Shown: positions 1 to 42,370 of the stretch, in pieces | Layout of the letters: each line of letters opens with the position of its first letter | Position numbering within the stretch: position 1 is the stretch's first letter | IMG/VR virus record: IMGVR_UViG_3300045242_000124 | Location: 1 to 42,370 of that record | Length of the DNA stretch: 42,370 bases | Source of the DNA: a virus | Strand: one strand, 5' to 3' | Notes under the pieces: model-generated | Databases searched by the model: none | What the model was told of the DNA's origin: nothing | The model's input: the letters and a program-made list of their open reading frames with translations, nothing else | Made by a program: the position numbers and the translations under genes

Positions 1-127
1 CCAAGTTGCGACCCATACCAAACCCAAGCGGGGATTTGTCCCTCTTCTTCATTGTCTGCAGCAGATCATTGGCCGTGAATACCTGCCCCGACGTAGCGCG
101 CCGCTCGGCAGCATCAAATGCCGTGCG
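1..127. repeat. Terminal direct repeat, copy 1 of 2 (identical to 42244-42370). The window is a 42,243-bp unit written with a 127-bp overlap.
   Basis: Compared base by base: 1-127 (ccaagttgcgacccatacc...catcaaatgccgtgcg) equals 42244-42370, which ends on the last base of the window. Confidence 0.97.
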
Positions 128-1255
128 AAACATCGCATAGCCGGTGTCAATCTTTTTGAGGTAAGGAGCAGCCTTGGGATTCTGCTGGGAGAGCTCATCG
201 AAAAGCGCAGTTCTGAATTGTTGAATATAGTCGCCAAGATTGCCTGGGTACTTCGACGCTATCTCGCGGAGGCCCTTATCTACATCCTTGATTCCCGGGC
301 GTTTGGCCCCGACAACGGGGTAGAGAAGCGGAACTAGGCGATTATTGAGAATGTTCTCAAGTTGCTTCTGCTCAGTCTCGGGGAGCTCGGTGGCACTCTG
401 CGCTATCCGCAGCATCTCCGCCTCCATCTTCTTGGAGGGGCCGCTGAATTGCAGACTGGGCAGCACCATGTCGTAGGCCATGGAGAATTGCTTATAGGCT
501 TCCTTCAGAGCATCGCGACCCGGTGTGATGTCAGCCGGAAGCTTGCCACCAATGTTCCCGAGCGCGCCATTCAAGTAAGCAATGTTGAGATCCTCGATGC
601 CGCGACCACGGGCCTCCTTGATGGCGGTGCCGAGAATGGGCTGGCTCTCGGCTGTATTCTCCAGCCGGCGAAGATAGCCGCCCTGTATCTGGCCGGGGGT
701 GAGCCTGAATCCTCGGCGCATGAGCTCCTGCGCCTCAGGCGTTATCGACGGAGTGAGAGCCTTGCCGGCGCCCTTGAGCGCAGCCATGCCGGGGAGTGAC
801 CCGGCTGCACCCAGCAGTGCGTTCTGTGTCGCACTGGTGCCTCCGGGGATTGTGGGTTGTAGCGACCCGCCGAGAGCGCCGGCCGCCGCAGCGCCGACCG
901 GGCCTCCCAGCACAGCCCCGCCGACCATAAGCGGGGTCTCCACCGCCATATTGCCAACGCCGCGCAGAAGAGGATTGACACCGCCTTGTTTCAGCCGTGC
1001 TTCGCGTTGCGCGACCTCCTCGTCCGACAGGGCACCAAATCTCTGCTTGCCGCCGACGATCGGATCCTCCACACCCGCCATGATCGAACCAAAAGCCCCC
1101 ACACCCTCACTAGATGAAATCTTACCTGATGTGGAAAGTCCTTCCGGGGTGGAATGCTGCGCCTGGATGCCACGCAAAGCGCTCGGCCCATCGGGTGCGC
1201 CAGATACCTTATATTTCTTGCCGTTTTCGGGGTTTGTGACGATGTAATCGGGCAT
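1..1255 (-). CDS. Hypothetical virion-module protein: 5' part (418 codons) of a 508-aa ORF that wraps the window junction and continues 42243->41972
   Basis: ATG at 1255-1253 overlaps the TAA of the upstream gene (TAATG). I translated every 60-nt block down to base 1 and found no stop (MPDYIVTNPENGKKYKVSGAPDGPSALRG...FTANDLLQTMKKRDKSPLGFGMGRNL). The last residues match the start of track ORF 41972..42295. The ORF track omits it because it runs off the edge. Confidence 0.8.
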   Translation of the reverse strand, partial: MPDYIVTNPENGKKYKVSGAPDGPSALRGIQAQHSTPEGLSTSGKISSSEGVGAFGSIMAGVEDPIVGGKQRFGALSDEEVAQREARLKQGGVNPLLRGVGNMAVETPLMVGGAVLGGPVGAAAAGALGGSLQPTIPGGTSATQNALLGAAGSLPGMAALKGAGKALTPSITPEAQELMRRGFRLTPGQIQGGYLRRLENTAESQPILGTAIKEARGRGIEDLNIAYLNGALGNIGGKLPADITPGRDALKEAYKQFSMAYDMVLPSLQFSGPSKKMEAEMLRIAQSATELPETEQKQLENILNNRLVPLLYPVVGAKRPGIKDVDKGLREIASKYPGNLGDYIQQFRTALFDELSQQNPKAAPYLKKIDTGYAMFRTAFDAAERRATSGQVFTANDLLQTMKKRDKSPLGFGMGRNL

Positions 1256-2637
1256 TATTTGACCTCTTCGTAGGTCCAGCCACCCGATTCCTGACCATGA
1301 CCGCCCTTCTCTGCCTTCTGCAGAGCCTCAAGGGTGTCGGGGCGCATAAACGTCTTGTCAAAATCCTTTTGCCCTCCCCCCGATTCATATTGTTGCTTGA
1401 GGCCTTCAAATTGGCGCGCCAATAGTTCGCGCGCAGTGTTCAGAGGTCCGTGCAGCATCGCAGGAGCCGCCGCGCTTTCAATCTCTTTCCGGATCTCTTC
1501 ACGATCGGCAAGCGCACCACCGCCAACCGTCACTGCCTTGGCAACCTCACTGCCGACAATAGATGCCGCAGTCTTGAAATCTGCCACCGCCTGCCCAGAG
1601 CCAGACTGAATCCGAGCTCCCTGCATAATCAGGTTAAAAAGCCTGTAATCACTGTTTTGCAGCGCATCAACAAGACGGTCCATCGTGGCCAAATGCCCGA
1701 TGGCATTATTCAGAGATCTTGCTTGCTTACCTTCAGCGCCAGCTGTGAAGGAATTTTCTATCTTCTGGCGCGTGCTATAGGCAGACTGATCAAAAGGTTT
1801 GCCACTTTCCTTCGCTATTTCTTCGACCACCTCCATGGTCGCCCGCCCTGTGGGGTTGCGCCATGCGGCCATCCCGGTAATCGGCGCTTCCTTGGTGTCC
1901 ACAATAGCCTGGGCATGCTTTCTTATGCCCGGATCCTGCTTAAGCTGCTCAACCCGCGAATCCTCCGCTTCATTCTTTGCCTCATACTGTTGCATGGCAG
2001 CGCGGGCGTGCGTCTGGGCCTTTTCACGCTCCATGATCAAGCCATAGGCCGAATTCACATCCCCTTTCTGCATCATCGTCTTGATAATCGGGTCATCGGT
2101 CTGCGACGCTAGCGCATACATGGCCGCCATGCGCGCCTTCATGTCCTTTTGTTCCAAGGCAATCTTGTATTTCGTGATCTCGGTCTGGTTCTGCTCAAGC
2201 GCCTGCGTTGCCGCCTGATGCCAACGCTCCTTGTTCTCCTGAAACACCTGCTGTTGACCGGAGCGGAAGCCATTGATGGCTCCTGCCGCCGAGTTAAAGG
2301 CTGTGGTCATCGCGTTGCGGGTGAACAAGGACCCCAACCCAGCTATGACGATCGCCGGATTCTTGAAGATGTCGAAAACCTCGAGCGGATTGCGCTCGTC
2401 GGCTGGTTGAGGCTTGGGCATGTCCCGCAATTGAGGGGTCGGAGGTAGTCCCATGCCTGTGGATAACTGGGGAGACTGGGAGTTTTCCACAGGCGCGAGG
2501 GCAGGCCGAGTCGCCGGGGTCGCGGGTTGGACGGGCGGGGCCATCTGCTGCCCCATGCGCCGTTTTGCCTCCGCCAAGGCGGGGTCCTCGGTCGTTACGG
2601 CGGCGAAACGAGTATCAAAGGATGCGGGGTCAGCCAT
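1255..2637 (-). CDS. Hypothetical protein (460 aa) in the tail/internal-virion block
   Basis: Long ORF abutting its neighbours (stop at 1255 shares a base with the next ATG; start directly follows the stop of 2638..4086). No motif recognised. Helix-rich, Gln/Ala/Lys-rich composition. Confidence 0.7.
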   Translation of the reverse strand: MADPASFDTRFAAVTTEDPALAEAKRRMGQQMAPPVQPATPATRPALAPVENSQSPQLSTGMGLPPTPQLRDMPKPQPADERNPLEVFDIFKNPAIVIAGLGSLFTRNAMTTAFNSAAGAINGFRSGQQQVFQENKERWHQAATQALEQNQTEITKYKIALEQKDMKARMAAMYALASQTDDPIIKTMMQKGDVNSAYGLIMEREKAQTHARAAMQQYEAKNEAEDSRVEQLKQDPGIRKHAQAIVDTKEAPITGMAAWRNPTGRATMEVVEEIAKESGKPFDQSAYSTRQKIENSFTAGAEGKQARSLNNAIGHLATMDRLVDALQNSDYRLFNLIMQGARIQSGSGQAVADFKTAASIVGSEVAKAVTVGGGALADREEIRKEIESAAAPAMLHGPLNTARELLARQFEGLKQQYESGGGQKDFDKTFMRPDTLEALQKAEKGGHGQESGGWTYEEVK

Positions 2638-4086
2638 TTAGGCCGCCGCGGCTGCCGGCGCTGCCGGCGTCGGTGTTAGGGCCGTTTTGGCCAATTGTGT
2701 GCCAGTTCCAACGGCTAGCCCACCGCCTACCGCGCTGGCAAAGTTGGAGATGGCGTTAGAGAGGTTGGTATCCTGCTGGATGGTGGCGCTCATGAGGTTA
2801 CTATAGATCGTGCCTTGCAGACTGAGGGCCTGCTCCGCGGTCCCGATCGCGCTCTGGCCTGCCTGCTGCATCTGCAGCGCGAGCTGGAAGGATTGAGCCG
2901 CAGCCGATTGCTGCACTTGAGCAATAGCCTGTGCCTCTTGGGCCGATTCACCCATACCCATGCTAGCAAAGCGGGACTTGATGGTGGCAATAGCCGCCTG
3001 TGTCGCCTGATCCACCATGGCCTGAGCACCGGGAGGCAAGACTCCGGTTGCCAATGGTTGTTCCAGCCCCTGCCCATAGGTTTGCTGCTGCGCCGAAAGC
3101 GTCCCGGCCTGATTCGCGACCGCGGTCAATGGCGCCGACCCAGGAGGCGTGTTGGTGCCCAAGGCAGATGCCAGCTTCGGCCCGAGAAGCTGCCCGCCTA
3201 CCGCCAATCCCCCAGTTAGCCCAAGGCCTGCAAGTGTTGGCCCCCACTTGCTAAGAAAGTCCCCAGAGGCCGCCGGAGCGGCACCCGTGGCGGGGGCTGC
3301 AGGAGTAGGAGATCCAAACACCCCTCCAGTCTGAGGATTGGCCGGAGAGACGGTACTGAATTCTGGCGTACTCAATGGCGCTCCTAGTTCAGCCGCGGGC
3401 GCGGCGCCAGGGAGGGCCGCAGTGCTCGGCGTCAGTCCATAGGAAGCGAGCGCATCGGTGGGGAGACCTGGGAGATCGGCGGCGGTCAGGCCAGATAGAG
3501 CAGTGCCGCCAAGCGGGCTTGCAGTGCCAGCATATCCACCGAGGGCAAGGGCATCCCCAGGAATTTGAGGCAAATCTGCGGAAGTAAGACCGGCTAAACT
3601 CGCCACCCCCGGGTCCCCGCCCGGAAGACTGCTGCCAAAAGTCGCCGAGCTGAAGTCGGGAAAATAGCCAACCCCTGGAGGGTCAAGACCGCTGGCCGCG
3701 CCGGCCGCATTCACATCTCCCGCAAAACCCAATGCCGTGCTCGGCGTGGCCGCGCCGGCCGCACCGCCAACGCCCGTCGCCAGGCTTTGCGGGGCCGTTG
3801 CAGCAGCGCCCAAGAGTGTCGGGTCAATCTGATTAGCCGTAAGGCCCAGGCTGGCAAGAAGATCCCCTATCCCAGTCGCCTCGGAGCCAGCGCCGCCGGC
3901 CGCCAGCGCCGCCGTAGCATCGCCAACCGCCGGAATGACCAATGGCGCCGCCAAGGCACCCAGCGCCGGCAAGGCAAACGGAGCGGCAACTGCGCCCAAC
4001 GTCTCGGCAATGGCGGTCGGTGACCCAAACAAATCGTTGCCCAAATTTGAAATGTTGCCTTTGAACAGATCTGTTAGGAATGACAT
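2638..4086 (-). CDS. Ala/Gly/Pro/Thr-rich low-complexity protein (482 aa), possible internal virion or ejection protein
   Basis: Long ORF in the structural operon. Short structured N-terminus (MSFLTDLFKGNISNLGNDLF), then low complexity with a duplicated GLT(S/A)ADLP..P.DALA motif and a Gln-rich C-terminal third. Confidence 0.65.
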   Translation of the reverse strand: MSFLTDLFKGNISNLGNDLFGSPTAIAETLGAVAAPFALPALGALAAPLVIPAVGDATAALAAGGAGSEATGIGDLLASLGLTANQIDPTLLGAAATAPQSLATGVGGAAGAATPSTALGFAGDVNAAGAASGLDPPGVGYFPDFSSATFGSSLPGGDPGVASLAGLTSADLPQIPGDALALGGYAGTASPLGGTALSGLTAADLPGLPTDALASYGLTPSTAALPGAAPAAELGAPLSTPEFSTVSPANPQTGGVFGSPTPAAPATGAAPAASGDFLSKWGPTLAGLGLTGGLAVGGQLLGPKLASALGTNTPPGSAPLTAVANQAGTLSAQQQTYGQGLEQPLATGVLPPGAQAMVDQATQAAIATIKSRFASMGMGESAQEAQAIAQVQQSAAAQSFQLALQMQQAGQSAIGTAEQALSLQGTIYSNLMSATIQQDTNLSNAISNFASAVGGGLAVGTGTQLAKTALTPTPAAPAAAAA

Positions 4087-4088
4087 GG

Positions 4089-4439
4089 CTAGATATCCAG
4101 AAAGGTGTGAGCGGCGAGATGTTCCTGATAGTGATTATAGACCCAATCTTGCACGGACTGTGGGTCTTTGAAGTTCAGATTGGTCAAGTCCTGCCCACCG
4201 TATCCGGTGATATTGTTCATATCGTTATGAAAGAACTGATGCCGCAGCAGACATCCCGTTGCATCACTCGCGACCCACGGAATGATAACATAGATCGGAT
4301 CGTTCGGATTGCCGGCGGCGGTATCCGCCAATATGGCCTGCTGAATATCCTGGTGGTCGATCCAGTTCTGAAACCAAAATTCATCCCACCAGCCAGCATG
4401 ATCCTGCGGTGGCGGTTCGTAGAGGTTGGGCAACCCCAT
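4089..4439 (-). CDS. Hypothetical protein (116 aa), Trp/His/Asp-rich
   Basis: ORF packed 2 nt upstream of 2638..4086 and directly after 4440..4664. Non-repetitive composition. Confidence 0.65.
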   Translation of the reverse strand: MGLPNLYEPPPQDHAGWWDEFWFQNWIDHQDIQQAILADTAAGNPNDPIYVIIPWVASDATGCLLRHQFFHNDMNNITGYGGQDLTNLNFKDPQSVQDWVYNHYQEHLAAHTFLDI

Positions 4440-4664
4440 CTATTTCACCGTCAGAGTCTTAGCCTTGCCGGCACGGTTGCCTCGCTCGCGGCCTTCATTG
4501 TCGTGCATCGCGCCTTGATGCAACGGCGAGCCGTGGGGTTTGGCGGCATAGCAACCAAGCCCCTCAGGGGTGACCACTCCGTCGGGAGTGTCAACCATGA
4601 GGTCACCAGTGACAAGGTTGGAGAGATATCCGGGGAAGTCCTTGCGGGCAAAGATCGGGATCAT
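4440..4664 (-). CDS. Hypothetical protein (74 aa)
   Basis: Start moved to the internal ATG at 4664, which forms an ATGA overlap with the stop of 4661..5404 and follows GAGGAG by 6 nt. The track ORF extends to 4709. Confidence 0.6.
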   Translation of the reverse strand: MIPIFARKDFPGYLSNLVTGDLMVDTPDGVVTPEGLGCYAAKPHGSPLHQGAMHDNEGRERGNRAGKAKTLTVK

Positions 4665-5404
4665 AGTAGTCTCCTCAGGAAGTAGGATGCGGTGCCGTTG
4701 ATCTTCCATATGTTAGCAAGATATATGGCCCCTGTCGTGGTCACATAGGCATCGCCTGCGGTTGTATAGGCAAAGTTGCCCGACAGGGCCGTGCCGGTGA
4801 CGAAGGTCAGGCCCAATCCCCCCGCCAGGCCCCCCGCCACCCCGTTGGTGATCTGCATGAGCATCGCCCCGTCCGTGGTAGGGGCGACTACGCTCAGCGA
4901 GGTCGTATTGTTGACCAGGTATTGCAAATAGCCGTTGGCAAAGTTCAAGGTGGTCGTTGCCAGGGCGGAGAAAGTTCCGACCGCAAAGGCGGTAGAATAA
5001 GCAACTGTCGCATTGTTCGCGGTGTCATTGACGATCAGCCATCCGCCAGAGCTGCTGTTCAGATCGCCCCAGTATTGCAGAATGTAATGGCTGCCGCTGA
5101 GGATCCGACCCGAGCCAGCCTGCACACCGGAGGCAGTATAGAGGTTCAAGGCCCCCAGACCGAGGAGCTGCACCGTGATCGCCGCGGTAGAGTTGGCCGT
5201 GGCCTGGAATGAGAGCATCAGGCCGTTCGTCAGAGCCGTGGGCGCGTAATAGTTGGTGCCGGGAGTGAGCGTAATGGCGTTGGCGGTGCCGCTGACCGTG
5301 CACGGGATTGCTCCCTGCTGCCCCACCACCTGGAACATCGTATCGACTTGCGATAGCGGCTGGTTGCCGGCCGCAAGGTTGGCAAAGGTGGTGGGATAAG
5401 TCAT
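4661..5404 (-). CDS. Tail fiber-like / receptor-binding candidate (247 aa)
   Basis: N-terminus MTYPTTFANLAAGNQPLSQVDTMFQ resembles fiber N-termini. The rest is Thr/Gly/Asn/Ala-rich and looks beta-rich. Lies directly after the 562-aa tail-like protein. Confidence 0.45.
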   Translation of the reverse strand: MTYPTTFANLAAGNQPLSQVDTMFQVVGQQGAIPCTVSGTANAITLTPGTNYYAPTALTNGLMLSFQATANSTAAITVQLLGLGALNLYTASGVQAGSGRILSGSHYILQYWGDLNSSSGGWLIVNDTANNATVAYSTAFAVGTFSALATTTLNFANGYLQYLVNNTTSLSVVAPTTDGAMLMQITNGVAGGLAGGLGLTFVTGTALSGNFAYTTAGDAYVTTTGAIYLANIWKINGTASYFLRRLL

Positions 5405-7093
5405 CTAGCCGCCTATTGGTGATTGCTCTTGGTATACCATGATCTCCTCGGAGAGGACGAATTTAGCGCTGCGACTGGTAGCGGTCCACCCTATCATATT
5501 GCCGCGGGTGTTAATCGACAGACCCGTGCCGATAAATCCCTCATTGCCGTCAGCATTCCAACTGATATTTGAATTGCTGGAATTGACCCACTGCACCATT
5601 TGACTTGATGCGTTGATCCAGGTTACCAAAAAAACATCACTCTGTGTAAATGCCTGTTCCACCAAGGGTGCATTTATCAACTGTGAATCCACAGTCGCAA
5701 ACTCGGTCACTCCGCTGCCAATCTGATCAAAGATGTGGGTAAATATCCGATAGGCCGACTTGGTAATCTGGAACCCACTGCCATTAAACAACTTTGTCTG
5801 CCAAATCTTGGTAAGCATACTACCATTGCTCGAAGAAAAAAGCTTATAAAGACTGATTCCATCCGTCCCCCACGCGCTGGGCTGGGAGTTTATCATCTGC
5901 GTACCGATAAATATGAGATCGGGAGATTGAGAAGCAACAAACCACTTTTTGCCATCCCACACCACAAGCGCATTACGCTTCACACTATCAAAGGGACCAC
6001 GCAGAGGAACCAAAAGAAGGTAACAGCGCTGATTATTGATCATCGCCACAGCAGACGACGGACCCTGCGTCAAGCTTAGGCTGGCTATGAAATTGCCATT
6101 ATCATCAAAAATACCATCTAGTTGATCAGAAACTTTTTGTGTTGCACCACCAAATAATGCATAAACACCGGTCGTGTTGGCATAGATCAGCCCGCGGCCA
6201 AAAGTCTGAACTGTATTTTGCCAGGAAGCCCCGATCTGCGGATCGACATTCTGGTTATTGAATGTCGTGGTTACCGTGGGGGAACCACTCGACTGAATGT
6301 TGGAAATAACATTCACCGAGGAATCACCGAACAAGTACAGAAATCCATTTGCCTGTTGGATACTAAGATATTGCCGCTTGATGAATGGATCGGTGGAGAT
6401 CTGCGAGGTAGCGCCGTTGGCAATCGTATAATCTGTTCCATCGCCAGGAGCAGAACTCAGATAGGTAACACCCAGAGCAGACCAAACACGACCTTGCCAG
6501 ACACCTACAGTAGCGCCTTGAGTACCTGAAGGCATGGTCTCCCCCGTGGTCCCACTGGTGAGCCATAAGGGTGCACCTTGCCCTGGAAAATAGATACCCG
6601 TAGTATCCGCCGCAAAATATCCATTCACCGTTGCATTGCTTACAATAACAATACCGCCGGGACTATACTGTGATGCTTGCGGCAAGGGCGTCCCAAACGT
6701 CGAGGTGCCTGGATAAAAGATGCTCGTCGTTGTAGACTGCGCCACTAAACCACCAGTCGAGGCATTATACACAGCAGCCGTACCCGTCTGAAAAGCAATA
6801 AACACATACTGATCAAAGGACACAAAAGAAGTCGAATTCTTATTCGAATTATACATATAAAAGTAAACAATTGGATTGGCGTTCGACCCCACATTCGGAA
6901 TCTCATTGGTTGCATCCACCATCGAATAGAGGTCTTTGCCGATCGGCTGCATGTTCTCCAGCCAAGAGAACTCCTCGTCATCAATGGCATCGCGGGTGAC
7001 TTGCGTATTGATGCCCTTAACCGGCTTCTGCCCAATAGCAAATAGCTTCGCCTCAGGACCGCCAGCAAACCTCTTTGCAGGATCGTCAGGCAT
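5405..7093 (-). CDS. Large tail structural protein candidate (562 aa)
   Basis: Long ORF in the post-capsid structural operon, start overlapping the stop of 7093..8028. Ser/Thr/Asn/Gly-rich and beta-rich. No motif recognised. Confidence 0.5.
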   Translation of the reverse strand: MPDDPAKRFAGGPEAKLFAIGQKPVKGINTQVTRDAIDDEEFSWLENMQPIGKDLYSMVDATNEIPNVGSNANPIVYFYMYNSNKNSTSFVSFDQYVFIAFQTGTAAVYNASTGGLVAQSTTTSIFYPGTSTFGTPLPQASQYSPGGIVIVSNATVNGYFAADTTGIYFPGQGAPLWLTSGTTGETMPSGTQGATVGVWQGRVWSALGVTYLSSAPGDGTDYTIANGATSQISTDPFIKRQYLSIQQANGFLYLFGDSSVNVISNIQSSGSPTVTTTFNNQNVDPQIGASWQNTVQTFGRGLIYANTTGVYALFGGATQKVSDQLDGIFDDNGNFIASLSLTQGPSSAVAMINNQRCYLLLVPLRGPFDSVKRNALVVWDGKKWFVASQSPDLIFIGTQMINSQPSAWGTDGISLYKLFSSSNGSMLTKIWQTKLFNGSGFQITKSAYRIFTHIFDQIGSGVTEFATVDSQLINAPLVEQAFTQSDVFLVTWINASSQMVQWVNSSNSNISWNADGNEGFIGTGLSINTRGNMIGWTATSRSAKFVLSEEIMVYQEQSPIGG

Positions 7094-8028
7094 TAGAAGT
7101 CACTCTGATAATAGTCAGGTACAAACGGGCCTGTGGTCATGCCCACAGCCTCCTTCATGCGCTCATCATATTCGCCCTTTTGCGCCTTGGCCTCCTCGTA
7201 GCGCTGAGCATCGAGCAGGGCGAGATAGGCCGCATAGTAGGGGACAGGGGTTGTCCAGGGATAAGACAGCGCCTCGGCGGTGGCGTCGGTGACCAGGGCG
7301 ACGGGGTTGCACCAGCAATCCCAATCCATCTGCGAATTCTGCGATGGAAGCTCCCACAGATAGATCGAGCCATTCACCCCCATGCTGTACTGCGACCAGA
7401 CCGTGGGGAAGTTCTGCATCCCGGTATTGTAGGAACGGAAGTAGGCTTGAAACTCGGTCCAAATCTTGGGCTGCAGCAAAGGCTTCATGGCTGCATTAGC
7501 ACCCCAGGCGCAGGCGACCGAAAACACCCCCATGATCTGATCAACCCCGGCAAGGAGGGTCTGGTTGCGGGCTAGCGTCTGCGCGGTAGAGAACTGATAG
7601 ACTTCCTGGGCTACGACAGTGGTAAGGCTATTATCGATCGTAAAGGTGACAGTGGCACCGCCGTTAACGCCGAGGCTGTCGGTGACTGTTGCCGTGGTGG
7701 TGGTTCCGGTGACGTAGCCCCAGCCGCCATTGACCAGGGTGACGGTGCTCAGAGCGCCGCCCGAGAAGGTTCCGGTAAGTTGGGCCTGCTGGCCGGCCCC
7801 ATTCACCACAATCGTTGCCACAGTCCCGGAATAACCCGAGCCTGGAGCGTTGACCGCTACCGCGGTGATGGTGCCTCCGGAGAGGAGAAGGCGTACCGAC
7901 TGGCTACGCCCAGAGATGCGCAGACGGGCGCGGTTGATATAGCCGGTGAGCTGCGCCGCCGTCCAATAATTGTTGGACGGATCGTGCAGAAGATCTGCAG
8001 CCTCATTCTGATAATTAGTGAGGGCCAT
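7093..8028 (-). CDS. Virion structural protein (311 aa), possible adaptor or tail-tube protein with an internal GxGY-bounded repeat
   Basis: Position between the head genes and the large tail protein. Contains NAPGSGYSGTVATIVVNG...VNGGWGYVTGTT, similar to repeats in 10222..11421. Confidence 0.5.
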   Translation of the reverse strand: MALTNYQNEAADLLHDPSNNYWTAAQLTGYINRARLRISGRSQSVRLLLSGGTITAVAVNAPGSGYSGTVATIVVNGAGQQAQLTGTFSGGALSTVTLVNGGWGYVTGTTTTATVTDSLGVNGGATVTFTIDNSLTTVVAQEVYQFSTAQTLARNQTLLAGVDQIMGVFSVACAWGANAAMKPLLQPKIWTEFQAYFRSYNTGMQNFPTVWSQYSMGVNGSIYLWELPSQNSQMDWDCWCNPVALVTDATAEALSYPWTTPVPYYAAYLALLDAQRYEEAKAQKGEYDERMKEAVGMTTGPFVPDYYQSDF

Positions 8029-8743
8029 TCGCCGTTACTCTCTCGAACAAGGCAAAGCCCCACGGCAGATGCAGCGGCCCGGAGAACATAACCCGGCTTG
8101 AACCGGCGGTGTAGGTCTGCATGAAGTGCGGCGAGGTCGGCTCGGGCAGGTCGATGTCGATGTTGAATTTCTCCAGCTTGGAGAGCGCATAACCCTCGCC
8201 GAGCATGAAGGCTGCCAAGCGGGCAACCCCGTAGATATTGTGGAAGCTCTTTCTCGGACGCTGGTGCTCGGTCACCACGATTTCGCAATCAATATCGCCG
8301 GCATAGAGTAGAGCCGAGAAGGCAATCCACTTTGGGTGCAGACGCACACGGATCTGGTGCAGCGGAGTAACATATTCCGGCATCCAAGAAAGCACTTGCA
8401 ACATGACCACGGCATCAACGCCGAAGATCGGTTCAATGTTTTCAAGCGACATCTGCTTGAATTCGGTGTTGGAGGCTCGGCCCTGCCAGGCTTCGGCGTG
8501 GTCAATCAGTGCCTGCGACTGGTCTATCCCCACAAATTTTGCGGTAGGAAAGCATGCGGCCAGATAATTAGTAGGACCGCCAGCACCACAGCCAGCATCG
8601 ACACAAAGACCAACATTTGCCATGCTCCCACGGATGAACTCGGAGAAATGAACCGTCGAACGGTTGGGTTGGGTGTGCTGCCGGGTGTGATACTCCAGCG
8701 TTGCCGCGTCGGGGGTGATGTTCCACTCATTGAGGCGCATCAC
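8015..8743 (-). CDS. Class I SAM-dependent methyltransferase (242 aa)
   Basis: Motif I VDAGCGAGGPTNYL followed by an acidic residue after the next strand (FVGIDQS). Size and layout fit the Rossmann methyltransferase fold. Confidence 0.8.
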   Translation of the reverse strand: MMRLNEWNITPDAATLEYHTRQHTQPNRSTVHFSEFIRGSMANVGLCVDAGCGAGGPTNYLAACFPTAKFVGIDQSQALIDHAEAWQGRASNTEFKQMSLENIEPIFGVDAVVMLQVLSWMPEYVTPLHQIRVRLHPKWIAFSALLYAGDIDCEIVVTEHQRPRKSFHNIYGVARLAAFMLGEGYALSKLEKFNIDIDLPEPTSPHFMQTYTAGSSRVMFSGPLHLPWGFALFERVTANGPH

Positions 8744-9273
8744 CGCCCTCCCTGCTGCTGGCCATCAAGCTTTGGTGCCTCTACATTACTCGGAGGATAG
8801 AATTTTCCAGGAAATTTCAGCGCGGTGACAACATCGGGAGGCATGGCTTGATAGGCCTTGGTATCCTTCTCCATATAATCGTGCATGGCATCATAGCGAG
8901 ATTGAGCCTGTTCCGGATTTGAATAGGAAGGAAACTTATCAAACCCGTATTCCTGCGCACGTGCGATTGCCTGCTCCGGCGGCAATATCTTTCCATCCCA
9001 GACTGTAGGAATGTTATAGGTCTTCCCGTCAATCTCCACTGATGTTTGAAACAGTGAAGAACGAGTCCCGTCAGGATTATCTACACCACCGCGGCCATAA
9101 AGATTACTCAAGTGCATCTGGTATAAGGCAACCTCTTGCGGATTAAGATTCAACTTCTGGCGCGCTTGTGCCAGATTGTCCGGCCTGTCCCGACCGCCTA
9201 TAAGGCTGCGCATGAGTTCGGGATTCTGCATTAGCAGGCGCGCAAAATTATCCGCGGTCAGATCAAGTGGCAT
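8740..9273 (-). CDS. Hypothetical protein (177 aa)
   Basis: ORF overlapping both neighbours by 4 and 11 nt (translational coupling). No motif recognised. Confidence 0.65.
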   Translation of the reverse strand: MPLDLTADNFARLLMQNPELMRSLIGGRDRPDNLAQARQKLNLNPQEVALYQMHLSNLYGRGGVDNPDGTRSSLFQTSVEIDGKTYNIPTVWDGKILPPEQAIARAQEYGFDKFPSYSNPEQAQSRYDAMHDYMEKDTKAYQAMPPDVVTALKFPGKFYPPSNVEAPKLDGQQQGGR

Positions 9274-10201
9274 CGACCGCCTCCAGCCATTGCTTCATCG
9301 AGTCGGGCGAGCGCTTGACGATGTTGGCGAACATGCCGTCACCGTAGACCTTCCCTTTGATGAATCTTCCGTCTGGGGACTTGAATACCTCGAAGATCTG
9401 GCAGGCTTGGGTAATGAGGGCGGTGGTGGTGGAGAATTGCTTGGTGCCCAAGCCGGTTTGATCGCCTACGGTAGCGAGAGTGCGGGCTTCGTTGATCTCC
9501 TTAACCTCGTCCTCCTTCACCGCATAGGCGTGAGTCTTGCCGGTGAGTGAGCAGTCGTAGCCGAAGAAGTGCAAGTCCTGATAGCCAAGCATGAGCGCCA
9601 TCTGAATGGCATTGACGCCGACCATGCAGCCCCAGTTCAGAGTTTCCTCACCACCGAAATAGGTGTGCTCGGTCTCCACGGTGCCAACCTGCCCCTTGAA
9701 GTGCCACATGACGACCGGGTAGGCCTCCAGCCATTCAAACATGTTGGGGTCGGCTTGCGAGGCGAGGAGATAGACCGTCTTGCCTTGCCGATGCTTATAG
9801 AAAGAGATGGTGTCGGGGGCCGGGTCGGTGACCAGAGCATAGTTGGGAATGATATCCTGTTCGACTAGGTAGTCGTGCACCGAGCCGCAGGCCATCACCG
9901 CGTCGAATTCCCGGATCTTGTCCAGGTAAAGCGGCAGCGAGGGGCCGCCGGCCACCAGCGCCATCTTTGGGTTTGGGCGCCGCCGCAAAAGACAGGGAAG
10001 ATTGAGAAAGCGCTCCACCGGCCGCCTAATATTGGCGGCGATATTAGCGGCGCGGGTTTCCTCAGGAATGCGCGCCTTGCAGACGACAATGAGTGGAACC
10101 TCGCTGCCGTCCGGGCGCTGCATCTTAAGATAGTCTAGCGGAGCATTACCGTCTAGGAGGTGGGCAGACTCCTCGAGGGTTGTCTCGACATAATCAACCA
10201 T
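9263..10201 (-). CDS. DUF115 / MptE-like (Maf-type) protein, putative nonulosonic-acid glycosyltransferase (312 aa)
   Basis: ALVAGGPSLPLYLDKIREFDAVMACGSVHDYLVEQDIIPNYALVTDP matches the GPSL...PD..v..D core as I recall it for DUF115/Maf proteins. Later GVNAIQMALMLGYQDLHFFGYDCS matches the second conserved block. Confidence 0.6.
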   Translation of the reverse strand: MVDYVETTLEESAHLLDGNAPLDYLKMQRPDGSEVPLIVVCKARIPEETRAANIAANIRRPVERFLNLPCLLRRRPNPKMALVAGGPSLPLYLDKIREFDAVMACGSVHDYLVEQDIIPNYALVTDPAPDTISFYKHRQGKTVYLLASQADPNMFEWLEAYPVVMWHFKGQVGTVETEHTYFGGEETLNWGCMVGVNAIQMALMLGYQDLHFFGYDCSLTGKTHAYAVKEDEVKEINEARTLATVGDQTGLGTKQFSTTTALITQACQIFEVFKSPDGRFIKGKVYGDGMFANIVKRSPDSMKQWLEAVDAT

Positions 10202-10221
10202 GCCTCCCGCCTTACCATGGT

Positions 10222-11421
10222 TTAGAACTGCTGCACATAGCTGGTGTCGGAGATGCCGCCGACCGTGGGAGTTCCCAGGATGGCCACCGCGGCACCGGTG
10301 GTGTTGGTGCCAATGATGCCCATCGTGGGGACCAGTTGGATGCCGAGGCCCGGATCCTCGATCACCGAACCCGTTGTGGTGATCACGCCGCCGACCACGT
10401 TGGCGGTGATGCGCGCCGGCCGCGGGAAGGTGATGCCGTTGGCGTGCAGCGGGTTGACCATCGCCGGGGAGGCCTGCGCTGCCACCAGATTTCCGGTGGA
10501 AACAAGGGTGGTCCCGGCGGGGTAGCCGGCGCCCTGGGCGGTGGTGCTGGTAAACACCGGGGGAGTAGTGATTGTGAAGTTCATCACCACCGTAGCGGCA
10601 CCGGTGCCGGTGGAGAAGCTTAGCGTGGGGACGCCGGTCAAAGCTGTACCGTGATTGGAGGGATAGAGGCCGGTGAGCACGCCCGTCGCCGTTATGGTGG
10701 CGACCACCACAGCGTTGATGGTAGGCCCGGGCGTAGTCGCGTTGGCCTCGCGCGGGTCAGGAATGAAGGTGAGGTTCGGGGCCGTGAGATATCCGGCGCC
10801 CTGATTGAGCACCTGCACAGCTGCCACCGGAATGGTGCCGCTCGAGAGCGAGGTGACGATTGCCGTGGCCTGCAAGCCGCCCGGCGGCGGCGCATCGATG
10901 ACCACAACGGGGACGAAGTTGTAGCCAGCGCCTGCCGTAGTCACGCCGGTCGAGGTGGCGAAAGCTGTCGGCAGCGCGCCGCCAATGATCGGCACCCAAG
11001 TCGAGGCACCGGATGAAACCGTGACCGTTAGGCCTGTGGCCGTCGAGCCAATGCCAGTGGTAGCGGCACTTACGGTGCCGATGGCGGTGATGACGGCACC
11101 AACCGCACAACCGGTGAGGTTGGCCAGGCGCCAATTGGACCCGTCCGACTCTACGACGATCGGGCAACCCACATCACCGACAAAATTCTTCATGCGGCCG
11201 GTGATCGGGTCGAGAAATTGGATGAAAGTGCACGGCCCGCGCGCAATCCACCACGTTCCCGCCGGGACCGTCCAGGTTTCGCCAGCCGCCAGCGTCATGG
11301 CGTTGCTCAGGCCGGTGTAATAGCCATCCGTGAACGGCGGCGAGCCGATCGCCGTGAAGTTCGACGCCAGACCGACATTGGGGAGACCGACGCCGGCTCC
11401 GCCGAGACGAGGAAGTGCCAT
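10222..11421 (-). CDS. Thr/Gly/Ala-rich capsid-associated protein (399 aa), candidate decoration or head-fiber protein
   Basis: Starts 16 nt after the major capsid gene. Several GAGY-bounded beta-like repeats (TTAGAGYNFVPVVVIDAP..., NQGAGYLTAPNLTF, TAQGAGYPAGTTLV). Very Thr/Ser-rich. Confidence 0.5.
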   Translation of the reverse strand: MALPRLGGAGVGLPNVGLASNFTAIGSPPFTDGYYTGLSNAMTLAAGETWTVPAGTWWIARGPCTFIQFLDPITGRMKNFVGDVGCPIVVESDGSNWRLANLTGCAVGAVITAIGTVSAATTGIGSTATGLTVTVSSGASTWVPIIGGALPTAFATSTGVTTAGAGYNFVPVVVIDAPPPGGLQATAIVTSLSSGTIPVAAVQVLNQGAGYLTAPNLTFIPDPREANATTPGPTINAVVVATITATGVLTGLYPSNHGTALTGVPTLSFSTGTGAATVVMNFTITTPPVFTSTTAQGAGYPAGTTLVSTGNLVAAQASPAMVNPLHANGITFPRPARITANVVGGVITTTGSVIEDPGLGIQLVPTMGIIGTNTTGAAVAILGTPTVGGISDTSYVQQF

Positions 11422-11436
11422 TTCTAGTCTCCGTTC

Positions 11437-12453
11437 TTAGAACAGGGCGCCAGTGATGCCGGTTACCCGCATACCGGAGACCGGCTTGGTGCAAACCACG
11501 TCAAAGGCGACGATAACGACACCAATGTTCGCAATTTGTAAGTTAGGGATGGCAGAATAGAAGCCCGAGAAGGCAAACGGGGCATCCTCAGACATGTACA
11601 GCGCCAGATAGCGGCTGTTGATGACGTAGGCGGTTCCCTTCGGGCAGAAGGGATCCATAAAGATCGGGGTGTCGCCGAGCATGATGCCGCGGAAACCGGC
11701 GTTGCCCACGTCGTCGGTGCCGTAGCGGGAGCCGGGAGTCGTATAAAACGTCTCCGAACTCATATAGTCCTTCATCAAGGTTGCCCAATCTCCTGGGTAC
11801 ATCACCACAAAATCCGGCGCTTCGCCGCCGGATAGGTAGGTGGTCTGTACCAGGTAGGGAATAAAGGCGACGCGGGTGCTGGCAGCGCCGGCCGAGGTCA
11901 CCAGGTTGGATTTCCAGAACGAATTGCCCGAGGCCGAGCGATTGATGCCTCCGTATACGGAAACGTTGGTGCCGTCGTCGTAGGCCTGGAGCAGGCTATC
12001 CACCTGGGTTGGGAAGTTTGCGTTGTTGGTGAACAGAGCCGAGCTAATGGCCTGAACGGCAACGGTTTTTGCATCTGCCATTCTGGCCTTGAGAATCGGG
12101 ATAACCGCTTCCGAGCTTTGGATGAGCGCTTCCATCCCCATGAACGGAATGGGGACCACGCCGAGTTTGAGGTTGAATTCGGCGTTTTGCGCCGCGGTTT
12201 GCACCGCCGGCTGCGGAAAGACGCCCGAGTAATCGGACCAGGAGAAGGCGACATAGCTACCACCCTGCACCGGCACCGTAACCTGGGAGACACCGCCCTT
12301 GGCGCGCTGCGCATTGCGCATCAGCAGGCTCAGAAGGGGCGTTGCCTTGTAGATCTGGACAACTAGCCTCGGAATAAAGGCTCTGCGGGTGGTGGCGACG
12401 AGTTCGTTGCCGATCGCGCCTGAGGGGACGATTCCCACTCCTAACTGGGGCAT
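11437..12453 (-). CDS. Major capsid protein candidate (338 aa)
   Basis: Order is terminase, portal, scaffold-like, then this ORF. Size fits HK97-fold capsid proteins. Non-repetitive sequence. No search was run. Confidence 0.7.
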   Translation of the reverse strand: MPQLGVGIVPSGAIGNELVATTRRAFIPRLVVQIYKATPLLSLLMRNAQRAKGGVSQVTVPVQGGSYVAFSWSDYSGVFPQPAVQTAAQNAEFNLKLGVVPIPFMGMEALIQSSEAVIPILKARMADAKTVAVQAISSALFTNNANFPTQVDSLLQAYDDGTNVSVYGGINRSASGNSFWKSNLVTSAGAASTRVAFIPYLVQTTYLSGGEAPDFVVMYPGDWATLMKDYMSSETFYTTPGSRYGTDDVGNAGFRGIMLGDTPIFMDPFCPKGTAYVINSRYLALYMSEDAPFAFSGFYSAIPNLQIANIGVVIVAFDVVCTKPVSGMRVTGITGALF

Positions 12454-12508
12454 ATTCTCTCCTGCTTTTACCTACAGGAGCGCGGCGGCCCTCCTTATGG
12501 TCCTTCCC

Positions 12509-13054
12509 TTAGGTTATGATCTGCCCGCGCTTGCGGGATTCCTCGTTCCAAGCCTTCTGCGCCTCACGTTCGGCCCAGGCATCCTCGTCCTTGAACAGCA
12601 ATTCGAGGTCCTTGTCGTCAGTCTTGCGCCCAAATCCCCAATCGGTGGGCGATATGACCGAGGGTTCCTGCTGCTGTGGGGGATTCCTATGGTCCCAGAG
12701 GTCGGCAGCGTCCATGATCGACGGCAATTGCCGCTCTACCATGTATTTCTTAAGCTTTTCAATGCCTTCGTCGGTGAAGCTACGCTTTTCCTTCAAGCTT
12801 TCGATGTCTCGGGAGAGGGCATCGTCAAGCTTCTTACCCTTCTCGCCGTCCACATAGTCCGAAAACATCTTCTTGAGCTCGGCCACATCGGCAGTATAGG
12901 GCGCCATCACGTCGTCAGTGGTGACCACTTCCTCGGGGAAGTGCTCTTTGATCAGAGGTTCCACCTTGCGGCGTGTTTTGGGCGACAAAAGCTTGTCGAG
13001 GAGGGCGCGCGAACCGCGAAGAACCGCCAGTTCCTGGTCGGAGATCTCAGCCAT
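12509..13054 (-). CDS. Scaffolding protein candidate (181 aa)
   Basis: Highly charged, helix or coiled-coil-like (Glu/Lys/Asp-rich). Lies immediately upstream of the capsid gene and downstream of the portal. Confidence 0.6.
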   Translation of the reverse strand: MAEISDQELAVLRGSRALLDKLLSPKTRRKVEPLIKEHFPEEVVTTDDVMAPYTADVAELKKMFSDYVDGEKGKKLDDALSRDIESLKEKRSFTDEGIEKLKKYMVERQLPSIMDAADLWDHRNPPQQQEPSVISPTDWGFGRKTDDKDLELLFKDEDAWAEREAQKAWNEESRKRGQIIT

Positions 13055-13152
13055 TCTTCGATTTCTCCTCCTGGCGCATCAATTCACGCCAAGCCAATAA
13101 CGCCCGCGCATTCGTGTACACAAGCCAATCAGCGTAGGAGGTGATTGGCTTC

Positions 13153-13344
13153 TCAGACATGCTTGATCGTCATTTCGGGGGCCGAGGGCTGGCCGGGGTT
13201 CTGCGACCGCGGATCGGAGTTCATGTGCCCGAAGATCGATTTGCGGGTGCCCCAGCCCATCTCGTCCATGTCAATCTTGACGATTTGGGGATCCTTCTCG
13301 ATCAACCGGTTGATGTTCGGACCGGGAAAATTCTTGGTAGCCAT
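13153..13344 (-). CDS. Hypothetical small protein (63 aa)
   Basis: Track ORF with plausible composition between the 130-aa ORF and the scaffold gene. Confidence 0.45.
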   Translation of the reverse strand: MATKNFPGPNINRLIEKDPQIVKIDMDEMGWGTRKSIFGHMNSDPRSQNPGQPSAPEMTIKHV

Positions 13345-13356
13345 TGGTTAACTCTC

Positions 13357-13749
13357 CTATTGAGGGGGGCCGGCGGCGCCGGGTCCAGCGGGAGGAGCCA
13401 TGCCTGGTCCGCCAGCCCCGCCACTCGCTCCGCCGAGCGAGCCCATGACCTGGTTCAGCATCGCGTTTTTGCCGGCGTTCTGCATGAGGTTGCGGAGCTC
13501 GGTCTGCTGCACACCCGGCACCTCGGCGCTCGGGGGGACAACTCCGGAAATGGATTGGATGGCCGACATGACTTTCTTGTGCGGCTCGGAGCCGATCGGA
13601 AGCTGCGGCAAGGCCTTCTGCAGCATAGAGATAGCCTCCCTCACTGTGGCAAGCGCACCCGCGGAGGCTCCGGGGGATGCTGTGGGGGACGCGACGGGAG
13701 AAGCCCCCATCGGGGGCGTGCCACTAAGTGAGGGAGGCATCATCGGCAC
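13357..13749 (-). CDS. Hypothetical protein (130 aa) with Pro/Gly/Ala-rich termini
   Basis: Track ORF downstream of the portal. The central segment (ALATVREAISMLQKALPQLPIGSEPHKKVMSAIQS) looks structured. Confidence 0.55.
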   Translation of the reverse strand: MPMMPPSLSGTPPMGASPVASPTASPGASAGALATVREAISMLQKALPQLPIGSEPHKKVMSAIQSISGVVPPSAEVPGVQQTELRNLMQNAGKNAMLNQVMGSLGGASGGAGGPGMAPPAGPGAAGPPQ

Positions 13750-13865
13750 GGGTGGACCGATTAACGCCGGTGCTTACGCTTCCGACGATTATAGACTAGA
13801 CCCTGGCTAAGCATCGTTCGACTCCTAGGTTGTGCGCGGGACACTTATTGCACCGCTTCCATGCC

Positions 13866-15563
13866 TCACTTGCGTTTGCCCTTGGTCAGCATTTCAGGAT
13901 GTTCCTTTACTAGCTGAGCTTGAGCAGCTTCGCGTTGTTTGGCATGCGCGATTAGAATATCCATGTGCGGTGGGTGCGTCAACATGATGGTGTCGGCACC
14001 GTCGATGGCACCAAGCTTGGCGAGCGCAAATGCAAGCCGCTCGTGGTCCTCGGCGTAAACCGGGGAGGATGAATGGGAATCGACTATCAGCTTGGCATCC
14101 TCGGGAAGCTGACTCAGCAGGAAGGAATTCTTGCCCGCCTGATTTACCGACGCATCCTTGGCCTGCAGCATCCGAAAACAGAAGTCGCCCCACTCGACAC
14201 ATTGCCGCTCGATAGCGAGCGAGCGATCGCGCATTCGCGGCGAGGAATTCCGGGCGAGTGTGGCCGCCTGCTGCTGCGAACGTACACCCTGATCGCCCTG
14301 CCCGGATAGGATCGGCGTAAAGCCGGCCACGTCGTCAAACATCTGCATGGTCATTTCCAGGCGGCGGAACAGCTCGGGTGGTATATCCGGCGTGTGATCC
14401 TCCATTTTCGCATTTGGATTCTCTTCTGCAATAAAGCCGCCAGGCCGTTTGAATGCCTTGTATTTCTCCAATGTCATGCCGGCAAAGCCAGTAGCACTTC
14501 GAGGAGGATCTGAACGTAATTTGGTAATTCGGCGGATCGCCTGAACCTGCTCGTTCATATCGTCCTGCAAGCGATACAGATAGGCAACCTCAGACTGCCC
14601 CCAAAAGTAACCTTCAGTCTCATTAGCACATACTTTTACAAATGGGTGATGCCCGCGCATCTCATGGTCATTCTCAAGACCATCTCCCAAGCCGCAGAGA
14701 TTCCTACGCCTTTCGGCTCCCTCGACTACAATGTCGGGCTTTACGATTCGAATGGTGGTGTAATCTTGCCGTTCTCTATCTTGGATCCATAATTCATCAA
14801 GCCGGACGAGACTAGTAGCAACTTTGGAGTCCAATACAGGTGTCGGGACACCAACGATTCCGACCATACCACTCCCGCTAGAGGTGGTGAGGGAGACGGG
14901 TTGGGTGCCGCCGACGATGATCTGGCGGAAGTAGTCATTGTTAAAGTCCTCCTGCTCCCGATTGGTCATGGTCCCATTCTTGACCTGATCCATGATCTTC
15001 TTGCGGTCGGGGTGGTCCCATATAGTGCGCTCGAAAGCGCCGGGGGTCATATAGGTTGACTGGACAAAGGCTTCCTGGCGGTCAAGATCGTCGATGTCCT
15101 CGCGCAACACCCCGAAGAAGTTGGGGCGCACGATCCAACCCTCGAGGCCGTCGTGACCCCAGATGCCCTTGATGATCTGACAGCCATCGATCAGAGACCC
15201 ATCAAGAGCTAGCTTAAAAGCCATGTCGAGGTTTCGATTCCGGAACTCGCGATTGAACTTTCGCGCTGCAACATCTCCCATAGTGTGAACTTCGGCGGGT
15301 TCCTCGGAGTCGAATTCAAAATCAAAGCGCACATCGGCAGGTGAGAAGAGGAAAGCCGAGAGTCTATCAATGTGAGGGTATATTCGGTTGTAAGTCGTAA
15401 CTTCGGCATCACTTGTCCCCGTGTAGAAGTAACTCCGATACATCTTGATGAGATCGCGGCGCTGCTCGCGTGACGACGAGCACTCCTCGATGAGACCCAG
15501 CGCCCACTCGGCCAGATTTTTCTGCGGGATCTTAAGCGCCACGTTTCCTGCCGCCCACGACAT
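13866..15563 (-). CDS. Portal protein (565 aa)
   Basis: Size and position (three small genes after the large terminase, before scaffold and capsid). Non-repetitive acidic protein. Confidence 0.75.
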   Translation of the reverse strand: MSWAAGNVALKIPQKNLAEWALGLIEECSSSREQRRDLIKMYRSYFYTGTSDAEVTTYNRIYPHIDRLSAFLFSPADVRFDFEFDSEEPAEVHTMGDVAARKFNREFRNRNLDMAFKLALDGSLIDGCQIIKGIWGHDGLEGWIVRPNFFGVLREDIDDLDRQEAFVQSTYMTPGAFERTIWDHPDRKKIMDQVKNGTMTNREQEDFNNDYFRQIIVGGTQPVSLTTSSGSGMVGIVGVPTPVLDSKVATSLVRLDELWIQDRERQDYTTIRIVKPDIVVEGAERRRNLCGLGDGLENDHEMRGHHPFVKVCANETEGYFWGQSEVAYLYRLQDDMNEQVQAIRRITKLRSDPPRSATGFAGMTLEKYKAFKRPGGFIAEENPNAKMEDHTPDIPPELFRRLEMTMQMFDDVAGFTPILSGQGDQGVRSQQQAATLARNSSPRMRDRSLAIERQCVEWGDFCFRMLQAKDASVNQAGKNSFLLSQLPEDAKLIVDSHSSSPVYAEDHERLAFALAKLGAIDGADTIMLTHPPHMDILIAHAKQREAAQAQLVKEHPEMLTKGKRK

Positions 15564-16095
15564 TACCGTGCATGTCAGCGGCGGCTTCGATGCGTGTCAT
15601 CTGCTGTGGAGTGGGGACTTTGCCCGCTTTCACCCCCTGGTGCAACATCGCCATTGGGTCTACCCCTTGCGGCCCCACCTTGGCCGCGGCGATCATCGAC
15701 TGCCCAGTCATGGTGTTGATGTGTGAGGGGGTGCCGTGGTTGGAACCCCAGAAGTCGTGCTTGACCTGGGTTTCCTTGGTCTGCTCGGTATATTGGGCAA
15801 TCTCGCGGGTTAAGGTTTCGTTCTCCGCGGTCGTATATTTCGGCATAATGGCGGCTGACTCGCCGGGGAGTGCATTGTCCTTGAAATTCGTAAGCCCATA
15901 GTCCTTTTCCATGATGTCCTGCGTGAAATCCACGGCTTTTGACGCTGCAGAGCCACCCACAGAGAAGCTTTTAGGCCTCCAATCGAGAACCTTGGAACAG
16001 GTAGGACAATCTGGGTCACCGGATTCGGACGCACACTCCACCTCCCATTCGCTGCCGCAGTCGTCACAGCCATAGGTGCGGTAAACCATGGTCAA
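15532..16095 (-). CDS. Zinc-ribbon protein (187 aa)
   Basis: N-terminal YRTYGCDDCGSEWEVECASESGDPDCPTCSKV is a CxxC...CxxC zinc ribbon of the FmdB-like pattern. Confidence 0.6.
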   Translation of the reverse strand: MTMVYRTYGCDDCGSEWEVECASESGDPDCPTCSKVLDWRPKSFSVGGSAASKAVDFTQDIMEKDYGLTNFKDNALPGESAAIMPKYTTAENETLTREIAQYTEQTKETQVKHDFWGSNHGTPSHINTMTGQSMIAAAKVGPQGVDPMAMLHQGVKAGKVPTPQQMTRIEAAADMHGNVVGGRKRGA

Positions 16096-16313
16096 GCCGG
16101 GGTCTGTGTGGGACCAGGTGCTACCAAGGCCGCCGCCATCTTTGCCGAGAAACGATGCCCATCCACCAATGCAAGACCATCACCGCACCAGTCATCGGGC
16201 GCCACGACCGGCCATTGACCATTAGCTGCCTCGTTCTTGCCAAAAAGAGTTGGTGCCGACTGGTGGCAAGTATTTTTCACAAAGAAAACACAGGCAAGGC
16301 AACTATCGGCCAT
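16092..16313 (-). CDS. Small Cys-rich protein (73 aa), paralog of 18727..18912 and 19711..19932
   Basis: CLACVFFVKNTCHQ...GQWPVVAPDDWCGDG. ATGA-type overlaps with both neighbours. Confidence 0.55.
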   Translation of the reverse strand: MADSCLACVFFVKNTCHQSAPTLFGKNEAANGQWPVVAPDDWCGDGLALVDGHRFSAKMAAALVAPGPTQTPA

Positions 16314-16654
16314 CAGATCCGCTCCGGATAGTCAAATGGGCGAGCCCACATCTCCTGCCAAGACGATTCCACCTTCTGCAGTGAATAGGTTGAGCCTGGA
16401 CCTCCGGTCCCCTTAATACGCCAGCCTAACCCTTCAAGCTTCTTGTTCGCCGCCTTTGCCATGACCGAGACAATATTGTGATCCTCGGGGCCGCCATTGG
16501 GGTCATCGGCATAGACTGCGTCGATGATCTGCCAGACAGTCACCCCTTGCGGATTCCTAGCAATATAATCAACCATTGCCTGCCGACGCAGCCCGCCAAC
16601 ATGGAACTTCGGAGGGAATCCGCGCCCACAATGCGGGCAAACATCATCGCTCAT
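16313..16654 (-). CDS. Winged-helix DNA-binding protein with N-terminal CxxC (113 aa); small-terminase or regulator candidate
   Basis: VWQIIDAVYADDPNGGPEDHNIVSVMAKAANKKLEGLGWRIKGTGGPGSTYSL resembles OmpR/PhoB-type winged helix. Overlaps the terminase stop by 11 nt. Confidence 0.5.
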   Translation of the reverse strand: MSDDVCPHCGRGFPPKFHVGGLRRQAMVDYIARNPQGVTVWQIIDAVYADDPNGGPEDHNIVSVMAKAANKKLEGLGWRIKGTGGPGSTYSLQKVESSWQEMWARPFDYPERI

Positions 16655-18515
16655 AGCTGTCTATGCTCGCCCATGCCGCAGCGTCATCCCTGTCGATGCG
16701 CCGCTCCTTGGCCTGATCAAAGAAGTCAGATACCACCCGACCGATCATCGAAGCTTGCGGTGCTTCCAGGGCTAGCCGCTCCTCGGTAGCCACACGATCA
16801 AAACGCTGATCATTGGCAATCATACCCGCTCGCACCCACTGAATCCAGGCGTGGACGGCGAGGGCCTGAGCGAACACCCGATCGTCGTGGGCGCGGCCTT
16901 CGGCCTTGATCTCAGAGCCGTCCTGAACAACTCTTTCCATCTCCTCGAGGAGAGGAACCGAGAACACTTCCAAGGCGCCCACCGCATACGTGTCGCGCAA
17001 CTGGTTCATGATCAATAGCTTGTTGTCCTGATTGGTTTTCCAATTATACACATAGCCCGCGCCCATGCTATCGGGACGGTGATAAAGATACCAGCGCACC
17101 GATGAGAATATGTCTTCAAGGTTGCCGGCCGATTCTGAAAGTCCTGGTATAAGGCGGCTGTCGAGGAGTTGGCGAAGGTGACGCAGCTCATCCATAACAG
17201 CAAAGCCAGGACCGTTAACTTCAAGATTGATGATGACGTTACGGTAACACCCAGCGAGGTGCGCCATAGCCCAGGTGGCTTGGTATGTTTCAGGGATTCC
17301 GGTACAAAATTCAGCCACTTGCACAAGTCGGTCGGCATAACACCTATCAATGGCGATGCAATGTCGGTCTTTGTCTTCTCGTCCATAGGCCGTGTCGAAT
17401 CCCATTGTGTAGACGCCATTGGGGTGCGGCTCCTGCCATATTCTCAGATCTGCCTCGGCGGTCGAGGCTAGTTCTTCAAGCTCAGTGGCGGAAAAATTCT
17501 GTCCCATGTGATAGCGATAAGCCTTGAGGGGTGTAGCCTCCTCATGTACCGCGCGCATATTCGAGGTGACCTTGCGCAACGGAAAAAACGAGCGGCCGGT
17601 AGAGATGAACGCCTCGCGCGAAGTCGAAGGGTAATTCTGGCGCATGAGATCCGGATCAGTAATCTCAGCAGTACGCATATATCGGTGCCAAGCCCACTGC
17701 GTGGGTTTGATCTCATAATTCGATTCGTCAATGACTGCTTGCGCAATCTCCCTCTCCTCCTCAGTCTCGGCACCGTCCCACCAACGCGCATATTCCGGCG
17801 AACCTTCGGCAAATGAGTAATCCTCCTTCAGAAACCAGCCGAGAAAGAACAGTGTCTGGGTCGTGTCGTCCGCCTCGGCACCGTTGCAGAGGTCGTACCA
17901 CTCATTTCCCAGACCGCGAGCAGTACTCTCCCAGATGTAGAGGCGGTGGGGGTGTTTTTGGGCGAGGGATGCTTTCAGATTGGCGATATCGGCCTCGGTG
18001 CTCCCCCAGTTGGATATTTCGGTGGCGTGCATGAAGTTCAGGGCGCGGGAGGTGCCGAGACTTCCTTTTTTTCCTCGTGTGCCGGCGACGAGGTAGTCGA
18101 TGACGGATCCGTTCTGGAGAACGAGATTGTTACGGTTATGCAGCTTGATGCCAACGCGGAGGCCTCGGGGAAGAGACTGGATATATTGTTCAAGCAGGAT
18201 CCTAAATTTGTCCCGATTGCCATCAGTGTCCGTAATGATAGCTCCTTGGAGCTTGTCATGTACCGATGCCCAGAAGACATCCAGCGCGAGGGATACAGTT
18301 GAAACTCCAAGCTGCCGAGACTTGAGGATTTTGAAGTCATGGATTCCGCGCCCGAGTCCATCGGCGATCTCCTCCAGGAATTTATATTGTGCCGTATAGA
18401 GTACGTCGAGCAGCGGCGTCGGCTTGGAGCTTTCCAACTCCTTGGAGCTGATCGTCATCCCCGAGAGAAATTCGAGGAAGCAATCCATCCATTCGGGTTT
18501 AGCTAATTTCTTCAT
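16644..18515 (-). CDS. terL: Terminase large subunit (623 aa)
   Basis: Walker-A-like ILKSRQLGVSTVSLA near residue 65, typical of large terminases. Size, acidic nuclease-like C-terminal half and position before the portal all fit. Confidence 0.88.
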   Translation of the reverse strand: MKKLAKPEWMDCFLEFLSGMTISSKELESSKPTPLLDVLYTAQYKFLEEIADGLGRGIHDFKILKSRQLGVSTVSLALDVFWASVHDKLQGAIITDTDGNRDKFRILLEQYIQSLPRGLRVGIKLHNRNNLVLQNGSVIDYLVAGTRGKKGSLGTSRALNFMHATEISNWGSTEADIANLKASLAQKHPHRLYIWESTARGLGNEWYDLCNGAEADDTTQTLFFLGWFLKEDYSFAEGSPEYARWWDGAETEEEREIAQAVIDESNYEIKPTQWAWHRYMRTAEITDPDLMRQNYPSTSREAFISTGRSFFPLRKVTSNMRAVHEEATPLKAYRYHMGQNFSATELEELASTAEADLRIWQEPHPNGVYTMGFDTAYGREDKDRHCIAIDRCYADRLVQVAEFCTGIPETYQATWAMAHLAGCYRNVIINLEVNGPGFAVMDELRHLRQLLDSRLIPGLSESAGNLEDIFSSVRWYLYHRPDSMGAGYVYNWKTNQDNKLLIMNQLRDTYAVGALEVFSVPLLEEMERVVQDGSEIKAEGRAHDDRVFAQALAVHAWIQWVRAGMIANDQRFDRVATEERLALEAPQASMIGRVVSDFFDQAKERRIDRDDAAAWASIDSYER

Positions 18516-18730
18516 ACAAAGGGACCACCGGGATACAAGACATGCCTCCCTTTAGGAGTTACCCAGTATTGCCCCGACCCGGCACAGCGATCACATTCTT
18601 CCGGACCAATAAAATCGTTCCATGAATAACTGCTTGTCTGCCCAGTGCCATAGCACACATAACAATTCTCCCGCTTCCATCCTTGCTGAATGCGAACTTC
18701 CTGAATGCAAAACCACTCCATAATAGTCAT
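18512..18730 (-). CDS. DnaJ-type zinc-finger small protein (72 aa)
   Basis: Start moved to the internal ATG at 18730 (ATGA overlap with the stop of 18727..18912). Contains CYVCYGTG and CDRCAGSG (CxxCxGxG twice). Confidence 0.55.
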   Translation of the reverse strand: MTIMEWFCIQEVRIQQGWKRENCYVCYGTGQTSSYSWNDFIGPEECDRCAGSGQYWVTPKGRHVLYPGGPFV

Positions 18731-18912
18731 CGCTTCGGCTCCCAGCGATCGCAGACCATCTCGCGACGAATCTCGCCACGCACCAGGCCGCACTGCCCCA
18801 CCGAGCCGTCTGGCCTGCCAATCACCTTACGAAACATCGAGCAGTTGCCACAACGGCGGGAGCCGGTATGTTTGCGATAGTCTACCGCCTCCTTGGTGAG
18901 CCTATCGATCAA
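18727..18912 (-). CDS. Small Cys-rich protein (61 aa), paralog family
   Basis: CGNCSMFRKV...VGQCGLVRGEIRREMVCDRWE. Coupled to both neighbours. Confidence 0.5.
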   Translation of the reverse strand: MIDRLTKEAVDYRKHTGSRRCGNCSMFRKVIGRPDGSVGQCGLVRGEIRREMVCDRWEPKR

Positions 18913-19208
18913 GCGTTGATCCCTACTTCCAGATCGGAATAGCGATTGAGCGCATCGAGGAGCTCGGCGTAGGGCGTCGCCCCCTCGCCGGCCGCGGCGA
19001 TCATCCCGCGCAACATTGACGTGTGGGCGTCCCTGGTAAGCCGGATGGGAAGGGGGCCGAAGGCCTCGGTGAGCGCCTTACGAGTCGCTTCGATACTCGT
19101 CCCGTTGAAGCGTAATCGTTGCGGATCCTGCAGCGGTCGCCACACGATCTCCTCTTCGCGGATCGCTACTGTCTGCTTCCCCGCTATGAACGGTATCGTC
19201 TCCGACAT
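18909..19208 (-). CDS. Hypothetical protein (99 aa)
   Basis: ATG at 19208 preceded by GGGAGA at 6-nt spacing. Plausible composition. Confidence 0.6.
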   Translation of the reverse strand: MSETIPFIAGKQTVAIREEEIVWRPLQDPQRLRFNGTSIEATRKALTEAFGPLPIRLTRDAHTSMLRGMIAAAGEGATPYAELLDALNRYSDLEVGINA

Positions 19209-19533
19209 TTTGTATCTCCCGATAGAGGTTAATCTTTATGCGCCACGAATGCACGGGTATGGGCCATAGGCAGATGAGCAGTCCCTGGTAGGTCCAGACC
19301 ACGGGCACGCCGCGGGTGATATAAGGAGTTTCCACATAGAAGCCCTGGCCATCGCGCGGAATTCGCTCCCCGAATTCCTTATTATCGATGAGGAGCAGGG
19401 GGAAGTCGCGTTGCCGCAGTCCAATCAGGCACACCCGCTCCGGCACCCAGCCCCTGCCGATCTTCGATCCTTCGATGCCGATCTTCCACTTGCCGGCCTC
19501 GATGGCGCGATTGAACAGCTTGGTTTCAAGCAT
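19078..19533 (-). CDS. Hypothetical protein (151 aa); last 131 nt overlap the next gene out of frame
   Basis: The first ~108 residues look protein-like (MLETKLFNRAIEAGKWKIGIEG...). The tail overlapping 18909..19208 is Arg/Asp/Ser-rich and may be non-functional read-on. Confidence 0.45.
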   Translation of the reverse strand: MLETKLFNRAIEAGKWKIGIEGSKIGRGWVPERVCLIGLRQRDFPLLLIDNKEFGERIPRDGQGFYVETPYITRGVPVVWTYQGLLICLWPIPVHSWRIKINLYREIQNVGDDTVHSGEADSSDPRRGDRVATAAGSATITLQRDEYRSDS

Positions 19534-19714
19534 CCTCGTCTTCCTCGGAAACCCAGCCGGCGACCGAGCGCGGCCGATCGGCTTTCGTCTCGATCATCGG
19601 CACCGGACGCCAGTCAATCTTGCCCTCCGCACTAATCCACATCTGGTGCAGGCGCTGCTCTCCCTTGATAGGAGAGAAGCCGAAGGCAACCGTGGGGTAG
19701 AATTCTTCACTCAT
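19526..19714 (-). CDS. Hypothetical small protein (62 aa)
   Basis: Track ORF, overlaps neighbours by 4 and 8 nt. Confidence 0.5.
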   Translation of the reverse strand: MSEEFYPTVAFGFSPIKGEQRLHQMWISAEGKIDWRPVPMIETKADRPRSVAGWVSEEDEDA

Positions 19715-19932
19715 GCTGCGTTGGGGATTGCTGATAGCATCTCTGCCAGCGTCGGCTCATGACAGCGGCACCACAGCTCCTCATTGACGGGGGGAAAGTC
19801 AGCAACCGACGTGGCACCCTGCGGAGTGAGGAACAGGGAAAGGGTCGGCGGGTTGTAGCGGCAACTGCCGAGGCCGGGGTTGACCAGCCCCTTGGGGACG
19901 TAATAGCGGCACGTCTTGCAGGTCACGGTCAT
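19711..19932 (-). CDS. Small Cys-rich protein (73 aa), paralog family
   Basis: CKTCRYYVPKG...LGSCRYNPP...FPPVNEELWCRCHE. ATGA overlaps on both sides. Confidence 0.55.
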   Translation of the reverse strand: MTVTCKTCRYYVPKGLVNPGLGSCRYNPPTLSLFLTPQGATSVADFPPVNEELWCRCHEPTLAEMLSAIPNAA

Positions 19933-20198
19933 ACTTCATATCCCATGTCGCGGCAGGCTGCGGTGTGCAGCCGAATGCGTTCGTCGCGGGTGAGTTCAAG
20001 CACCTCGGAAATGCGCTGCAGCTGCAGCGCCGGAATCTTGCGCTGCCCCAGCGCTATCTGCCCGATGAACTGTTGCGAGAGGCGATAGCCACGGCGCTCC
20101 ATCGCCCTAGACAGATACGCGTAGTCGTAATTCTTGGCGATCAACGCCTTCTGGAACTCAAGGGGAAATTCCAACCGCGTGTTCATGCAAGCTTTCAT
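19929..20198 (-). CDS. XRE-type helix-turn-helix transcriptional regulator (89 aa)
   Basis: YAYLSRAMERRGYRLSQQFIGQIALGQRKIPALQLQRISEVLEL fits the HTH_XRE pattern. No Shine-Dalgarno upstream. A palindrome and a conserved 17-mer cover its start. Confidence 0.65.
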   Translation of the reverse strand: MKACMNTRLEFPLEFQKALIAKNYDYAYLSRAMERRGYRLSQQFIGQIALGQRKIPALQLQRISEVLELTRDERIRLHTAACRDMGYEV

Positions 20199-20206
20199 AC
20201 GCTAAG
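20190..20206. repeat. 17-mer AGCTTTCATACGCTAAG, reverse complement of 29385-29401
   Basis: Exact 17/17 match in inverted orientation. In both places it reads CTTAGCGTATGAAAGCT in the direction of the downstream genes. Confidence 0.9.
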
Positions 20207-20216
20207 ATATGAAAGC
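20191..20216. promoter_or_regulatory. Perfect 9-bp inverted repeat GCTTTCATA-N8-TATGAAAGC over the start of the XRE-type gene; candidate operator
   Basis: Arms at 20191-20199 and 20208-20216, read directly. The left arm contains the ATG (20198-20196, minus strand). Confidence 0.5.
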
Positions 20217-20225
20217 CTGCAAGCG

Positions 20226-20480
20226 TTATCTATGCCCCGGCGGCAACAGCGAGCCGAGGCCACCACCTCCGAGCAGGCAGGAGAGGAGCGCAAACACAAC
20301 ATAGATCACGATAATGCAGACAAACGCCCACAGCAGGATATTGACCACCTGGCCGATGAGCGGCACGCCAACCTGATCCAGCACCCACGGCACCACTAAC
20401 CGAATAATGGCAATCACCGCGAAGATGATGATGCAGTAGACCAGTAGCTGCTCGAGCCACTGCAGCGAAAAGCAACCCAT
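20226..20480 (-). CDS. Small integral membrane protein (84 aa, about 3 TM segments)
   Basis: Start moved to the ATG at 20480, 1 nt after the stop of 20482..20808. Long hydrophobic runs (LLVYCIIIFAVIAIIRLVV, VNILLWAFVCIIVIYVVFALLSCLL). Confidence 0.6.
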   Translation of the reverse strand: MGCFSLQWLEQLLVYCIIIFAVIAIIRLVVPWVLDQVGVPLIGQVVNILLWAFVCIIVIYVVFALLSCLLGGGGLGSLLPPGHR

Positions 20481-20481
20481 T

Positions 20482-20808
20482 TTATTTCTCCTTGGCCCAA
20501 GGGATCTCCTTGGCTTTCCTTTTCCTCGCCCGGTAGGCACGCATGTACTCGCGAAAGTACTCAGTGCGCACGCGCTTGCCCCACACCCGCTTGGGCTTAG
20601 GAGCCCCGGCCTCGGAAGACCGGGGCGTCACATTATCCCTGGCGTGAGCGGATCTGGCCACGGCGGCATGGTCATCACCTCCCTCTATCCATCCCTTGGC
20701 GTGCATGACTTTAGTCAACCCCGAGCTCGGCCTGGTATTGCGCAGGCGCTTCAGCCATTCCAGCCGCGTCTCCTCCGCACCAGAGGCCCGCAAGCGGCGC
20801 ATCGCCAT
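20482..20808 (-). CDS. Basic protein (108 aa) with C-terminal EYFREYMRAYRARKRK motif
   Basis: Track ORF. The C-terminal motif is shared with 21512..21739. Confidence 0.55.
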   Translation of the reverse strand: MAMRRLRASGAEETRLEWLKRLRNTRPSSGLTKVMHAKGWIEGGDDHAAVARSAHARDNVTPRSSEAGAPKPKRVWGKRVRTEYFREYMRAYRARKRKAKEIPWAKEK

Positions 20809-20811
20809 AAA

Positions 20812-21132
20812 TCATGCCTTCGGAGGAGTCAGCGCTGTAGCAAGGTTCGCCGTGTCAGCAGCCACAGTGGTCGATGCCTTGGAAAGACTGGCCACCGCCG
20901 CCTCAATCGCCGGCGTATCGTCAGCCGCAACCGCGGCAGTAATCGCCGCCACCGCCGTCTGTACCTCAGTATCCAACTGCGCCACATTTGCCGCAATCTG
21001 CGACACCGCAGCGTTGAGATCGTCAATCTTGTTCATAAGCTTGCTTTCCTGTGTGAGTAGAAGGTTTACATTCTTGCTGACCGTGGCCAACTGAGCCTGT
21101 ATCGCCGCCAGAGTCGTCCAAGGCCACATCAT
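20812..21132 (-). CDS. Ala-rich coiled-coil protein (106 aa)
   Basis: Start moved to the ATG at 21132 (ATGA overlap with the upstream stop, GGGGA just upstream). Heptad-like LATVSKNVNLLLTQESKLMNKIDDLNAAVSQIAANVAQLDTEVQ. Confidence 0.55.
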   Translation of the reverse strand: MMWPWTTLAAIQAQLATVSKNVNLLLTQESKLMNKIDDLNAAVSQIAANVAQLDTEVQTAVAAITAAVAADDTPAIEAAVASLSKASTTVAADTANLATALTPPKA

Positions 21133-21458
21133 TCCCCACTCATAACACAATCGCGCAATGCAAAGATAACCTGCTCCTTGGTACGCATCGGATCGTCATT
21201 CCAAATAACCAAGGTGCCAATTAGCCGCCATCGCCAGCCTAAATACCTCACCAAAGGCAAAGCCTCGTCATCCGTCACATCAACCGCCAGTAGCGCCCCA
21301 ATAAGACACCGCGGCCCACCCGCCTCCGCCCCCAGCCTCCCCTGCACCCAGCCATGCCGCTCAATGTCATTCGCCGCAGCCAAATACTTCAGCTGCCATA
21401 CCGCCAGCGGCTTAACCTCCGGCGTCACCCTCTCCTGCCACTTCGGATCCCATAACAT
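21129..21458 (-). CDS. Hypothetical protein (109 aa)
   Basis: Track ORF with plausible composition. Confidence 0.55.
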   Translation of the reverse strand: MLWDPKWQERVTPEVKPLAVWQLKYLAAANDIERHGWVQGRLGAEAGGPRCLIGALLAVDVTDDEALPLVRYLGWRWRLIGTLVIWNDDPMRTKEQVIFALRDCVMSGE

Positions 21459-21488
21459 CAGTCAACCTCCCGTTTCACTGAAACACCT

Positions 21489-21528
21489 GTAAACCATCTG
21501 TTAACCCCATGTCAACCAGCAGGTTTAC
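21489..21528. repeat. Iteron array A: GTAAACC, GTTAACC, GTCAACC, then inverted GGTTTAC, starts exactly 11 bp apart
   Basis: Heptamers at 21489, 21500, 21511 and 21522, anchored on the stop codon of ORF 21512..21739, which lies inside GTCAACC. Confidence 0.85.
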
Positions 21529-21739
21529 GCTTTCTCCTCATATACTCCCGCATATACTCCCGCTGGTAAACCTTCCGATCGAAGGGGCCGGCTGAAGAAG
21601 ACTTCACAGTGGCAGTAATCTCCGCCCCCCCGACACTCATTGACGCCCCACTCACAACAGGTCGGATAGGCTTCTCCACGCCCGCGGCAGACACAGAAAT
21701 ATCGCCACCCCCACATAGCAACCAAAACCACATTACCAC
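21512..21739 (-). CDS. Small basic protein with C-terminal YQREYMREYMRRKRK motif (75 aa by the track; true start uncertain)
   Basis: GTG start at 21739. The first 30 residues are odd (MVMWFWLLCGGG), so an internal start at MSVGGAEITAT is possible. The motif is shared with 20482..20808. Confidence 0.4.
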   Translation of the reverse strand: MVMWFWLLCGGGDISVSAAGVEKPIRPVVSGASMSVGGAEITATVKSSSAGPFDRKVYQREYMREYMRRKRKPAG

Positions 21740-21749
21740 TCCTCCACCC

Positions 21750-21796
21750 GTAAACCAGCACCAGTGGTTAACGCTTTTTGGGGGGGTCTGTCAACC
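21750..21796. repeat. Iteron array B: GTAAACC (21750), inverted GGTTAAC (21766), GTCAACC (21790)
   Basis: Read directly and anchored on track ORF frames 21609..21974 and 21525..21761. Confidence 0.7.
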
Positions 21797-21798
21797 CA

Positions 21799-21825
21799 AA
21801 GCAATCAGTTTGCAAGCAATCAGTT
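21799..21825. repeat. 12-bp direct repeat AAGCAATCAGTT x2 (15-bp period) in a 390-bp non-coding gap
   Basis: Copies at 21799-21810 and 21814-21825, read directly. Confidence 0.85.
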
Positions 21826-22079
21826 GGTCCCATTTTCCTTTTGGGGTGAGGAGGGAGGGGTGCCAACATTCTCACCGCGACCGTCCCATCCCCTCCCCCG
21901 GACCTCCCCCGCCCCCGGTCTGGCTCGGCTGCGCTAAAGCTTCCCTAGTGCTTCCCAATGATAGACTAGTCTAGTGTTATCAATGACTTAGATAGCCTAT
22001 GATGTTAACTAGATATTAACGAGTGCGAGGGAACAGAGAGTGAAAGCTTCTGGCTACATACACACGCATAGCGGGAGAA

Positions 22080-22103
22080 GATGCGACGCACCACCATCGC
22101 ATC
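22080..22103 (-). terminator. Weak hairpin after the nuclease gene: GATGCGA-N10-TCGCATC
   Basis: Perfect 7-bp stem 30 nt downstream of the stop at 22133. The trailing minus-strand sequence TTCTCCC is only weakly T-rich. Confidence 0.25.
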
Positions 22104-22132
22104 TACATCTAGTGAAGAACTGTAAGTATGAT

Positions 22133-22555
22133 TCATTCCTTCACGGAAGACCTAACCAAGTCTGATTGGAGCAAGCCGTGTATTCTCTGAGTATTATCTT
22201 GGAGGTTGGTGAGGATAGGGGTAGGCGGTGATTGAGGGGGCGCGAAGGCCTTTGACTGCGCCTCTTGTACCAGCCTAGCAAACGCGTGGAGGTGCATCAC
22301 GATCAAGGGTTCGTGCCGATCCTGCTTCACGACGAGTGCGTCATTACCTACCAGCCATTGATACAAAGGCGAGAAGCCTCTCGCTCGGCTCTTGCATTCG
22401 ACCTGCATTCCGTCGAGGCAGATCACGTCACCTGGAAACCCGTGATGCGCGCCGGAGCTAGGCACCCGCTTTGCGTCCAGGTTGTAGCTGCGCAGGAGGT
22501 TGACAACCTCGCGCTCGAGGCGATTGCCTTTCTGTCGTGGGGCGCGGCCGCTCAT
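22133..22555 (-). CDS. PD-(D/E)XK nuclease, Holliday-junction-resolvase-like (140 aa)
   Basis: KGNRLEREVVNLLRSYNLDAKRVPSSG...GDVICLDGMQVECKSR matches the G..ERE...L...G...SG...D(V/I)...E.K layout of Hjc-type resolvases as I recall it. Confidence 0.6.
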   Translation of the reverse strand: MSGRAPRQKGNRLEREVVNLLRSYNLDAKRVPSSGAHHGFPGDVICLDGMQVECKSRARGFSPLYQWLVGNDALVVKQDRHEPLIVMHLHAFARLVQEAQSKAFAPPQSPPTPILTNLQDNTQRIHGLLQSDLVRSSVKE

Positions 22556-22616
22556 TCCAATCCTCCCTCTTGTTCACGGTTTATCCAGAAATCTTTCACC
22601 TCTGTCAACCACTCTG

Positions 22617-22645
22617 TTGACAGTCTTGCTTTCATTCGGTAAGGT
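22617..22645 (+). promoter_or_regulatory. Candidate rightward sigma70-type promoter TTGACA-N17-TAAGGT, overlapping inverted repeat TGTCAAC/GTTGACA
   Basis: TTGACA at 22617-22622 and TAAGGT at 22640-22645. GTCAACC at 22604-22610 faces GTTGAC at 22616-22621. A near DnaA box TTATCCAGA lies at 22581-22589. Confidence 0.35.
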
Positions 22646-22669
22646 ACATCATCAGAACGGGAGATGGAC

Positions 22670-22756
22670 ATGACACACCGAATCAATTGTTTCCGCTTCT
22701 TTTGGTCTTGCAATCAACGCGCTCGAGCTATCCGAGCCATCTGGCAGGGATGGTGA
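22670..22756 (+). CDS. Micro-ORF (28 aa, basic/aromatic: MTHRINCFRFFWSCNQRARAIRAIWQGW)
   Basis: ATG 6 nt after GGGAG. Its stop lies 2 nt before the next ATG. Below the track length cutoff. Confidence 0.3.
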   Translation: MTHRINCFRFFWSCNQRARAIRAIWQGW

Positions 22757-22758
22757 TC

Positions 22759-22932
22759 ATGAAACTCCTCCTCGCCGCCCTTGCCCTCACCTGGGGCATC
22801 GTTTCCTTCCAACTCGGCTACAGCCAAGGCTTCGCCGCCGAGCGGCCAGCCACATTCAATGATAGGTTTGGAGTTTGGCCGCGGCCCTTGCTGCCGTCGA
22901 TCAGTCCGTGGCTTCTTCGAAGATATGCGTAA
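22759..22932 (+). CDS. Small protein with N-terminal signal or TM segment (57 aa)
   Basis: Internal ATG of track ORF 22687..22932. MKLLLAALALTWGIVSFQLGYSQG looks like a signal peptide. Its stop TAA lies inside the first heptamer of iteron array C. Confidence 0.4.
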   Translation: MKLLLAALALTWGIVSFQLGYSQGFAAERPATFNDRFGVWPRPLLPSISPWLLRRYA

Positions 22933-22968
22933 ACCACACGTCAACCACCTGTTAACCATTTGGTTTAC
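22929..22968. repeat. Iteron array C: GTAAACC, GTCAACC, GTTAACC, inverted GGTTTAC, starts exactly 11 bp apart; same architecture as array A, both ending GGTTTACGC
   Basis: Heptamers at 22929, 22940, 22951 and 22962, anchored on the stop of ORF 22687..22932. Confidence 0.85.
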
Positions 22969-23007
22969 GCGCGGAACAATCGCAAGTGATTTCAAGCCTC
23001 TAGGGAT

Positions 23008-23055
23008 GTAAACCACCTGTAAACCGTGTAAACCTCATGGTTGACAGTGGTTAAC
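23008..23055. repeat. Iteron array D: GTAAACC x3, then inverted GGTTGAC and GGTTAAC (spacings 11, 9, 11, 10)
   Basis: Heptamers at 23008, 23019, 23028, 23039 and 23049, anchored on the stop of track ORF 22781..23011. Confidence 0.85.
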
Positions 23056-23131
23056 ATCCCCTTTCTTCCTCGCCCACCCTCTTTTCTGAGGTTTCGGGCA
23101 GTCCGCCGCGGACATAGTAAGGGCTAAACTT

Positions 23132-23198
23132 CTTAAGACTTAGTAAGTACTTAGTAGATCTTTATATGTCTTACTTACTTACTTGTAGGAGTCTTAAG
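23132..23198. repeat. AT-rich imperfect palindrome bounded by the perfect 9-bp inverted repeat CTTAAGACT / AGTCTTAAG; candidate DNA unwinding element
   Basis: Arms at 23132-23140 and 23190-23198. The interior is tagtaagtacttagtagatctttatatgtcttacttacttacttgtagg, with AGTAAGTA / TACTTACT sub-repeats. It is clearly more AT-rich than the rest of the window. Confidence 0.7.
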
Positions 23199-23348
23199 GT
23201 AGGGTTTTAGGACACCCGCCCGATCCTCTTTCGAGGCACAAGTCAATTTTAGCTTGACTTGCTAGTCCCCTCCGGTCATGTTTCCCAGAGTTCGGAGGCG
23301 ACCCTGTTCCACATTGGCGCCCCGGGCTATGTTTGGCGGTGTTGTTGC

Positions 23349-23756
23349 TTAGGCCTCCTGTTCCTTCTGGTGCAGGAGGCCTTTCTCTCTCAGCTCCCTG
23401 CACAGATCAAAGATAAAGCGCTTTGTCTGGGGATCACGTTTGGCTTGGGCGAGGATCGACGCGATTCCATCCCACACCGTAGAGTGGTCGCGGCCGCCGA
23501 GTATGCGGCCGACCTGGGGAAGGCTGAACCGAGTCATGCGGTAGATTAGTAGGTAGCAAAGCCGTCTGGCAAGCATGATCTGCCGCTCATGTGAGCGGCC
23601 ATAGATGTCCTCAGGGTAGACCCCCGTCCGAAAAGCCACATATCGCACAATAAAGTCTTGCCTGTGCGCTCCTGTAGAGAACTTCGGGCCTGGCGCTGGC
23701 GAAAGACGCCTATGCGCTGCGGCGTACTGAGCCGCTAGATCAGTCTCGATGCTCAA
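23349..23756 (-). CDS. DnaA domain-IV-like (Bac_DnaA_C) DNA-binding protein (135 aa), candidate replication initiator or origin-binding factor
   Basis: FSLPQVGRILGGRDHSTVWDGIASILAQAKRD matches the conserved S.p.IG..fGgRDHsTV.ha..ki signature of DnaA domain IV. Confidence 0.7.
   Translation of the reverse strand: MSIETDLAAQYAAAHRRLSPAPGPKFSTGAHRQDFIVRYVAFRTGVYPEDIYGRSHERQIMLARRLCYLLIYRMTRFSLPQVGRILGGRDHSTVWDGIASILAQAKRDPQTKRFIFDLCRELREKGLLHQKEQEA
23351..23391 (+). terminator. Candidate rho-independent terminator for rightward transcription: AGGCCTCCTG-N12-CAGGAGGCCT then TTCTCTCTC
   Basis: Perfect 10-bp stem (23351-23360 / 23373-23382) followed by a pyrimidine/T-rich run. It lies inside the last codons of the convergent gene 23349..23756. 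Confidence 0.45.
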
Positions 23757-23973
23757 TACCCCTCCAGTGCCCTAGCGGAGGCCGCTGGTAGCGTTTGGCC
23801 TCGGCGAGGGCGCAAAGGGCACCCTCCTCCAACCGACGCACCACAGCCCAAATGCGGGCATCTGTGGCCACGAATTTACGGCACTCACCCTCTATGGCAG
23901 ATAGAAGCCGGAGCTTGGTGGCCGCCAAGGCTTTCTCGGCAGCCAAAAGACGATCATAGGCAGGGTCAGACAT
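23740..23973 (-). CDS. Hypothetical helical protein (77 aa)
   Basis: Track ORF overlapping the DnaA-like gene start by 17 nt. Confidence 0.5.
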   Translation of the reverse strand: MSDPAYDRLLAAEKALAATKLRLLSAIEGECRKFVATDARIWAVVRRLEEGALCALAEAKRYQRPPLGHWRGIEHRD

Positions 23974-24346
23974 GCGAAGCCTCCCCGAATGGCAGAGCGT
24001 AAACCACGATACCCCTATCCCTCCCCGGGTGCAATGGCGAATCTTCCGAGCTCACGACGGTAAATGCGCATGCTGCGGCCGAATCATCGGCCCTGGGGAG
24101 CGATGGCAGCTCGACCATATCATTGCCCTGGCAAACGGAGGTGAGCACCGTGAGGGCAATCTGCAGCCCCTCCTGTTCATGCACCACCTCCTGAAGACCA
24201 AGCAGGATGTCGCTATCAAGGCCAGAAACTATCGGAAGGCCTTGAAGCATGTTGGGATCAAGGCAAGAAGGTTCTCGAGGCCGTTGATCGGAACCCGCGC
24301 CAGTGGGTGGAAACGGAAAATGGACGGTACACTCGAGAAGCGTTAA
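23972..24346 (+). CDS. HNH endonuclease (124 aa)
   Basis: CACCGRIIGPGERWQLDHIIALANGGEHREGNLQPLLFMHHLLKTKQD gives CxxC ... DH ... N ... H, the HNH signature. Preferred over the antisense track ORF 23966..24349. Confidence 0.8.
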   Translation: MRSLPEWQSVNHDTPIPPRVQWRIFRAHDGKCACCGRIIGPGERWQLDHIIALANGGEHREGNLQPLLFMHHLLKTKQDVAIKARNYRKALKHVGIKARRFSRPLIGTRASGWKRKMDGTLEKR

Positions 24347-24354
24347 CATGAGGG

Positions 24355-24711
24355 ATGCACCAGCTATTGCTCCTGCTTATGCTCCTGTTCGCGTCCAATG
24401 CCGGAGCACACGATCACAACCGCCCCGATCTGGATCGCTGGTTCCGCCAGCAGTACAGCGGTAAAGGCCCGTGCTGTGACGGAGCAGAAGCGAATCATGT
24501 TGCCGATGTGGACTGGGATTCGACCTGCGTAGAGGGCAAATGCCATTACCGCGTCAGACTCTATAACAAGTGGTGGGATGTCGATGACGGTGCGATCGTA
24601 CAAGGCCCGAATATGTCGGGCACTGCCTTGGTCTGGAGTGTGCCCACATACAACGGTGATGAAGTAATTTCGCTTCTCATCCGCTGCTTCATGCCTGGCG
24701 CCGGCGGCTAG
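24355..24711 (+). CDS. Secreted Cys-rich protein (118 aa)
   Basis: N-terminal MHQLLLLLMLLFASNAGA|HD looks like a Sec signal peptide. The mature part has 6 Cys. Confidence 0.6.
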   Translation: MHQLLLLLMLLFASNAGAHDHNRPDLDRWFRQQYSGKGPCCDGAEANHVADVDWDSTCVEGKCHYRVRLYNKWWDVDDGAIVQGPNMSGTALVWSVPTYNGDEVISLLIRCFMPGAGG

Positions 24712-25232
24712 CCTGCTTTCAAGAGCTGCGAGATATGATTCACCATGAGATCTTGTGCATACCCCCAGTCGTCCGGGTGCGCGCCGTGATGCTCTGTGGT
24801 GGTCAATATTGTCTTGCCTGGGTGCACAACGTAATGAGCGTTGCCAAGGCCGCCAGTCTCGACAAACACCGGATCCCAGATGCAATGCGCCACCTTGACG
24901 TTCGGCGCCACGGTGATAACGCGCGCGCTGATCGGCCCTTGCCCAATCGGATCCCATGCTGAGGGCTGGAACCCGCCCACGAAGTTGATCGGCCCCTTGA
25001 AGTCGCCAGCGTACAGCGCGGCGGCGCCAGCGCCGAGGCTATCGCCCACCAGGCCGCGGAAGCCGGCGCCGCCGACCATGAATGCGCTGATCCCCTGCCG
25101 ATCGGCATGGCCGAACGTTTTGACGATAACTCCCAGCTGCTGCAGCCGCGTCGCCAGCGTCGGCAGGCCGGCTTGGGTCTCGGTGAGAGGCCAACCCTGT
25201 CCACCGATAAGCGCAATGCGGGGTGCGGTCAT
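24708..25232 (-). CDS. Alpha/beta-hydrolase-like protein with GDSLG nucleophile elbow (174 aa)
   Basis: Start moved to the ATG at 25232 (GGAG 7 nt upstream, ATGA overlap with the upstream micro-ORF). GxSxG motif LVGDSLGAGAA and late HHGAHPDD. Converges on 24355..24711 with a 4-nt overlap. Confidence 0.55.
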   Translation of the reverse strand: MTAPRIALIGGQGWPLTETQAGLPTLATRLQQLGVIVKTFGHADRQGISAFMVGGAGFRGLVGDSLGAGAAALYAGDFKGPINFVGGFQPSAWDPIGQGPISARVITVAPNVKVAHCIWDPVFVETGGLGNAHYVVHPGKTILTTTEHHGAHPDDWGYAQDLMVNHISQLLKAG

Positions 25233-25330
25233 TCCATGACTCCTATGCAGTACCCGATGGCGCCCGCTATTGCGACAAGTAGAACAACCCATCCGGGGCC
25301 AAGAGCAAATCCATTTATCAAAAGTAGCAT
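25229..25330 (-). CDS. Micro-ORF, single-TM peptide (33 aa: MLLLINGFALGPGWVVLLVAIAGAIGYCIGVME)
   Basis: ATG 4 nt after TAGGAG. Stop forms ATGA with the hydrolase start. Below the track cutoff. Confidence 0.45.
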   Translation of the reverse strand: MLLLINGFALGPGWVVLLVAIAGAIGYCIGVME

Positions 25331-25337
25331 GACACTC

Positions 25338-25475
25338 CTATTTAAACCGTCGAATTTCGAGTGGCCCTAGCCATAGCGCGCGGGCGCCATAGATTGGCAC
25401 ATAGGGCGGGGTCCAGTACTGCCAACCAAACCGGCAGTAGGGCCAGAGAATAATTTGATAGCGCCCTATGTGCAC
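25338..25475 (-). CDS. Micro-ORF (45 aa, aromatic-rich: VHIGRYQIILWPYCRFGWQYWTPPYVPIYGARALWLGPLEIRRFK)
   Basis: GTG start after TAGGAGCC. Its own stop TAG is embedded in the next TAGGAG. Confidence 0.4.
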   Translation of the reverse strand: MHIGRYQIILWPYCRFGWQYWTPPYVPIYGARALWLGPLEIRRFK

Positions 25476-25483
25476 GATGGCTC

Positions 25484-25654
25484 CTAATCCAACAGCGATT
25501 TAGCGACCACAGTCGAGGTTCTACCCTCAATCGCTTCATGTAGGCGTCGCAATGCCTGCTGTACGTAAGCCTCCGCGCAGGTCTCAGCAATGAACCAAAG
25601 TCCATCATCTTCGGCTTGTTCATCCACCAGAGCCTTGATTGCGCGCTCGTCCAT
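25484..25654 (-). CDS. Hypothetical acidic small protein (56 aa)
   Basis: Second ATG of track ORF 25484..25669, directly after TAGGAGC, which also contains the stop of the upstream gene. Confidence 0.55.
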   Translation of the reverse strand: MDERAIKALVDEQAEDDGLWFIAETCAEAYVQQALRRLHEAIEGRTSTVVAKSLLD

Positions 25655-25661
25655 GACGCTC

Positions 25662-25925
25662 CTAGTCATTCAGAGTGGTTTTGAGACGAGCGATCTTCTC
25701 ACGCAATTCCGCACCGCGGCTAACTAGATTCTCGGGACAGCGGTAGCCGTGCACATAGGCTAGCCCGATCATTCCCTTCTCTGATTCCTCAAGCAGCTTT
25801 ATGTACTCGTCATATGCCGCAATCAACTTTTGCACGCCAACGCTCCTATCGTGACTGCCAATATCGAAGCCATCGCCAACGATATCGCCACGTCTTAGAA
25901 ACCCGAACGCAATCCGTATAAGCAT
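25662..25925 (-). CDS. Hypothetical small protein (up to 87 aa; start uncertain)
   Basis: Track ORF. No SD before the ATG at 25925. An internal GTG (VQKLIAAYDEY...) follows a TCACGATAGGAGC junction copy. An alternative 44-aa ORF (MNCTCHPLDN...WQSR) occupies another frame of 25846-25977. Confidence 0.4.
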   Translation of the reverse strand: MLIRIAFGFLRRGDIVGDGFDIGSHDRSVGVQKLIAAYDEYIKLLEESEKGMIGLAYVHGYRCPENLVSRGAELREKIARLKTTLND

Positions 25926-25990
25926 ATGCTTCGGCGCAAGGAACCGGAGGATTGTCGAGTGGATGGCAAGTGCAGTTCATGACGCTCTGC

Positions 25991-26113
25991 TCATTTGTGC
26001 TTCTGGCTCCTATCGTGACTTGACGGAATAAAATAGTTCCAGAACAATCCGGCTCCAAACCAGCCAACCATAAAACCGATCGACATACCGAACCAAAAAT
26101 TCGGGTCACTCAT
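25991..26113 (-). CDS. Micro-ORF, TM peptide (40 aa: MSDPNFWFGMSIGFMVGWFGAGLFWNYFIPSSHDRSQKHK)
   Basis: Internal ATG of track ORF 25991..26263, 4 nt after TAGGAGC. Confidence 0.5.
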   Translation of the reverse strand: MSDPNFWFGMSIGFMVGWFGAGLFWNYFIPSSHDRSQKHK

Positions 26114-26121
26114 GGATGCTC

Positions 26122-26319
26122 CTATAGTGACTGCCATGCCAATAGCGCCTCGTTGAAGCGAGACGGCATATAGTTCTTGACATATTGCATCGCTTCTTCG
26201 TTGGACTTGAATATCAACTGAGCAACGCGAAAGCGCACGCCATCTACGACTGGAGTTGACCAAAACATCGGCCGTTCATCGCGAGAGGCGCTTTCCCATT
26301 CGCTGCCGCAAGTAATCAC
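26122..26319 (-). CDS. Hypothetical small protein (65 aa)
   Basis: GTG start 6 nt after GGGGAG. Ends ...AWQSL with its stop inside TAGGAGC. Confidence 0.55.
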   Translation of the reverse strand: MITCGSEWESASRDERPMFWSTPVVDGVRFRVAQLIFKSNEEAMQYVKNYMPSRFNEALLAWQSL

Positions 26320-26334
26320 GCCATGCTCCCCTAT

Positions 26335-26457
26335 CTATTCACACCACATAATAATAATCACATCGCAGTTGTGATTTAGCAATTCCCAACACCATTGCCA
26401 TTCGATACCACCGCTGTGGGTAAGTGCTCGCTGACGACGTACTGGCCCGCGCCACAT
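26335..26457 (-). CDS. Micro-ORF (40 aa, Trp/Cys-rich)
   Basis: ATG 5 nt after AGGAGC. I translated all 41 codons without a stop. Below the track cutoff. Confidence 0.4.
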   Translation of the reverse strand: MWRGPVRRQRALTHSGGIEWQWCWELLNHNCDVIIIMWCE

Positions 26458-26482
26458 ACTATGCTCCTATTTCGACTCTAGA

Positions 26483-26632
26483 TTAATTGGAGGGCATCGC
26501 TTCATGCATGGCCCACGCGATCTCAATACGCACGGTTTTAAGCTCTCGCATAATTCTCACCTCCTCGGCGCGCAAAATACGTTCGGCCTCATCTAAGTGG
26601 CGATGCAGTTTTACATGATCCTGATATTGCAT
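26483..26632 (-). CDS. Micro-ORF (49 aa, helical: MQYQDHVKLHRHLDEAERILRAEEVRIMRELKTVRIEIAWAMHEAMPSN)
   Basis: ATG 4 nt after AGGAGG. Overlaps the end of 26611..26811 by 22 nt in another frame. Confidence 0.5.
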   Translation of the reverse strand: MQYQDHVKLHRHLDEAERILRAEEVRIMRELKTVRIEIAWAMHEAMPSN

Positions 26633-26811
26633 TGATCCTCCTGTTTCTTCTCTTGGTAACACTGGATGGTTTCGCGAACAAATTTCAGATGCACCAGTTC
26701 GCGTTCCGCTTTCGCAATCAGGTCATCAAGAATCCGCACCGAACGCATCTCAAGAGAATTGTTCTCCGGGTCGCGTTCCGCCAGCCGTATGTCCCACTGA
26801 TCTATTACCAC
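26611..26811 (-). CDS. Hypothetical small protein (66 aa)
   Basis: GTG start 6 nt after GAGGAGC. Charged helical composition. Confidence 0.55.
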   Translation of the reverse strand: MVIDQWDIRLAERDPENNSLEMRSVRILDDLIAKAERELVHLKFVRETIQCYQEKKQEDQCNIRIM

Positions 26812-26823
26812 GGCAATGCTCCT

Positions 26824-26898
26824 CTATTTACTGCTGCCACATCGCGGACAAGGGCGTTCGGTTAGCTTGTTTGCGCCGCACTTGCTGCATGTCGCCAT
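26824..26898 (-). CDS. Micro-ORF, Cys4 zinc-ribbon-like peptide (24 aa: MATCSKCGANKLTERPCPRCGSSK)
   Basis: ATG 4 nt after AAGGAGCC. CxxC-N10-CxxC. Its stop TAG is the first triplet of the next TAGAGGAGC. Confidence 0.4.
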   Translation of the reverse strand: MATCSKCGANKLTERPCPRCGSSK

Positions 26899-26909
26899 GA
26901 TGGGCTCCT

Positions 26910-27002
26910 TTAGTTCGTGCGATTTATAAGCCACGCGGCGGCGGCGCAGATTGGGGCGGCGATCAACATTATGATCACAAGATCAATCCAGTAGTGCAGC
27001 AC
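26910..27002 (-). CDS. Micro-ORF, hydrophobic peptide (30 aa: VLHYWIDLVIIMLIAAPICAAAAWLINRTN)
   Basis: GTG 6 nt after GAGGAGG. Its stop TAA abuts the next AGGAGCC. Confidence 0.4.
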   Translation of the reverse strand: MLHYWIDLVIIMLIAAPICAAAAWLINRTN

Positions 27003-27062
27003 CCGGTGCCTCCTCTATCTACTCAGCCCATTGGAATGTAGCCGAAGAAACCTTCGCGCATT

Positions 27063-27431
27063 TCATCCTCCTATCGTGAGCCGCAATCCATCGGGATAAA
27101 TACGAAACCAAAGATCATCGTATTCACCGCCGCTTTTGCCATGATCGAATTTAACAATAACGCTAGTGTCTGTGACGCTCGTTACCTCACCCTCCCTGCC
27201 GTCAGAATGGCGCACGCGATCACCGTTTTTGAAACTCGACCGCTCAGCCATTAAATCCCTCCTACTTCTTCCTGTCCCATTACAAGACGGATAGCTCGGG
27301 ATCGGCACTGTACTGTTAGTCGCGAATGACCATCCGGCCTCGGCGGGTCCTTGCTCGATCCGAAATGGAATCCAGTCCAGCGTGTACCAAACCCAAAACA
27401 CAGTCGGATAGGTGTAGCGAATCACGTACAC
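27063..27431 (-). CDS. Hypothetical protein (122 aa); aromatic N-terminal half, SH3/KOW-like C-terminal half
   Basis: GTG 8 nt after AGGAGG. A strong internal AGGAGGG-N5-ATG precedes MAERSSFKNGDRVRHSDGREGEVTSV..., so a separately initiated 62-aa product is possible. Confidence 0.5.
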   Translation of the reverse strand: MYVIRYTYPTVFWVWYTLDWIPFRIEQGPAEAGWSFATNSTVPIPSYPSCNGTGRSRRDLMAERSSFKNGDRVRHSDGREGEVTSVTDTSVIVKFDHGKSGGEYDDLWFRIYPDGLRLTIGG

Positions 27432-27443
27432 GATGGCATCCTC

Positions 27444-28004
27444 CTAGTCTGACTTATGGGGTGAACCGAACGTCAGTCGCAGCCAATGCCGGCTAATCTT
27501 CTTACCGAGCCGCTGCTGTATCGCCAGGGTTCGCTCCTCATCGTTCCTATGTCGCCGGCTGCGCCATTCGAGTTCTACGAAGTTGCGCTCAGCGGTCGTC
27601 AATACCCATGTCGGGGGGCGCCCAGTTCGATTGTGCTTGCGCGCCCTCCCGCTGGTGGCGATCTGCTCATAAGCCCGGAGCATCATTCGCGGCAGGTGAC
27701 GGGGCCTGGAATTATCGCCAGTTCTCGCCTCGTAGATTAAGCCGCCGCGACGTTCTATCGCTTCGATCCGCTCTCCAAGGATACGACGGCGCTTCTGTGG
27801 TCGGAATACCGCGGGGGCAAGAAGGTATAGCTCAGCCACATGGACCGTAGTGCCCTTCCGCACCGATGCTATCAAGGCGTCGATTTGGCGGCCCTTGCGG
27901 TCCTCAACGTACAATTCTGCCTCTCTCGGCATTAAGCCCCGCTGGCCGGCCTCCGTCAGCGCACCCGGCGGGAACGGGTTGATGTAGCCTCTGATATCGT
28001 CCAT
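27444..28004 (-). CDS. Serine-recombinase-like (resolvase fold plus C-terminal HTH) protein apparently lacking the catalytic Ser (186 aa)
   Basis: The layout IRGY...EDRKGRQIDALIASVRKGTTVHVAELYLLA...IERRGGLIYEARTG...TGRPP parallels resolvase/invertase. However, YINPFPPG replaces the Y.RVST..Q active-site block. Confidence 0.45.
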   Translation of the reverse strand: MDDIRGYINPFPPGALTEAGQRGLMPREAELYVEDRKGRQIDALIASVRKGTTVHVAELYLLAPAVFRPQKRRRILGERIEAIERRGGLIYEARTGDNSRPRHLPRMMLRAYEQIATSGRARKHNRTGRPPTWVLTTAERNFVELEWRSRRHRNDEERTLAIQQRLGKKISRHWLRLTFGSPHKSD

Positions 28005-28017
28005 TGCTAAAAATTAC

Positions 28018-28057
28018 TAGCACACATACTTGACACCCGTCAAGTGTGTGCTACATT
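28018..28057. promoter_or_regulatory. Imperfect palindrome TAGCACACA(TA)CTTGAC-ACCC-GTCAAGTGTGTGCTA overlapping divergent promoter candidates (rightward TTGACA-N16-TACATT)
   Basis: Arms at 28018-28034 and 28039-28053 (15 bp paired, 2-nt bulge). TTGACA at 28030-28035 and TACATT at 28052-28057. On the minus strand, TTGACG-N18-TAGTAA ends 9 nt before the ATG at 28004, which has no SD (possible leaderless mRNA). Confidence 0.5.
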
Positions 28058-28149
28058 AGGTTTTGTAAGTAGGGCTGGCCGTTATCGGAGCCGAATGGTT
28101 GCTGTTCTAGGCGCAACACCAGCCCCGACCAAGACACAGAAGGCCCGTT

Positions 28150-28266
28150 ATGATTTCATTGTCTCATTGGGGTATGTTCCCCGTGCCCTACAACACCGAA
28201 AGCTATGCTCATTTTCTGTGGTGGCTAAATCTCGATAGCCTCCACGGCTTTCAGTTAGCAGAATAG
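28150..28266 (+). CDS. Tandem micro-ORF 1 of 6 (38 aa: MISLSHWGMFPVPYNTESYAHFLWWLNLDSLHGFQLAE)
   Basis: ATG preceded by AGGCCCGTT. Ends GCAGAATAG, which is part of the conserved junction. Below the track cutoff. Confidence 0.45.
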   Translation: MISLSHWGMFPVPYNTESYAHFLWWLNLDSLHGFQLAE

Positions 28267-28273
28267 GCCCGTC

Positions 28274-28477
28274 ATGTCGCTAGGTGAATTTGGATCATTC
28301 AGCAGCCCAGAGATCGATCGCGAGAGCGATATGCTACGCGAGAATGAGCGGCTGCGGTCGGCACTAGAGATTGCCCATGGTGCCCTGCTCTGCATTGGGG
28401 GGACAGATTCAAACTGGTCGCAATATGCGCGCAACCTAGCGGATGAAATCGCGCCCGCACTCCAGTACGCAGAATAG
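28274..28477 (+). CDS. Tandem micro-ORF 2 of 6 (67 aa)
   Basis: Track ORF with protein-like composition (MSLGEFGSFSSPEIDRESDMLRENERLRSALEIAHG...). AGGCCCGTC precedes the ATG. Ends GCAGAATAG. Confidence 0.65.
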   Translation: MSLGEFGSFSSPEIDRESDMLRENERLRSALEIAHGALLCIGGTDSNWSQYARNLADEIAPALQYAE

Positions 28478-28486
28478 GCCCGTAAA

Positions 28487-28591
28487 ATGCCATCGAGACA
28501 AACAATCGCCGAAGTCCTCCAAGGGCTCGGAGTCGTCAGCACCGCAATACTTGTACTATGGGTGTTGCTGACTTTGGCAGATTCGCATTAG
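28487..28591 (+). CDS. Tandem micro-ORF 3 of 6 (34 aa, one TM: MPSRQTIAEVLQGLGVVSTAILVLWVLLTLADSH)
   Basis: AGGCCCGTAAA precedes the ATG. I counted 35 codons to the TAG at 28589-28591. Confidence 0.5.
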   Translation: MPSRQTIAEVLQGLGVVSTAILVLWVLLTLADSH

Positions 28592-28601
28592 AGGCCCGTT
28601 T

Positions 28602-28760
28602 ATGGATATGCGCGCCACGATAATGGTTGAATTTCGCAGAGACGAACTTTCATTCATCGATGCGGTCGAACGGTTGCAGCATATGGGCTATGAACCGAAA
28701 GATGCGGAACAGATCGTTGAGCAATGGGAATGGTTGCCCAAGCTTGGACAGTCAGAATAG
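28602..28760 (+). CDS. Tandem micro-ORF 4 of 6 (52 aa: MDMRATIMVEFRRDELSFIDAVERLQHMGYEPKDAEQIVEQWEWLPKLGQSE)
   Basis: AGGCCCGTTT precedes the ATG. Ends TCAGAATAG. Confidence 0.55.
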   Translation: MDMRATIMVEFRRDELSFIDAVERLQHMGYEPKDAEQIVEQWEWLPKLGQSE

Positions 28761-28766
28761 GCCGCT

Positions 28767-28922
28767 ATGTTAGGCGATGGAAAAAGAGATTGGGAAAGTG
28801 AGGCGCTGGCTCACGAAGCCGCCGCCGAGCGGCTAGAGCTAGACGCCAAACACCGACGACGGGTAGCCGAGCTGTGCCGCAAGAGCGCCGAATACGAGAG
28901 CAAGAGTCAGACGCAAGGATAA
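28767..28922 (+). CDS. Tandem micro-ORF 5 of 6 (51 aa, charged helical)
   Basis: AGGCCGCT precedes the ATG. Ends GGATAA, followed by AGGCCCGC. Confidence 0.5.
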   Translation: MLGDGKRDWESEALAHEAAAERLELDAKHRRRVAELCRKSAEYESKSQTQG

Positions 28923-28931
28923 AGGCCCGCA

Positions 28932-29111
28932 ATGCAGGAACCATTCTTACCAGCTTCGCTAGAGGACGAAGACCCGCAAAACGAGGCTGAAGCGCGCGAT
29001 TGGACCGCGCGCGCCATTGCTGAGCTGGCACGGCAGCTCGGCATGATGAACGACTACTATTATCCTCTAATTGGCGCTGCGGGAATGCTGCGCGTCACAA
29101 AGTCAGAATAG
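28932..29111 (+). CDS. Tandem micro-ORF 6 of 6 (59 aa)
   Basis: AGGCCCGCA precedes the ATG. Ends TCAGAATAG at 29103-29111, 7 nt from the convergent gene 29119..29346. Confidence 0.55.
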   Translation: MQEPFLPASLEDEDPQNEAEARDWTARAIAELARQLGMMNDYYYPLIGAAGMLRVTKSE

Positions 29112-29118
29112 GACCGTA

Positions 29119-29346
29119 TTAACTTCGCTTCTTTGTTCTCACCAAGCTGCCTTCCTGGTATAGATCGGGGTCTAGCTCCTCGAGCGACAATCCAGTGATC
29201 TGCGCTACCTGTTGCAACCGCTTGCGGGGTATGCGCTTCCACTTGTATACCGCCGGCCAGGTAATACCTAGCGCTTCTGCCAGCCTATTTTTGTTGCCTG
29301 CAGCACGGACGGCCTTCTTCACAGCCCAGGTTGCTCTTTTTGACAT
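29119..29346 (-). CDS. Cro/YdaS-type helix-turn-helix regulator (75 aa)
   Basis: GNKNRLAEALGITWPAVYKWKRIPRKRLQQVAQITGLSLEEL resembles Cro-like and YdaS-like HTH proteins. Divergent from the sugar operon. Confidence 0.65.
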   Translation of the reverse strand: MSKRATWAVKKAVRAAGNKNRLAEALGITWPAVYKWKRIPRKRLQQVAQITGLSLEELDPDLYQEGSLVRTKKRS

Positions 29347-29362
29347 TCTGTTAAAATTCCGG

Positions 29363-29392
29363 TTGACAAGAGCAGCAATCTTACCTTAGCGT
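29363..29392 (+). promoter_or_regulatory. Candidate promoter of the rightward sugar operon: TTGACA-N18-TAGCGT, overlapping the conserved 17-mer
   Basis: TTGACA at 29363-29368 (also part of GGTTGAC, an iteron-like heptamer) and TAGCGT at 29387-29392. The SD GGGAGG at about 29408 precedes the ATG at 29419. Confidence 0.35.
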
Positions 29393-29401
29393 ATGAAAGC
29401 T
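29385..29401. repeat. 17-mer CTTAGCGTATGAAAGCT, reverse complement of 20190-20206
   Basis: Exact match, read directly and anchored on track ORF ends 29389 and 29416. Confidence 0.9.
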
Positions 29402-29418
29402 AGTCAAGGGAGGCTTTG

Positions 29419-29862
29419 ATGGCCAATGAGACTGTGGAATTGACGATACAATTCGTCAATCCTCCCAAAGAGGGGTCAAAGTGGGGGAGCATCAAATCCT
29501 CAGAAGGAATCTTCTACGGCGGCCCGCCCGCCTTGCTAAGGCAGTTCACTGCAGGTGAAGTTTGCACGATCGAATTCAGCAAGTCTGCCAATGGTCTTTA
29601 CAATAACATCGTCAAAAAGATCGGCGCCAGCAAGCCGGCGCCATTGTCTCCCCCACCGCGGCAACGGACGCACCCTAACGATCAAACCAGCATCTTTGTC
29701 ACTGCCTTGCTCGGCCACTTCATCCACACCGGCAAGGTCGCGCTTCAAGAAGATATGATTGCCGAAGCCGCAGACATGATCCTGCGCGCCTACCGGAAAT
29801 GCTCGCTCGGCGGTCTGCAGGTGCAGACCCGTGACGACATGGACGATTCCATAGGATTCTGA
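29419..29862 (+). CDS. Hypothetical protein (147 aa), first gene of the sugar operon
   Basis: ATG at 29419 lies 5 nt after GGGAGG (the track starts at the TTG at 29416). Its stop overlaps the next ATG. No motif recognised. Confidence 0.6.
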   Translation: MANETVELTIQFVNPPKEGSKWGSIKSSEGIFYGGPPALLRQFTAGEVCTIEFSKSANGLYNNIVKKIGASKPAPLSPPPRQRTHPNDQTSIFVTALLGHFIHTGKVALQEDMIAEAADMILRAYRKCSLGGLQVQTRDDMDDSIGF

Positions 29863-30728
29863 TGAGCACTTTTATCGTGGCCGAAGTCGGCGTTAATCAC
29901 AACGGCAGCTTGGACATCGCCAAGAGGCTAATCGATGCGGCAAAATGGGCCGGCGCCGACGCCGTGAAGCTGCAAAAACGCACCGTGGAGGTTGTCTATG
30001 CAAACCAGTTGGAAACGCCCCGAGAGTCTCCTTTCGGAACTACGCTTGGGGAGCAGAAAAGAGCATTGGAATTCAGCAGGCTTCAGTGGGATCTACTTGC
30101 CTCCTACTGTATTGCGATCAAAATGCCCCTATTTGCTAGCGCGTGGGATATTGCAAGCCTTGAATTCCTCGCTAAGTACGCTTTCCCCTACAACAAAATT
30201 GCGTCTGCTATGGCAACAAATCATGATTTTGTGGTCGCTATCGCTGCTGAACGTAAGCCTACGTTTGTCTCAACGGGTATGTGCGAATTTAGAGATATCC
30301 ACAATGCTATCACTTGGCTCCGAGGAGCAGGAGTAGGCGGGGCGCCACGAACCACCGCAGACGGAATAACCTTGATGCACTGCATCGGCACCTACCCGGC
30401 CGATGATGAAGAACTTAATCTCTGCCTGATACCCAAGATGCAGCGAGCCTTTGGCTTGCCCGTGGGCTACAGCGGCCACGAGGCTGGGGTGACGCCCTCG
30501 GTTGTCGCCGTGGTCTTGGGGGCCTGCGCCATCGAGCGGCACATCACCTTGGATCGCAGCATGTATGGCTCGGATCAGGCCGCTAGTCTCGAGCCGGTGG
30601 GCTTTAAACGAATGGTAGAGATGATTCGCAAGCTTCCGGTGATTGTCGGCAAGGCCACGACGCGGGAGATTTCCGATAGGGAGCGCGCGGTCGCCAAAAA
30701 ACTACGATATTGGGAGAATTCAGAATGA
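29862..30728 (+). CDS. NeuB-family nonulosonic acid synthase (sialic/pseudaminic/legionaminic acid synthase-like), 288 aa, apparently without the C-terminal SAF domain
   Basis: The N-terminus FIVAEVGVNHNGSLDIAKRLIDAAKWAGADAVKLQKRT is the hallmark NeuB/PseI/LegI motif. It ends about 50-60 aa short of typical family members. Confidence 0.85.
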   Translation: MSTFIVAEVGVNHNGSLDIAKRLIDAAKWAGADAVKLQKRTVEVVYANQLETPRESPFGTTLGEQKRALEFSRLQWDLLASYCIAIKMPLFASAWDIASLEFLAKYAFPYNKIASAMATNHDFVVAIAAERKPTFVSTGMCEFRDIHNAITWLRGAGVGGAPRTTADGITLMHCIGTYPADDEELNLCLIPKMQRAFGLPVGYSGHEAGVTPSVVAVVLGACAIERHITLDRSMYGSDQAASLEPVGFKRMVEMIRKLPVIVGKATTREISDRERAVAKKLRYWENSE

Positions 30729-30931
30729 CCGACATTGTGGAGCGGCTGCGGTATCAGTCCAAGGATTTTGGATACTTGCGCCTGGAAGCCGCCGCCGAGA
30801 TCGAGCAGCTACGTGCCGAGAATGCCGGCATCCAACAGGTGGCAACGCGCTTTGAGGGAGAAGCCGAAAGATTGCGCACTGAGATCGAGCAGCTGCGGAC
30901 TGAGATAGCGCGGATGCAGACCGGCACATGA
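30725..30931 (+). CDS. Small coiled-coil protein (68 aa) inside the sugar operon
   Basis: The ATG at 30725 forms ATGA with the NeuB-like stop. Heptad-like repeat AEIEQLRAENAGIQ...EAERLRTEIEQLRTEIARMQ. Confidence 0.55.
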   Translation: MTDIVERLRYQSKDFGYLRLEAAAEIEQLRAENAGIQQVATRFEGEAERLRTEIEQLRTEIARMQTGT

Positions 30932-31593
30932 TTCATTGCTTGATTAGTGCTCGAGCACATTCTGAGAGATTGCCTGGCAAGCATTTTCTCGACATCGGCA
31001 GCGGCATGATGGTGATGCAGCACGTCGAGCGGAGATGCAGGCACTTCGGAATGCAGCCCGTGTTCTGTGTCCCCGCACCGGAAATAAGTGAGTTTGACCA
31101 ATGGCTTGGTTGCACTGTCTACGGCGGAGACCCCGACAACCTGGAGGCGCGATTGATCGAGTGTGCAATCGGGTTGGAGTTGAAGCAGTTTCATCATCTT
31201 GATGGTGACGATCCGTTCTTTGATGAAACTGGAATTGTCTCCAGCATGCGCGCCCTGCAGCAATCCAATGCCGCGCGAATTACGCCAAGTTACGAGTCAC
31301 AGTCCGGATCAGGACGAATGGGGACGAGCTATAACCTGATGCAGAATGCGCAGGGCGAGGGGATTCTGGTCGAGGAGGGCAGGACCGCTCCATGGCCCCA
31401 GCGACTGACCCTGGACTATATCGAGGACTATCATTTATTGCTCGTGGTCAATCGCATCGTTGGCGGCTACATGGCGCCCAGGTGGGCGGTGGATGATGCC
31501 TTTGTCCGCAATCCCGACCTGCACAAGATCAACTGGTTCCGCACCGCAGAATGGAAAGATCGCCAGCTCGGCGCAGTCAAGAAGGTGATGTGA
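30928..31593 (+). CDS. Cytidylyltransferase-family protein (CMP-nonulosonate synthetase / SpsF-like), 221 aa
   Basis: The N-terminus IHCLISARAHSERLPGKHFLDIGSGMMVMQHV fits the i.AR..S.RlPGK...l.g.p.i motif of the acylneuraminate cytidylyltransferase family. Confidence 0.6.
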   Translation: MIHCLISARAHSERLPGKHFLDIGSGMMVMQHVERRCRHFGMQPVFCVPAPEISEFDQWLGCTVYGGDPDNLEARLIECAIGLELKQFHHLDGDDPFFDETGIVSSMRALQQSNAARITPSYESQSGSGRMGTSYNLMQNAQGEGILVEEGRTAPWPQRLTLDYIEDYHLLLVVNRIVGGYMAPRWAVDDAFVRNPDLHKINWFRTAEWKDRQLGAVKKVM

Positions 31594-32643
31594 ATGAGTG
31601 ACCCCGTTGCCGAGTTTGAGCGTCGCTTTGCCGAGAAGATCGGCACCGAGTACGCCATAGCGGTCAATAGCGGCACCAGCGCCCTGCATGCTGCCCTCGA
31701 GGCTGTTGATGTACGCGGCGGCGAGGTGATCATGCCTGCCCTGTGCCCGGCGATGGTGGCGTTTGCCATCATTCACGCCGGAGCTCAGCCGATATTTGCC
31801 GACGTGCATCCAGAGACATTCCTAGTCACCCCGACCACTATTTCCCCGCTGATAGGCAACAATACCCGAGCGATTATCCCGGTGTCTCTGTATGGCCTGC
31901 CAGCCGATACCGATGCACTAAAGGATCTTGCACTTCCAATCATCGAAGACTGCGCCCAATGCCTATTCGGGCGTTACAAGGATACCTTCGCCGGTCCGAA
32001 GGCAGACATGGCTTGCTATTCCTTTGAAGCAAAAAAGCACATGACCACCGGCTCGGAAGGAGGGATGATCATCACCAATAACGCTGCACTGGCGGAACGC
32101 GCCCGCAAGTTCAGCGGCCTCGGGTATGCACACTTGAGCGCGGGTATGGGAGGCACGAGAACATCCCTCAATATACCCGAGGCACAATCCCCCGATTATC
32201 TACGCTTTGATACGATCGGCCTCAATTACCGCATGAGTTTTGCGCAGGCCGAGAAGGGCATCTATGCCCTCAAATATGTTCAGGAGCGTATCCAGCTGCG
32301 ACAAGAGATCGGCTATTTGTGGCAGCATGTCCTGGGTAGCGAGCTGCAAAAGCACTCCTACGATGCCGATCACACATTCTGGACCGCCGCTTGGCCTGGA
32401 CCGATCCCGGAATGGCGGGACTTTTATGATGGGTTTGTTAAACGCGGAGGCGACGGGTTCTATGCCGCACCGCAACTGCCGTGGAATGAACCAGCACTCT
32501 CGGACTTCAAGCCCCTAAATGCAACCCCAGTCGCCGAGAGACTGCAGCGCAGCCTGATGCTGTTCAAGACTAATTATCGCTCGCTCTACTACGCCATGCA
32601 GCAAACCAAGATCCTACAGGAGATGCTGCATGTTCCGGCTTAA
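31594..32643 (+). CDS. DegT/DnrJ/EryC1/StrS-family PLP-dependent sugar aminotransferase (349 aa)
   Basis: EFERRFAEKIGTEYAIAVNSGTSALHAALEAV plus the lysine region YSFEAKKHMTTGSEGGMIITNN match family signatures. Confidence 0.85.
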   Translation: MSDPVAEFERRFAEKIGTEYAIAVNSGTSALHAALEAVDVRGGEVIMPALCPAMVAFAIIHAGAQPIFADVHPETFLVTPTTISPLIGNNTRAIIPVSLYGLPADTDALKDLALPIIEDCAQCLFGRYKDTFAGPKADMACYSFEAKKHMTTGSEGGMIITNNAALAERARKFSGLGYAHLSAGMGGTRTSLNIPEAQSPDYLRFDTIGLNYRMSFAQAEKGIYALKYVQERIQLRQEIGYLWQHVLGSELQKHSYDADHTFWTAAWPGPIPEWRDFYDGFVKRGGDGFYAAPQLPWNEPALSDFKPLNATPVAERLQRSLMLFKTNYRSLYYAMQQTKILQEMLHVPA

Positions 32644-33277
32644 GGGCAAGCGGGTGGCGGTAATAGGCTGTGATGGACTATTGGGCAAGGTGGCTGTCGA
32701 GACGGTAGAGGAATTGGGAGGTAAGGTGACCGAATATGATTTGAGGATCGGGGACGACATCAGGGAGTCATCGTTTGTCGTTGCTGCGATGCACGACAAT
32801 GTAGATGCGGTTATAAACTGCGCCATTGGCAACCAGGCGCCGGTCAAGGACGCAGACCTGTGGTTCAAGAGAGATCTTGATATAGGCCTCACCGGCGCGC
32901 TGAATGTCGCCATGGGATTTGAGCAAGCGCTGAGGCGAAACAAGGGGAGTCTCGTCTTTGTTGGTTCCGACCTGTCGTTTATAGCCCCATATCCTGAGCG
33001 CTACGCTCCCAATTACAAGCCTTTGGCCTACTCCGTAGTAAAGCACGGAATCATAGGCATGACCCGCTATCTAGCGGCCCACTGGGGGCCGGATGTGCGG
33101 GTGAATTGCCTATGCCCTGGCGGGATAGACCAGGGGCAGGCCGTGCCTAGGTGCCCCCTGGGCCGCCTGGCAAAGCCGGAGGAGATGAAGGGTCCGATAG
33201 CGTTCCTATTGTCGGAGGCCTCGAGCTACATGACTGGGACAACCCTGGTCGTCGATGGAGGAAGAACAATATGGTGA
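32630..33277 (+). CDS. Short-chain dehydrogenase/reductase (215 aa)
   Basis: GKRVAVIGCDGLLGK (glycine-rich NAD(P) loop), VINCAIG, YSVVKHG (YxxxK) and NCLCPGGI. Confidence 0.8.
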   Translation: MFRLKGKRVAVIGCDGLLGKVAVETVEELGGKVTEYDLRIGDDIRESSFVVAAMHDNVDAVINCAIGNQAPVKDADLWFKRDLDIGLTGALNVAMGFEQALRRNKGSLVFVGSDLSFIAPYPERYAPNYKPLAYSVVKHGIIGMTRYLAAHWGPDVRVNCLCPGGIDQGQAVPRCPLGRLAKPEEMKGPIAFLLSEASSYMTGTTLVVDGGRTIW

Positions 33278-33822
33278 GCACGCATTACGTCTGGACTGAC
33301 GCTGCAATCGAGGAATTCAAGTCGATGTGGCTCGGAGGTGTGCACATTTACGACATGGCTCGTCATTTCAATATGGTCGAGCAGAGCATTCGTAAGGCGC
33401 GGTTAAGGTTTGGGCTGCCGGAACGAAAGATCAGCAACTGGACCGATGAAAGGTCGGACTACCTCAAGGAGAGCTGGGGACATTCAACCGCCTCAGCCAT
33501 CGCGGCAAAGCTGAATATCTCCCGCAATGCCGTGATTGGCCGAGCTCGGCGCATGGACCTCGATGCCAAGAGAAGTGGACCAGTGACCGGCAACAAGCAG
33601 CGGCCACGACAAATGCCCGTCATTATTAGGCCGCCGGCGCCCCCGCCGCGGGAACCGTTCTCATGGCCGGAGATTCCGTCACTGAATATTCCGTTACTCG
33701 AGCTTGAAGATGGACAGTGCCGCTTTCCTTGCGATGAGGGGTTCTGCGGGCATCCCATTGTCTATAACTCTTATTGCGCGCAGCATACGCGATTGTGCTA
33801 CCGGATCCTGCGAGTTGCCTAG
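33271..33822 (+). CDS. gcrA: GcrA-family cell-cycle regulator homolog (183 aa) with a duplicated N-terminal HTH-like module
   Basis: NWTDERSDYLKESWGHSTASAIAAKLNISRNAVIGRARRMDL and the C-terminal LLELEDGQCRFPCDEGFCGHPIVYNSYCAQHTRLCY match GcrA N- and C-terminal signatures. An upstream VWTDAAIEEFKSMWLGGVHIYDMARHFNMVEQSIRKARLRFGL is a second copy of the N-module. The ATG at 33271 follows GGAGGAAG. Confidence 0.8.
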   Translation: MVSTHYVWTDAAIEEFKSMWLGGVHIYDMARHFNMVEQSIRKARLRFGLPERKISNWTDERSDYLKESWGHSTASAIAAKLNISRNAVIGRARRMDLDAKRSGPVTGNKQRPRQMPVIIRPPAPPPREPFSWPEIPSLNIPLLELEDGQCRFPCDEGFCGHPIVYNSYCAQHTRLCYRILRVA

Positions 33823-34097
33823 CCCTTTCTGATTTCGTCCAGGCGCTTATTAACCATCTCGGCAACGATCTTCAATTCACCTGTGGTCGGGCGGGTCTCC
33901 TCGAGCCGGTCAATGCGATCCTCTATGCGCTTGATATCGCGGCTGATGGCAGTCTGATCGGCCTCGTGCTCGCGGATGCTCAGGGATTTATCCATTGATC
34001 GGGTGACAAAATGGACAACCGAAATGAGAAAAGCTGCGATGGCGATGAATACCGACCAATCGCCGTTCAGCACCGAGTTGCGAATATCGCCGTTCAT
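33819..34097 (-). CDS. N-terminal TM plus coiled-coil protein (92 aa), i-spanin-like lysis candidate
   Basis: WSVFIAIAAFLISVVHFV, then a charged heptad region. Last gene of the lysis block. Converges on gcrA with a 4-bp overlap. Confidence 0.45.
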   Translation of the reverse strand: MNGDIRNSVLNGDWSVFIAIAAFLISVVHFVTRSMDKSLSIREHEADQTAISRDIKRIEDRIDRLEETRPTTGELKIVAEMVNKRLDEIRKG

Positions 34098-34127
34098 CCG
34101 CCCTCACAGATGAAAAGCCCTGACGGG

Positions 34128-34463
34128 CTAAAGCCCGAGATTGCCGAGCACCCCAGGCTGTGACATTGCCTGTTGCAGTGCAGCAGTCGCCATTGCCATA
34201 TCCTGTTGGTAATTTGCCGGGCTCGAGATGGCGGCAGTGAGCCAGGTTGTAACCGCCGGAGGCAAGTTCGGGATGCCCTCGATCGCCGGCAATAAAGCCG
34301 GGGCCATGGCCGGATTTGCCTCCATGGTCATAATCATCTGCATAGCACGGCTGGCATCGCTTTGCGTCATGTGCCGCATGAAATTGCCGAATTGGCCGGG
34401 GGTTAGACCGGCAAGAATATTGGCAAGTGTCGTGCCGACTGAAGTTGCTGCTGGGCCTGCCAT
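34128..34463 (-). CDS. Hypothetical protein (111 aa), Ala/Met/Pro-rich
   Basis: Start moved to the ATG at 34463, 7 nt after GAGGAG. The track ORF extends to 34565. Confidence 0.5.
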   Translation of the reverse strand: MAGPAATSVGTTLANILAGLTPGQFGNFMRHMTQSDASRAMQMIMTMEANPAMAPALLPAIEGIPNLPPAVTTWLTAAISSPANYQQDMAMATAALQQAMSQPGVLGNLGL

Positions 34464-34473
34464 GATAGTCTCC

Positions 34474-34758
34474 TCAATGGTCGGGGTGGTCGTGGTGCCA
34501 CTGACCTGGATAGGGGTTATAGTACGGGACGGGATAGGGATTGTAAGCTGGAGCGGGGACCACACAGGTTACCCCATTCCAGTAGGTCATCACCGGGCAA
34601 CTAGGCTGTACCGGTGCAGGGGGTGGTTGTGCGACCTGGGAACAAGTGCAATTCGGCGATCCAGGAGCGCAGGCGACAGCGCCAGAGAAGCATTGCCACG
34701 TCTGCGCATACGCCGAGCTGGCGAGTAGGGAAAGGGTGATGGCGAGGAGAATTCTCAT
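34474..34758 (-). CDS. Secreted Cys/Pro-rich protein (94 aa), possible o-spanin-like component (no lipobox)
   Basis: Signal peptide MRILLAITLSLLASSAYA|QT. The mature part is Pro/Cys/Tyr-rich. Confidence 0.5.
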   Translation of the reverse strand: MRILLAITLSLLASSAYAQTWQCFSGAVACAPGSPNCTCSQVAQPPPAPVQPSCPVMTYWNGVTCVVPAPAYNPYPVPYYNPYPGQWHHDHPDH

Positions 34759-35045
34759 GATGGGGGCGACTTTGCGTCTTCCCGCACACTCGATTGTGCC
34801 TGTGTGGTTGCCATAGTGGTGATCGCGGTGTCCTTCTCCTTCGACCCCTGCGAAGAGCCGAAATAGAACCCGACGATATTGGTGAATCCCACGCTCATGA
34901 GAGCTCCAACCAGGACCTTGAACACGTCGGTATCCGTCTTGCCGGTCACGACAAGCGCAAATACTAGGCCCACGATCGACAGCACGAGGACATTAGCAAT
35001 GAAGGCCGCCGTGTCGGGCAGGAACTTGAGCTCGGGGAAGTTCAT
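34755..35045 (-). CDS. Holin candidate (96 aa, two TM segments, charged C-terminus)
   Basis: AAFIANVLVLSIVGLVFALVV and VLVGALMSVGFTNIVGFYF, then a hydrophilic tail. One gene away from the endolysin. Confidence 0.55.
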   Translation of the reverse strand: MNFPELKFLPDTAAFIANVLVLSIVGLVFALVVTGKTDTDVFKVLVGALMSVGFTNIVGFYFGSSQGSKEKDTAITTMATTQAQSSVREDAKSPPS

Positions 35046-35296
35046 TTTGATTTTTTGTAGAGCCGCTTCTTCGGCACCTCCACACTTATATGGGGAGGAT
35101 GTGGCGTCTTTACAACTGGAACTAGAGACACCCTGTCAGCATCAACAGCATCCACAACAGCCCTGGCCATGACCGCTGCAAATACGCCTTCCTCGGCGCC
35201 AGGCATCTGGCTCTTGAACTTGCCGACCCCATCCTGCAGCACCTTGAGCGCTGCGGCAGTGCCCACAACGTAGTCTTTCTGGCTTGCCATGGTCAT
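35042..35296 (-). CDS. Hypothetical protein (84 aa)
   Basis: Start moved to the ATG at 35296, which forms ATGA with the endolysin stop. The track ORF extends to 35392. Confidence 0.5.
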   Translation of the reverse strand: MTMASQKDYVVGTAAALKVLQDGVGKFKSQMPGAEEGVFAAVMARAVVDAVDADRVSLVPVVKTPHPPHISVEVPKKRLYKKSK

Positions 35297-35862
35297 GTTT
35301 CCCGTATCGGTTGAATGGTGCTGTCCATACTCATTAGCGTTTTGAGGATTGGCGCGCAACCAGGCTGCGGGTCCATCACCCGGCCATTCCATTTCCCGTC
35401 ACTCACATATTTACCCGGCTTTTGGATATTCGTACCCCCCCAGATGTATGGGGATGGTAGACCTTTACCTGCGTATCCCCAGCCATTGAAGGACTCGGCC
35501 CAGAACAGCATTTTCTCCAGCCGCCAGTCCTTGACATCAGTCAGGCCGTCGAGCTTGAGCGCATCCACCGCCCCCGCCTCCCAGGACGGGAAGGGGCCGC
35601 GGCCCTTGGGCACGATCGTCGTCACGTGATGCAGGGATTGGCCGTTACCGAGGTAGGTGTCGAAATTACCGTCACTCTCCCGAGTGTGCAGCATGGCGAT
35701 GAGGGGCCAGGCAACGCCGGTCAGCTTCTCAACTTCCTCGTACCGGTCCTTATGGGCCAGGATCTTCTGCGCTATTGCCCTGAACTCGGCCTGCCTCTGG
35801 GGCTTTATCACCATTGAGTCCCATTCCTGGGCATACTGGGGCCATTTGGCTGAATATCTCAT
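35293..35862 (-). CDS. Endolysin candidate, lysozyme-family protein (189 aa)
   Basis: WPLIAMLHTRESDGNFDTYLGNGQSL...VPKGRGPFPSWEAGAVDAL resembles the RES-motif lysozyme-family proteins common in alphaproteobacterial phages (recalled, not searched). Adjacent to the holin-like gene. Confidence 0.6.
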   Translation of the reverse strand: MRYSAKWPQYAQEWDSMVIKPQRQAEFRAIAQKILAHKDRYEEVEKLTGVAWPLIAMLHTRESDGNFDTYLGNGQSLHHVTTIVPKGRGPFPSWEAGAVDALKLDGLTDVKDWRLEKMLFWAESFNGWGYAGKGLPSPYIWGGTNIQKPGKYVSDGKWNGRVMDPQPGCAPILKTLMSMDSTIQPIRET

Positions 35863-36089
35863 CGCGCTGCCCTTGCTTTTAGCACCTCTATCTCTGCTTG
35901 CTGTGCTTTATTCCCTGTGAAGTCGTCCAGCTCATCGATGCACAAACTCAATTCGGCCCCGGCACAGGTGATGATCACGGCGTTCTTATGTTCCACATAC
36001 GGTCCAGTTGGTGCCGTTGTAGCGTATCTTCGCATGCCGCGAGCCACCGCCGCTGGACGTTGCACCGAACGTTCCCGCGCTGTTGTCAT
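35859..36089 (-). CDS. Doubtful small ORF (start uncertain)
   Basis: The track ORF overlaps the last 104 nt of the 643-aa gene. A GTG at 35996 would give a 45-aa product (VEHKNAVIITCAGAELSLCIDELDDFTGNKAQQAEIEVLKARAAR). Confidence 0.3.
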   Translation of the reverse strand: MTTARERSVQRPAAVARGMRRYATTAPTGPYVEHKNAVIITCAGAELSLCIDELDDFTGNKAQQAEIEVLKARAAR

Positions 36090-37917
36090 CCACGATATTG
36101 TATTCTTGCCCTTCGGTCGGCCCTACAGCTTGGACTCCCGACTGCCCTGGGAGGCTGGCAAATGTCATTCCTAGCGTTGGATTGTTACAATTCACAAAAG
36201 CAAAACTGGCTTTATTGTTACTGTTCATCCCCGATAGTGGGGTTTGATTGTCAACCCCCCAGGCAGAGCCATGCGTGACCGTCAACGCCACTCCTGTGAT
36301 GTTCAAACTGATAGCCCCACCGGCCCTCGTTGTTAGAACATAGGACTTATTAGGTCCACCGTTGCTATAACTTCCGACAGGAAAGCCAACCTCGTTCGCG
36401 ATAAGCGGCGCGCTAGACCCGGTGGGTACGCCAGACCCTGAGACCACACCAAGAATGCCAATGGTATTGGTCAACCCAGCCTTGACGGTCAAAACATTTC
36501 CGGCAACACCCGAAGGACTTCCCGCGCCAGCACCATTATCTATGAAGGCGTTGGTATCGGTAACAGCCGCGGGGGTCGTATTTCCAAAGCAACTGTTAAA
36601 TACAACATTTTGAAACACATCACTGGTGCCAAATTGAAACGCCGCCTGTGCGCAACTGATATTACCTCGGACTCCGTTGAATACCGTTTGCCCTACGCTT
36701 AACAACAACATCGCGCATTGCGGAGAGCCAGTATTGATGCCGCCCAAAGTAGGGGCTTGATTCATGACGCTTGTCAGGTTGCACGGACCGATGACGCATC
36801 CTGACATGCCGTGCAGAGCCATTGCTATTCCAACTGCTTCACACTCGTAATTAGAAATCGTGGATGCGGTCAGGGTTTGCTTACGCCTAAACGTTATGGC
36901 CTGCGCGCTGCTAAGAGCAGGGACGTTGCCCCCCGTACTCGTGACATTGTAGGTCCCCGTACCACCCGTTCCCGTACCCAGGCTCGCTACGGTCACAGTG
37001 ATAGTACTGGCTATGCCGGTTGCAACAATTTGGTCGCCGACCTGAATGGGGACAATGCTGCTCAGCGGATTTGGGTAAGTCGTACCGCCGACGGTCAGCA
37101 CGCCAGAAGTGCCGCTGCTGGTCATGGTGCATGACGTGGCTACTCCGATGAAATAGCCCAGTCTCATCCCAACAATGGCATTCTCAATATGGATATCCGA
37201 GATGTTGCAGGCAGTCCCGGTTGCCGCGAGCCCGGTTTCCATGAGCCCGGGAGAATGACACCCCATGACCGTGCTGCCGCTGATGACGAGGCCCACAGAA
37301 CCTTGGGCGCCGCCACTCTGTACCTCTATGCCGGTGATGGTGGAAACAAATTCATTCCATCCTGACCAAAGACCAATATTACCCAGCAATGATAGATTGC
37401 GCAGCACGCCAAACGGCTGGACGTAGACTAACGCACCGCTGCCGATAGTAGTGCTAAGGTTGACAATGCTCAGGTCCGAAATTTCCTGCACACCATTACT
37501 TTGATCATCCAGTCGGACAACAAAATCGTTCGCGATGGTCCCTTGAATGATGCTGGCATTGCAGCCGGCCCCTGTGAAGCGCCCCGTAGACGCTCCCACG
37601 CCCGCCAGATTGATCTGGCTTAAGACCTTGTAGGTGCCAGGAGGAAAGAAAACAGTGCCGCCCTTCGTGCTCGTGCCGTACATCGCAGCAACGGCCGCGT
37701 TGATAGCCGGAGCACTGTCCGAAGCGCCTGTACGATCGGCACCATAGTCTAGAACATTGAAAATATCCGCCCAGCGATCGGGATCAGTACGGTTCGCGCT
37801 CCTACCAGTGGCAGGAAAGGCAAATCCTGTAAATGCTGTGTCAGCCCGAGCCTGCGTTGCGAATACGCCCGCAACAACCCCGCCGAGCAGCAATGCTTTC
37901 CTGCGCGAGCTATTCAT
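35986..37917 (-). CDS. Right-handed beta-helix (pectate-lyase-3-like) polysaccharide depolymerase or tailspike-like protein with a twin-arginine signal peptide (643 aa)
   Basis: MNSSRRKALLLGGVVAGVFATQARA|D fits the Tat motif S-R-R-x-(F/A)-L plus AxA. FNVLDYGADRTGASDSAPAINAAVAAMYGTSTKGGTVFFPPGTYKV matches the N-terminal signature of Pectate_lyase_3 / tailspike beta-helices. Confidence 0.65.
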   Translation of the reverse strand: MNSSRRKALLLGGVVAGVFATQARADTAFTGFAFPATGRSANRTDPDRWADIFNVLDYGADRTGASDSAPAINAAVAAMYGTSTKGGTVFFPPGTYKVLSQINLAGVGASTGRFTGAGCNASIIQGTIANDFVVRLDDQSNGVQEISDLSIVNLSTTIGSGALVYVQPFGVLRNLSLLGNIGLWSGWNEFVSTITGIEVQSGGAQGSVGLVISGSTVMGCHSPGLMETGLAATGTACNISDIHIENAIVGMRLGYFIGVATSCTMTSSGTSGVLTVGGTTYPNPLSSIVPIQVGDQIVATGIASTITVTVASLGTGTGGTGTYNVTSTGGNVPALSSAQAITFRRKQTLTASTISNYECEAVGIAMALHGMSGCVIGPCNLTSVMNQAPTLGGINTGSPQCAMLLLSVGQTVFNGVRGNISCAQAAFQFGTSDVFQNVVFNSCFGNTTPAAVTDTNAFIDNGAGAGSPSGVAGNVLTVKAGLTNTIGILGVVSGSGVPTGSSAPLIANEVGFPVGSYSNGGPNKSYVLTTRAGGAISLNITGVALTVTHGSAWGVDNQTPLSGMNSNNKASFAFVNCNNPTLGMTFASLPGQSGVQAVGPTEGQEYNIVDDNSAGTFGATSSGGGSRHAKIRYNGTNWTVCGT

Positions 37918-38120
37918 CGGGTGAGTAGCTTCCCGTTAACATCGTCACGGAGGAACGCCGATGAACCGTCCAGTAAAAAGCCTCCTGCTGGCAGCGTGCT
38001 GTTCGCTAATTGCGGACCAATAAGTCCAGCATGTGCGGTGCTATTAACTACTTGCAATACCACGAATGCCTGTGCTCCGACAAGGAGCCACAGCACAATT
38101 ACTACCGTGATCCTTAACAT
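37914..38120 (-). CDS. Small protein with N-terminal signal or anchor (68 aa)
   Basis: MLRITVVIVLWLLVGAQA|F. Its stop forms ATGA with the beta-helix gene start. Confidence 0.5.
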   Translation of the reverse strand: MLRITVVIVLWLLVGAQAFVVLQVVNSTAHAGLIGPQLANSTLPAGGFLLDGSSAFLRDDVNGKLLTR

Positions 38121-38129
38121 GTTATCCTC

Positions 38130-38327
38130 TTAGGGACCTGCTTGTGCTGGAATCAATGGTGCTATTTGTGTTGGTGTAACCAATTTGCCCAGCTCTGTGG
38201 TATTCAATCCTTGCGTGCCACCGGACACTAAGTTGGATGCCGTGGCCGCAAAACTTCCACTAGCATCTACATGCCGATGAGCAAAGCAAGAAGCTTCAGC
38301 ATGACGCCGGGAAGTTTCCCGCTCCAT
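38130..38327 (-). CDS. Doubtful small ORF (65 aa)
   Basis: Track ORF overlapping the upstream gene by 32 nt. Composition is not distinctive. Confidence 0.3.
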   Translation of the reverse strand: MERETSRRHAEASCFAHRHVDASGSFAATASNLVSGGTQGLNTTELGKLVTPTQIAPLIPAQAGP

Positions 38328-39279
38328 AGTAGGCTTGCTGATTTTTACAGATGTTTGTTCGCTGCGTGAGAGTCAGCGCCGATTCGATCATGCCTCCCTC
38401 AGAAAAATACCCATCCGAAACCTGTCCACTACCGCCAAATTGAAAAATAACAATCTTCTGGGCAGTCGGAGTGTTTGTTCCACACGCTATTCCAGTAATA
38501 TCTACACCGTTTTCGTTGAGCTGACAGGTATTCGAGGCCGATGCCACTCCCTGCACGGCCTTCATCGTACCAGCCGCTGCTGGCGATGGCGGCTCACAAA
38601 CAATGCTGCCAGCATACATCATATTGCTCGTATTTAAGCTGGAACACGTAACATAAAGAACGCCTGCATTGGCATCCATTCCTATGCCCGTTTGGAACGT
38701 TCCACTTCCAGTCACTATCTCGGCAACAATAGTGAACGAGTAGGGAAAACCAAAAGTCAGGCCGGAAGATGAAGAATAAAATTGATTGGCACTTGCCAGG
38801 CATTGACCGAATGTCGCTGTCGCGAAACAGGAACCAGCGGGAGCTACCGTGAATTGATTGGCCGCCGTGGATTGCAGTTGATGATTCCCGTTCCCCGTCT
38901 GGTCGTACATCTCGACGACGGAACAGGTAGTGGCAGCGCACCACGTCGCAACTGCTGTTCCATTATCACCGCTCGGCGTACAGTTTGCCGTAATCCCCCA
39001 AGTGCCGCTGGTGGCGATCAGCACGTCGCAGGTGTGGCTGTCGCTCGCACGACTTAGATTGCAACTCGCATTGCTGCCAGTTGCAAAAGCGGCATTGTAG
39101 GCGCGGACGCAAGAATACCAAGCATTCCAGCCAGAAGCTTTGTCGCCAACGCCCTGATAACCAGTTGGTGCGACAGGAGCGCCTAGACCGGCGCCAGTCT
39201 GCGACACTTGAGCGTAGCATGGCCAAGCCACGATCAGTGCGGCGCAGAGAAAAAGATAGAGGCCAAGCACACGTTTCAT
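38296..39279 (-). CDS. Secreted Cys-rich protein (327 aa)
   Basis: Start moved to the ATG at 39279 (ATGA with the upstream stop). Signal peptide MKRVLGLYLFLCAALIVAWPCYA|Q. Many Cys in the mature part. Confidence 0.6.
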   Translation of the reverse strand: MKRVLGLYLFLCAALIVAWPCYAQVSQTGAGLGAPVAPTGYQGVGDKASGWNAWYSCVRAYNAAFATGSNASCNLSRASDSHTCDVLIATSGTWGITANCTPSGDNGTAVATWCAATTCSVVEMYDQTGNGNHQLQSTAANQFTVAPAGSCFATATFGQCLASANQFYSSSSGLTFGFPYSFTIVAEIVTGSGTFQTGIGMDANAGVLYVTCSSLNTSNMMYAGSIVCEPPSPAAAGTMKAVQGVASASNTCQLNENGVDITGIACGTNTPTAQKIVIFQFGGSGQVSDGYFSEGGMIESALTLTQRTNICKNQQAYYGAGNFPASC

Positions 39280-40202
39280 TGCTGTACGTAAGTAAGATTG
39301 CCAGCAACGAAAACACTGCTGCCGAGGATGATGCACAACTCGCTAGATGCCGCCCCTTTCGCGATTGTACCAACGCCACTGCCGAGCGTAAGGCCACCGT
39401 TGGCGGCTAGTGCCATGCTGTTCGCGATACTCGCCGTCGTCGATCCGATGACCGCCGCGTTGCCGGTCACGCAGGCGGTGCCGGTGCCGGTGGTGAATGC
39501 GACTGTCGTTGCGCCAGCGGCGATCAGCGAGAGTGAACAAACATAGATCGAAGTAGAGCCAGAGAGGGCAATAAGCTGGACCGAACTCGTCGAGTTCGTG
39601 TTGATCGGCAGATTGGTCTTGGCCTGGAATGTGCAGGGATCGGCAACAGCCTGATTGCTCGCTAATGTCACCGGCGAGCTGTTGGCCATCGTCGCTTGAC
39701 CATTGGTGTTGGCATTGGTGACAAAGGCATTGACACCAGGAACAAGCACGGCGCCGGGAGACGTGCCATAATTGGCTATTGCGCCAAGAGTGCTACCAGC
39801 CCATGAGGTAAAGCCGTTGACCTGCGTCGCCAGGGTCCCCGTGCCGACCACGGTGGCGTTGAGGCTCGCCGCAGTAGCCTGCGACACAGTGGACAAAACC
39901 GGCGTCATAGATGCGACGCCCTGGACAGTTACAACGCCGCCGGTAGCCGTTCCCGCCGTACCCTCGCCCGTAATGGTCAGCCCATGGCCGCTATCGACTG
40001 TTGCGCAGGTTGTTACTGTCGTGAAATCGCAGACCGTATTCATCCACGATAGATTGCCAGTAACGGCGCCGGTAGAAGAAAAAACGTTGAACGTGCGGGC
40101 CACCGCCCCGGCATCATTCGCCTGGACTGTGGTCGCCCCACTCGCTGCCCACGCCTGCAACGGCGCCAAGGCAATTACAAGTGCCAGTAATATGCGAATC
40201 AT
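39276..40202 (-). CDS. Secreted Thr/Ala/Gly-rich protein (308 aa) whose C-terminal ~100 aa are paralogous to 41008..41358
   Basis: Start moved to the ATG at 40202. Signal peptide MIRILLALVIALAPLQAWA|AS. The C-terminus reads IYVCSLSLIAAGATTVAF...ALAANGGLTLG...ILGSSVFVAGNLTYVQQ. Confidence 0.6.
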   Translation of the reverse strand: MIRILLALVIALAPLQAWAASGATTVQANDAGAVARTFNVFSSTGAVTGNLSWMNTVCDFTTVTTCATVDSGHGLTITGEGTAGTATGGVVTVQGVASMTPVLSTVSQATAASLNATVVGTGTLATQVNGFTSWAGSTLGAIANYGTSPGAVLVPGVNAFVTNANTNGQATMANSSPVTLASNQAVADPCTFQAKTNLPINTNSTSSVQLIALSGSTSIYVCSLSLIAAGATTVAFTTGTGTACVTGNAAVIGSTTASIANSMALAANGGLTLGSGVGTIAKGAASSELCIILGSSVFVAGNLTYVQQ

Positions 40203-40203
40203 C

Positions 40204-40419
40204 TTAGTGTCCTGCCCATATGAGTGTACACGGTCCACTCCAGTCCAAAGTACCCTGCGCCGGTGGTCCAGAAACCACGGTACAGGCATTGACAAAGGGA
40301 GTGGTTACTTGGTTGTCAATATTGGAGCCTGTATGTGGTCCGCCACCTGTGCCGGGATTATTGATGGCAGCATGTGCAGCAAGGCCGCTCATTATCATCA
40401 ATAACACCCAGCGCCACAT
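40204..40419 (-). CDS. Small secreted protein (71 aa)
   Basis: Signal peptide MWRWVLLMIMSGLAAHA|A. Ends 1 nt before the next start. Confidence 0.5.
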   Translation of the reverse strand: MWRWVLLMIMSGLAAHAAINNPGTGGGPHTGSNIDNQVTTPFVNACTVVSGPPAQGTLDWSGPCTLIWAGH

Positions 40420-40481
40420 GTCACTTTATCTTGCTCCCTGTGGAGGGGCCGTTCGGACCCAGCAGCGGGGGCACCGTGATG

Positions 40482-41003
40482 CTAGACATCGGAGTGCTCC
40501 GCCGCAAATTGCCTGATCCTGTCAAGCTTATCTGCTGCCTGTTTTTCCTTGGCGGCCAGATCGGATTCCCTGCGTAGGCATTGCGCCTCTCGGGCCTCGA
40601 GCTCGGCCTTCTGCCTGGTCATCAAAGCTGTTGCGGATGCCCATTCAGTGGCCCGCGCCGCCAACTCTTTTTTTAGCGTCGCTTCCCTCTCCAAAACCGC
40701 AGCCTCACGGGCGTCAAGCTTGTGCTGAATCTCATCAAATGCCGACGCTTTGGCAAGGATGCGCTTCTTCTCGGGGAGGAAAGCAGCAACCACACCCTCA
40801 TGTGCCGCCTGATCTTCCTTGAGTTGAGTCCGATCGGTAGCAAGATTACTCTTGGAGGCCGATAACTTAGCCTCCGCCGCTAGTGCCGATTTCTCTCGCT
40901 CCTGAAACTCTTTAATGCGTTTCTCATGCTCATGCGGCTCCTTGATCAGGGATAGCAGGCTGAGCAGATTGTCGCCCGGTGATGCACCAGTAAAACCGCT
41001 CAT
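40482..41003 (-). CDS. Coiled-coil protein (173 aa)
   Basis: Lys/Glu/Ala-rich heptad sequence throughout (EKRIKEFQEREKSALAAEAKLSASKSNLATDRTQLKEDQ...). Confidence 0.6.
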   Translation of the reverse strand: MSGFTGASPGDNLLSLLSLIKEPHEHEKRIKEFQEREKSALAAEAKLSASKSNLATDRTQLKEDQAAHEGVVAAFLPEKKRILAKASAFDEIQHKLDAREAAVLEREATLKKELAARATEWASATALMTRQKAELEAREAQCLRRESDLAAKEKQAADKLDRIRQFAAEHSDV

Positions 41004-41007
41004 GTCA

Positions 41008-41358
41008 TCACCCGTAGAACGGAACTTGTGTGTAGTAGAGATTGCCCGAGACAGTAATACTCGAGCCGCTTGAGACCAGCGTGAAGGCGTTGCCCATTGA
41101 GGTGGTAAACCAGGGCGTGCCGTCCATGTCCAGGGTCATCGACCCATTCGCAACCAATGGGATACCCCCTGAGAGGGCAACCGAGGCCGACCCATCACAA
41201 AATGTGAGAGTAGTGGTGCCGGAAGCCACCAAAAACAGCCGGTAAACCCGAATGATCTTATTCGTGACCGATGAAATCACGTTTGCGGTTGCCGTAGCGC
41301 TGACAATGGCAATCGTCAGGAGATTACTATCGTTCGGAGCGATATTAACGCCGGCCAT
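41008..41358 (-). CDS. Beta-rich small protein (116 aa), paralog of the C-terminal domain of 39276..40202
   Basis: IRVYRLFLVASGTTTLTF...PLVANGSMTLD...TLVSSGSSITVSGNLYYTQ aligns by eye with the other protein. Confidence 0.6.
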   Translation of the reverse strand: MAGVNIAPNDSNLLTIAIVSATATANVISSVTNKIIRVYRLFLVASGTTTLTFCDGSASVALSGGIPLVANGSMTLDMDGTPWFTTSMGNAFTLVSSGSSITVSGNLYYTQVPFYG

Positions 41359-41361
41359 GTT

Positions 41362-41448
41362 CTATCTCCGCCCGCGCCGCTTCTTGCGCACCGTCATCGA
41401 CTTGTGTTTGCGCTTCTGCTTCATATCGCGCTTTTGCGGATTATACAT
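41362..41448 (-). CDS. Micro-ORF, extremely basic peptide (28 aa: MYNPQKRDMKQKRKHKSMTVRKKRRGRR)
   Basis: Its ATG overlaps the TAA of the upstream ORF (ATGTATAA). Its stop TAG lies 3 nt before the ATG of 41008..41358, and its last codons supply that gene's GGAG. Confidence 0.4.
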   Translation of the reverse strand: MYNPQKRDMKQKRKHKSMTVRKKRRGRR

Positions 41449-41626
41449 TGCCGGGTCCTTTGAAGTAGAGCCACGCTACAGGCAGGACGATGCCCAGATC
41501 GTAAACCACACACACCCCGATCCGCGCCAGATCGGGCGATTGTATCGCATAGAGCGATAGCACGAAACCACCCACCCCGCTAAGAAGCAGCAGGAACCTT
41601 GCCGCGGCCACCGCCGCTATCGCCAT
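41441..41626 (-). CDS. Small two-TM membrane protein (61 aa; start uncertain)
   Basis: Internal ATG of track ORF 41441..41848. MAIAAVAAARFLLLLSGVGGFVLSLYAI...IGVCVVYDLGIVLPVAWLYF. The upstream part of the track ORF looks like out-of-frame overlap with 41580..41972. Confidence 0.4.
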   Translation of the reverse strand: MAIAAVAAARFLLLLSGVGGFVLSLYAIQSPDLARIGVCVVYDLGIVLPVAWLYFKGPGNV

Positions 41627-41972
41627 CAGCACCGCCGTCAGGGCTTGAAGAAAGACGGGACTTGATGGCGTCGAGGTAGGGAGTGGCGTTGGCGGCCTTA
41701 CGGGGGACAACCCCGGGGCCTCCCGCTCCGCTATCAGCCTCACTCTGCCCGAGGATCCTTGACTTGAAGTCGCCGATTCTTGAGTCACCTTCGTCCTCCA
41801 GCCGATTTTTGATGCTGACCCACTTGCCCACCTTCTCGAACACATCAAGCTGCATGTCGATCGGTGTCTTTTCCTCCTTGACGCGGTTCAGGAGCGTCAG
41901 GGCAAGCGCCTCCTGGGCGTGAATGATCTTCGCCCCTCGCGTTGCGTCCCGGCCTCGTTTCCAATGCGGCAT
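41580..41972 (-). CDS. Hypothetical protein (130 aa)
   Basis: Its ATG shares one base with the stop of the 508-aa wrap-around gene. The first ~90 residues look protein-like and the C-terminus is Gly/Ser/Asp-rich. Confidence 0.5.
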   Translation of the reverse strand: MPHWKRGRDATRGAKIIHAQEALALTLLNRVKEEKTPIDMQLDVFEKVGKWVSIKNRLEDEGDSRIGDFKSRILGQSEADSGAGGPGVVPRKAANATPYLDAIKSRLSSSPDGGADGDSGGGRGKVPAAS

Positions 41973-42370
41973 TACCGCTCCTGCCCCAATCTTTCCAATA
42001 GCGGACTCAACTCTGCCCCCGCCAAAGGCGCCCCGCGCTGCAGAGCATTCCCCACAGTTTCGCGCGCCGGCCGAGTTGCCTCCCGTATGGCTGTCCCCTT
42101 CTCCGTATAGGGAAGGCCTACTGTCCCACGAAGGCCCAATCCGTAGAGGGTTTTCAAAAAGCCAAGCTTTTCTCGTTCGGCAGTGCCAGAGTCGGAGACC
42201 ACCGCGGGCAAGACTTTCTGCGCCGTTTCAGCCACTCCCTGCCCCAAGTTGCGACCCATACCAAACCCAAGCGGGGATTTGTCCCTCTTCTTCATTGTCT
42301 GCAGCAGATCATTGGCCGTGAATACCTGCCCCGACGTAGCGCGCCGCTCGGCAGCATCAAATGCCGTGCG
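41972..42370 (-). CDS. 3' part of the 508-aa wrap-around ORF (same gene as 1..1255; 42244-42370 duplicates 1-127)
   Basis: The frame is continuous because 42243 is divisible by 3, and 1255 nt plus 272 nt gives 509 codons. It ends ...SPLLERLGQER with the stop at 41972-41974. The track shows only the internal-Met fragment 41972..42295. Confidence 0.8.
   Translation of the reverse strand, partial: RTAFDAAERRATSGQVFTANDLLQTMKKRDKSPLGFGMGRNLGQGVAETAQKVLPAVVSDSGTAEREKLGFLKTLYGLGLRGTVGLPYTEKGTAIREATRPARETVGNALQRGAPLAGAELSPLLERLGQER
42244..42370. repeat. Terminal direct repeat, copy 2 of 2 (identical to 1-127)
   Basis: See copy 1. The offset is exactly 42,243. Confidence 0.97.

Follow-up and report, generated by a model that had tools for sequence, protein, structure and literature searches.

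INTRODUCTION

Enzymes of the Maf type are the closest described relatives of the enzyme considered here. Maf glycosylation takes place in the cytoplasm and uses CMP-sugars directly (PMC4065374). Residues E324 and D415 of the Magnetospirillum magneticum Maf have been reported as critical (bioRxiv 10.1101/2020.06.03.131540), and the flanking domains, a TPR domain or the partner GlfM, bind flagellin (bioRxiv 10.1101/2023.12.03.569772). Glycosylated phage particles are described as well: virions of mycobacteriophages receive glycans from transferases that the phages themselves encode (Freeman et al. 2023, cited in PMC12619734 and PMC11256854).

Here, we describe a stand-alone Maf-like gene in an uncultured short-tailed phage of about 42 kb whose host is probably an alphaproteobacterium; the whole stretch analyzed, 42,370 nt, is referred to as the window. 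Since the gene lies between the capsid and tail genes and is paired with a partial sugar pathway, the phage probably sugar-coats a protein of its own particle. The first-pass annotation of this DNA had judged a combination of sugar synthesis, Maf-type transferase and phage structural module to be uncharacterized, and we agree: no comparable module was found in GenBank phages, in cultured phages or in the literature searched. Sugar-coating of a virion by a Maf-type enzyme has not been described previously.

RESULTS

The gene string at 8015 to 12453

The Maf-like gene belongs to the following string:

11437..12453, minus strand: major capsid protein, 338 aa, bounding the module-bearing run of head genes on its upstream side; matches phrog_9953 (major head protein)
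10222..11421, minus strand: structural protein, 399 aa, all-beta and rich in Thr, Gly and Ala, in the slot of a minor capsid or head-fiber protein; candidate acceptor
9263..10201, minus strand: stand-alone Maf-type (PF01973/DUF115) enzyme, 312 aa; putative CMP-nonulosonate:protein O-glycosyltransferase
8740..9273, minus strand: ORF of 177 aa without assigned function, between the Maf-like gene and the methyltransferase gene
8015..8743, minus strand: class I SAM-dependent methyltransferase, 241 to 242 aa, with Pfam matches
7093..8028, minus strand: structural protein, 311 aa, bounding the insertion slot downstream

The four ORFs of 399, 312, 177 and 242 aa named in the first-pass annotation are all present on the minus strand at the positions given there, and the motifs quoted for the module proteins were found as VAGGPSLPLYLD, EQDIIPNYALVTDPAPD and LGYQDLHFFGYDCS, with VDAGCGAGG in the methyltransferase. 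Gaps of 15 nt and 20 nt separate the 399-aa gene from the capsid gene and from the Maf-like gene, respectively; the Maf-like gene overlaps the 177-aa gene by 11 nt, the stop of the latter overlaps the methyltransferase start (GTGATG), and the methyltransferase and 311-aa genes have 14 nt in common. Within the module region, sites resembling promoters or terminators were not above shuffled-sequence frequency, and none lay inside an intergenic gap.

The capsid protein, 84 to 95% identical among close relatives, matched phrog_9953 with an E value of 4.1e-28 and, weakly, the Pfam family SU10_MCP. The 311-aa protein gave weak PHROG matches to baseplate, head-closure and structural proteins, and hhalign yielded no significant match to an SU10-type adaptor. 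By synteny, the 311-aa gene directly follows the 399-aa gene in enzyme-free relatives; because these two genes are joined directly there, the enzyme gene counts as cargo inserted among head genes. The cargo varies among relatives and includes one protein with weak resemblance to GT2 and another with weak resemblance to PhyH. In sum, the 2.2 kb from 8015 to 10201 are accessory cargo, carried in a slot of changing content that two core structural genes flank.

The Maf-like enzyme

The first-pass annotation had assigned the 312-aa protein to the DUF115/Maf type from its motifs, and a profile search bears this out: residues 56 to 220 match positions 9 to 169 of the 171 positions of PF01973 (MptE-like) with an E value of 5.5e-14 and 52.7 bits, above the gathering cut-off of 34.6. 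Precomputed PF01973 matches are found on all 18 of 18 homologues. Furthermore, the protein contains an NCBIfam FlagModPseD domain (E = 1.3e-6) and is matched by a PHROG annotated as alpha-2,3-sialyltransferase (E = 1.7e-4); neither a TPR domain nor any second Pfam domain was matched. No flagellar gene was recognized in the phage genome, where the Maf-like gene sits between capsid and tail genes. Against PDB chains, the profile of the phage family matched the Maf structure 5MU5 (E = 3.2e-7), whereas no MptE chain appeared at an E value of 1 or below. By sequence, the protein is thus nearer to Maf than to MptE. The structural model (pLDDT 87) likewise gave 5MU5 as the best Foldseek match (E = 8.3e-6), so that the comparison with Maf and MptE structures proposed earlier has the same solved structure in first place by sequence and by fold. 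MptE (8SD5) was matched with an E value of 5.4e-5 and a target-normalized TM-score of 0.65, higher than that of Maf, and the remainder of the Foldseek list consisted of GT29 and GT42 sialyltransferases.

The profile alignment to 5mu5_A, confined to the central domain (residues 260 to 426 of 5MU5), places D126 opposite Maf E324 and D216 opposite D415; none of the 36 distinct phage homologues deviates at either aspartate. An equivalent of the Maf histidine H425 is also kept. The conserved Maf serine (S334 of CbMaf, S356 of GkMaf), a third residue shown to matter in Maf, precedes the second acidic residue by 23 positions; in an indirect comparison, it aligns here with Cys192/Met193. Among the phage homologues, position 192 is Cys in 22, Ser in 10 and Thr in 2, and position 193 is Thr in 18, Met in 9 and Ser in 7.

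The JGI gene call for the enzyme is shorter (286 aa, from Met27), yet close homologues share the longer N-terminus. A pattern-limited scan found the phage enzyme family nearly absent from bacterial genomes, with one match on a 6-kb MAG contig.

The 399-aa protein

With more than 600 homologues, the 399-aa protein belongs to the core structural set. Thr makes up 15.8% of its residues, Gly 13.8%, Ala 12.5% and Ser 5.8%, while Lys and Arg together account for just 2%. Its AlphaFold model (pLDDT 78.6) is all-beta with disorder at residues 1 to 38; no fold match was found in the PDB, and the weak BFVD matches are virion structural proteins. In SU10, gp10 is encoded at the equivalent place, with the capsid gene on one side and the adaptor gene on the other (PMC9509320). 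The earlier label "capsid-associated" holds for the place of the gene beside the capsid gene; association of the protein itself with the capsid is suggested by that position. Thr-richness, by contrast, had been taken as a sign that this protein is the target, and this argument fails. The family occurs without a Maf-like neighbor in 55 of 68 related loci, and the two groups of loci have the same Ser plus Thr content (21.5% against 22.0%, P = 0.58). Composition is therefore no mark of an acceptor, and further tail proteins of the same phage are equally rich in Ser and Thr.

The methyltransferase and the 177-aa ORF

The 242-aa protein matched the Pfam families Methyltransf_12, _25, _11 and _31, all over cut-off, and it probably begins with the ATG at 8740. 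The best PDB match by sequence, confined to the SAM-binding core, was PKMT1, a protein lysine methyltransferase of Rickettsia (E = 4.7e-7). The methyltransferase gene directly follows the Maf-like gene at loci L001, L004, L007 to L010 and L102. The 177-aa ORF, which had no match in Pfam, PHROG or NCBIfam, is inserted in this genome only and is missing from every relative examined; it has marginal similarity (E about 4e-3) to structural/DNA-transfer proteins of epsilon15-like phages.

The nonulosonate cassette

The nonulosonate locus that had been reported at 29.4 to 33.3 kb exists, with a NeuB-type synthase, an aminotransferase, an SDR and a weak cytidylyltransferase:

29416..29862, plus strand: protein of 148 aa, first gene of the cassette, without Pfam match; directly upstream of NeuB in relatives L005, L006 and L024
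29862..30728, plus strand: short NeuB-family nonulosonate synthase (PF03102) without the C-terminal SAF domain
30928..31593, plus strand: divergent cytidylyltransferase (PF02348, weak), presumed CMP-sugar synthetase
31594..32643, plus strand: PLP-dependent sugar aminotransferase of the DegT/PseC/LegC type (PF01041)
32630..33277, plus strand: short-chain dehydrogenase/reductase (SDR), last enzyme of the cassette (adh_short_C2)

The synthase matched PF03102 with an E value of 1.4e-64; its NCBIfam scores, 225 bits for NeuB_NnaB and 186 bits for PseI, stayed under the respective equivalog cut-offs, and the best PDB matches were SpsE (1VLI), PseI (8H2C) and NeuB. The aminotransferase matched PF01041 (E = 4.5e-59), with PseC at 142 bits and the LegC family at 133 bits in NCBIfam, both under cut-off, and its PDB matches were sugar aminotransferases, among them a Kdo8N transaminase. 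The cytidylyltransferase reached 21.0 bits against PF02348, under the cut-off of 22.6, and matched KdsB-type NCBIfam entries (E = 6e-7) and KdsB in the PDB (E = 1.2e-4); its counterparts in relatives are 50 to 73% identical, and the one on contig ERZ1426829 bears a precomputed PF02348 match. The SDR matched adh_short_C2 (E = 3.7e-31), with the oxidoreductase PRK09186 as the best NCBIfam entry, and is kept in all cassette-bearing relatives. No cassette enzyme reached an NCBIfam equivalog cut-off.

The six-enzyme pathway to CMP-pseudaminic or CMP-legionaminic acid is incomplete: its synthase and aminotransferase are readily recognized, the match for the cytidylyltransferase is weak, and the SDR is of another type. 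A 4,6-dehydratase, an N-acetyltransferase or a hydrolyzing 2-epimerase was found in none of the genome ORFs scanned. The arrangement of sugar synthesis, transferase and target had been called self-contained; with these three canonical steps absent genome-wide by recognizable homology, the sugar pathway is not. Beside the cassette lie the early genes and a gene for a Cro-like protein.

Distribution in relatives

Enzyme and cassette lie together on one contig in 7 relatives, as they do in the window, and 2 more relatives are paired less firmly. The two loci, which the first-pass annotation had tied together, thus co-occur in all close relatives examined; the link was not confirmed in a more distant enzyme-bearing clade (capsid identity 66 to 77%), where the cassette was not found. 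Nine enzyme-bearing loci of that clade are absent from the NeuB and cytidylyltransferase matches, and in one of them the 8.4 kb beyond the tail genes show no genes for sugar synthesis. In the unrelated phage L029, the capsid gene is followed in a row by a Ser/Thr-rich protein, a methyltransferase-Maf fusion and NeuB, and then by an aminotransferase and a cytidylyltransferase; the fusion joins a class I methyltransferase domain different from that of the window to the Maf-like domain. The order capsid gene, Ser/Thr-rich protein, Maf-like gene is found in three lineages, namely, the clade of the window, the deep clade L011 to L019 and L029, whose capsid genes are unrelated or very distant. The Maf-like gene recurs independently beside capsid genes.

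DISCUSSION

The family to which the enzyme belongs, its conserved catalytic residues, the linkage of the genes, their co-occurrence with the cassette in close relatives and the independent recurrence beside capsid genes are observed, and they point toward glycosylation of the phage's own particle, a reading to which we give a somewhat better than even chance. In our model, the synthase, cytidylyltransferase, aminotransferase and SDR of the plus-strand cassette, which is divergent from the early genes, would act together and, with host enzymes, would provide a CMP-activated nonulosonic or related 2-keto-3-deoxy acid. The Maf-like enzyme, judging from gene order, would be made late, alongside the head proteins, and would transfer the sugar in the cytoplasm to Ser/Thr residues of at least one virion protein, either ahead of particle assembly or while it proceeds. 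Gene position suggests a virion protein as the acceptor, and the leading candidate by position is the 399-aa protein encoded just upstream of the enzyme. The adjacent methyltransferase may modify the sugar or the acceptor protein. Phage particles assemble in the cytoplasm, which makes a cytoplasmic enzyme that uses CMP-sugars a mechanistic fit with glycosylation of the virion. Of the original case for this proposal, the Maf-type enzyme, its acidic residues and the co-occurrence of the cassette stand, and L029 adds to them, whereas the argument from Thr-richness and the complete pathway fall away. The apparent change at the Maf serine, a fold that matches MptE nearly as well as Maf, the three absent pathway steps, the sub-threshold cytidylyltransferase and the distant clade in which no cassette was found weigh against the model.

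The enzyme might instead glycosylate the flagellin, pilin, S-layer or another surface protein of the host during infection, which could block superinfection by competing phages or prevent re-adsorption of progeny to dying cells. Every characterized Maf targets flagellin, the place of the cassette beside the early region and the Cro-like gene fits early expression, a GcrA-like cell-cycle regulator in the phage suggests host manipulation, and glycosylation of pili or flagella has been discussed as protection against phages (bioRxiv 10.1101/2022.03.25.485807). Nevertheless, we consider remodeling of the host unlikely. The phage enzyme is devoid of the N- and C-terminal flagellin-recognition domains of Maf (312 versus 666 aa), and the location of its gene inside a string of head genes in three independent lineages suggests late expression, with little time left to alter an exported surface. 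No integrase-sized gene was recognized in the genome either, which makes lysogenic conversion unlikely.

It is also imaginable that a Maf-type transferase acts on a non-structural phage protein or a cytoplasmic host protein, such as a scaffold, an assembly factor or a defense component, and that the particle is free of sugar. Sequence fixes no acceptor, the Ser/Thr content is equal with and without the enzyme, and, given the varied cargo of the slot, the gene may lie there simply because the site tolerates insertions. A permissive site by itself, however, hardly explains the recurrence after capsid and Ser/Thr-rich genes in unrelated capsid lineages, and no candidate non-structural partner is conserved with the enzyme; we regard an acceptor of this kind as quite improbable. 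A chance that we put as very small is that the protein is no glycosyltransferase at all, but an MptE-like pyrophosphokinase or another nucleotide-using enzyme of the same fold, and that the link to the cassette is coincidental. PF01973 is named after MptE, 8SD5 stands slightly behind Maf by E value and ahead of it by TM-score, and the conserved Maf serine appears not to be retained. On the other hand, the phage-family profile matches Maf and not MptE by sequence, the other fold matches are sialyltransferases, no pterin/folate-pathway gene is present in the genome, the cassette co-occurs with the enzyme in ten close relatives (two less firmly), and the L029 fusion adjoins NeuB.

Glycosylation of the virion, the reading we favor, can be set against four known systems. 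The sialyltransferases of GT42 (Campylobacter Cst-I and Cst-II) and GT29 (mammalian ST3Gal, ST6Gal and ST8Sia) have a related modified GT-A fold and bind CMP-sugars, but they sialylate glycans rather than Ser/Thr of proteins and are distant from the phage enzyme (Foldseek E values of 7.6e-4 to 2.4e-2, identity of 9 to 13%). The archaeal 6-hydroxymethylpterin diphosphokinase MptE (8SD5) has its Pfam family and core fold in common with the phage enzyme; however, it is a kinase and transfers nothing to protein, it has no sequence match to the phage-family profile, and the phage offers no pterin context. Mycobacteriophages, according to the two sources cited above, also carry transferase genes beside structural genes, and glycosylation of capsid and tail proteins by the phage's own enzymes has been proposed or demonstrated. 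That case was established by mass spectrometry and the present one is drawn from sequence; the mycobacteriophage enzymes belong to another glycosyltransferase family, use other sugars, involve neither a Maf-type enzyme nor a nonulosonate pathway and work in an actinobacterial host. Compared with the Maf enzymes of Magnetospirillum magneticum (5MU5), Clostridium botulinum, Geobacillus and Shewanella (Maf-1 and Maf-2), the phage enzyme has half the size (312 aa versus about 600 to 670 aa, 666 aa in 5MU5), has no N-terminal domain, TPR domain or GlfM partner, has Cys/Met aligned with the Maf serine and is encoded among phage head genes instead of flagellar genes. Maf O-glycosylates Ser/Thr in the cytoplasm from CMP-sugars, an activity that sequence and fold suggest for the phage enzyme. 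Common to both are the PF01973 catalytic domain and the linkage to a NeuB-type pathway and a methyltransferase.

The genome and its late operon

Bases 1-127 of the window are identical to bases 42244-42370, and the window is therefore a complete genome of about 42.2 kb that is either circular or terminally redundant. The late genes are packed in a minus-strand operon, in which the four ORFs considered here follow the capsid gene and precede the genes for a 311-aa protein, a 562-aa protein, and other tail proteins:

16644-18515, minus strand, large packaging gene (623 aa)
13866-15563, minus strand, portal gene
12509-13054, minus strand, scaffold-like gene
11437-12453, minus strand, major capsid gene (phrog_9953, E = 4e-28)
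10222-11421, minus strand, 399-aa protein
9263-10201, minus strand, 312-aa Maf-like protein (the enzyme)
8740-9273, minus strand, 177-aa ORF
8015-8743, minus strand, methyltransferase
7093-8028, minus strand, 311-aa protein

The first-pass annotation had located the four ORFs correctly, and all motifs quoted for them were found. They are linked by gaps of 15-20 nt or overlaps of 1-14 nt. Promoter-like and terminator-like sites were not more frequent in this region than expected by chance, and none lay between the genes of the module. Elsewhere in the window, a 201-aa ORF (4080-4685, plus strand) is probably spurious; the real gene at this place (4092-4439, minus strand) encodes a protein of ~116 aa with 53% identity to the 111-aa product of the gene found there in the close relative L004. 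Two probable glycan-degrading tail proteins were also seen, a 643-aa protein with a pectate-lyase-like domain (35986-37917; PF12708, E = 5.6e-12) and a 346-aa protein whose catalytic region is arabinofuranosidase-B-like (38296-39336; PF09206, E = 2.5e-7). Among the relatives, the homologue of the 623-aa packaging gene is split in L003 (1-2609) by a LAGLIDADG-type insertion, with two homologous halves ~0.9 kb apart, and a similar match lies within an 824-aa ORF of L014 (70-2541); L001 and L003 have HNH endonuclease genes inserted among the structural genes.

A Maf-type enzyme that lacks the flagellin-recognition parts

The 312-aa protein matched PF01973 (MptE-like/DUF115) over nearly the full profile with 52.7 bits (curated threshold, 34.6; E = 5.5e-14). 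Its sole NCBIfam match was the flagellin-modification PseD (Maf) domain (E = 1.3e-6), and the matching PHROGs family is annotated as alpha-2,3-sialyltransferase. A profile built from 18 homologues (43-78% identity) gave one meaningful match among solved structures, the Maf of Magnetospirillum magneticum (5MU5, E = 3.2e-7), and did not find an MptE chain even at E<=1. Foldseek with the AlphaFold model (pLDDT 87, pTM 0.84) also returned 5MU5 as the best match (E = 8.3e-6), followed by the archaeal MptE kinase 8SD5 and then by GT29 and GT42 sialyltransferases. Residues E324 and D415 of the M. magneticum Maf are described as critical for activity in a preprint (bioRxiv 10.1101/2020.06.03.131540); their aligned counterparts, D126 and D216, are invariant in 36/36 distinct phage homologues drawn from all clades collected. 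A conserved Ser that is important in two other Mafs aligns with Cys192/Met193 of the enzyme, and many phage homologues have Ser or Thr there.

Compared to bacterial Mafs, the enzyme is half as long, and the flanking parts that give Mafs flagellin recognition, a TPR domain or the GlfM partner (bioRxiv 10.1101/2023.12.03.569772), are missing. We conclude that the protein would act like a Maf-type CMP-sugar:protein transferase, yet not as a flagellar Maf. The JGI gene call starts at Met27 and gives 286 aa; we favor the 312-aa form because the upstream 26 residues are kept in the closest homologues (P0002-P0008).

The sugar cassette

A candidate source of the sugar is a nonulosonate-type cassette on the plus strand (29416-33277), which is divergent from the early genes and a Cro-like gene (29119-29346). 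In gene order, it comprises:

plus strand, conserved 148-aa protein, function unassigned
plus strand, short NeuB-family synthase (E = 1.4e-64)
plus strand, divergent cytidylyltransferase (PF02348 with 21.0 bits, just below the threshold of 22.6; KdsB-type NCBIfam matches)
plus strand, DegT/PseC/LegC-type aminotransferase
plus strand, SDR enzyme
33151-33822, plus strand, GcrA-like regulator at the cassette end (PF07750, E = 1e-19)

The GcrA-like ORF as listed shares 127 nt with the SDR gene; translation probably starts at an ATG near 33271, where the overlap with the SDR stop is 7 nt. Among solved structures, the synthase was closest to SpsE, then to PseI, and then to NeuB, and no cassette enzyme reached an NCBIfam equivalog threshold. 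A 4,6-dehydratase, an N-acetyltransferase, and a hydrolysing epimerase were not found in essentially every ORF of at least 100 aa in the genome. Since these three canonical steps were not found, the pathway is partial and must use host enzymes or unrecognized ORFs. The sugar-synthesis operon described from the sequence is real, with its synthase and aminotransferase, but "self-contained" was too strong a term for it.

Enzyme and cassette in close relatives

In the phage contigs that encode close homologues of the enzyme, the order is capsid, ~400-aa protein, Maf-like protein, usually the methyltransferase, and then proteins of ~310 and ~550 aa. Capsid identity to the window is 84-95% in all close relatives in which it was measurable. 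The NeuB/cytidylyltransferase/aminotransferase/SDR cassette lies on the enzyme's own contig in the window and in seven relatives (SRR14194067_81742, SRR30731236_56243, four IMG/VR contigs, and an ERZ1426829 contig); two further relatives have the cassette on contigs whose pairing with the enzyme contig is presumptive. Both loci are thus found together in the close clade; random carriage of one without the other, which the first-pass annotation had named as refuting its reading, was not seen there. In sum, the identity of the enzyme and its functional tie to the nonulosonate-type cassette are well supported, and we regard both with high confidence.

Some close relatives have modifying enzymes that are absent from the window, namely a TylF-type O-methyltransferase encoded close to the packaging genes, a GNAT acetyltransferase (154 aa) encoded among tail genes, and an additional methyltransferase within the sugar cassette (L003, 2606-3199; L004, 153-695 and 14594-15058; L102, 1-380 and 16792-17256; L006, 10828-11394).

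The methyltransferase of the window is a generic class I enzyme whose best solved relative, a Rickettsia protein-lysine methyltransferase, matches in the SAM-binding core only; it may act on the sugar or on a protein. Its gene is not in a fixed place: it adjoins that of the enzyme in most close relatives and lies near the packaging genes in L003, and on the ERZ1426829 contig a candidate counterpart with the same Pfam domain set is found inside the sugar cassette. The 177-aa ORF is unique to the window genome and essentially unassignable.

A variable slot in the wider lineage

The impression from the first few loci that the enzyme always follows the 399-aa gene did not hold. The 399-aa family has more than 600 homologues, and 68 IMG/VR loci had enough downstream sequence to judge: a Maf-like gene follows the 399-like gene in 13 of these and is not found within ~4 kb of it in the other 55. 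A large lineage therefore has the 399-aa protein as part of its structural core, and the slot that directly follows the 399-aa gene is variable, with the enzyme as one of its cargoes. In the enzyme-less loci L111, L121, L126, L127, and L162, the 399-like gene is directly joined to the 311-like gene, and the slot of L124 (5226-6317) is filled by ~1.1 kb of different cargo, encoding a 364-aa unassigned protein. Other cargo between the 399-like and 311-like genes was also seen in L113 (5961-8328), L115 (5976-6842), L118 (6010-6909), and L122 (5958-6980). One such cargo is a ~300-aa protein with an N-terminal SLPxWG motif, which in L115 has a weak GT2 match (E = 0.0027), and the slot of L113 gave a weak PhyH-like dioxygenase match (E = 5e-4).

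Nine loci with the enzyme fall into a clade farther from the window (capsid identities of 66-77%). None of them was among the NeuB or family-specific cytidylyltransferase matches, and an 8.4-kb extension of one outer-clade enzyme contig contained no sugar genes. Outer-clade phages with the enzyme include IMGVR_UViG_3300004633_000006, 3300031753_000020, 3300031669_000043, and 3300003465_000008; relatives of these without it include 3300030521_000004, 3300047160_022185, and 3300032893_000143. A Clostridium Maf accepts both CMP-Kdo and CMP-nonulosonate as donors, according to the same preprint (bioRxiv 10.1101/2020.06.03.131540); by analogy, it is imaginable, though speculative, that the outer-clade phages might draw on host CMP-Kdo or CMP-nonulosonate.

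Independent recurrence beside capsid genes

Maf-like genes also follow the capsid gene in a deep clade (L011-L019) whose capsid is ~24% identical to that of the window. The order there is capsid, a ~190-aa Ser/Thr/Ala-rich protein, and one to three Maf-like genes interspersed with genes for ~260-aa and ~130-aa proteins; no sugar-synthesis genes were found within 10 kb of the Maf-like paralogues. Tandem paralogues (two to three) were seen after the capsid gene in L011 (9965-12502), L014 (9986-12434), L015 (2771-5458), L016 (1-3265), and L019 (9470-12007), interleaved with a conserved ~260-aa unassigned protein and small Ser/Thr/Gly-rich proteins.

A third case is L029 (IMGVR_UViG_3300025030_001443), an unrelated phage whose portal is of the P22 type and whose capsid belongs to another family. 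Here (2178-9416), the capsid gene is followed by a gene for a 264-aa protein (22.7% Ser+Thr) and by one for a 549-aa protein in which a class I methyltransferase is fused to a Maf-like (MptE-like) domain, after which come NeuB, a class IV aminotransferase, a radical-SAM/SPASM protein, and a clear cytidylyltransferase. This locus is a compact version of the window's module with a different sugar-tailoring set. The methyltransferase domain of the fusion was considered as an orthologue of the window's methyltransferase and rejected, as the two are fold-level relatives only. The proteins that precede the enzyme in the window, the deep clade, and L029 are unrelated in sequence. The best case for a target in the head is made by the recurrence beside capsid genes and by the physical joining of Maf-like, methyltransferase, and NeuB functions in L029.

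Which protein might be glycosylated?

Glycosylation of a virion protein is the best explanation for the module, and we consider it somewhat better than an even prospect. Glycosylation of DNA was set aside, since no base-modification genes were recognized and the gene lies among head genes. Which virion protein would serve as the acceptor is a separate matter. The Thr-richness of the 399-aa protein had been taken to mark it, but the Ser+Thr content of 399-like proteins is the same with the enzyme (21.5%) and without it (22.0%, p = 0.58), Ser/Thr content of the capsid does not differ between enzyme-carrying and enzyme-less relatives (p = 0.51), and other tail proteins of the window are equally Ser/Thr-rich. 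The compositional argument is therefore void and adjacency alone is left; that the 399-aa protein is the specific acceptor is a guess from position, and a rather doubtful one. The original interpretation holds in part: the Maf-type enzyme tied to a nonulosonate-type cassette is well supported, the acceptor chosen by composition and the self-contained pathway are not.

The AlphaFold model of the 399-aa protein is all-beta with a disordered N terminus. Its fold had no match in the PDB, and an attempt to name the protein by fold failed, with only loose, low-TM matches to multi-domain virion proteins. In phage SU10, gp10, which is encoded between the capsid and adaptor genes, is Ig-like and resembles minor capsid and head-fiber proteins (PMC9509320). 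The 399-aa protein occupies the gp10 position; the portal, capsid, and adaptor families of SU10 give weak or clade-level matches here, and a profile-profile comparison of the 311-aa protein, as a possible SU10-type adaptor, with deep-clade proteins matching PF24175 was not significant.

Distribution and comparison with known systems

When 1.84 billion representative proteins (one per 50%-identity cluster) were searched with the profile of the enzyme family, 214 matched with E<=1e-30 and 1729 with E<=1e-10; most of these stand alone and are 260-310 aa long. Among 185,579 bacterial and archaeal species (one genome each), there was a single enzyme match in a scan that depends on peptide patterns and does not prove absence. 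The matching contig, 6 kb long and from a Xanthobacteraceae MAG, resembles a piece of a deep-clade phage genome. When 50,697 GenBank phage records were searched at the DNA and protein levels, no match was found to the region, to the enzyme or its deep-clade homologues, or to the methyltransferase, and a NeuB homologue was present in three records only. The module has no cultured representative. The nearest deposited capsid relative, MW202753 (44% identity), has neither the 399-aa gene nor the enzyme. The host is probably an alphaproteobacterium, as suggested by the GcrA-like gene, the Xanthobacteraceae MAG match, and a distant Bradyrhizobium phage capsid relative.

We tentatively propose, at slightly less than even confidence, that phage heads are coated with sialic-acid-like sugars by stand-alone Maf-type enzymes, which form a large family that is essentially specific to phages. 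At least three lineages would have gained the trait separately next to the capsid gene, and the sugar would come from the phage's own cassette or from host pools of CMP-Kdo or CMP-nonulosonate. If this is true, some environmental phages cover their own particles with such sugars by means of a minimal, cytoplasmic, one-enzyme transferase, with a bearing on phage stability, adsorption, grazing, and immune recognition, and a compact transferase of ~300 aa would be usable in protein glyco-engineering. No description of such a module turned up in full-text literature searches on phages and Maf, DUF115, nonulosonic acid, or virion glycosylation, and the particles would be the first nonulosonate-glycosylated bacteriophage particles. 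Glycosylation of mycobacteriophage virions by phage-encoded transferases is known, as cited in PMC12619734 and PMC11256854. The proposed system would take virion glycosylation past the mycobacteriophages, to phages of Gram-negative hosts and to a sugar that carries a negative charge and differs greatly in its chemistry, and Maf enzymes would gain a new class of acceptor, the second natural one besides flagellin.

Follow-up and report, generated by a model that had tools for sequence, protein, structure and literature searches.

Characterised Maf enzymes take CMP-Pse, CMP-Leg, CMP-Neu5Ac and CMP-Kdo as donors (PMC11339370). Their common target is flagellin, and the flagellar Mafs carry a C-terminal domain that resembles flagellin or flagellin chaperones. 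The window analyzed here, a stretch of 42,370 nucleotides (IMG/VR record IMGVR_UViG_3300045242_000124), is bounded at its termini by an exact direct repeat of 127 bp and therefore represents a complete phage genome; no cultured relative of this phage was found. It encodes a four-enzyme sugar cassette and, within its capsid operon, a Maf-like protein that lacks the flagellar C-terminal domain. We propose that the phage O-glycosylates its own virion with an amino-ulosonic acid that it produces in CMP-activated form, a reading to which we assign a probability of roughly one half.

A sugar-enzyme block beside a Cro-like gene

Six translationally coupled ORFs occupy positions 29419-33277. Four of them belong to sugar-enzyme families, and the GC content of the block equals that of the remainder of the genome. 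The junctions reported by an earlier sequence-only reading are present: ATGA overlaps at 30725-30728 and 30928-30931, a TGA ending at 31593 followed by an ATG at 31594, and a 14-nt overlap of the DegT and SDR genes. Coupling extends into the gene of a GcrA-like regulator (33271-33822, plus strand; PF07750, E = 5.2e-20), with an overlap of 7 nt between its ATG and the SDR stop. A GcrA gene occupies the equivalent position in locus L107 and lies ahead of NeuB in L108; the regulator points to an alphaproteobacterial host. On the other side, the block is divergently oriented from a Cro/YdaS-like HTH regulator gene (29119-29346, minus strand; PHROG transcriptional repressor families, E = 1.5e-8), the positional homologues of which in sister phages have P22_Cro/YdaS Pfam hits. 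This arrangement implies that the block is an early rightward operon, and the region beside the Cro-like switch (29.4-33.8 kb) would be the donor-synthesis part of the proposed system.

The 288-aa synthase (29862-30728, plus strand) is a NeuB-family member (PF03102, E = 1.4e-64, 218 bits) that scores below the NeuB and PseI equivalog cutoffs of NCBIfam (TIGR03569, 225 bits; TIGR03586, 186 bits). Its PDB matches include SpsE (1VLI, 7e-32), PseI (8H2C, 4e-29) and a SAF-less protein (6NCS, 8e-26). All alignable catalytic and metal residues of Neisseria meningitidis NeuB are kept, with Glu25, Lys53, Lys129, His215, Glu234 and His236 corresponding to E8, K36, K112, H206, E225 and H227. The suspicion that the synthase lacks a SAF domain is borne out, since none appears in a Pfam profile search. 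In N. meningitidis NeuB, Arg314 of the SAF domain is reported to be required, and the absence of this domain from the phage synthase counts against our proposal. The phage synthase belongs to a large SAF-less clade that spans very diverse bacteria and archaea and has unusual gene neighbors (SIS isomerase, xylose-isomerase-like TIM barrel, glyoxalase, class-III aminotransferase and methyltransferases). Its predicted product is a 3-deoxy-2-ulosonic (nonulosonic-type) acid, formed by condensing PEP with an aldose taken from the host.

The next sugar gene (30928-31593, plus strand) encodes a divergent KdsB/SpsF-like cytidylyltransferase of 221 aa, which is the weakest of the four family assignments. 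Its CTP_transf_3 match (E = 3.2e-4) falls slightly under the cutoff (21.0 versus 22.6 bits), a point against our proposal. Further matches to a KdsB-type NCBIfam model (6e-7) and to KdsB itself (1GQ9, 1e-4) uphold the earlier cytidylyltransferase-like call, and the motifs ARxxSxRLPGK (residues 8-19) and DGDDPFF (92-98) align with 1GQ9. Orthologues in sister phages are 48-73% identical and have a precomputed CTP_transf_3 hit; homologues in Pelagibacteraceae clusters are 26-27% identical. This enzyme would convert the ulosonic acid into a CMP-activated donor.

The other two families were also identified correctly from the sequence alone, and their matches, like that of the synthase, lie far beyond chance. 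The 349-aa protein (31594-32643, plus strand) is a DegT/PseC/LegC-type PLP aminotransferase (PF01041, E = 4.5e-59; PHROG aminotransferase, 1.4e-40) with an SFEAKKH...GSEGG motif at residues 143-157. Its top NCBIfam models are PseC (1.8e-41) and a LegC family (1.5e-38), each scoring under its equivalog cutoff. A classical short-chain dehydrogenase/reductase of 215 aa (32630-33277, plus strand; adh_short_C2, E = 3.7e-31; top NCBIfam match PRK09186, 2e-24) follows, with the motifs GCDGLLG (13-19), NCAIG (63-67) and YSVVK (134-138). The SDR would oxidize one hydroxyl of the sugar, and the aminotransferase would convert the resulting keto group to an amine. The substrate of these steps might be a nucleotide-sugar precursor of the host, prior to condensation, or the (CMP-)ulosonic acid formed later.

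The sequence-only reading called the operon apparently incomplete, and the PseB/LegB, PseH/LegH and PseG/LegG steps are indeed missing. Their absence holds genome-wide: a Pfam sweep of 52 other ORFs of the complete genome revealed neither a 4,6-dehydratase nor an N-acetyltransferase nor a UDP-sugar hydrolase/epimerase, and no further sugar-pathway enzyme was found in this genome outside the modules described here. No hydrolyzing epimerase, dehydratase or acetyltransferase is encoded to supply the aldose substrate, which counts against our proposal, and a cassette that cannot start from UDP-GlcNAc may depend on host enzymes. Incompleteness in the sense of decay is another matter, since the same order of four enzymes is kept in sister phages, which argues for a selected, working unit and not a remnant.

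The remaining two ORFs, previously listed as unknown parts of the sugar operon, probably have no role in sugar chemistry. The first gene of the block (29419-29862, plus strand) encodes a 147-aa protein with no match in Pfam, NCBIfam, PHROG or PDB; its ATG at 29419 is preceded by AAGGGAGG, and the TTG at 29416 is a mechanical start. This protein is 62% identical in L107. Its C terminus (DDMDDSIGF) and those of its positional analogues in L106 (FDDDVPF) and L107 (NDEVPW) resemble the acidic tips of SSB proteins, so that it is probably not a sugar enzyme and possibly has an SSB-like role in replication or recombination. The 68-aa coiled-coil ORF (30725-30931, plus strand) has only sub-threshold coiled-coil hits and no tblastn match in any related locus. 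In L106 and L107 the cytidylyltransferase gene is directly 3' of NeuB with no space for an intervening ORF, and by this comparison the 68-aa ORF is an insertion that does not belong to the conserved cassette.

A Maf-like protein in the capsid operon

The late operon, on the minus strand, runs from the major capsid protein (MCP) through a Thr-rich 399-aa virion protein, a 312-aa MptE-like/Maf-like protein, a 177-aa ORF and a SAM methyltransferase to an SU10-type adaptor. The Maf-like gene is translationally coupled here, about 20 kb from the sugar cassette. The MCP (11437-12453; PHROG 9953 major head protein, E = 4e-28) is 84-89% identical across the clade. At the downstream end of this capsid/glycosylation sub-operon is a 311-aa probable SU10-type head-to-tail adaptor (7093-8028; PHROG connector/structural hits), with 58-62% identity among clade members. 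The surveyed loci of distant phages that share this gene order have three PF24175 SU10_adaptor matches, and the proteins carrying them are likely those of about 311-324 aa at the equivalent position.

The 312-aa protein (9263-10201, minus strand) is a "mini-Maf" that comprises only the central domain (PF01973, E = 5.5e-14; 52.7 bits versus a cutoff of 34.6). Its sole NCBIfam hit is the PseD flagellin modification protein (1.3e-6), the single significant match of its profile among PDB sequences is Maf (5MU5, 3.2e-7), and PHROG gives an alpha-2,3-sialyltransferase (1.7e-4). Foldseek with the AF2 model (pLDDT 87.3) ranks Maf 5MU5 first (8e-6), followed by the archaeal MptE HPPK (5e-5) and then by GT29/GT42 sialyltransferases. 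Independent methods thus group this protein with Maf, PseD and sialyltransferases, all of which use CMP-ulosonic acid donors, and we predict that it is a CMP-ulosonic-acid:protein O-glycosyltransferase. The fold that the model shares with an archaeal pterin pyrophosphokinase counts against this prediction. Loss of the flagellar Maf C-terminal domain fits an acceptor other than flagellin.

A candidate for the glycan acceptor is the Thr/Gly/Ala-rich protein of 399 aa (10222-11421, minus strand), whose gene lies between the MCP and Maf-like genes in every case examined. It contains 15.8% Thr, 21.6% Ser plus Thr and one Lys, has GxGY repeats, and is predicted to be all-beta (AF2 pLDDT 77.8). Weak PHROG hits are to virion and tail-fibre proteins, and BFVD matches are to phage structural proteins only, with low TM-scores; a PDB match was not found.

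Downstream of the Maf-like gene is the 177-aa ORF (8740-9273, minus strand), which has no family match and is found only in the present genome; sister loci lack a homologue, their Maf-like gene being immediately adjacent to the gene for the methyltransferase. The methyltransferase gene (8015-8743, minus strand) encodes a 242-aa SAM-dependent class I enzyme (Methyltransf_12, E = 5.7e-12). The two genes adjoin in L109 and L111-L114, a methyltransferase is fused to an MptE-like domain in L133, and the protein library repeatedly shows proteins of about 500 aa in which the C-terminal domain is Maf-like. Another clade member has a methyltransferase within the sugar cassette. The methyltransferase is predicted to partner the Maf-like enzyme, with the sugar as its substrate or, possibly, the acceptor instead.

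Together, the mini-Maf and methyltransferase, co-translated with the MCP, the 399-aa protein and the adaptor, would form the second part of the system. The transferase would attach the (methylated) acidic sugar to Ser/Thr residues of virion proteins, most likely the 399-aa protein, perhaps also the MCP, although a position beside the capsid gene does not by itself prove that capsid proteins are the acceptor. A sialic-acid-like coat would then cover the released particle. The sequence-only reading, which saw no transferase, looked to host flagellin, LPS or capsule; the Maf-type transferase and methyltransferase of the capsid/adaptor operon point instead to the virion. Its observations are confirmed, and its interpretation is partly supported.

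Conservation and co-occurrence of the two modules

The NeuB-cytidylyltransferase-DegT-SDR cassette recurs with 45-76% identity in the early operon of an uncultured clade of phages of about 40 kb, in each case beside a Cro-like gene (L002/L128, L106, L107, L126, L127, L129 and the P0030 contig). The Maf-like gene and a NeuB cassette occur together on at least five contigs verified directly by a common contig name or a single locus (the window, IMGVR 3300021560_000027, 3300043694_000009, 3300047160_009397 and L172). Co-occurrence is putative on three more that are less directly matched, and pattern-limited scans found one module each on contigs 3300047160_003172 and 3300043432_000041.

Independently rearranged loci keep the parts together. 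In L172, a distant relative with a 67% identical MCP, the sugar cassette has been swapped for one with NeuB, a PseF-like cytidylyltransferase, a class-III aminotransferase, a glyoxalase and a SPASM protein, located 2.5 kb from an MCP, 399-aa homologue and MptE-like gene series. The capsid protein of L133 belongs to another family (Phage_capsid_3); after its gene come an ORF of 264 aa, the methyltransferase-MptE-like fusion and then genes for NeuB, an aminotransferase, a radical-SAM enzyme and CTP_transf_3. In a second group of phages, whose MCP identity is only 23-25%, an MptE-like gene again follows the MCP and a protein of about 190 aa. In a Pelagibacteraceae cellular cluster (L035), the MptE-like and NeuB/cytidylyltransferase genes are adjacent or nearly so.

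Alternative readings and biological meaning

A Maf-like enzyme might instead modify host flagellin, pilin or S-layer, or the donor might feed host LPS/capsule transferases, which would shut out superinfecting phages or alter the cell surface in the course of infection or lysogeny. This reading, which we regard as possible though rather unlikely, draws on the action of all characterized Mafs on flagellin and on the A. baumannii prophage proteins EpaA and EpaB, which remodel the pseudaminic acid of the capsule (PMC12053666); flagellin is also glycosylated in many alphaproteobacteria (PMC7591256), the host group suggested by the GcrA-like gene. A host-directed role is also favored by the temperate or prophage-derived members of the clade, such as L108, which has an integrase, and L174, which survives as a remnant within a cellular contig of 100 kb. 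A search of the complete genome studied here revealed no integrase, however, and the cassette is in a lytic early operon, not a moron position. The Maf-like gene is coupled between capsid and adaptor genes across divergent capsid lineages, some of a different family, and its product lacks the flagellin/chaperone-like domain. A related cellular cluster is in Pelagibacteraceae, which are not known to be flagellated. The sugar itself might also differ: a SAF-less NeuB paralogue could make a different ulosonic acid from PEP, or a metabolite that is not a glycan, an option that we consider doubtful but worth weighing given the below-cutoff equivalog scores and the diverse hosts and unusual neighbors of the SAF-less clade. 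To our knowledge, all characterized NeuB-family enzymes make C9 acids, however, and the cytidylyltransferase and sialyltransferase-fold enzyme that travel with the synthase imply a CMP-activated glycosyl donor. A product other than a C9 acid would alter the sugar and not the logic of the system.

It is quite unlikely that the modules are unrelated, with the cassette boosting or diverting a host nonulosonic-acid pathway and the MptE-like protein having some other role, for example that of an assembly factor or of a kinase that binds nucleotides or pterins. The missing steps from UDP-GlcNAc, the HPPK match and the 20-kb separation would fit such a view, but the co-occurrence on verified contigs, the proximity of MptE-like and NeuB/cytidylyltransferase genes in L133, L172 and L035, and the top matches to Maf/PseD and sialyltransferases oppose it. 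Least probable, and by our estimate very unlikely, is an acidic sugar added to phage DNA bases for restriction evasion. Metagenomic phage glycosyltransferases can add a Kdo-like ulosonic acid to 5-hydroxymethylcytosine (bioRxiv 10.1101/2023.12.21.572611), and the cassette lies among early replication-type genes. In the complete genome, however, neither a cytosine methyltransferase nor a TET/5mYOX dioxygenase, dNMP hydroxymethylase or GT-B DNA glycosyltransferase was found; its methyltransferase belongs to the class I enzymes that act on small molecules, and its sole candidate transferase is the Maf-like protein of the capsid operon.

Virion glycosylation is the reading that we prefer. A transferase coupled within the structural operon and a cassette in an early lytic operon fit use during particle production, and the pairing of an activated-sugar pathway with a Maf-like gene beside the capsid gene suggests that the phage probably sugar-coats its own particle. 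Coating of the particle with a sialic-like sugar has not been described for phages, and it might mask or stabilize the virion, change its adsorption or stickiness, or mimic host surfaces.

The sugar genes of the early operon

The open reading frames, overlaps and start codons that the sequence-only reading described between 29419 and 33277 all lie where it placed them on the plus strand. A 147-aa ORF (29419-29862), whose ATG at 29419 is preceded by the ribosome-binding site AAGGGAGG, leads into a 288-aa NeuB-like synthase (29862-30728), a 68-aa ORF with an ATGA overlap at each end (30725-30931), a cytidylyltransferase-like protein (30928-31593), a DegT aminotransferase that starts one base past the preceding stop (31594-32643) and a 215-aa SDR that shares 14 nt with it (32630-33277). 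Translational coupling continues past the SDR, the stop of which overlaps by 7 nt a GcrA-like gene on the same strand (33271-33822; PF07750, E = 5e-20). A Cro/YdaS-like gene on the minus strand (29119-29346) diverges from this block. The base composition of the sugar genes is that of the rest of the window, and a promoter and terminator scan returned counts not above those for shuffled sequence.

The synthase is a NeuB-family member, as had been proposed from sequence. Residues 23-265 match positions 1-239 of the 241 in PF03102 (E = 1.4e-64), and the active-site residues are kept: a phmmer alignment to 1XUU pairs Glu25, Lys53, Lys129, His215, Glu234 and His236 of NmNeuB with E8, K36, K112, H206, E225 and H227 of the window protein. 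These catalytic and metal-binding positions are invariant across 22 clade members. In NeuB, the C-terminal SAF (antifreeze-like) domain supplies Arg314 to the neighbouring active site. The earlier observation that this domain is missing also holds, with no SAF match in the 288 residues; close relatives are all about 275 aa long and contain PF03102 only, and 6NCS (290 aa) is a solved structure of a SAF-less NeuB homologue. The synthase is predicted from its family to condense PEP and a hexose to a C9 2-keto-3-deoxy acid. However, the nine-carbon identity of the sugar is in question because the protein falls outside the characterised equivalogs of N-acetylneuraminate and pseudaminic acid synthase (225 versus a cutoff of 400 bits for TIGR03569 and 186 versus 340 bits for TIGR03586).

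The putative cytidylyltransferase is divergent, yet it retains the motifs of that family. It scores 21.0 bits against CTP_transf_3 (PF02348; gathering cutoff 22.6) and matches a KdsB-type NCBIfam model (6e-7) and KdsB 1GQ9 (1e-4). The motifs tested were the nucleotide-binding (P/A)AR..S.R(L/F)PGK and the acidic metal motif GD(E/D)P. Its ARAHSERLPGKH (residues 8-19) and DGDDPFF (residues 92-98) line up with those of 1GQ9, so that ARxxSxRLPGK and GD(D/E)P are both present. Orthologues in sister phages have a precomputed CTP_transf_3 match, and a Pelagibacteraceae homologue exceeds the cutoff at 27.2 bits. The aminotransferase matches PF01041 (E = 4.5e-59), with SFEAKKH...GSEGG at residues 143-157, where the Schiff-base lysine is assigned by motif rather than by structure; like the synthase, it lies under the equivalog cutoffs (142 versus 423 bits for PseC and 133 versus 420 bits for the LegC family). 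The SDR is a classical one (adh_short_C2, E = 3.7e-31) and the only SDR in the genome.

The two remaining ORFs of the block are probably not sugar enzymes, because no related locus contains a detectable homologue of the 68-aa ORF, the first gene of the block is replaced in the related locus L106 by a protein that is not homologous to the 147-aa product, and the first genes of these early operons end in acidic SSB-like tips. These tips read DDMDDSIGF in the window (29419-29862), FDDDVPF in L106 (9603-9998) and NDEVPW in the related locus L107 (633-1079). The 147-aa protein matched nothing in Pfam, NCBIfam, PHROG or PDB. From the acidic C-terminal tips of these positional analogues, we would guess that the small first-position proteins may act in single-strand DNA binding or in recruitment.

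The steps that the sequence-only reading listed as missing are missing from the whole genome, since 52 further ORFs swept with Pfam yielded no dehydratase, acetyltransferase or NDP-sugar hydrolase/epimerase. An extended-SDR NDP-GlcNAc 4,6-dehydratase (PseB/LegB) is absent from the complete genome, and none of the 59 ORFs scanned matches a PseH/LegH N-acetyltransferase, Epimerase_2 or a PseG-like hydrolase (PseG/LegG). With an exact 127-bp direct repeat at its ends (1-127 and 42244-42370), the window represents a whole phage genome of about 42.2 kb, either circularly assembled or terminally redundant. It carries the tailed-phage markers large terminase (16644-18515) and major capsid protein (MCP; 11437-12453, minus strand). 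No tRNA gene was found in the window, no flagellar gene is present in the genome and the sweep of 52 ORFs contains no integrase.

A probable Maf-like transferase among the capsid genes

A late operon on the minus strand runs from the MCP through p399, a 399-aa virion protein (10222-11421), a 312-aa Maf-like protein (9263-10201), a 177-aa ORF (8740-9273) and a class I SAM methyltransferase found in the genome sweep (8015-8743) to a 311-aa adaptor-like protein (7093-8028), with no gap or overlap longer than 20 nt. The 177-aa ORF occupies this position in this genome only and has no family match and no homologue in sister phages.

The Maf-like protein matches PF01973 (MptE-like, formerly MAF_flag10) with 52.7 bits against a cutoff of 34.6. 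Its sole NCBIfam match is PseD, the Campylobacter flagellin-modification Maf (1.3e-6, on the central region), and a profile of 18 homologues run against PDB sequences finds only the central domain of the Magnetospirillum Maf 5MU5 (3.2e-7). The alignment is confined to residues 260-426 of this 666-aa protein. An AF2 model (pLDDT 87.3) also has 5MU5 as its top Foldseek match (8e-6), followed by the archaeal MptE pyrophosphokinase HPPK (5e-5) and by several sialyltransferases of GT29 (8e-4 to 1e-2) and GT42, with CstII (1RO8) at 3e-3, and there is a weak PHROG match to 'alpha-2,3-sialyltransferase'. Characterised Mafs glycosylate Ser/Thr of flagellin from CMP-activated donors (pseudaminic, legionaminic, N-acetylneuraminic and Kdo sugars); they have a Cst-II-like central domain and a flagellin/chaperone-like C-terminal domain (PMC11339370). 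One of them, CbMaf, has been assayed in an E. coli strain that accumulates CMP-Neu5Ac. At 312 aa the phage protein does not have this three-domain architecture of about 600 aa, and its gene adjoins capsid, virion and adaptor protein genes rather than flagellin or flagellar genes. Sequence and model together predict that it transfers a CMP-activated ulosonic acid to Ser/Thr. The family comprises 214 clusters at E <= 1e-30 and 1,729 at E <= 1e-10. Most members of the 214 clusters are 255-310 aa long; in some of about 500 aa the domain is C-terminal, which fits putative methyltransferase fusions.

The favoured candidate for the glycan acceptor is p399, from its position and composition. This Thr/Gly/Ala-rich protein is modelled as all-beta (AF2 pLDDT 77.8), has no significant PDB match and in BFVD matches phage structural proteins only, at low TM.

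Short beta modules that carry a G-x-G-Y motif (GAGY, GSGY, GWGY) recur in Thr/Gly-rich stretches of both p399 and the adaptor-like protein. The repeat has weak PHROG matches to tail-fibre and baseplate proteins.

Conservation and rearrangement in related phages

The closest relatives of the synthase (57-77% identity) lie on phage contigs of about 40 kb, where the order is NeuB, cytidylyltransferase, DegT, in some cases a methyltransferase, and SDR, beside a Cro-like gene and sometimes a GcrA gene. Identities for all four enzymes are 45-76%. The cassette is thus conserved and not decayed, contrary to a reading of the 'incomplete' operon of the first description as decay. The possibility that the phage copied it recently from a known host operon was rejected: none of 78 cellular loci with a NeuB of about 50% identity contains an exact four-gene twin. 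The four families occur close together only in the Pelagibacteraceae loci L035 and L040, and a third cellular locus (L081) has weak cytidylyltransferase and DegT homologues. In one single-cell genome from the Pelagibacteraceae, the same set of families is clustered, including a weak MptE-like protein. Carriers of the SAF-less NeuB clade are very diverse bacteria and archaea, among them Pelagibacteraceae, Prochlorococcus, Nitrosopumilales (ammonia-oxidising archaea), Bryobacterales, Omnitrophota, Lentisphaerae and many others. Around these NeuB genes (L001, 9107-17769; L035, 4680-13045; others) there are recurrently methyltransferases, CTP_transf_3 proteins, aminotransferases, an SIS isomerase, a xylose-isomerase-like TIM barrel, a glyoxalase and SDRs.

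The order MCP, p399, Maf-like, methyltransferase and adaptor is kept in the clade (L109-L114, L173), with identities of 84-89% for the MCP and only 49-58% for p399 and 43-50% for the Maf-like protein. Cassette and Maf-like gene reside together on at least five verified contigs (the window, IMGVR 3300021560_000027, 3300043694_000009, 3300047160_009397 and L172), and three more assemblies contain both by less direct matching.

Three independent rearrangements hold the parts together. In L172 (ena ERZ25039477 contig_139839), a 54-kb relative with a 67% identical MCP, a different cassette (3270-7515) encodes NeuB, a PseF-like cytidylyltransferase, a class-III aminotransferase, a glyoxalase and a SPASM protein. 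The portal and scaffold genes flank this cassette, and a run of MCP, p399 homologue and MptE-like genes is 2.5 kb away. L133, whose capsid protein belongs to another family (Phage_capsid_3), continues after the capsid gene with a 264-aa ORF, a methyltransferase-MptE-like fusion, NeuB, a class-IV aminotransferase, a radical-SAM/SPASM enzyme and CTP_transf_3. The third case is a second phage group with an MCP of just 23-25% identity; there the MCP precedes a protein of about 190 aa and one or two MptE-like genes, and the same loci encode SU10_adaptor-family proteins. This swapping of cassettes, with the candidate transferase and acceptor genes kept, looks like surface-glycan diversification.

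Several further features of these loci were observed. The NeuB of L172 has a basic N-terminal extension of about 65 aa, and the family set of its cassette resembles that of a cellular cluster in L001. In the second group (L115, L118, L119 and L123, from IMG/VR), nine proteins over six loci match the MptE-like model, so that some loci have two; these are probably the adjacent ORFs of about 280-310 and 264 aa that follow the capsid gene. The loci also contain matches to GNAT acetyltransferase and CN-hydrolase.

The GcrA-like gene suggests an alphaproteobacterial host, and freshwater or soil Alphaproteobacteria are the probable source of the clade. In L107 and L108, too, the cassette is flanked by GcrA-like genes, and phage control of methylation-dependent transcription is a possible role for them. 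The window protein has a PHROG 'D5-like transcriptional regulator' match over residues 8-101, ahead of its GcrA region (residues 56-178), and may have an extra N-terminal HTH segment. On the minus strand, a 643-aa protein (35986-37917) has a pectate-lyase/rhamnogalacturonase-like beta-helix domain (E = 5.6e-12) and a 346-aa protein (38296-39336) has an alpha-L-arabinofuranosidase-B-like catalytic domain (E = 2.5e-7). Both are probably polysaccharide-degrading receptor-binding proteins by their domains, and a capsule, EPS or LPS receptor is therefore implied. A structural module of the clade type with a truncated 199-aa MptE-like gene, and with tail genes apparently missing, adjoins cellular genes (WS/DGAT, STAS, AdhE-like) on a 100-kb contig (L174, ena ERZ25039517 contig_59533, 3273-18562). 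This locus resembles a prophage in decay and might reveal the host.

Proposed route, target and significance

These observations are best explained if the phage makes a CMP-activated amino-ulosonic acid and O-glycosylates its own virion. Early in infection, the SAF-less synthase would join PEP to a host aldose, the SDR and DegT enzymes would jointly turn a hydroxyl into an amine and the cytidylyltransferase would produce the CMP donor. Late in infection, the small Maf, made together with the capsid proteins, would place the sugar on Ser/Thr of virion proteins, and the methyltransferase would act on this sugar, or possibly on the acceptor. All these functional assignments are predictions from sequence, modelled structures and genome comparison.

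The data favour neither order of the middle steps. Oxidation and transamination might precede condensation and act on a host nucleotide sugar, in keeping with the usual DegT substrates; a host hydrolase would then be needed to release the aldose. Alternatively, both might act on the ulosonic acid after condensation, which would make the route self-contained. Gattis and colleagues reportedly described in 2013 a Shewanella Kdo8N pathway of this type, with the oxidoreductase KdnB and the aminotransferase KdnA. There a hydroxyl is converted through a keto group to an amine on the condensed ulosonic acid before CMP activation, which is a precedent for a self-contained route, although the sugar is the eight-carbon Kdo from KdsA, the oxidoreductase is of another family and the target is LPS. 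The SDRs EpaB and AciE, which work on finished nonulosonic acids, provide a further post-condensation precedent (PMC12053666).

The main rival explanation is that the sugar is placed on flagellin or another surface protein of the host for superinfection exclusion or lysogenic conversion. Every known Maf acts on flagellin, and the clade includes some temperate phages or remnants of prophages. In an Acinetobacter baumannii prophage, moreover, EpaA and EpaB, which are CTP_transf_3 and adh_short_C2 SDR proteins, act on nonulosonic acid and show that classical SDRs can oxidise or reduce the finished sugar (PMC12053666). EpaAB remodel capsular pseudaminic acid, but they just epimerise the host-made sugar for the host capsule (lysogenic conversion) and, unlike the window phage, come without a synthase, an aminotransferase, a transferase or a link to virion genes. 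The phage transferase sits in a capsid operon across divergent lineages and has no flagellin-type C-terminal domain, and the cassette occupies a lytic-operon position, all of which argue against a host target. A lysogenic-conversion moron was set aside as the main reading, given the operon position and coupling.

If the two modules were functionally independent, their adjacency or near-adjacency in L133, L172 and L035 would not be expected, and this reading is disfavoured. Modification of phage DNA with an acidic sugar has a precedent in the Kdo-like adduct on 5hmC, where a phage likewise uses an ulosonic-acid donor (bioRxiv 10.1101/2023.12.21.572611). DNA modification of that kind depends on a 5mC methyltransferase, a TET-like dioxygenase and a GT-B DNA glycosyltransferase, whereas the Pfam sweep of the complete genome found none of these and no dNMP hydroxymethylase, so we set it aside.

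The predicted virion glycosylation resembles the Maf flagellin islands (Campylobacter/Helicobacter PseBCHGIF with PseD/PseE, Aeromonas Maf1, Magnetospirillum Maf 5MU5 and Clostridium/Geobacillus Maf), which have the same families and logic. A NeuB-family synthase, DegT and a PF01973 transferase are common to both, as is a CMP-transferase, a putative one in the phage; the islands' acceptors are Ser/Thr residues of a surface-exposed structural protein, and the ulosonate-to-Ser/Thr role is predicted for the phage. Unlike the islands, the phage has no 4,6-dehydratase, N-acetyltransferase or nucleotidase/epimerase and no SAF domain on its synthase, and it has an additional classical SDR and methyltransferase. 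Its transferase is a central domain of about 300 aa encoded beside capsid genes, whereas island Mafs have about 600-670 aa with N- and C-terminal domains and are encoded beside flagellin genes.

Among viruses, mycobacteriophage glycosyltransferases are said, in 2023 work by Freeman and colleagues, to modify capsid and tail proteins. As here, their genes adjoin structural genes, and virion glycosylation, which occurs there, is predicted here. The mycobacteriophages rely on ordinary GT-A/GT-B enzymes and NDP-sugars of the host, whereas the window phage carries a pathway for its donor, a predicted acidic ulosonic acid, and a Maf-type transferase. Giant viruses and chloroviruses also encode sugar-nucleotide synthesis and transferases that decorate their own capsids or fibrils, but they infect eukaryotes, have genomes of hundreds of kilobases and use other sugars and enzymes. 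We know of no Maf or NeuB pairing in them.

Every component here comes from a known family, and the logic appears to copy that of the flagellin islands. Searches of open-access papers and bioRxiv full text found no phage with a nonulosonic-acid pathway and a Maf-type transferase and no virions bearing such sugars; the SugarBase preprint, which reports new CMP-ulosonic acids, contains no phage system. GenBank phages have no DNA match to the window, only three weak NeuB protein matches, no Maf-like match and MCPs of at most 44% identity in metagenome-derived records. These DNA and protein searches thus revealed no cultured relative or earlier annotation among them.

Taken jointly, the data can be read as a widespread, unrecognised class of phage self-sialylation in tailed phages with SU10-like portals and adaptors. 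It would combine a dehydratase-free CMP-amino-ulosonate route (SAF-less NeuB, cytidylyltransferase, aminotransferase and a redox enzyme) with a minimal Maf, plus a partner or fused methyltransferase, that O-glycosylates capsid-associated proteins. Serotype-like cassette swaps would diversify the virion surface, and the SAF-less NeuB and small Maf of bacteria such as Pelagibacteraceae, which are not known to be flagellated, would form a new, non-flagellar Maf branch. This reading is tentative, and we assign it a probability of about 0.4.

If correct, this would be the first phage known to us to encode both a pathway to a sialic-acid-like sugar and a transferase dedicated to its own particle. 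It would also point to a four-enzyme, dehydratase-free route to amino-ulosonic acids and gives a lead on the large, uncharacterised SAF-less NeuB clade. A minimal Maf would be of interest for glyco-engineering, where O-sialylation of recombinant proteins by Maf enzymes is under study (PMC11339370). Maf-type glycosylation would reach past flagellin, with an enzyme of about 300 aa as the minimal catalytic Maf. An acidic glycan coat on the virion would influence immune recognition in any therapeutic phage use, and it would affect adsorption, aggregation, grazing and environmental decay.

Follow-up and report, generated by a model that had tools for sequence, protein, structure and literature searches.

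The analyzed window, a stretch of 42,370 nucleotides, holds the complete, circular genome (about 42.2 kb) of a phage, probably a podovirus infecting an alphaproteobacterium. A cassette of five neighboring minus-strand genes encoding proteins of 71, 308, 327, 68, and 643 amino acids (g71, g308, g327, g68, and g643) lies between its virion genes and a set of probable lysis genes. The cassette genes run in the same direction as the virion and lysis-like genes, two gene pairs are translationally coupled, and no promoter or terminator that would set the cassette apart from its neighbors was found. The ATGA overlaps reported earlier at 39276-39279 (g308/g327) and 37914-37917 (g68/g643) are borne out by the ORF coordinates and, for the latter, by direct reading of the sequence; the ORFs, quoted N-termini, and AxA sites also agree in coordinates and translations with their original placement. 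The ATG starts in the cassette are backed by plausible ribosome-binding sites or ATGA coupling, and the mechanically called ORF of g308 starts at a TTG upstream of the ATG at 40202. The gap between g327 and g68 contains a 65-aa ORF (38130-38327) of uncertain coding status that carries no signal.

Directly downstream of the cassette, the probable lysis region (33819-35862, minus strand) comprises g189 (35293-35862; no assignment), g96 (34755-35045; small and holin-like, its two hydrophobic stretches recognized by eye in the translation; phrog_9990), and g92 (33819-34097; a transmembrane segment and a coiled coil, with a weak holin/anti-holin match), a homolog of which adjoins the lysis genes of another phage, L011. 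The lysis assignment is tentative because family searches of this region identified no endolysin. Among these genes, just downstream of the cassette, lies g94 (34474-34758, minus strand), a Cys/Pro-rich protein with 6 cysteines and the signal MRILLAITLSLLASSAYA ahead of QT, for which no family match was found. The original prediction had counted five or six exported proteins between 35986 and 40419; five do lie there, and g94 is a sixth located outside that interval. Its placement of the cassette inside the late region is only partly secure, as only architecture marks the downstream genes as lysis-like and other phages carry the cassette at different module boundaries. Elsewhere in the genome, p247 (4661-5404, minus strand; N-terminus MTYPTTFANLAAGNQPLSQVDTMF), encoded after the p562 tail protein, is a signal-less candidate for a virion tail fiber by resemblance only, matching a 191-aa fiber-like protein of the related phage MW202753.1 in position and type of N-terminal motif.

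A crude automatic scan covered 71 coding-strand ORFs and placed signal-like N-termini at real ATG starts in the cassette block only. The signals of g308 and g94 escaped it and were read from the translations; its few remaining matches fell on alternative starts internal to ORFs or on a transmembrane segment of holin-like character. Hundreds of divergent homologs keep tripartite n/h/c signals with AxA sites, whereas their adjoining mature sequence is variable. By comparison, only 4-5 of about 77 generic phage PF12708 proteins from IMG/VR (some 5%) have a signal-like N-terminus, none of them of the RR type. The mature cassette proteins contain 2.88% cysteine versus 0.58% in 22 other late proteins, an approximately fivefold enrichment (Fisher p = 1.3e-11), and the cysteine counts of the mature proteins are all even (2, 6, 14, 0, 12, and 6).

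The largest product, g643 (35986-37917, minus strand), is a right-handed beta-helix protein behind a Tat-type signal (MNSSRRKALLLGGVVAGVFATQARA ahead of DTAF, encoded at about 37843-37917). It matches PF12708, formerly Pectate_lyase_3, above the gathering score (E = 5.6e-12), and its best Foldseek matches are the phage tailspikes GVE2 ORF18, Sf6, Det7, and HK620 as well as AlgE4, so that the earlier call of a pectate-lyase-3 or tailspike beta-helix has held up. In the AF2 model (pLDDT 81), residues 1-45 are disordered and the helix starts at about residue 46, some 20 residues past the predicted cleavage site and with no recognizable virion-binding N-domain ahead of it; the C-terminal domain ends RYNGTNWTVCGT. 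In g643 no catalytic residues could be picked out, and E245 is the sole invariant acidic residue in the family alignment.

Nine signal-bearing homologs of g643 (26-46% identity) all keep RR-x-(L/A/S)-(L/F)-(L/I) and the AxA site in the alignment, followed by an identical mature N-terminus, DT(A/D)F..F.FP.TG. The RR pair is present in 9/9 signal-bearing family members and a basic c-region residue in 5/9, including g643 itself (R at -2). Mean h-region hydrophobicity is 1.98 in this family versus 2.47 and 2.54 in the Sec-type families, and the h-region of g643 itself (KD 2.43) is as hydrophobic as that of a Sec signal. Neither the Tat HMM TIGR01409, with a cutoff as loose as E<=10, nor the Pfam Tat model picked up the N-terminus of g643. 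One homolog, P0018, carries a Sec-type signal ahead of the same mature start. Three others (P0002, P0007, and P0009) are signal-less, with P0007 and P0009 starting exactly at the conserved mature N-terminus, and such signal-less homologs adjoin portal genes in SU10-like podophages. P0002 and P0007 are 32-47% identical to g643 over nearly its full length, and all three, which come from SU10-like podophages, have the conserved N-terminal segment and a C-terminal RYNGTNWTV motif in common with it. The virion tailspikes of P22, Sf6, and HK620 share the beta-helix fold of the g643 model, tailspikes being its top Foldseek matches. Unlike g643 with its predicted cleavable RR signal, neither these tailspikes nor P0002, P0007, and P0009 have a signal peptide, and P22/Sf6-type spikes carry a particle-binding N-domain, whereas the helix of g643 lies about 20 residues from the cleavage site. 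A further homolog, P0003, has a Tat-type signal, is 41% identical to g643 over 99% of its length, and is encoded in a bacterial polysaccharide cluster next to GT4 and GT2 glycosyltransferases, Wzy_C, a carbamoyltransferase, and an epimerase.

The Sec-signal protein g308 (39276-40202, minus strand; MIRILLALVIALAPLQAWA ahead of AS) combines a variable N-terminal and middle part with a conserved C-terminal jelly-roll (about residues 190-308, ending GNLTYVQQ) that AF2 predicts confidently (pLDDT >90). It has more than 426 homologs. Its family, which carries no annotation, comprises 4648 representatives of 50%-identity clusters; four cysteines are nearly invariant in it, and 198 of 217 sampled members have canonical signals. 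Foldseek returned weak matches in the PDB (TNF-like lectins, a phage cement protein, and a needle knob) and strong matches in BFVD to free-standing phage proteins about 110 aa long, some of them named virion protein. Two genes upstream of the cassette, g116b (41008-41358, minus strand) encodes a signal-less 116-aa paralog of this jelly-roll (BLASTP E = 4e-6 against g308) that is probably a small protein of virion type. Small signal-less proteins in L018, L019, and L020 resemble g116b by eye only.

A second Sec-signal protein, g327 (38296-39279, minus strand, with its ATG at 39279; MKRVLGLYLFLCAALIVAWPCYA ahead of Q), contains 14 cysteines; its N-terminal segment is a GH54-like beta-sandwich, and the part after it shows a ConA/LamG-like pattern. 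The protein matches PF09206 at E = 2.6e-7 (30.5 bits; gathering 25), covering 104 of 315 profile positions, and the g327 family profile matches residues 10-87 of the GH54 enzyme AbfB (PDB 1WD3) at E = 6.8e-8. The beta-sandwich start of AbfB thus corresponds to roughly the first 90 mature residues of g327 and of its family members. The alignment takes in just about a third of the GH54 domain and leaves out the region of the GH54 catalytic residues, the rest of g327 showing a LamG/ConA-type lectin pattern; enzyme activity cannot be claimed for g327. About 20 of 22 g327 homologs carry signals, two of them Tat-type (RRDFLK in P0045 and SRRKFIAAA in L004).

Two small proteins complete the set. The predicted exported peptide g71 (40204-40419, minus strand; MWRWVLLMIMSGLAAHA ahead of AINN) has 2 cysteines and the C-terminal motif G.LDW S..C..IWAGH; its homologs are signal-bearing peptides of 72 aa and 58 aa in L004 (E = 5e-7), with further relatives in L008 (an 85-aa peptide) and L007 (a short match). 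The hydrophobic N-terminus of g68 (37914-38120, minus strand; MLRITVVIVLWLLVGAQA ahead of F), whose gene is preceded by an AGAGGA ribosome-binding site, may be either a signal or a signal-anchor; its homolog is a signal-bearing 68-aa peptide of L004 (E = 9e-7).

Homologs of all five proteins, the Tat beta-helix included, are encoded in an unrelated 81-kb phage contig, L004. They belong to a run that counts 13 signal-bearing proteins or more, in which the g68 homolog lies two genes upstream of the beta-helix gene with a g327-like gene (293 aa) in between. Signal-bearing runs also surround g308 or g327 homologs in L007, L011, L012, L014, L017, L021, and L019. In L019, a Phenylobacterium prophage, the run adjoins an Acyl_transf_3 O-acetylase-type gene; in L021 the module follows the lysis genes and lies beside an integrase-like gene; and another related module, at the end of a MAG contig, has as neighbors a Wzy_C-like gene and an ORF judged HNH-like by eye. 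The position of the cassette thus varies between phages: before the lysis genes, after them, or in the terminase-portal interval. MW202753.1, the closest deposited relative, has TerL, the portal, the MCP, and two tail proteins in common with our phage and an ordinary signal-less fiber set, with no signal-bearing proteins. As judged from gene content and position, the cassette is accessory in character: MW202753.1 lacks the signal-bearing proteins, p247 is kept, and the position is variable.

The conserved RR and AxA motifs, the swapping of Sec and Tat types, the cysteine enrichment, and the recurrence of the cassette all support the original prediction of genuine export signals where fibers are expected. 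With such signals on all five products, these fiber- and tailspike-like proteins are predicted, with good support, to leave the cytoplasm rather than being built into the virion there. We consider an accessory exported module that binds and degrades glycan and acts on the host envelope to be the best explanation, with a probability of roughly 55%; it would unite two possibilities raised at the outset, an exported depolymerase and envelope remodeling or superinfection exclusion.

The closest analogy is WceF (PDB 6TGF), encoded in the stewartan EPS cluster of Pantoea stewartii: a trimeric, tailspike-like beta-helix exported by Tat, whose knockout lengthens EPS chains (PMC7949094). Like WceF, g643 is predicted to combine a Tat-type signal with a right-handed beta-helix of phage-tailspike fold, and its homolog P0003 is, as wceF is, encoded in a bacterial polysaccharide cluster. 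The g643 family profile reaches 6tgf at E = 1.8e-4 in a relationship limited to about 100 residues at the helix start. This aligned start lies at about residue 239 of WceF, which has some 200 extra mature N-terminal residues compared to g643, and g643 is phage-encoded within a five-gene cassette of predicted exported proteins. On the best reading, g643 would be a phage counterpart of such Tat-exported tailspike-like EPS enzymes.

Exported proteins encoded in the late or accessory regions of phages include lambda Lom and Bor, T5 Llp, Cor, and Shiga toxin subunits, and serotype-converting genes are known from Sf6 (Oac), P22 (Gtr), and D3 (Iap/Wzy-beta). Lom, Bor, Llp, Cor, and the like are envelope proteins that depend on Sec and whose genes lie within or next to tail and lysis genes; several block or alter the phage's receptor. 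Related cassettes resemble this wider set in adjoining acyltransferase and Wzy_C-like genes. However, those examples are individual genes or small groups of enzymes whose membrane roles are known, whereas the cassette is multi-gene and syntenic, its products are predicted to be soluble, disulfide-rich, and fiber-, lectin-, or enzyme-like, and it includes one predicted Tat-exported member and one unannotated family of more than 4600 clusters.

The same genomic neighborhoods could also mean that the cassette is a moron for lysogenic conversion or host fitness, supplying adhesins, matrix proteins, or glycan-modifying proteins that benefit the host cell or lysogen rather than the lytic cycle. The modules beside an O-acetylase-type gene in the Phenylobacterium prophage, past the lysis cassette and next to an integrase-like gene, and beside Wzy_C-like and HNH-like ORFs point in this direction, as does the beta-helix homolog in a chromosomal EPS cluster. 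Our genome, however, has no integrase-sized ORF in its early region (18.5-29.4 kb) and no recognizable lysogeny module, and the cassette is translationally coupled and co-oriented with virion and lysis-like genes without promoter or terminator signals of its own. A genome-collection scan with exact peptide patterns had one close g308 relative among the matches listed, which is weak evidence against a distribution mostly in chromosomes or prophages. We thus regard this explanation as unlikely.

Fiber-like architecture, a virion-type jelly-roll, and virion-gene neighbors would fit a role in the particle equally well. The exported proteins might then serve the virion in host recognition, folding oxidatively in the periplasm (Sec) or arriving pre-folded (Tat) and docking onto particles that are otherwise complete once holin lesions and lysis bring the compartments together. 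The genes lie where fibers are expected, the C-domain of the fiber-like g308 is homologous to signal-less g116b and to a common stand-alone phage domain, the mature N-terminus at which signal-less g643 orthologs by SU10-like portal genes start could be a docking peptide, and our phage has one small signal-less fiber candidate versus the elaborate fiber set of MW202753.1. Nevertheless, we know of no virion parts of tailed phages that mature outside the cytoplasm, and a literature search found no precedent; time and concentration for docking at lysis would be unfavorable; g643 has no recognizable particle-binding domain; the position of the cassette is variable and moron-like, even past lysis genes beside an integrase; and close beta-helix relatives belong to bacterial polysaccharide clusters that involve no virion. 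This makes assembly into the virion quite improbable. That the N-termini are hydrophobic assembly anchors, as was also suggested originally, or start-codon artefacts on glycine-/alanine-rich fiber proteins would accord with the silent Tat HMM and with the hydrophobic stretch of g68, which runs beyond the proposed cleavage site and could anchor in the membrane, but is very hard to reconcile with cleavage sites conserved across divergent homologs, Sec and Tat types interchanged before the same mature protein, even-numbered and enriched cysteines, ATG starts with plausible ribosome-binding sites or coupling, and the rarity of such N-termini among generic phage PF12708 proteins.

If the cassette acts as an exported glycan-directed module, g71, g308, g327, and g68 would be exported via Sec and form disulfide bonds as they fold in the periplasm, while g643 would fold in the cytoplasm, leave it via Tat, and be cut between ARA and D. 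Sec and Tat export in a diderm end in the periplasm, and acting on a surface glycan would need periplasmic substrates or release by lysis. We infer export, expression timing, and a target outside the cytoplasm that would be the surface polysaccharide of the host itself, be it O-antigen, capsule, or EPS. On this target, g643 may act as a tailspike-type glycanase or lyase, joined by g327 as the ConA/GH54-like beta-sandwich part of the set, by g308 as a fiber-like protein with a lectin-like jelly-roll C-domain and a swappable N-domain, and by g71 and g68 as two small partner peptides. The phage would probably benefit by destroying or masking its receptor on the infected cell and on debris, by clearing the glycan layer so that progeny can escape, and by excluding superinfecting phages.

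As the original prediction had stated, the minus-strand cassette consists of five adjacent ORFs (g71, g308, g327, g68, and g643, named by the length of their products in amino acids), and inspection of the sequence and its translations confirmed their ATG starts, both ATGA overlaps, and their signal-like N-termini. A simple scan for n-, h-, and c-regions over 71 coding-strand ORFs detected such N-termini at genuine start codons in this block only; the automatic procedure missed g308 and a sixth signal-bearing protein further downstream (g94), so that their signals were taken from the translations. By this heuristic scan (with g308 and g327 read from the translations), g71, g308, g327, and g68 carry Sec-type N-termini with a positive n-region, an uncharged h-region of 8 to 15 residues, and small residues at positions -3 and -1, though that of g68 may be an uncleaved anchor. 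Canonical signals are present in 198 of 217 relatives of g308, where the adjoining mature region is hypervariable, and in around 20 of 22 relatives of g327, two of which show textbook Tat motifs (RRDFLK in the homologue P0045 and SRRKFIAAA on the 81-kb phage contig L004).

The N-terminus of g643 carries the motif S-R-R-K-A-L-L with its twin arginine at the boundary of n- and h-region, and this pair is retained in all nine signal-bearing homologues at only 26% to 46% identity. These homologues keep RR-x-(L/A/S)-(L/F)-(L/I), a short h-region, and an AxA site directly before a common mature start, DT(A/D)F..F.FP.TG..R..PDR. In P0018, a classical Sec signal precedes this same mature start, P0007 and P0009 lack any signal and begin with it at their first residue, and P0002 has a different, fiber-like N-terminus. 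Such swapping of Sec and Tat signals before an unchanged mature protein is expected if export itself is under selection. Mean h-region hydrophobicity is 1.98 in the g643 family compared with 2.47 and 2.54 in the Sec-type families, with g643 itself at a Sec-like 2.43, and 5 of the 9 signal-bearing homologues have a basic c-region residue, including the window protein with an arginine at position -2 (ARA|D). The curated Tat models TIGR01409 and PF10518 did not match g643 at E<=10 or E<=0.1, respectively, in a test that is insensitive, since P0045 with its textbook RRDFLK obtains only 9.9 bits (E=0.99). The putative Tat assignment of g643 rests on the invariant twin arginine, the basic c-region residue, and the trend of the family.

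Cysteine makes up 2.88% of the mature cassette proteins versus 0.58% of the 22 other late proteins (Fisher p=1.3e-11), the counts per cassette protein are all even (2, 6, 14, 0, 12, and 6), and four cysteines are nearly invariant across the g308 family, a pattern that is a signature of folding in an oxidizing compartment. We are highly confident in the prediction that the cassette proteins are exported. A lipoprotein reading was rejected because the signals end without a canonical lipobox, and a fimbrial or chaperone-usher reading because genes for an usher and a chaperone are both absent.

The predicted beta-helix signature of g643 was borne out by a Pfam match to PF12708, previously named Pectate_lyase_3 (46.4 bits; gathering score, 27), and by an AF2 model (pLDDT 81) with a continuous right-handed beta-helix from around residue 46, preceded by a disordered signal and linker (residues 1-45). 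Model and sequence together lack the hallmarks of P22/Sf6-type virion tailspikes, as there is no particle-binding N-domain and an RR signal is present. A search of the PDB gave 114 structure matches at E<=1e-3, the best of which were the tailspikes GVE2 ORF18, Sf6, Det7, and HK620 together with the epimerase AlgE4. E245 is the sole invariant acidic residue in an alignment of 15 family members, and tblastn of g643 against deposited phages recovered the generic N-cap motif only. For comparison, a set of around 77 generic PF12708 proteins from IMG/VR contigs, all with a start that could be identified, includes 4 to 5 with a signal-like N-terminus of any kind and none with an RR-type signal; a signal on a PF12708 protein is rare, not unique.

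A link to host polysaccharide comes from the homologue P0003, which shares 41% identity with g643 across 99% of the length, has a Tat-type signal, and is encoded in a bacterial cluster with GT4 and GT2 glycosyltransferases, Wzy_C, a carbamoyltransferase, methyltransferases, and an epimerase. Its contig (L001, homologue at 8251-10224) consists almost wholly of polysaccharide-synthesis genes and represents an uncultured analogue of the wceF/amsF arrangement. WceF of Pantoea stewartii (PDB 6tgf) is a Tat-exported trimer of tailspike fold, encoded in the stewartan cluster, that is active on exopolysaccharide (EPS) and whose knockout results in longer EPS chains (PMC7949094). The g643 family profile detects WceF weakly. 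Like wceF, the gene of P0003 lies inside a polysaccharide cluster, whereas g643 belongs to a phage genome; we therefore do not class it as a member of the WceF/AmsF type, though by analogy it may putatively work like WceF. Members of the g643 family without a signal adjoin portal genes in SU10-like podophages, so that the members of one protein family occur as spikes of virions, as EPS enzymes encoded on chromosomes, and as exported proteins of phages. On the SU10-like contig that carries P0007 (L005), the major capsid gene is apparently split (15534-17346) around a LAGLIDADG-type ORF, perhaps as the result of an intron or an intein-like insertion. Both exported accessory proteins of phages and exported tailspike-like enzymes of the WceF type are already known, and our literature search on phage-encoded Tat or Sec tail proteins returned WceF and general reviews only. 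A preprint on HFTV1 was rejected as a precedent because it concerns a host fimbrial system and not a viral protein.

Another cassette protein, g308, ends in a confidently modeled jelly-roll (AF2). In the PDB, this domain weakly resembles the Sf6 needle knob, a phage cement protein, and TNF-like lectins, and in BFVD it strongly matches a common stand-alone phage domain of around 110 amino acids that in some copies bears the name virion protein. A paralogue of this jelly-roll without a signal, g116b (116 aa, 41008-41358, minus strand), is encoded two genes upstream, and small signal-less proteins that by eye resemble it in size and look are found near the end of the virion module on three further contigs (L018, L019, and L020). 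A small number of interchangeable modules make up the N-terminal part of the g308 family. The family comprises 4,648 representatives of 50%-identity clusters (E<=1e-3), has no Pfam model, and has no member among 50,697 deposited phage records (tblastn with the C-domain of g308). The start of g327 resembles the catalytic beta-sandwich of GH54 and is followed by a LamG/ConA-like pattern; its match to PF09206 (30.5 bits against a gathering score of 25) covers profile positions 14-117 of 315 only, and its PDB profile match covers AbfB residues 10-87 only. The small peptides g71 and g68 have conserved C-terminal motifs.

Nucleotides 1-127 of the window are identical to 42244-42370, from which we infer that the window is a complete circular assembly of around 42,243 bp and that the late operon spans its ends. 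On the minus strand, this operon encodes the large terminase (16644-18515), a portal-size protein (13866-15563, 33% identical to an annotated portal), an HK97-type major capsid protein (11437-12453; phrog_9953, E=4e-28), and, as far as position 1255, additional proteins of tail and ejection-like type before it crosses the origin and runs on into 42295-33819. The cassette is located in this last part, and the small membrane proteins encoded after it resemble those of lysis genes. Since the window has no tape-measure-sized or sheath-like gene and its capsid protein has distant relatives in the Myxococcus phages Mx8 and Mx9 and in a Bradyrhizobium phage, the virus is likely a podovirus. A prophage reading of the window was rejected because the terminal repeat closes the contig and the early region has no integrase-sized ORF; between 18.5 and 29.4 kb, no ORF of integrase or polymerase size was found. 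The early region encodes a small protein with the C-terminal helix-turn-helix domain of DnaA (23349-23756, minus strand; PF08299, E=4.9e-16). On the plus strand, a GcrA cell-cycle-regulator homologue (33151-33822; PF07750, E=1e-19), whose mechanically called ORF overlaps the end of an SDR gene so that its true start is probably internal, points by sequence homology to an alphaproteobacterial host, whose cell cycle the phage may manipulate. The same strand carries a nonulosonic-acid-type sugar pathway with NeuB (29862-30728, E=1.4e-64), a cytidylyltransferase (30928-31593), a DegT/PseC-type aminotransferase (31594-32643), and the SDR (32630-33277), and a PseD/Maf-like flagellin-modification-type transferase (9263-10201) and a methyltransferase (8015-8743) adjoin the capsid genes on the minus strand of the virion module. 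These annotations suggest that a protein of the virion or the host is glycosylated with a sugar of the pseudaminic- or legionaminic-acid type.

Downstream of the cassette, no endolysin was identified by searches of Pfam, PHROGs, NCBIfam, and PDB sequences, and g189 (35293-35862, minus strand), which occupies the place expected for one, had no match in any of them and may represent an unrecognized family of lysis enzymes. Because g189 is not identifiable as an endolysin, the label of lysis cassette for this region is tentative. The signal-bearing g94 (34474-34758, minus strand) lies among holin-like genes and is rich in cysteine and proline, with 6 cysteines, a PYPVPYYNPYP repeat, and a His-rich tail; it has neither a lipobox nor a family match and is perhaps spanin-like. 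His-rich, signal-bearing small proteins are also found near the lysis genes of two other contigs (L007 and L012).

The cassette recurs as a unit. On contig L004, one run of signal-bearing proteins between the terminase and other virion genes includes the Tat beta-helix P0006 and counterparts of g71, g308, g68, and g327, the last of which has a Tat signal on this contig. This run, the most extreme version of the cassette observed, comprises at least 13 consecutive signal-like N-termini at 4028-17384, three of them Tat-type or Tat-like. Five further contigs (L007, L011, L012, L014, and L017) have signal-bearing runs around homologues of g308 or g327, usually directly before lysis genes. On L021, the run comes after the lysis genes and adjoins an integrase-like gene, in a Phenylobacterium prophage (L019) it adjoins an O-acetylase-type gene, and at the end of a MAG contig it adjoins a Wzy_C-like gene and an ORF that by eye looks HNH-like. 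A single-protein scan of GTDB genomes gave one locus among the matches listed, which is this same MAG contig. The closest deposited relative of the window phage, MW202753.1 (41% identity in TerL, 44% in the major capsid protein, and 33% in the portal), lacks the cassette proteins and has an ordinary set of signal-less fibers instead; the window keeps a signal-less fiber candidate of its own (p247). DNA searches of deposited phages with the cassette and 25 kb of the window gave no match. From its variable position, its presence or absence among relatives, and its nearness to genes of the serotype-conversion type, we conclude that the cassette is accessory cargo. Scans for promoter and terminator consensus sites, whose coverage of alphaproteobacterial promoters is poor, gave a number of sites no higher than that in shuffled sequence, and no site flanks the cassette.

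We assign a probability of around one half to a reading in which the exported proteins act on host polysaccharide. The cassette would be transcribed with the late genes, as suggested by co-orientation, coupling, and the lack of internal terminators. The Sec substrates would then fold with disulfide bonds in the periplasm, while the beta-helix would fold and probably oligomerize in the cytoplasm before crossing by Tat. Within the periplasm, as well as after rupture of the outer membrane, the proteins would bind and cut host surface polysaccharide or its periplasmic intermediates, and the small peptides may serve as partners or anchors of the large ones. The phage could benefit by removal or masking of its receptor on infected cells and debris, by loosening of the glycan layer for egress, and by exclusion of competing phages. 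The setting of some runs beside integrase-like or O-acetylase-type genes would also suit cargo for host benefit or lysogenic conversion, a reading that is weakened by the early region without an integrase-sized ORF and that we consider unlikely. Docking of the exported proteins onto virions outside the cytoplasm, for which the stand-alone copies of the jelly-roll named virion protein could speak and to which the lack of a particle-binding N-domain in g643 runs counter, seems rather improbable. It is a little more doubtful still that, in this phage and related uncultured ones, disulfide-bonded Sec substrates and pre-folded Tat substrates would join the virion as host-recognition proteins, that their docking elements would be two conserved parts, the C-terminal jelly-roll in the g308 family and DTAF..F.FP.TG in the beta-helix, and that assembly would take place in the periplasm or at lysis as a two-compartment route for the fibers of tailed phages. 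That the hydrophobic N-termini are not signals at all is very improbable, as three independent lines of evidence (comparative conservation, cysteine content, and the AF2 structure of g643) support the original view of them as genuine export signals.

Tail fibers and tailspikes are textbook cytoplasmic components of the virion, and free phage depolymerases are assumed to meet their substrate only at lysis. Here, a recurrent phage cassette is predicted to send tailspike-, lectin-, and fiber-like proteins through Sec and Tat, among them a very large unannotated exported family of more than 4,600 clusters at 50% identity (g308), and the g643 homologues, as members of a single protein family, provide concrete evolutionary links between WceF-type enzymes of EPS clusters, the tailspikes of virions, and exported proteins of phages. 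If cassette proteins reach virions, this would be a categorically new assembly route. If the receptor is destroyed or masked from inside, as in the reading that we favor, the cassette would represent a new multi-protein receptor-destroying or exclusion function for glycan receptors and also a source of naturally secretable depolymerases.
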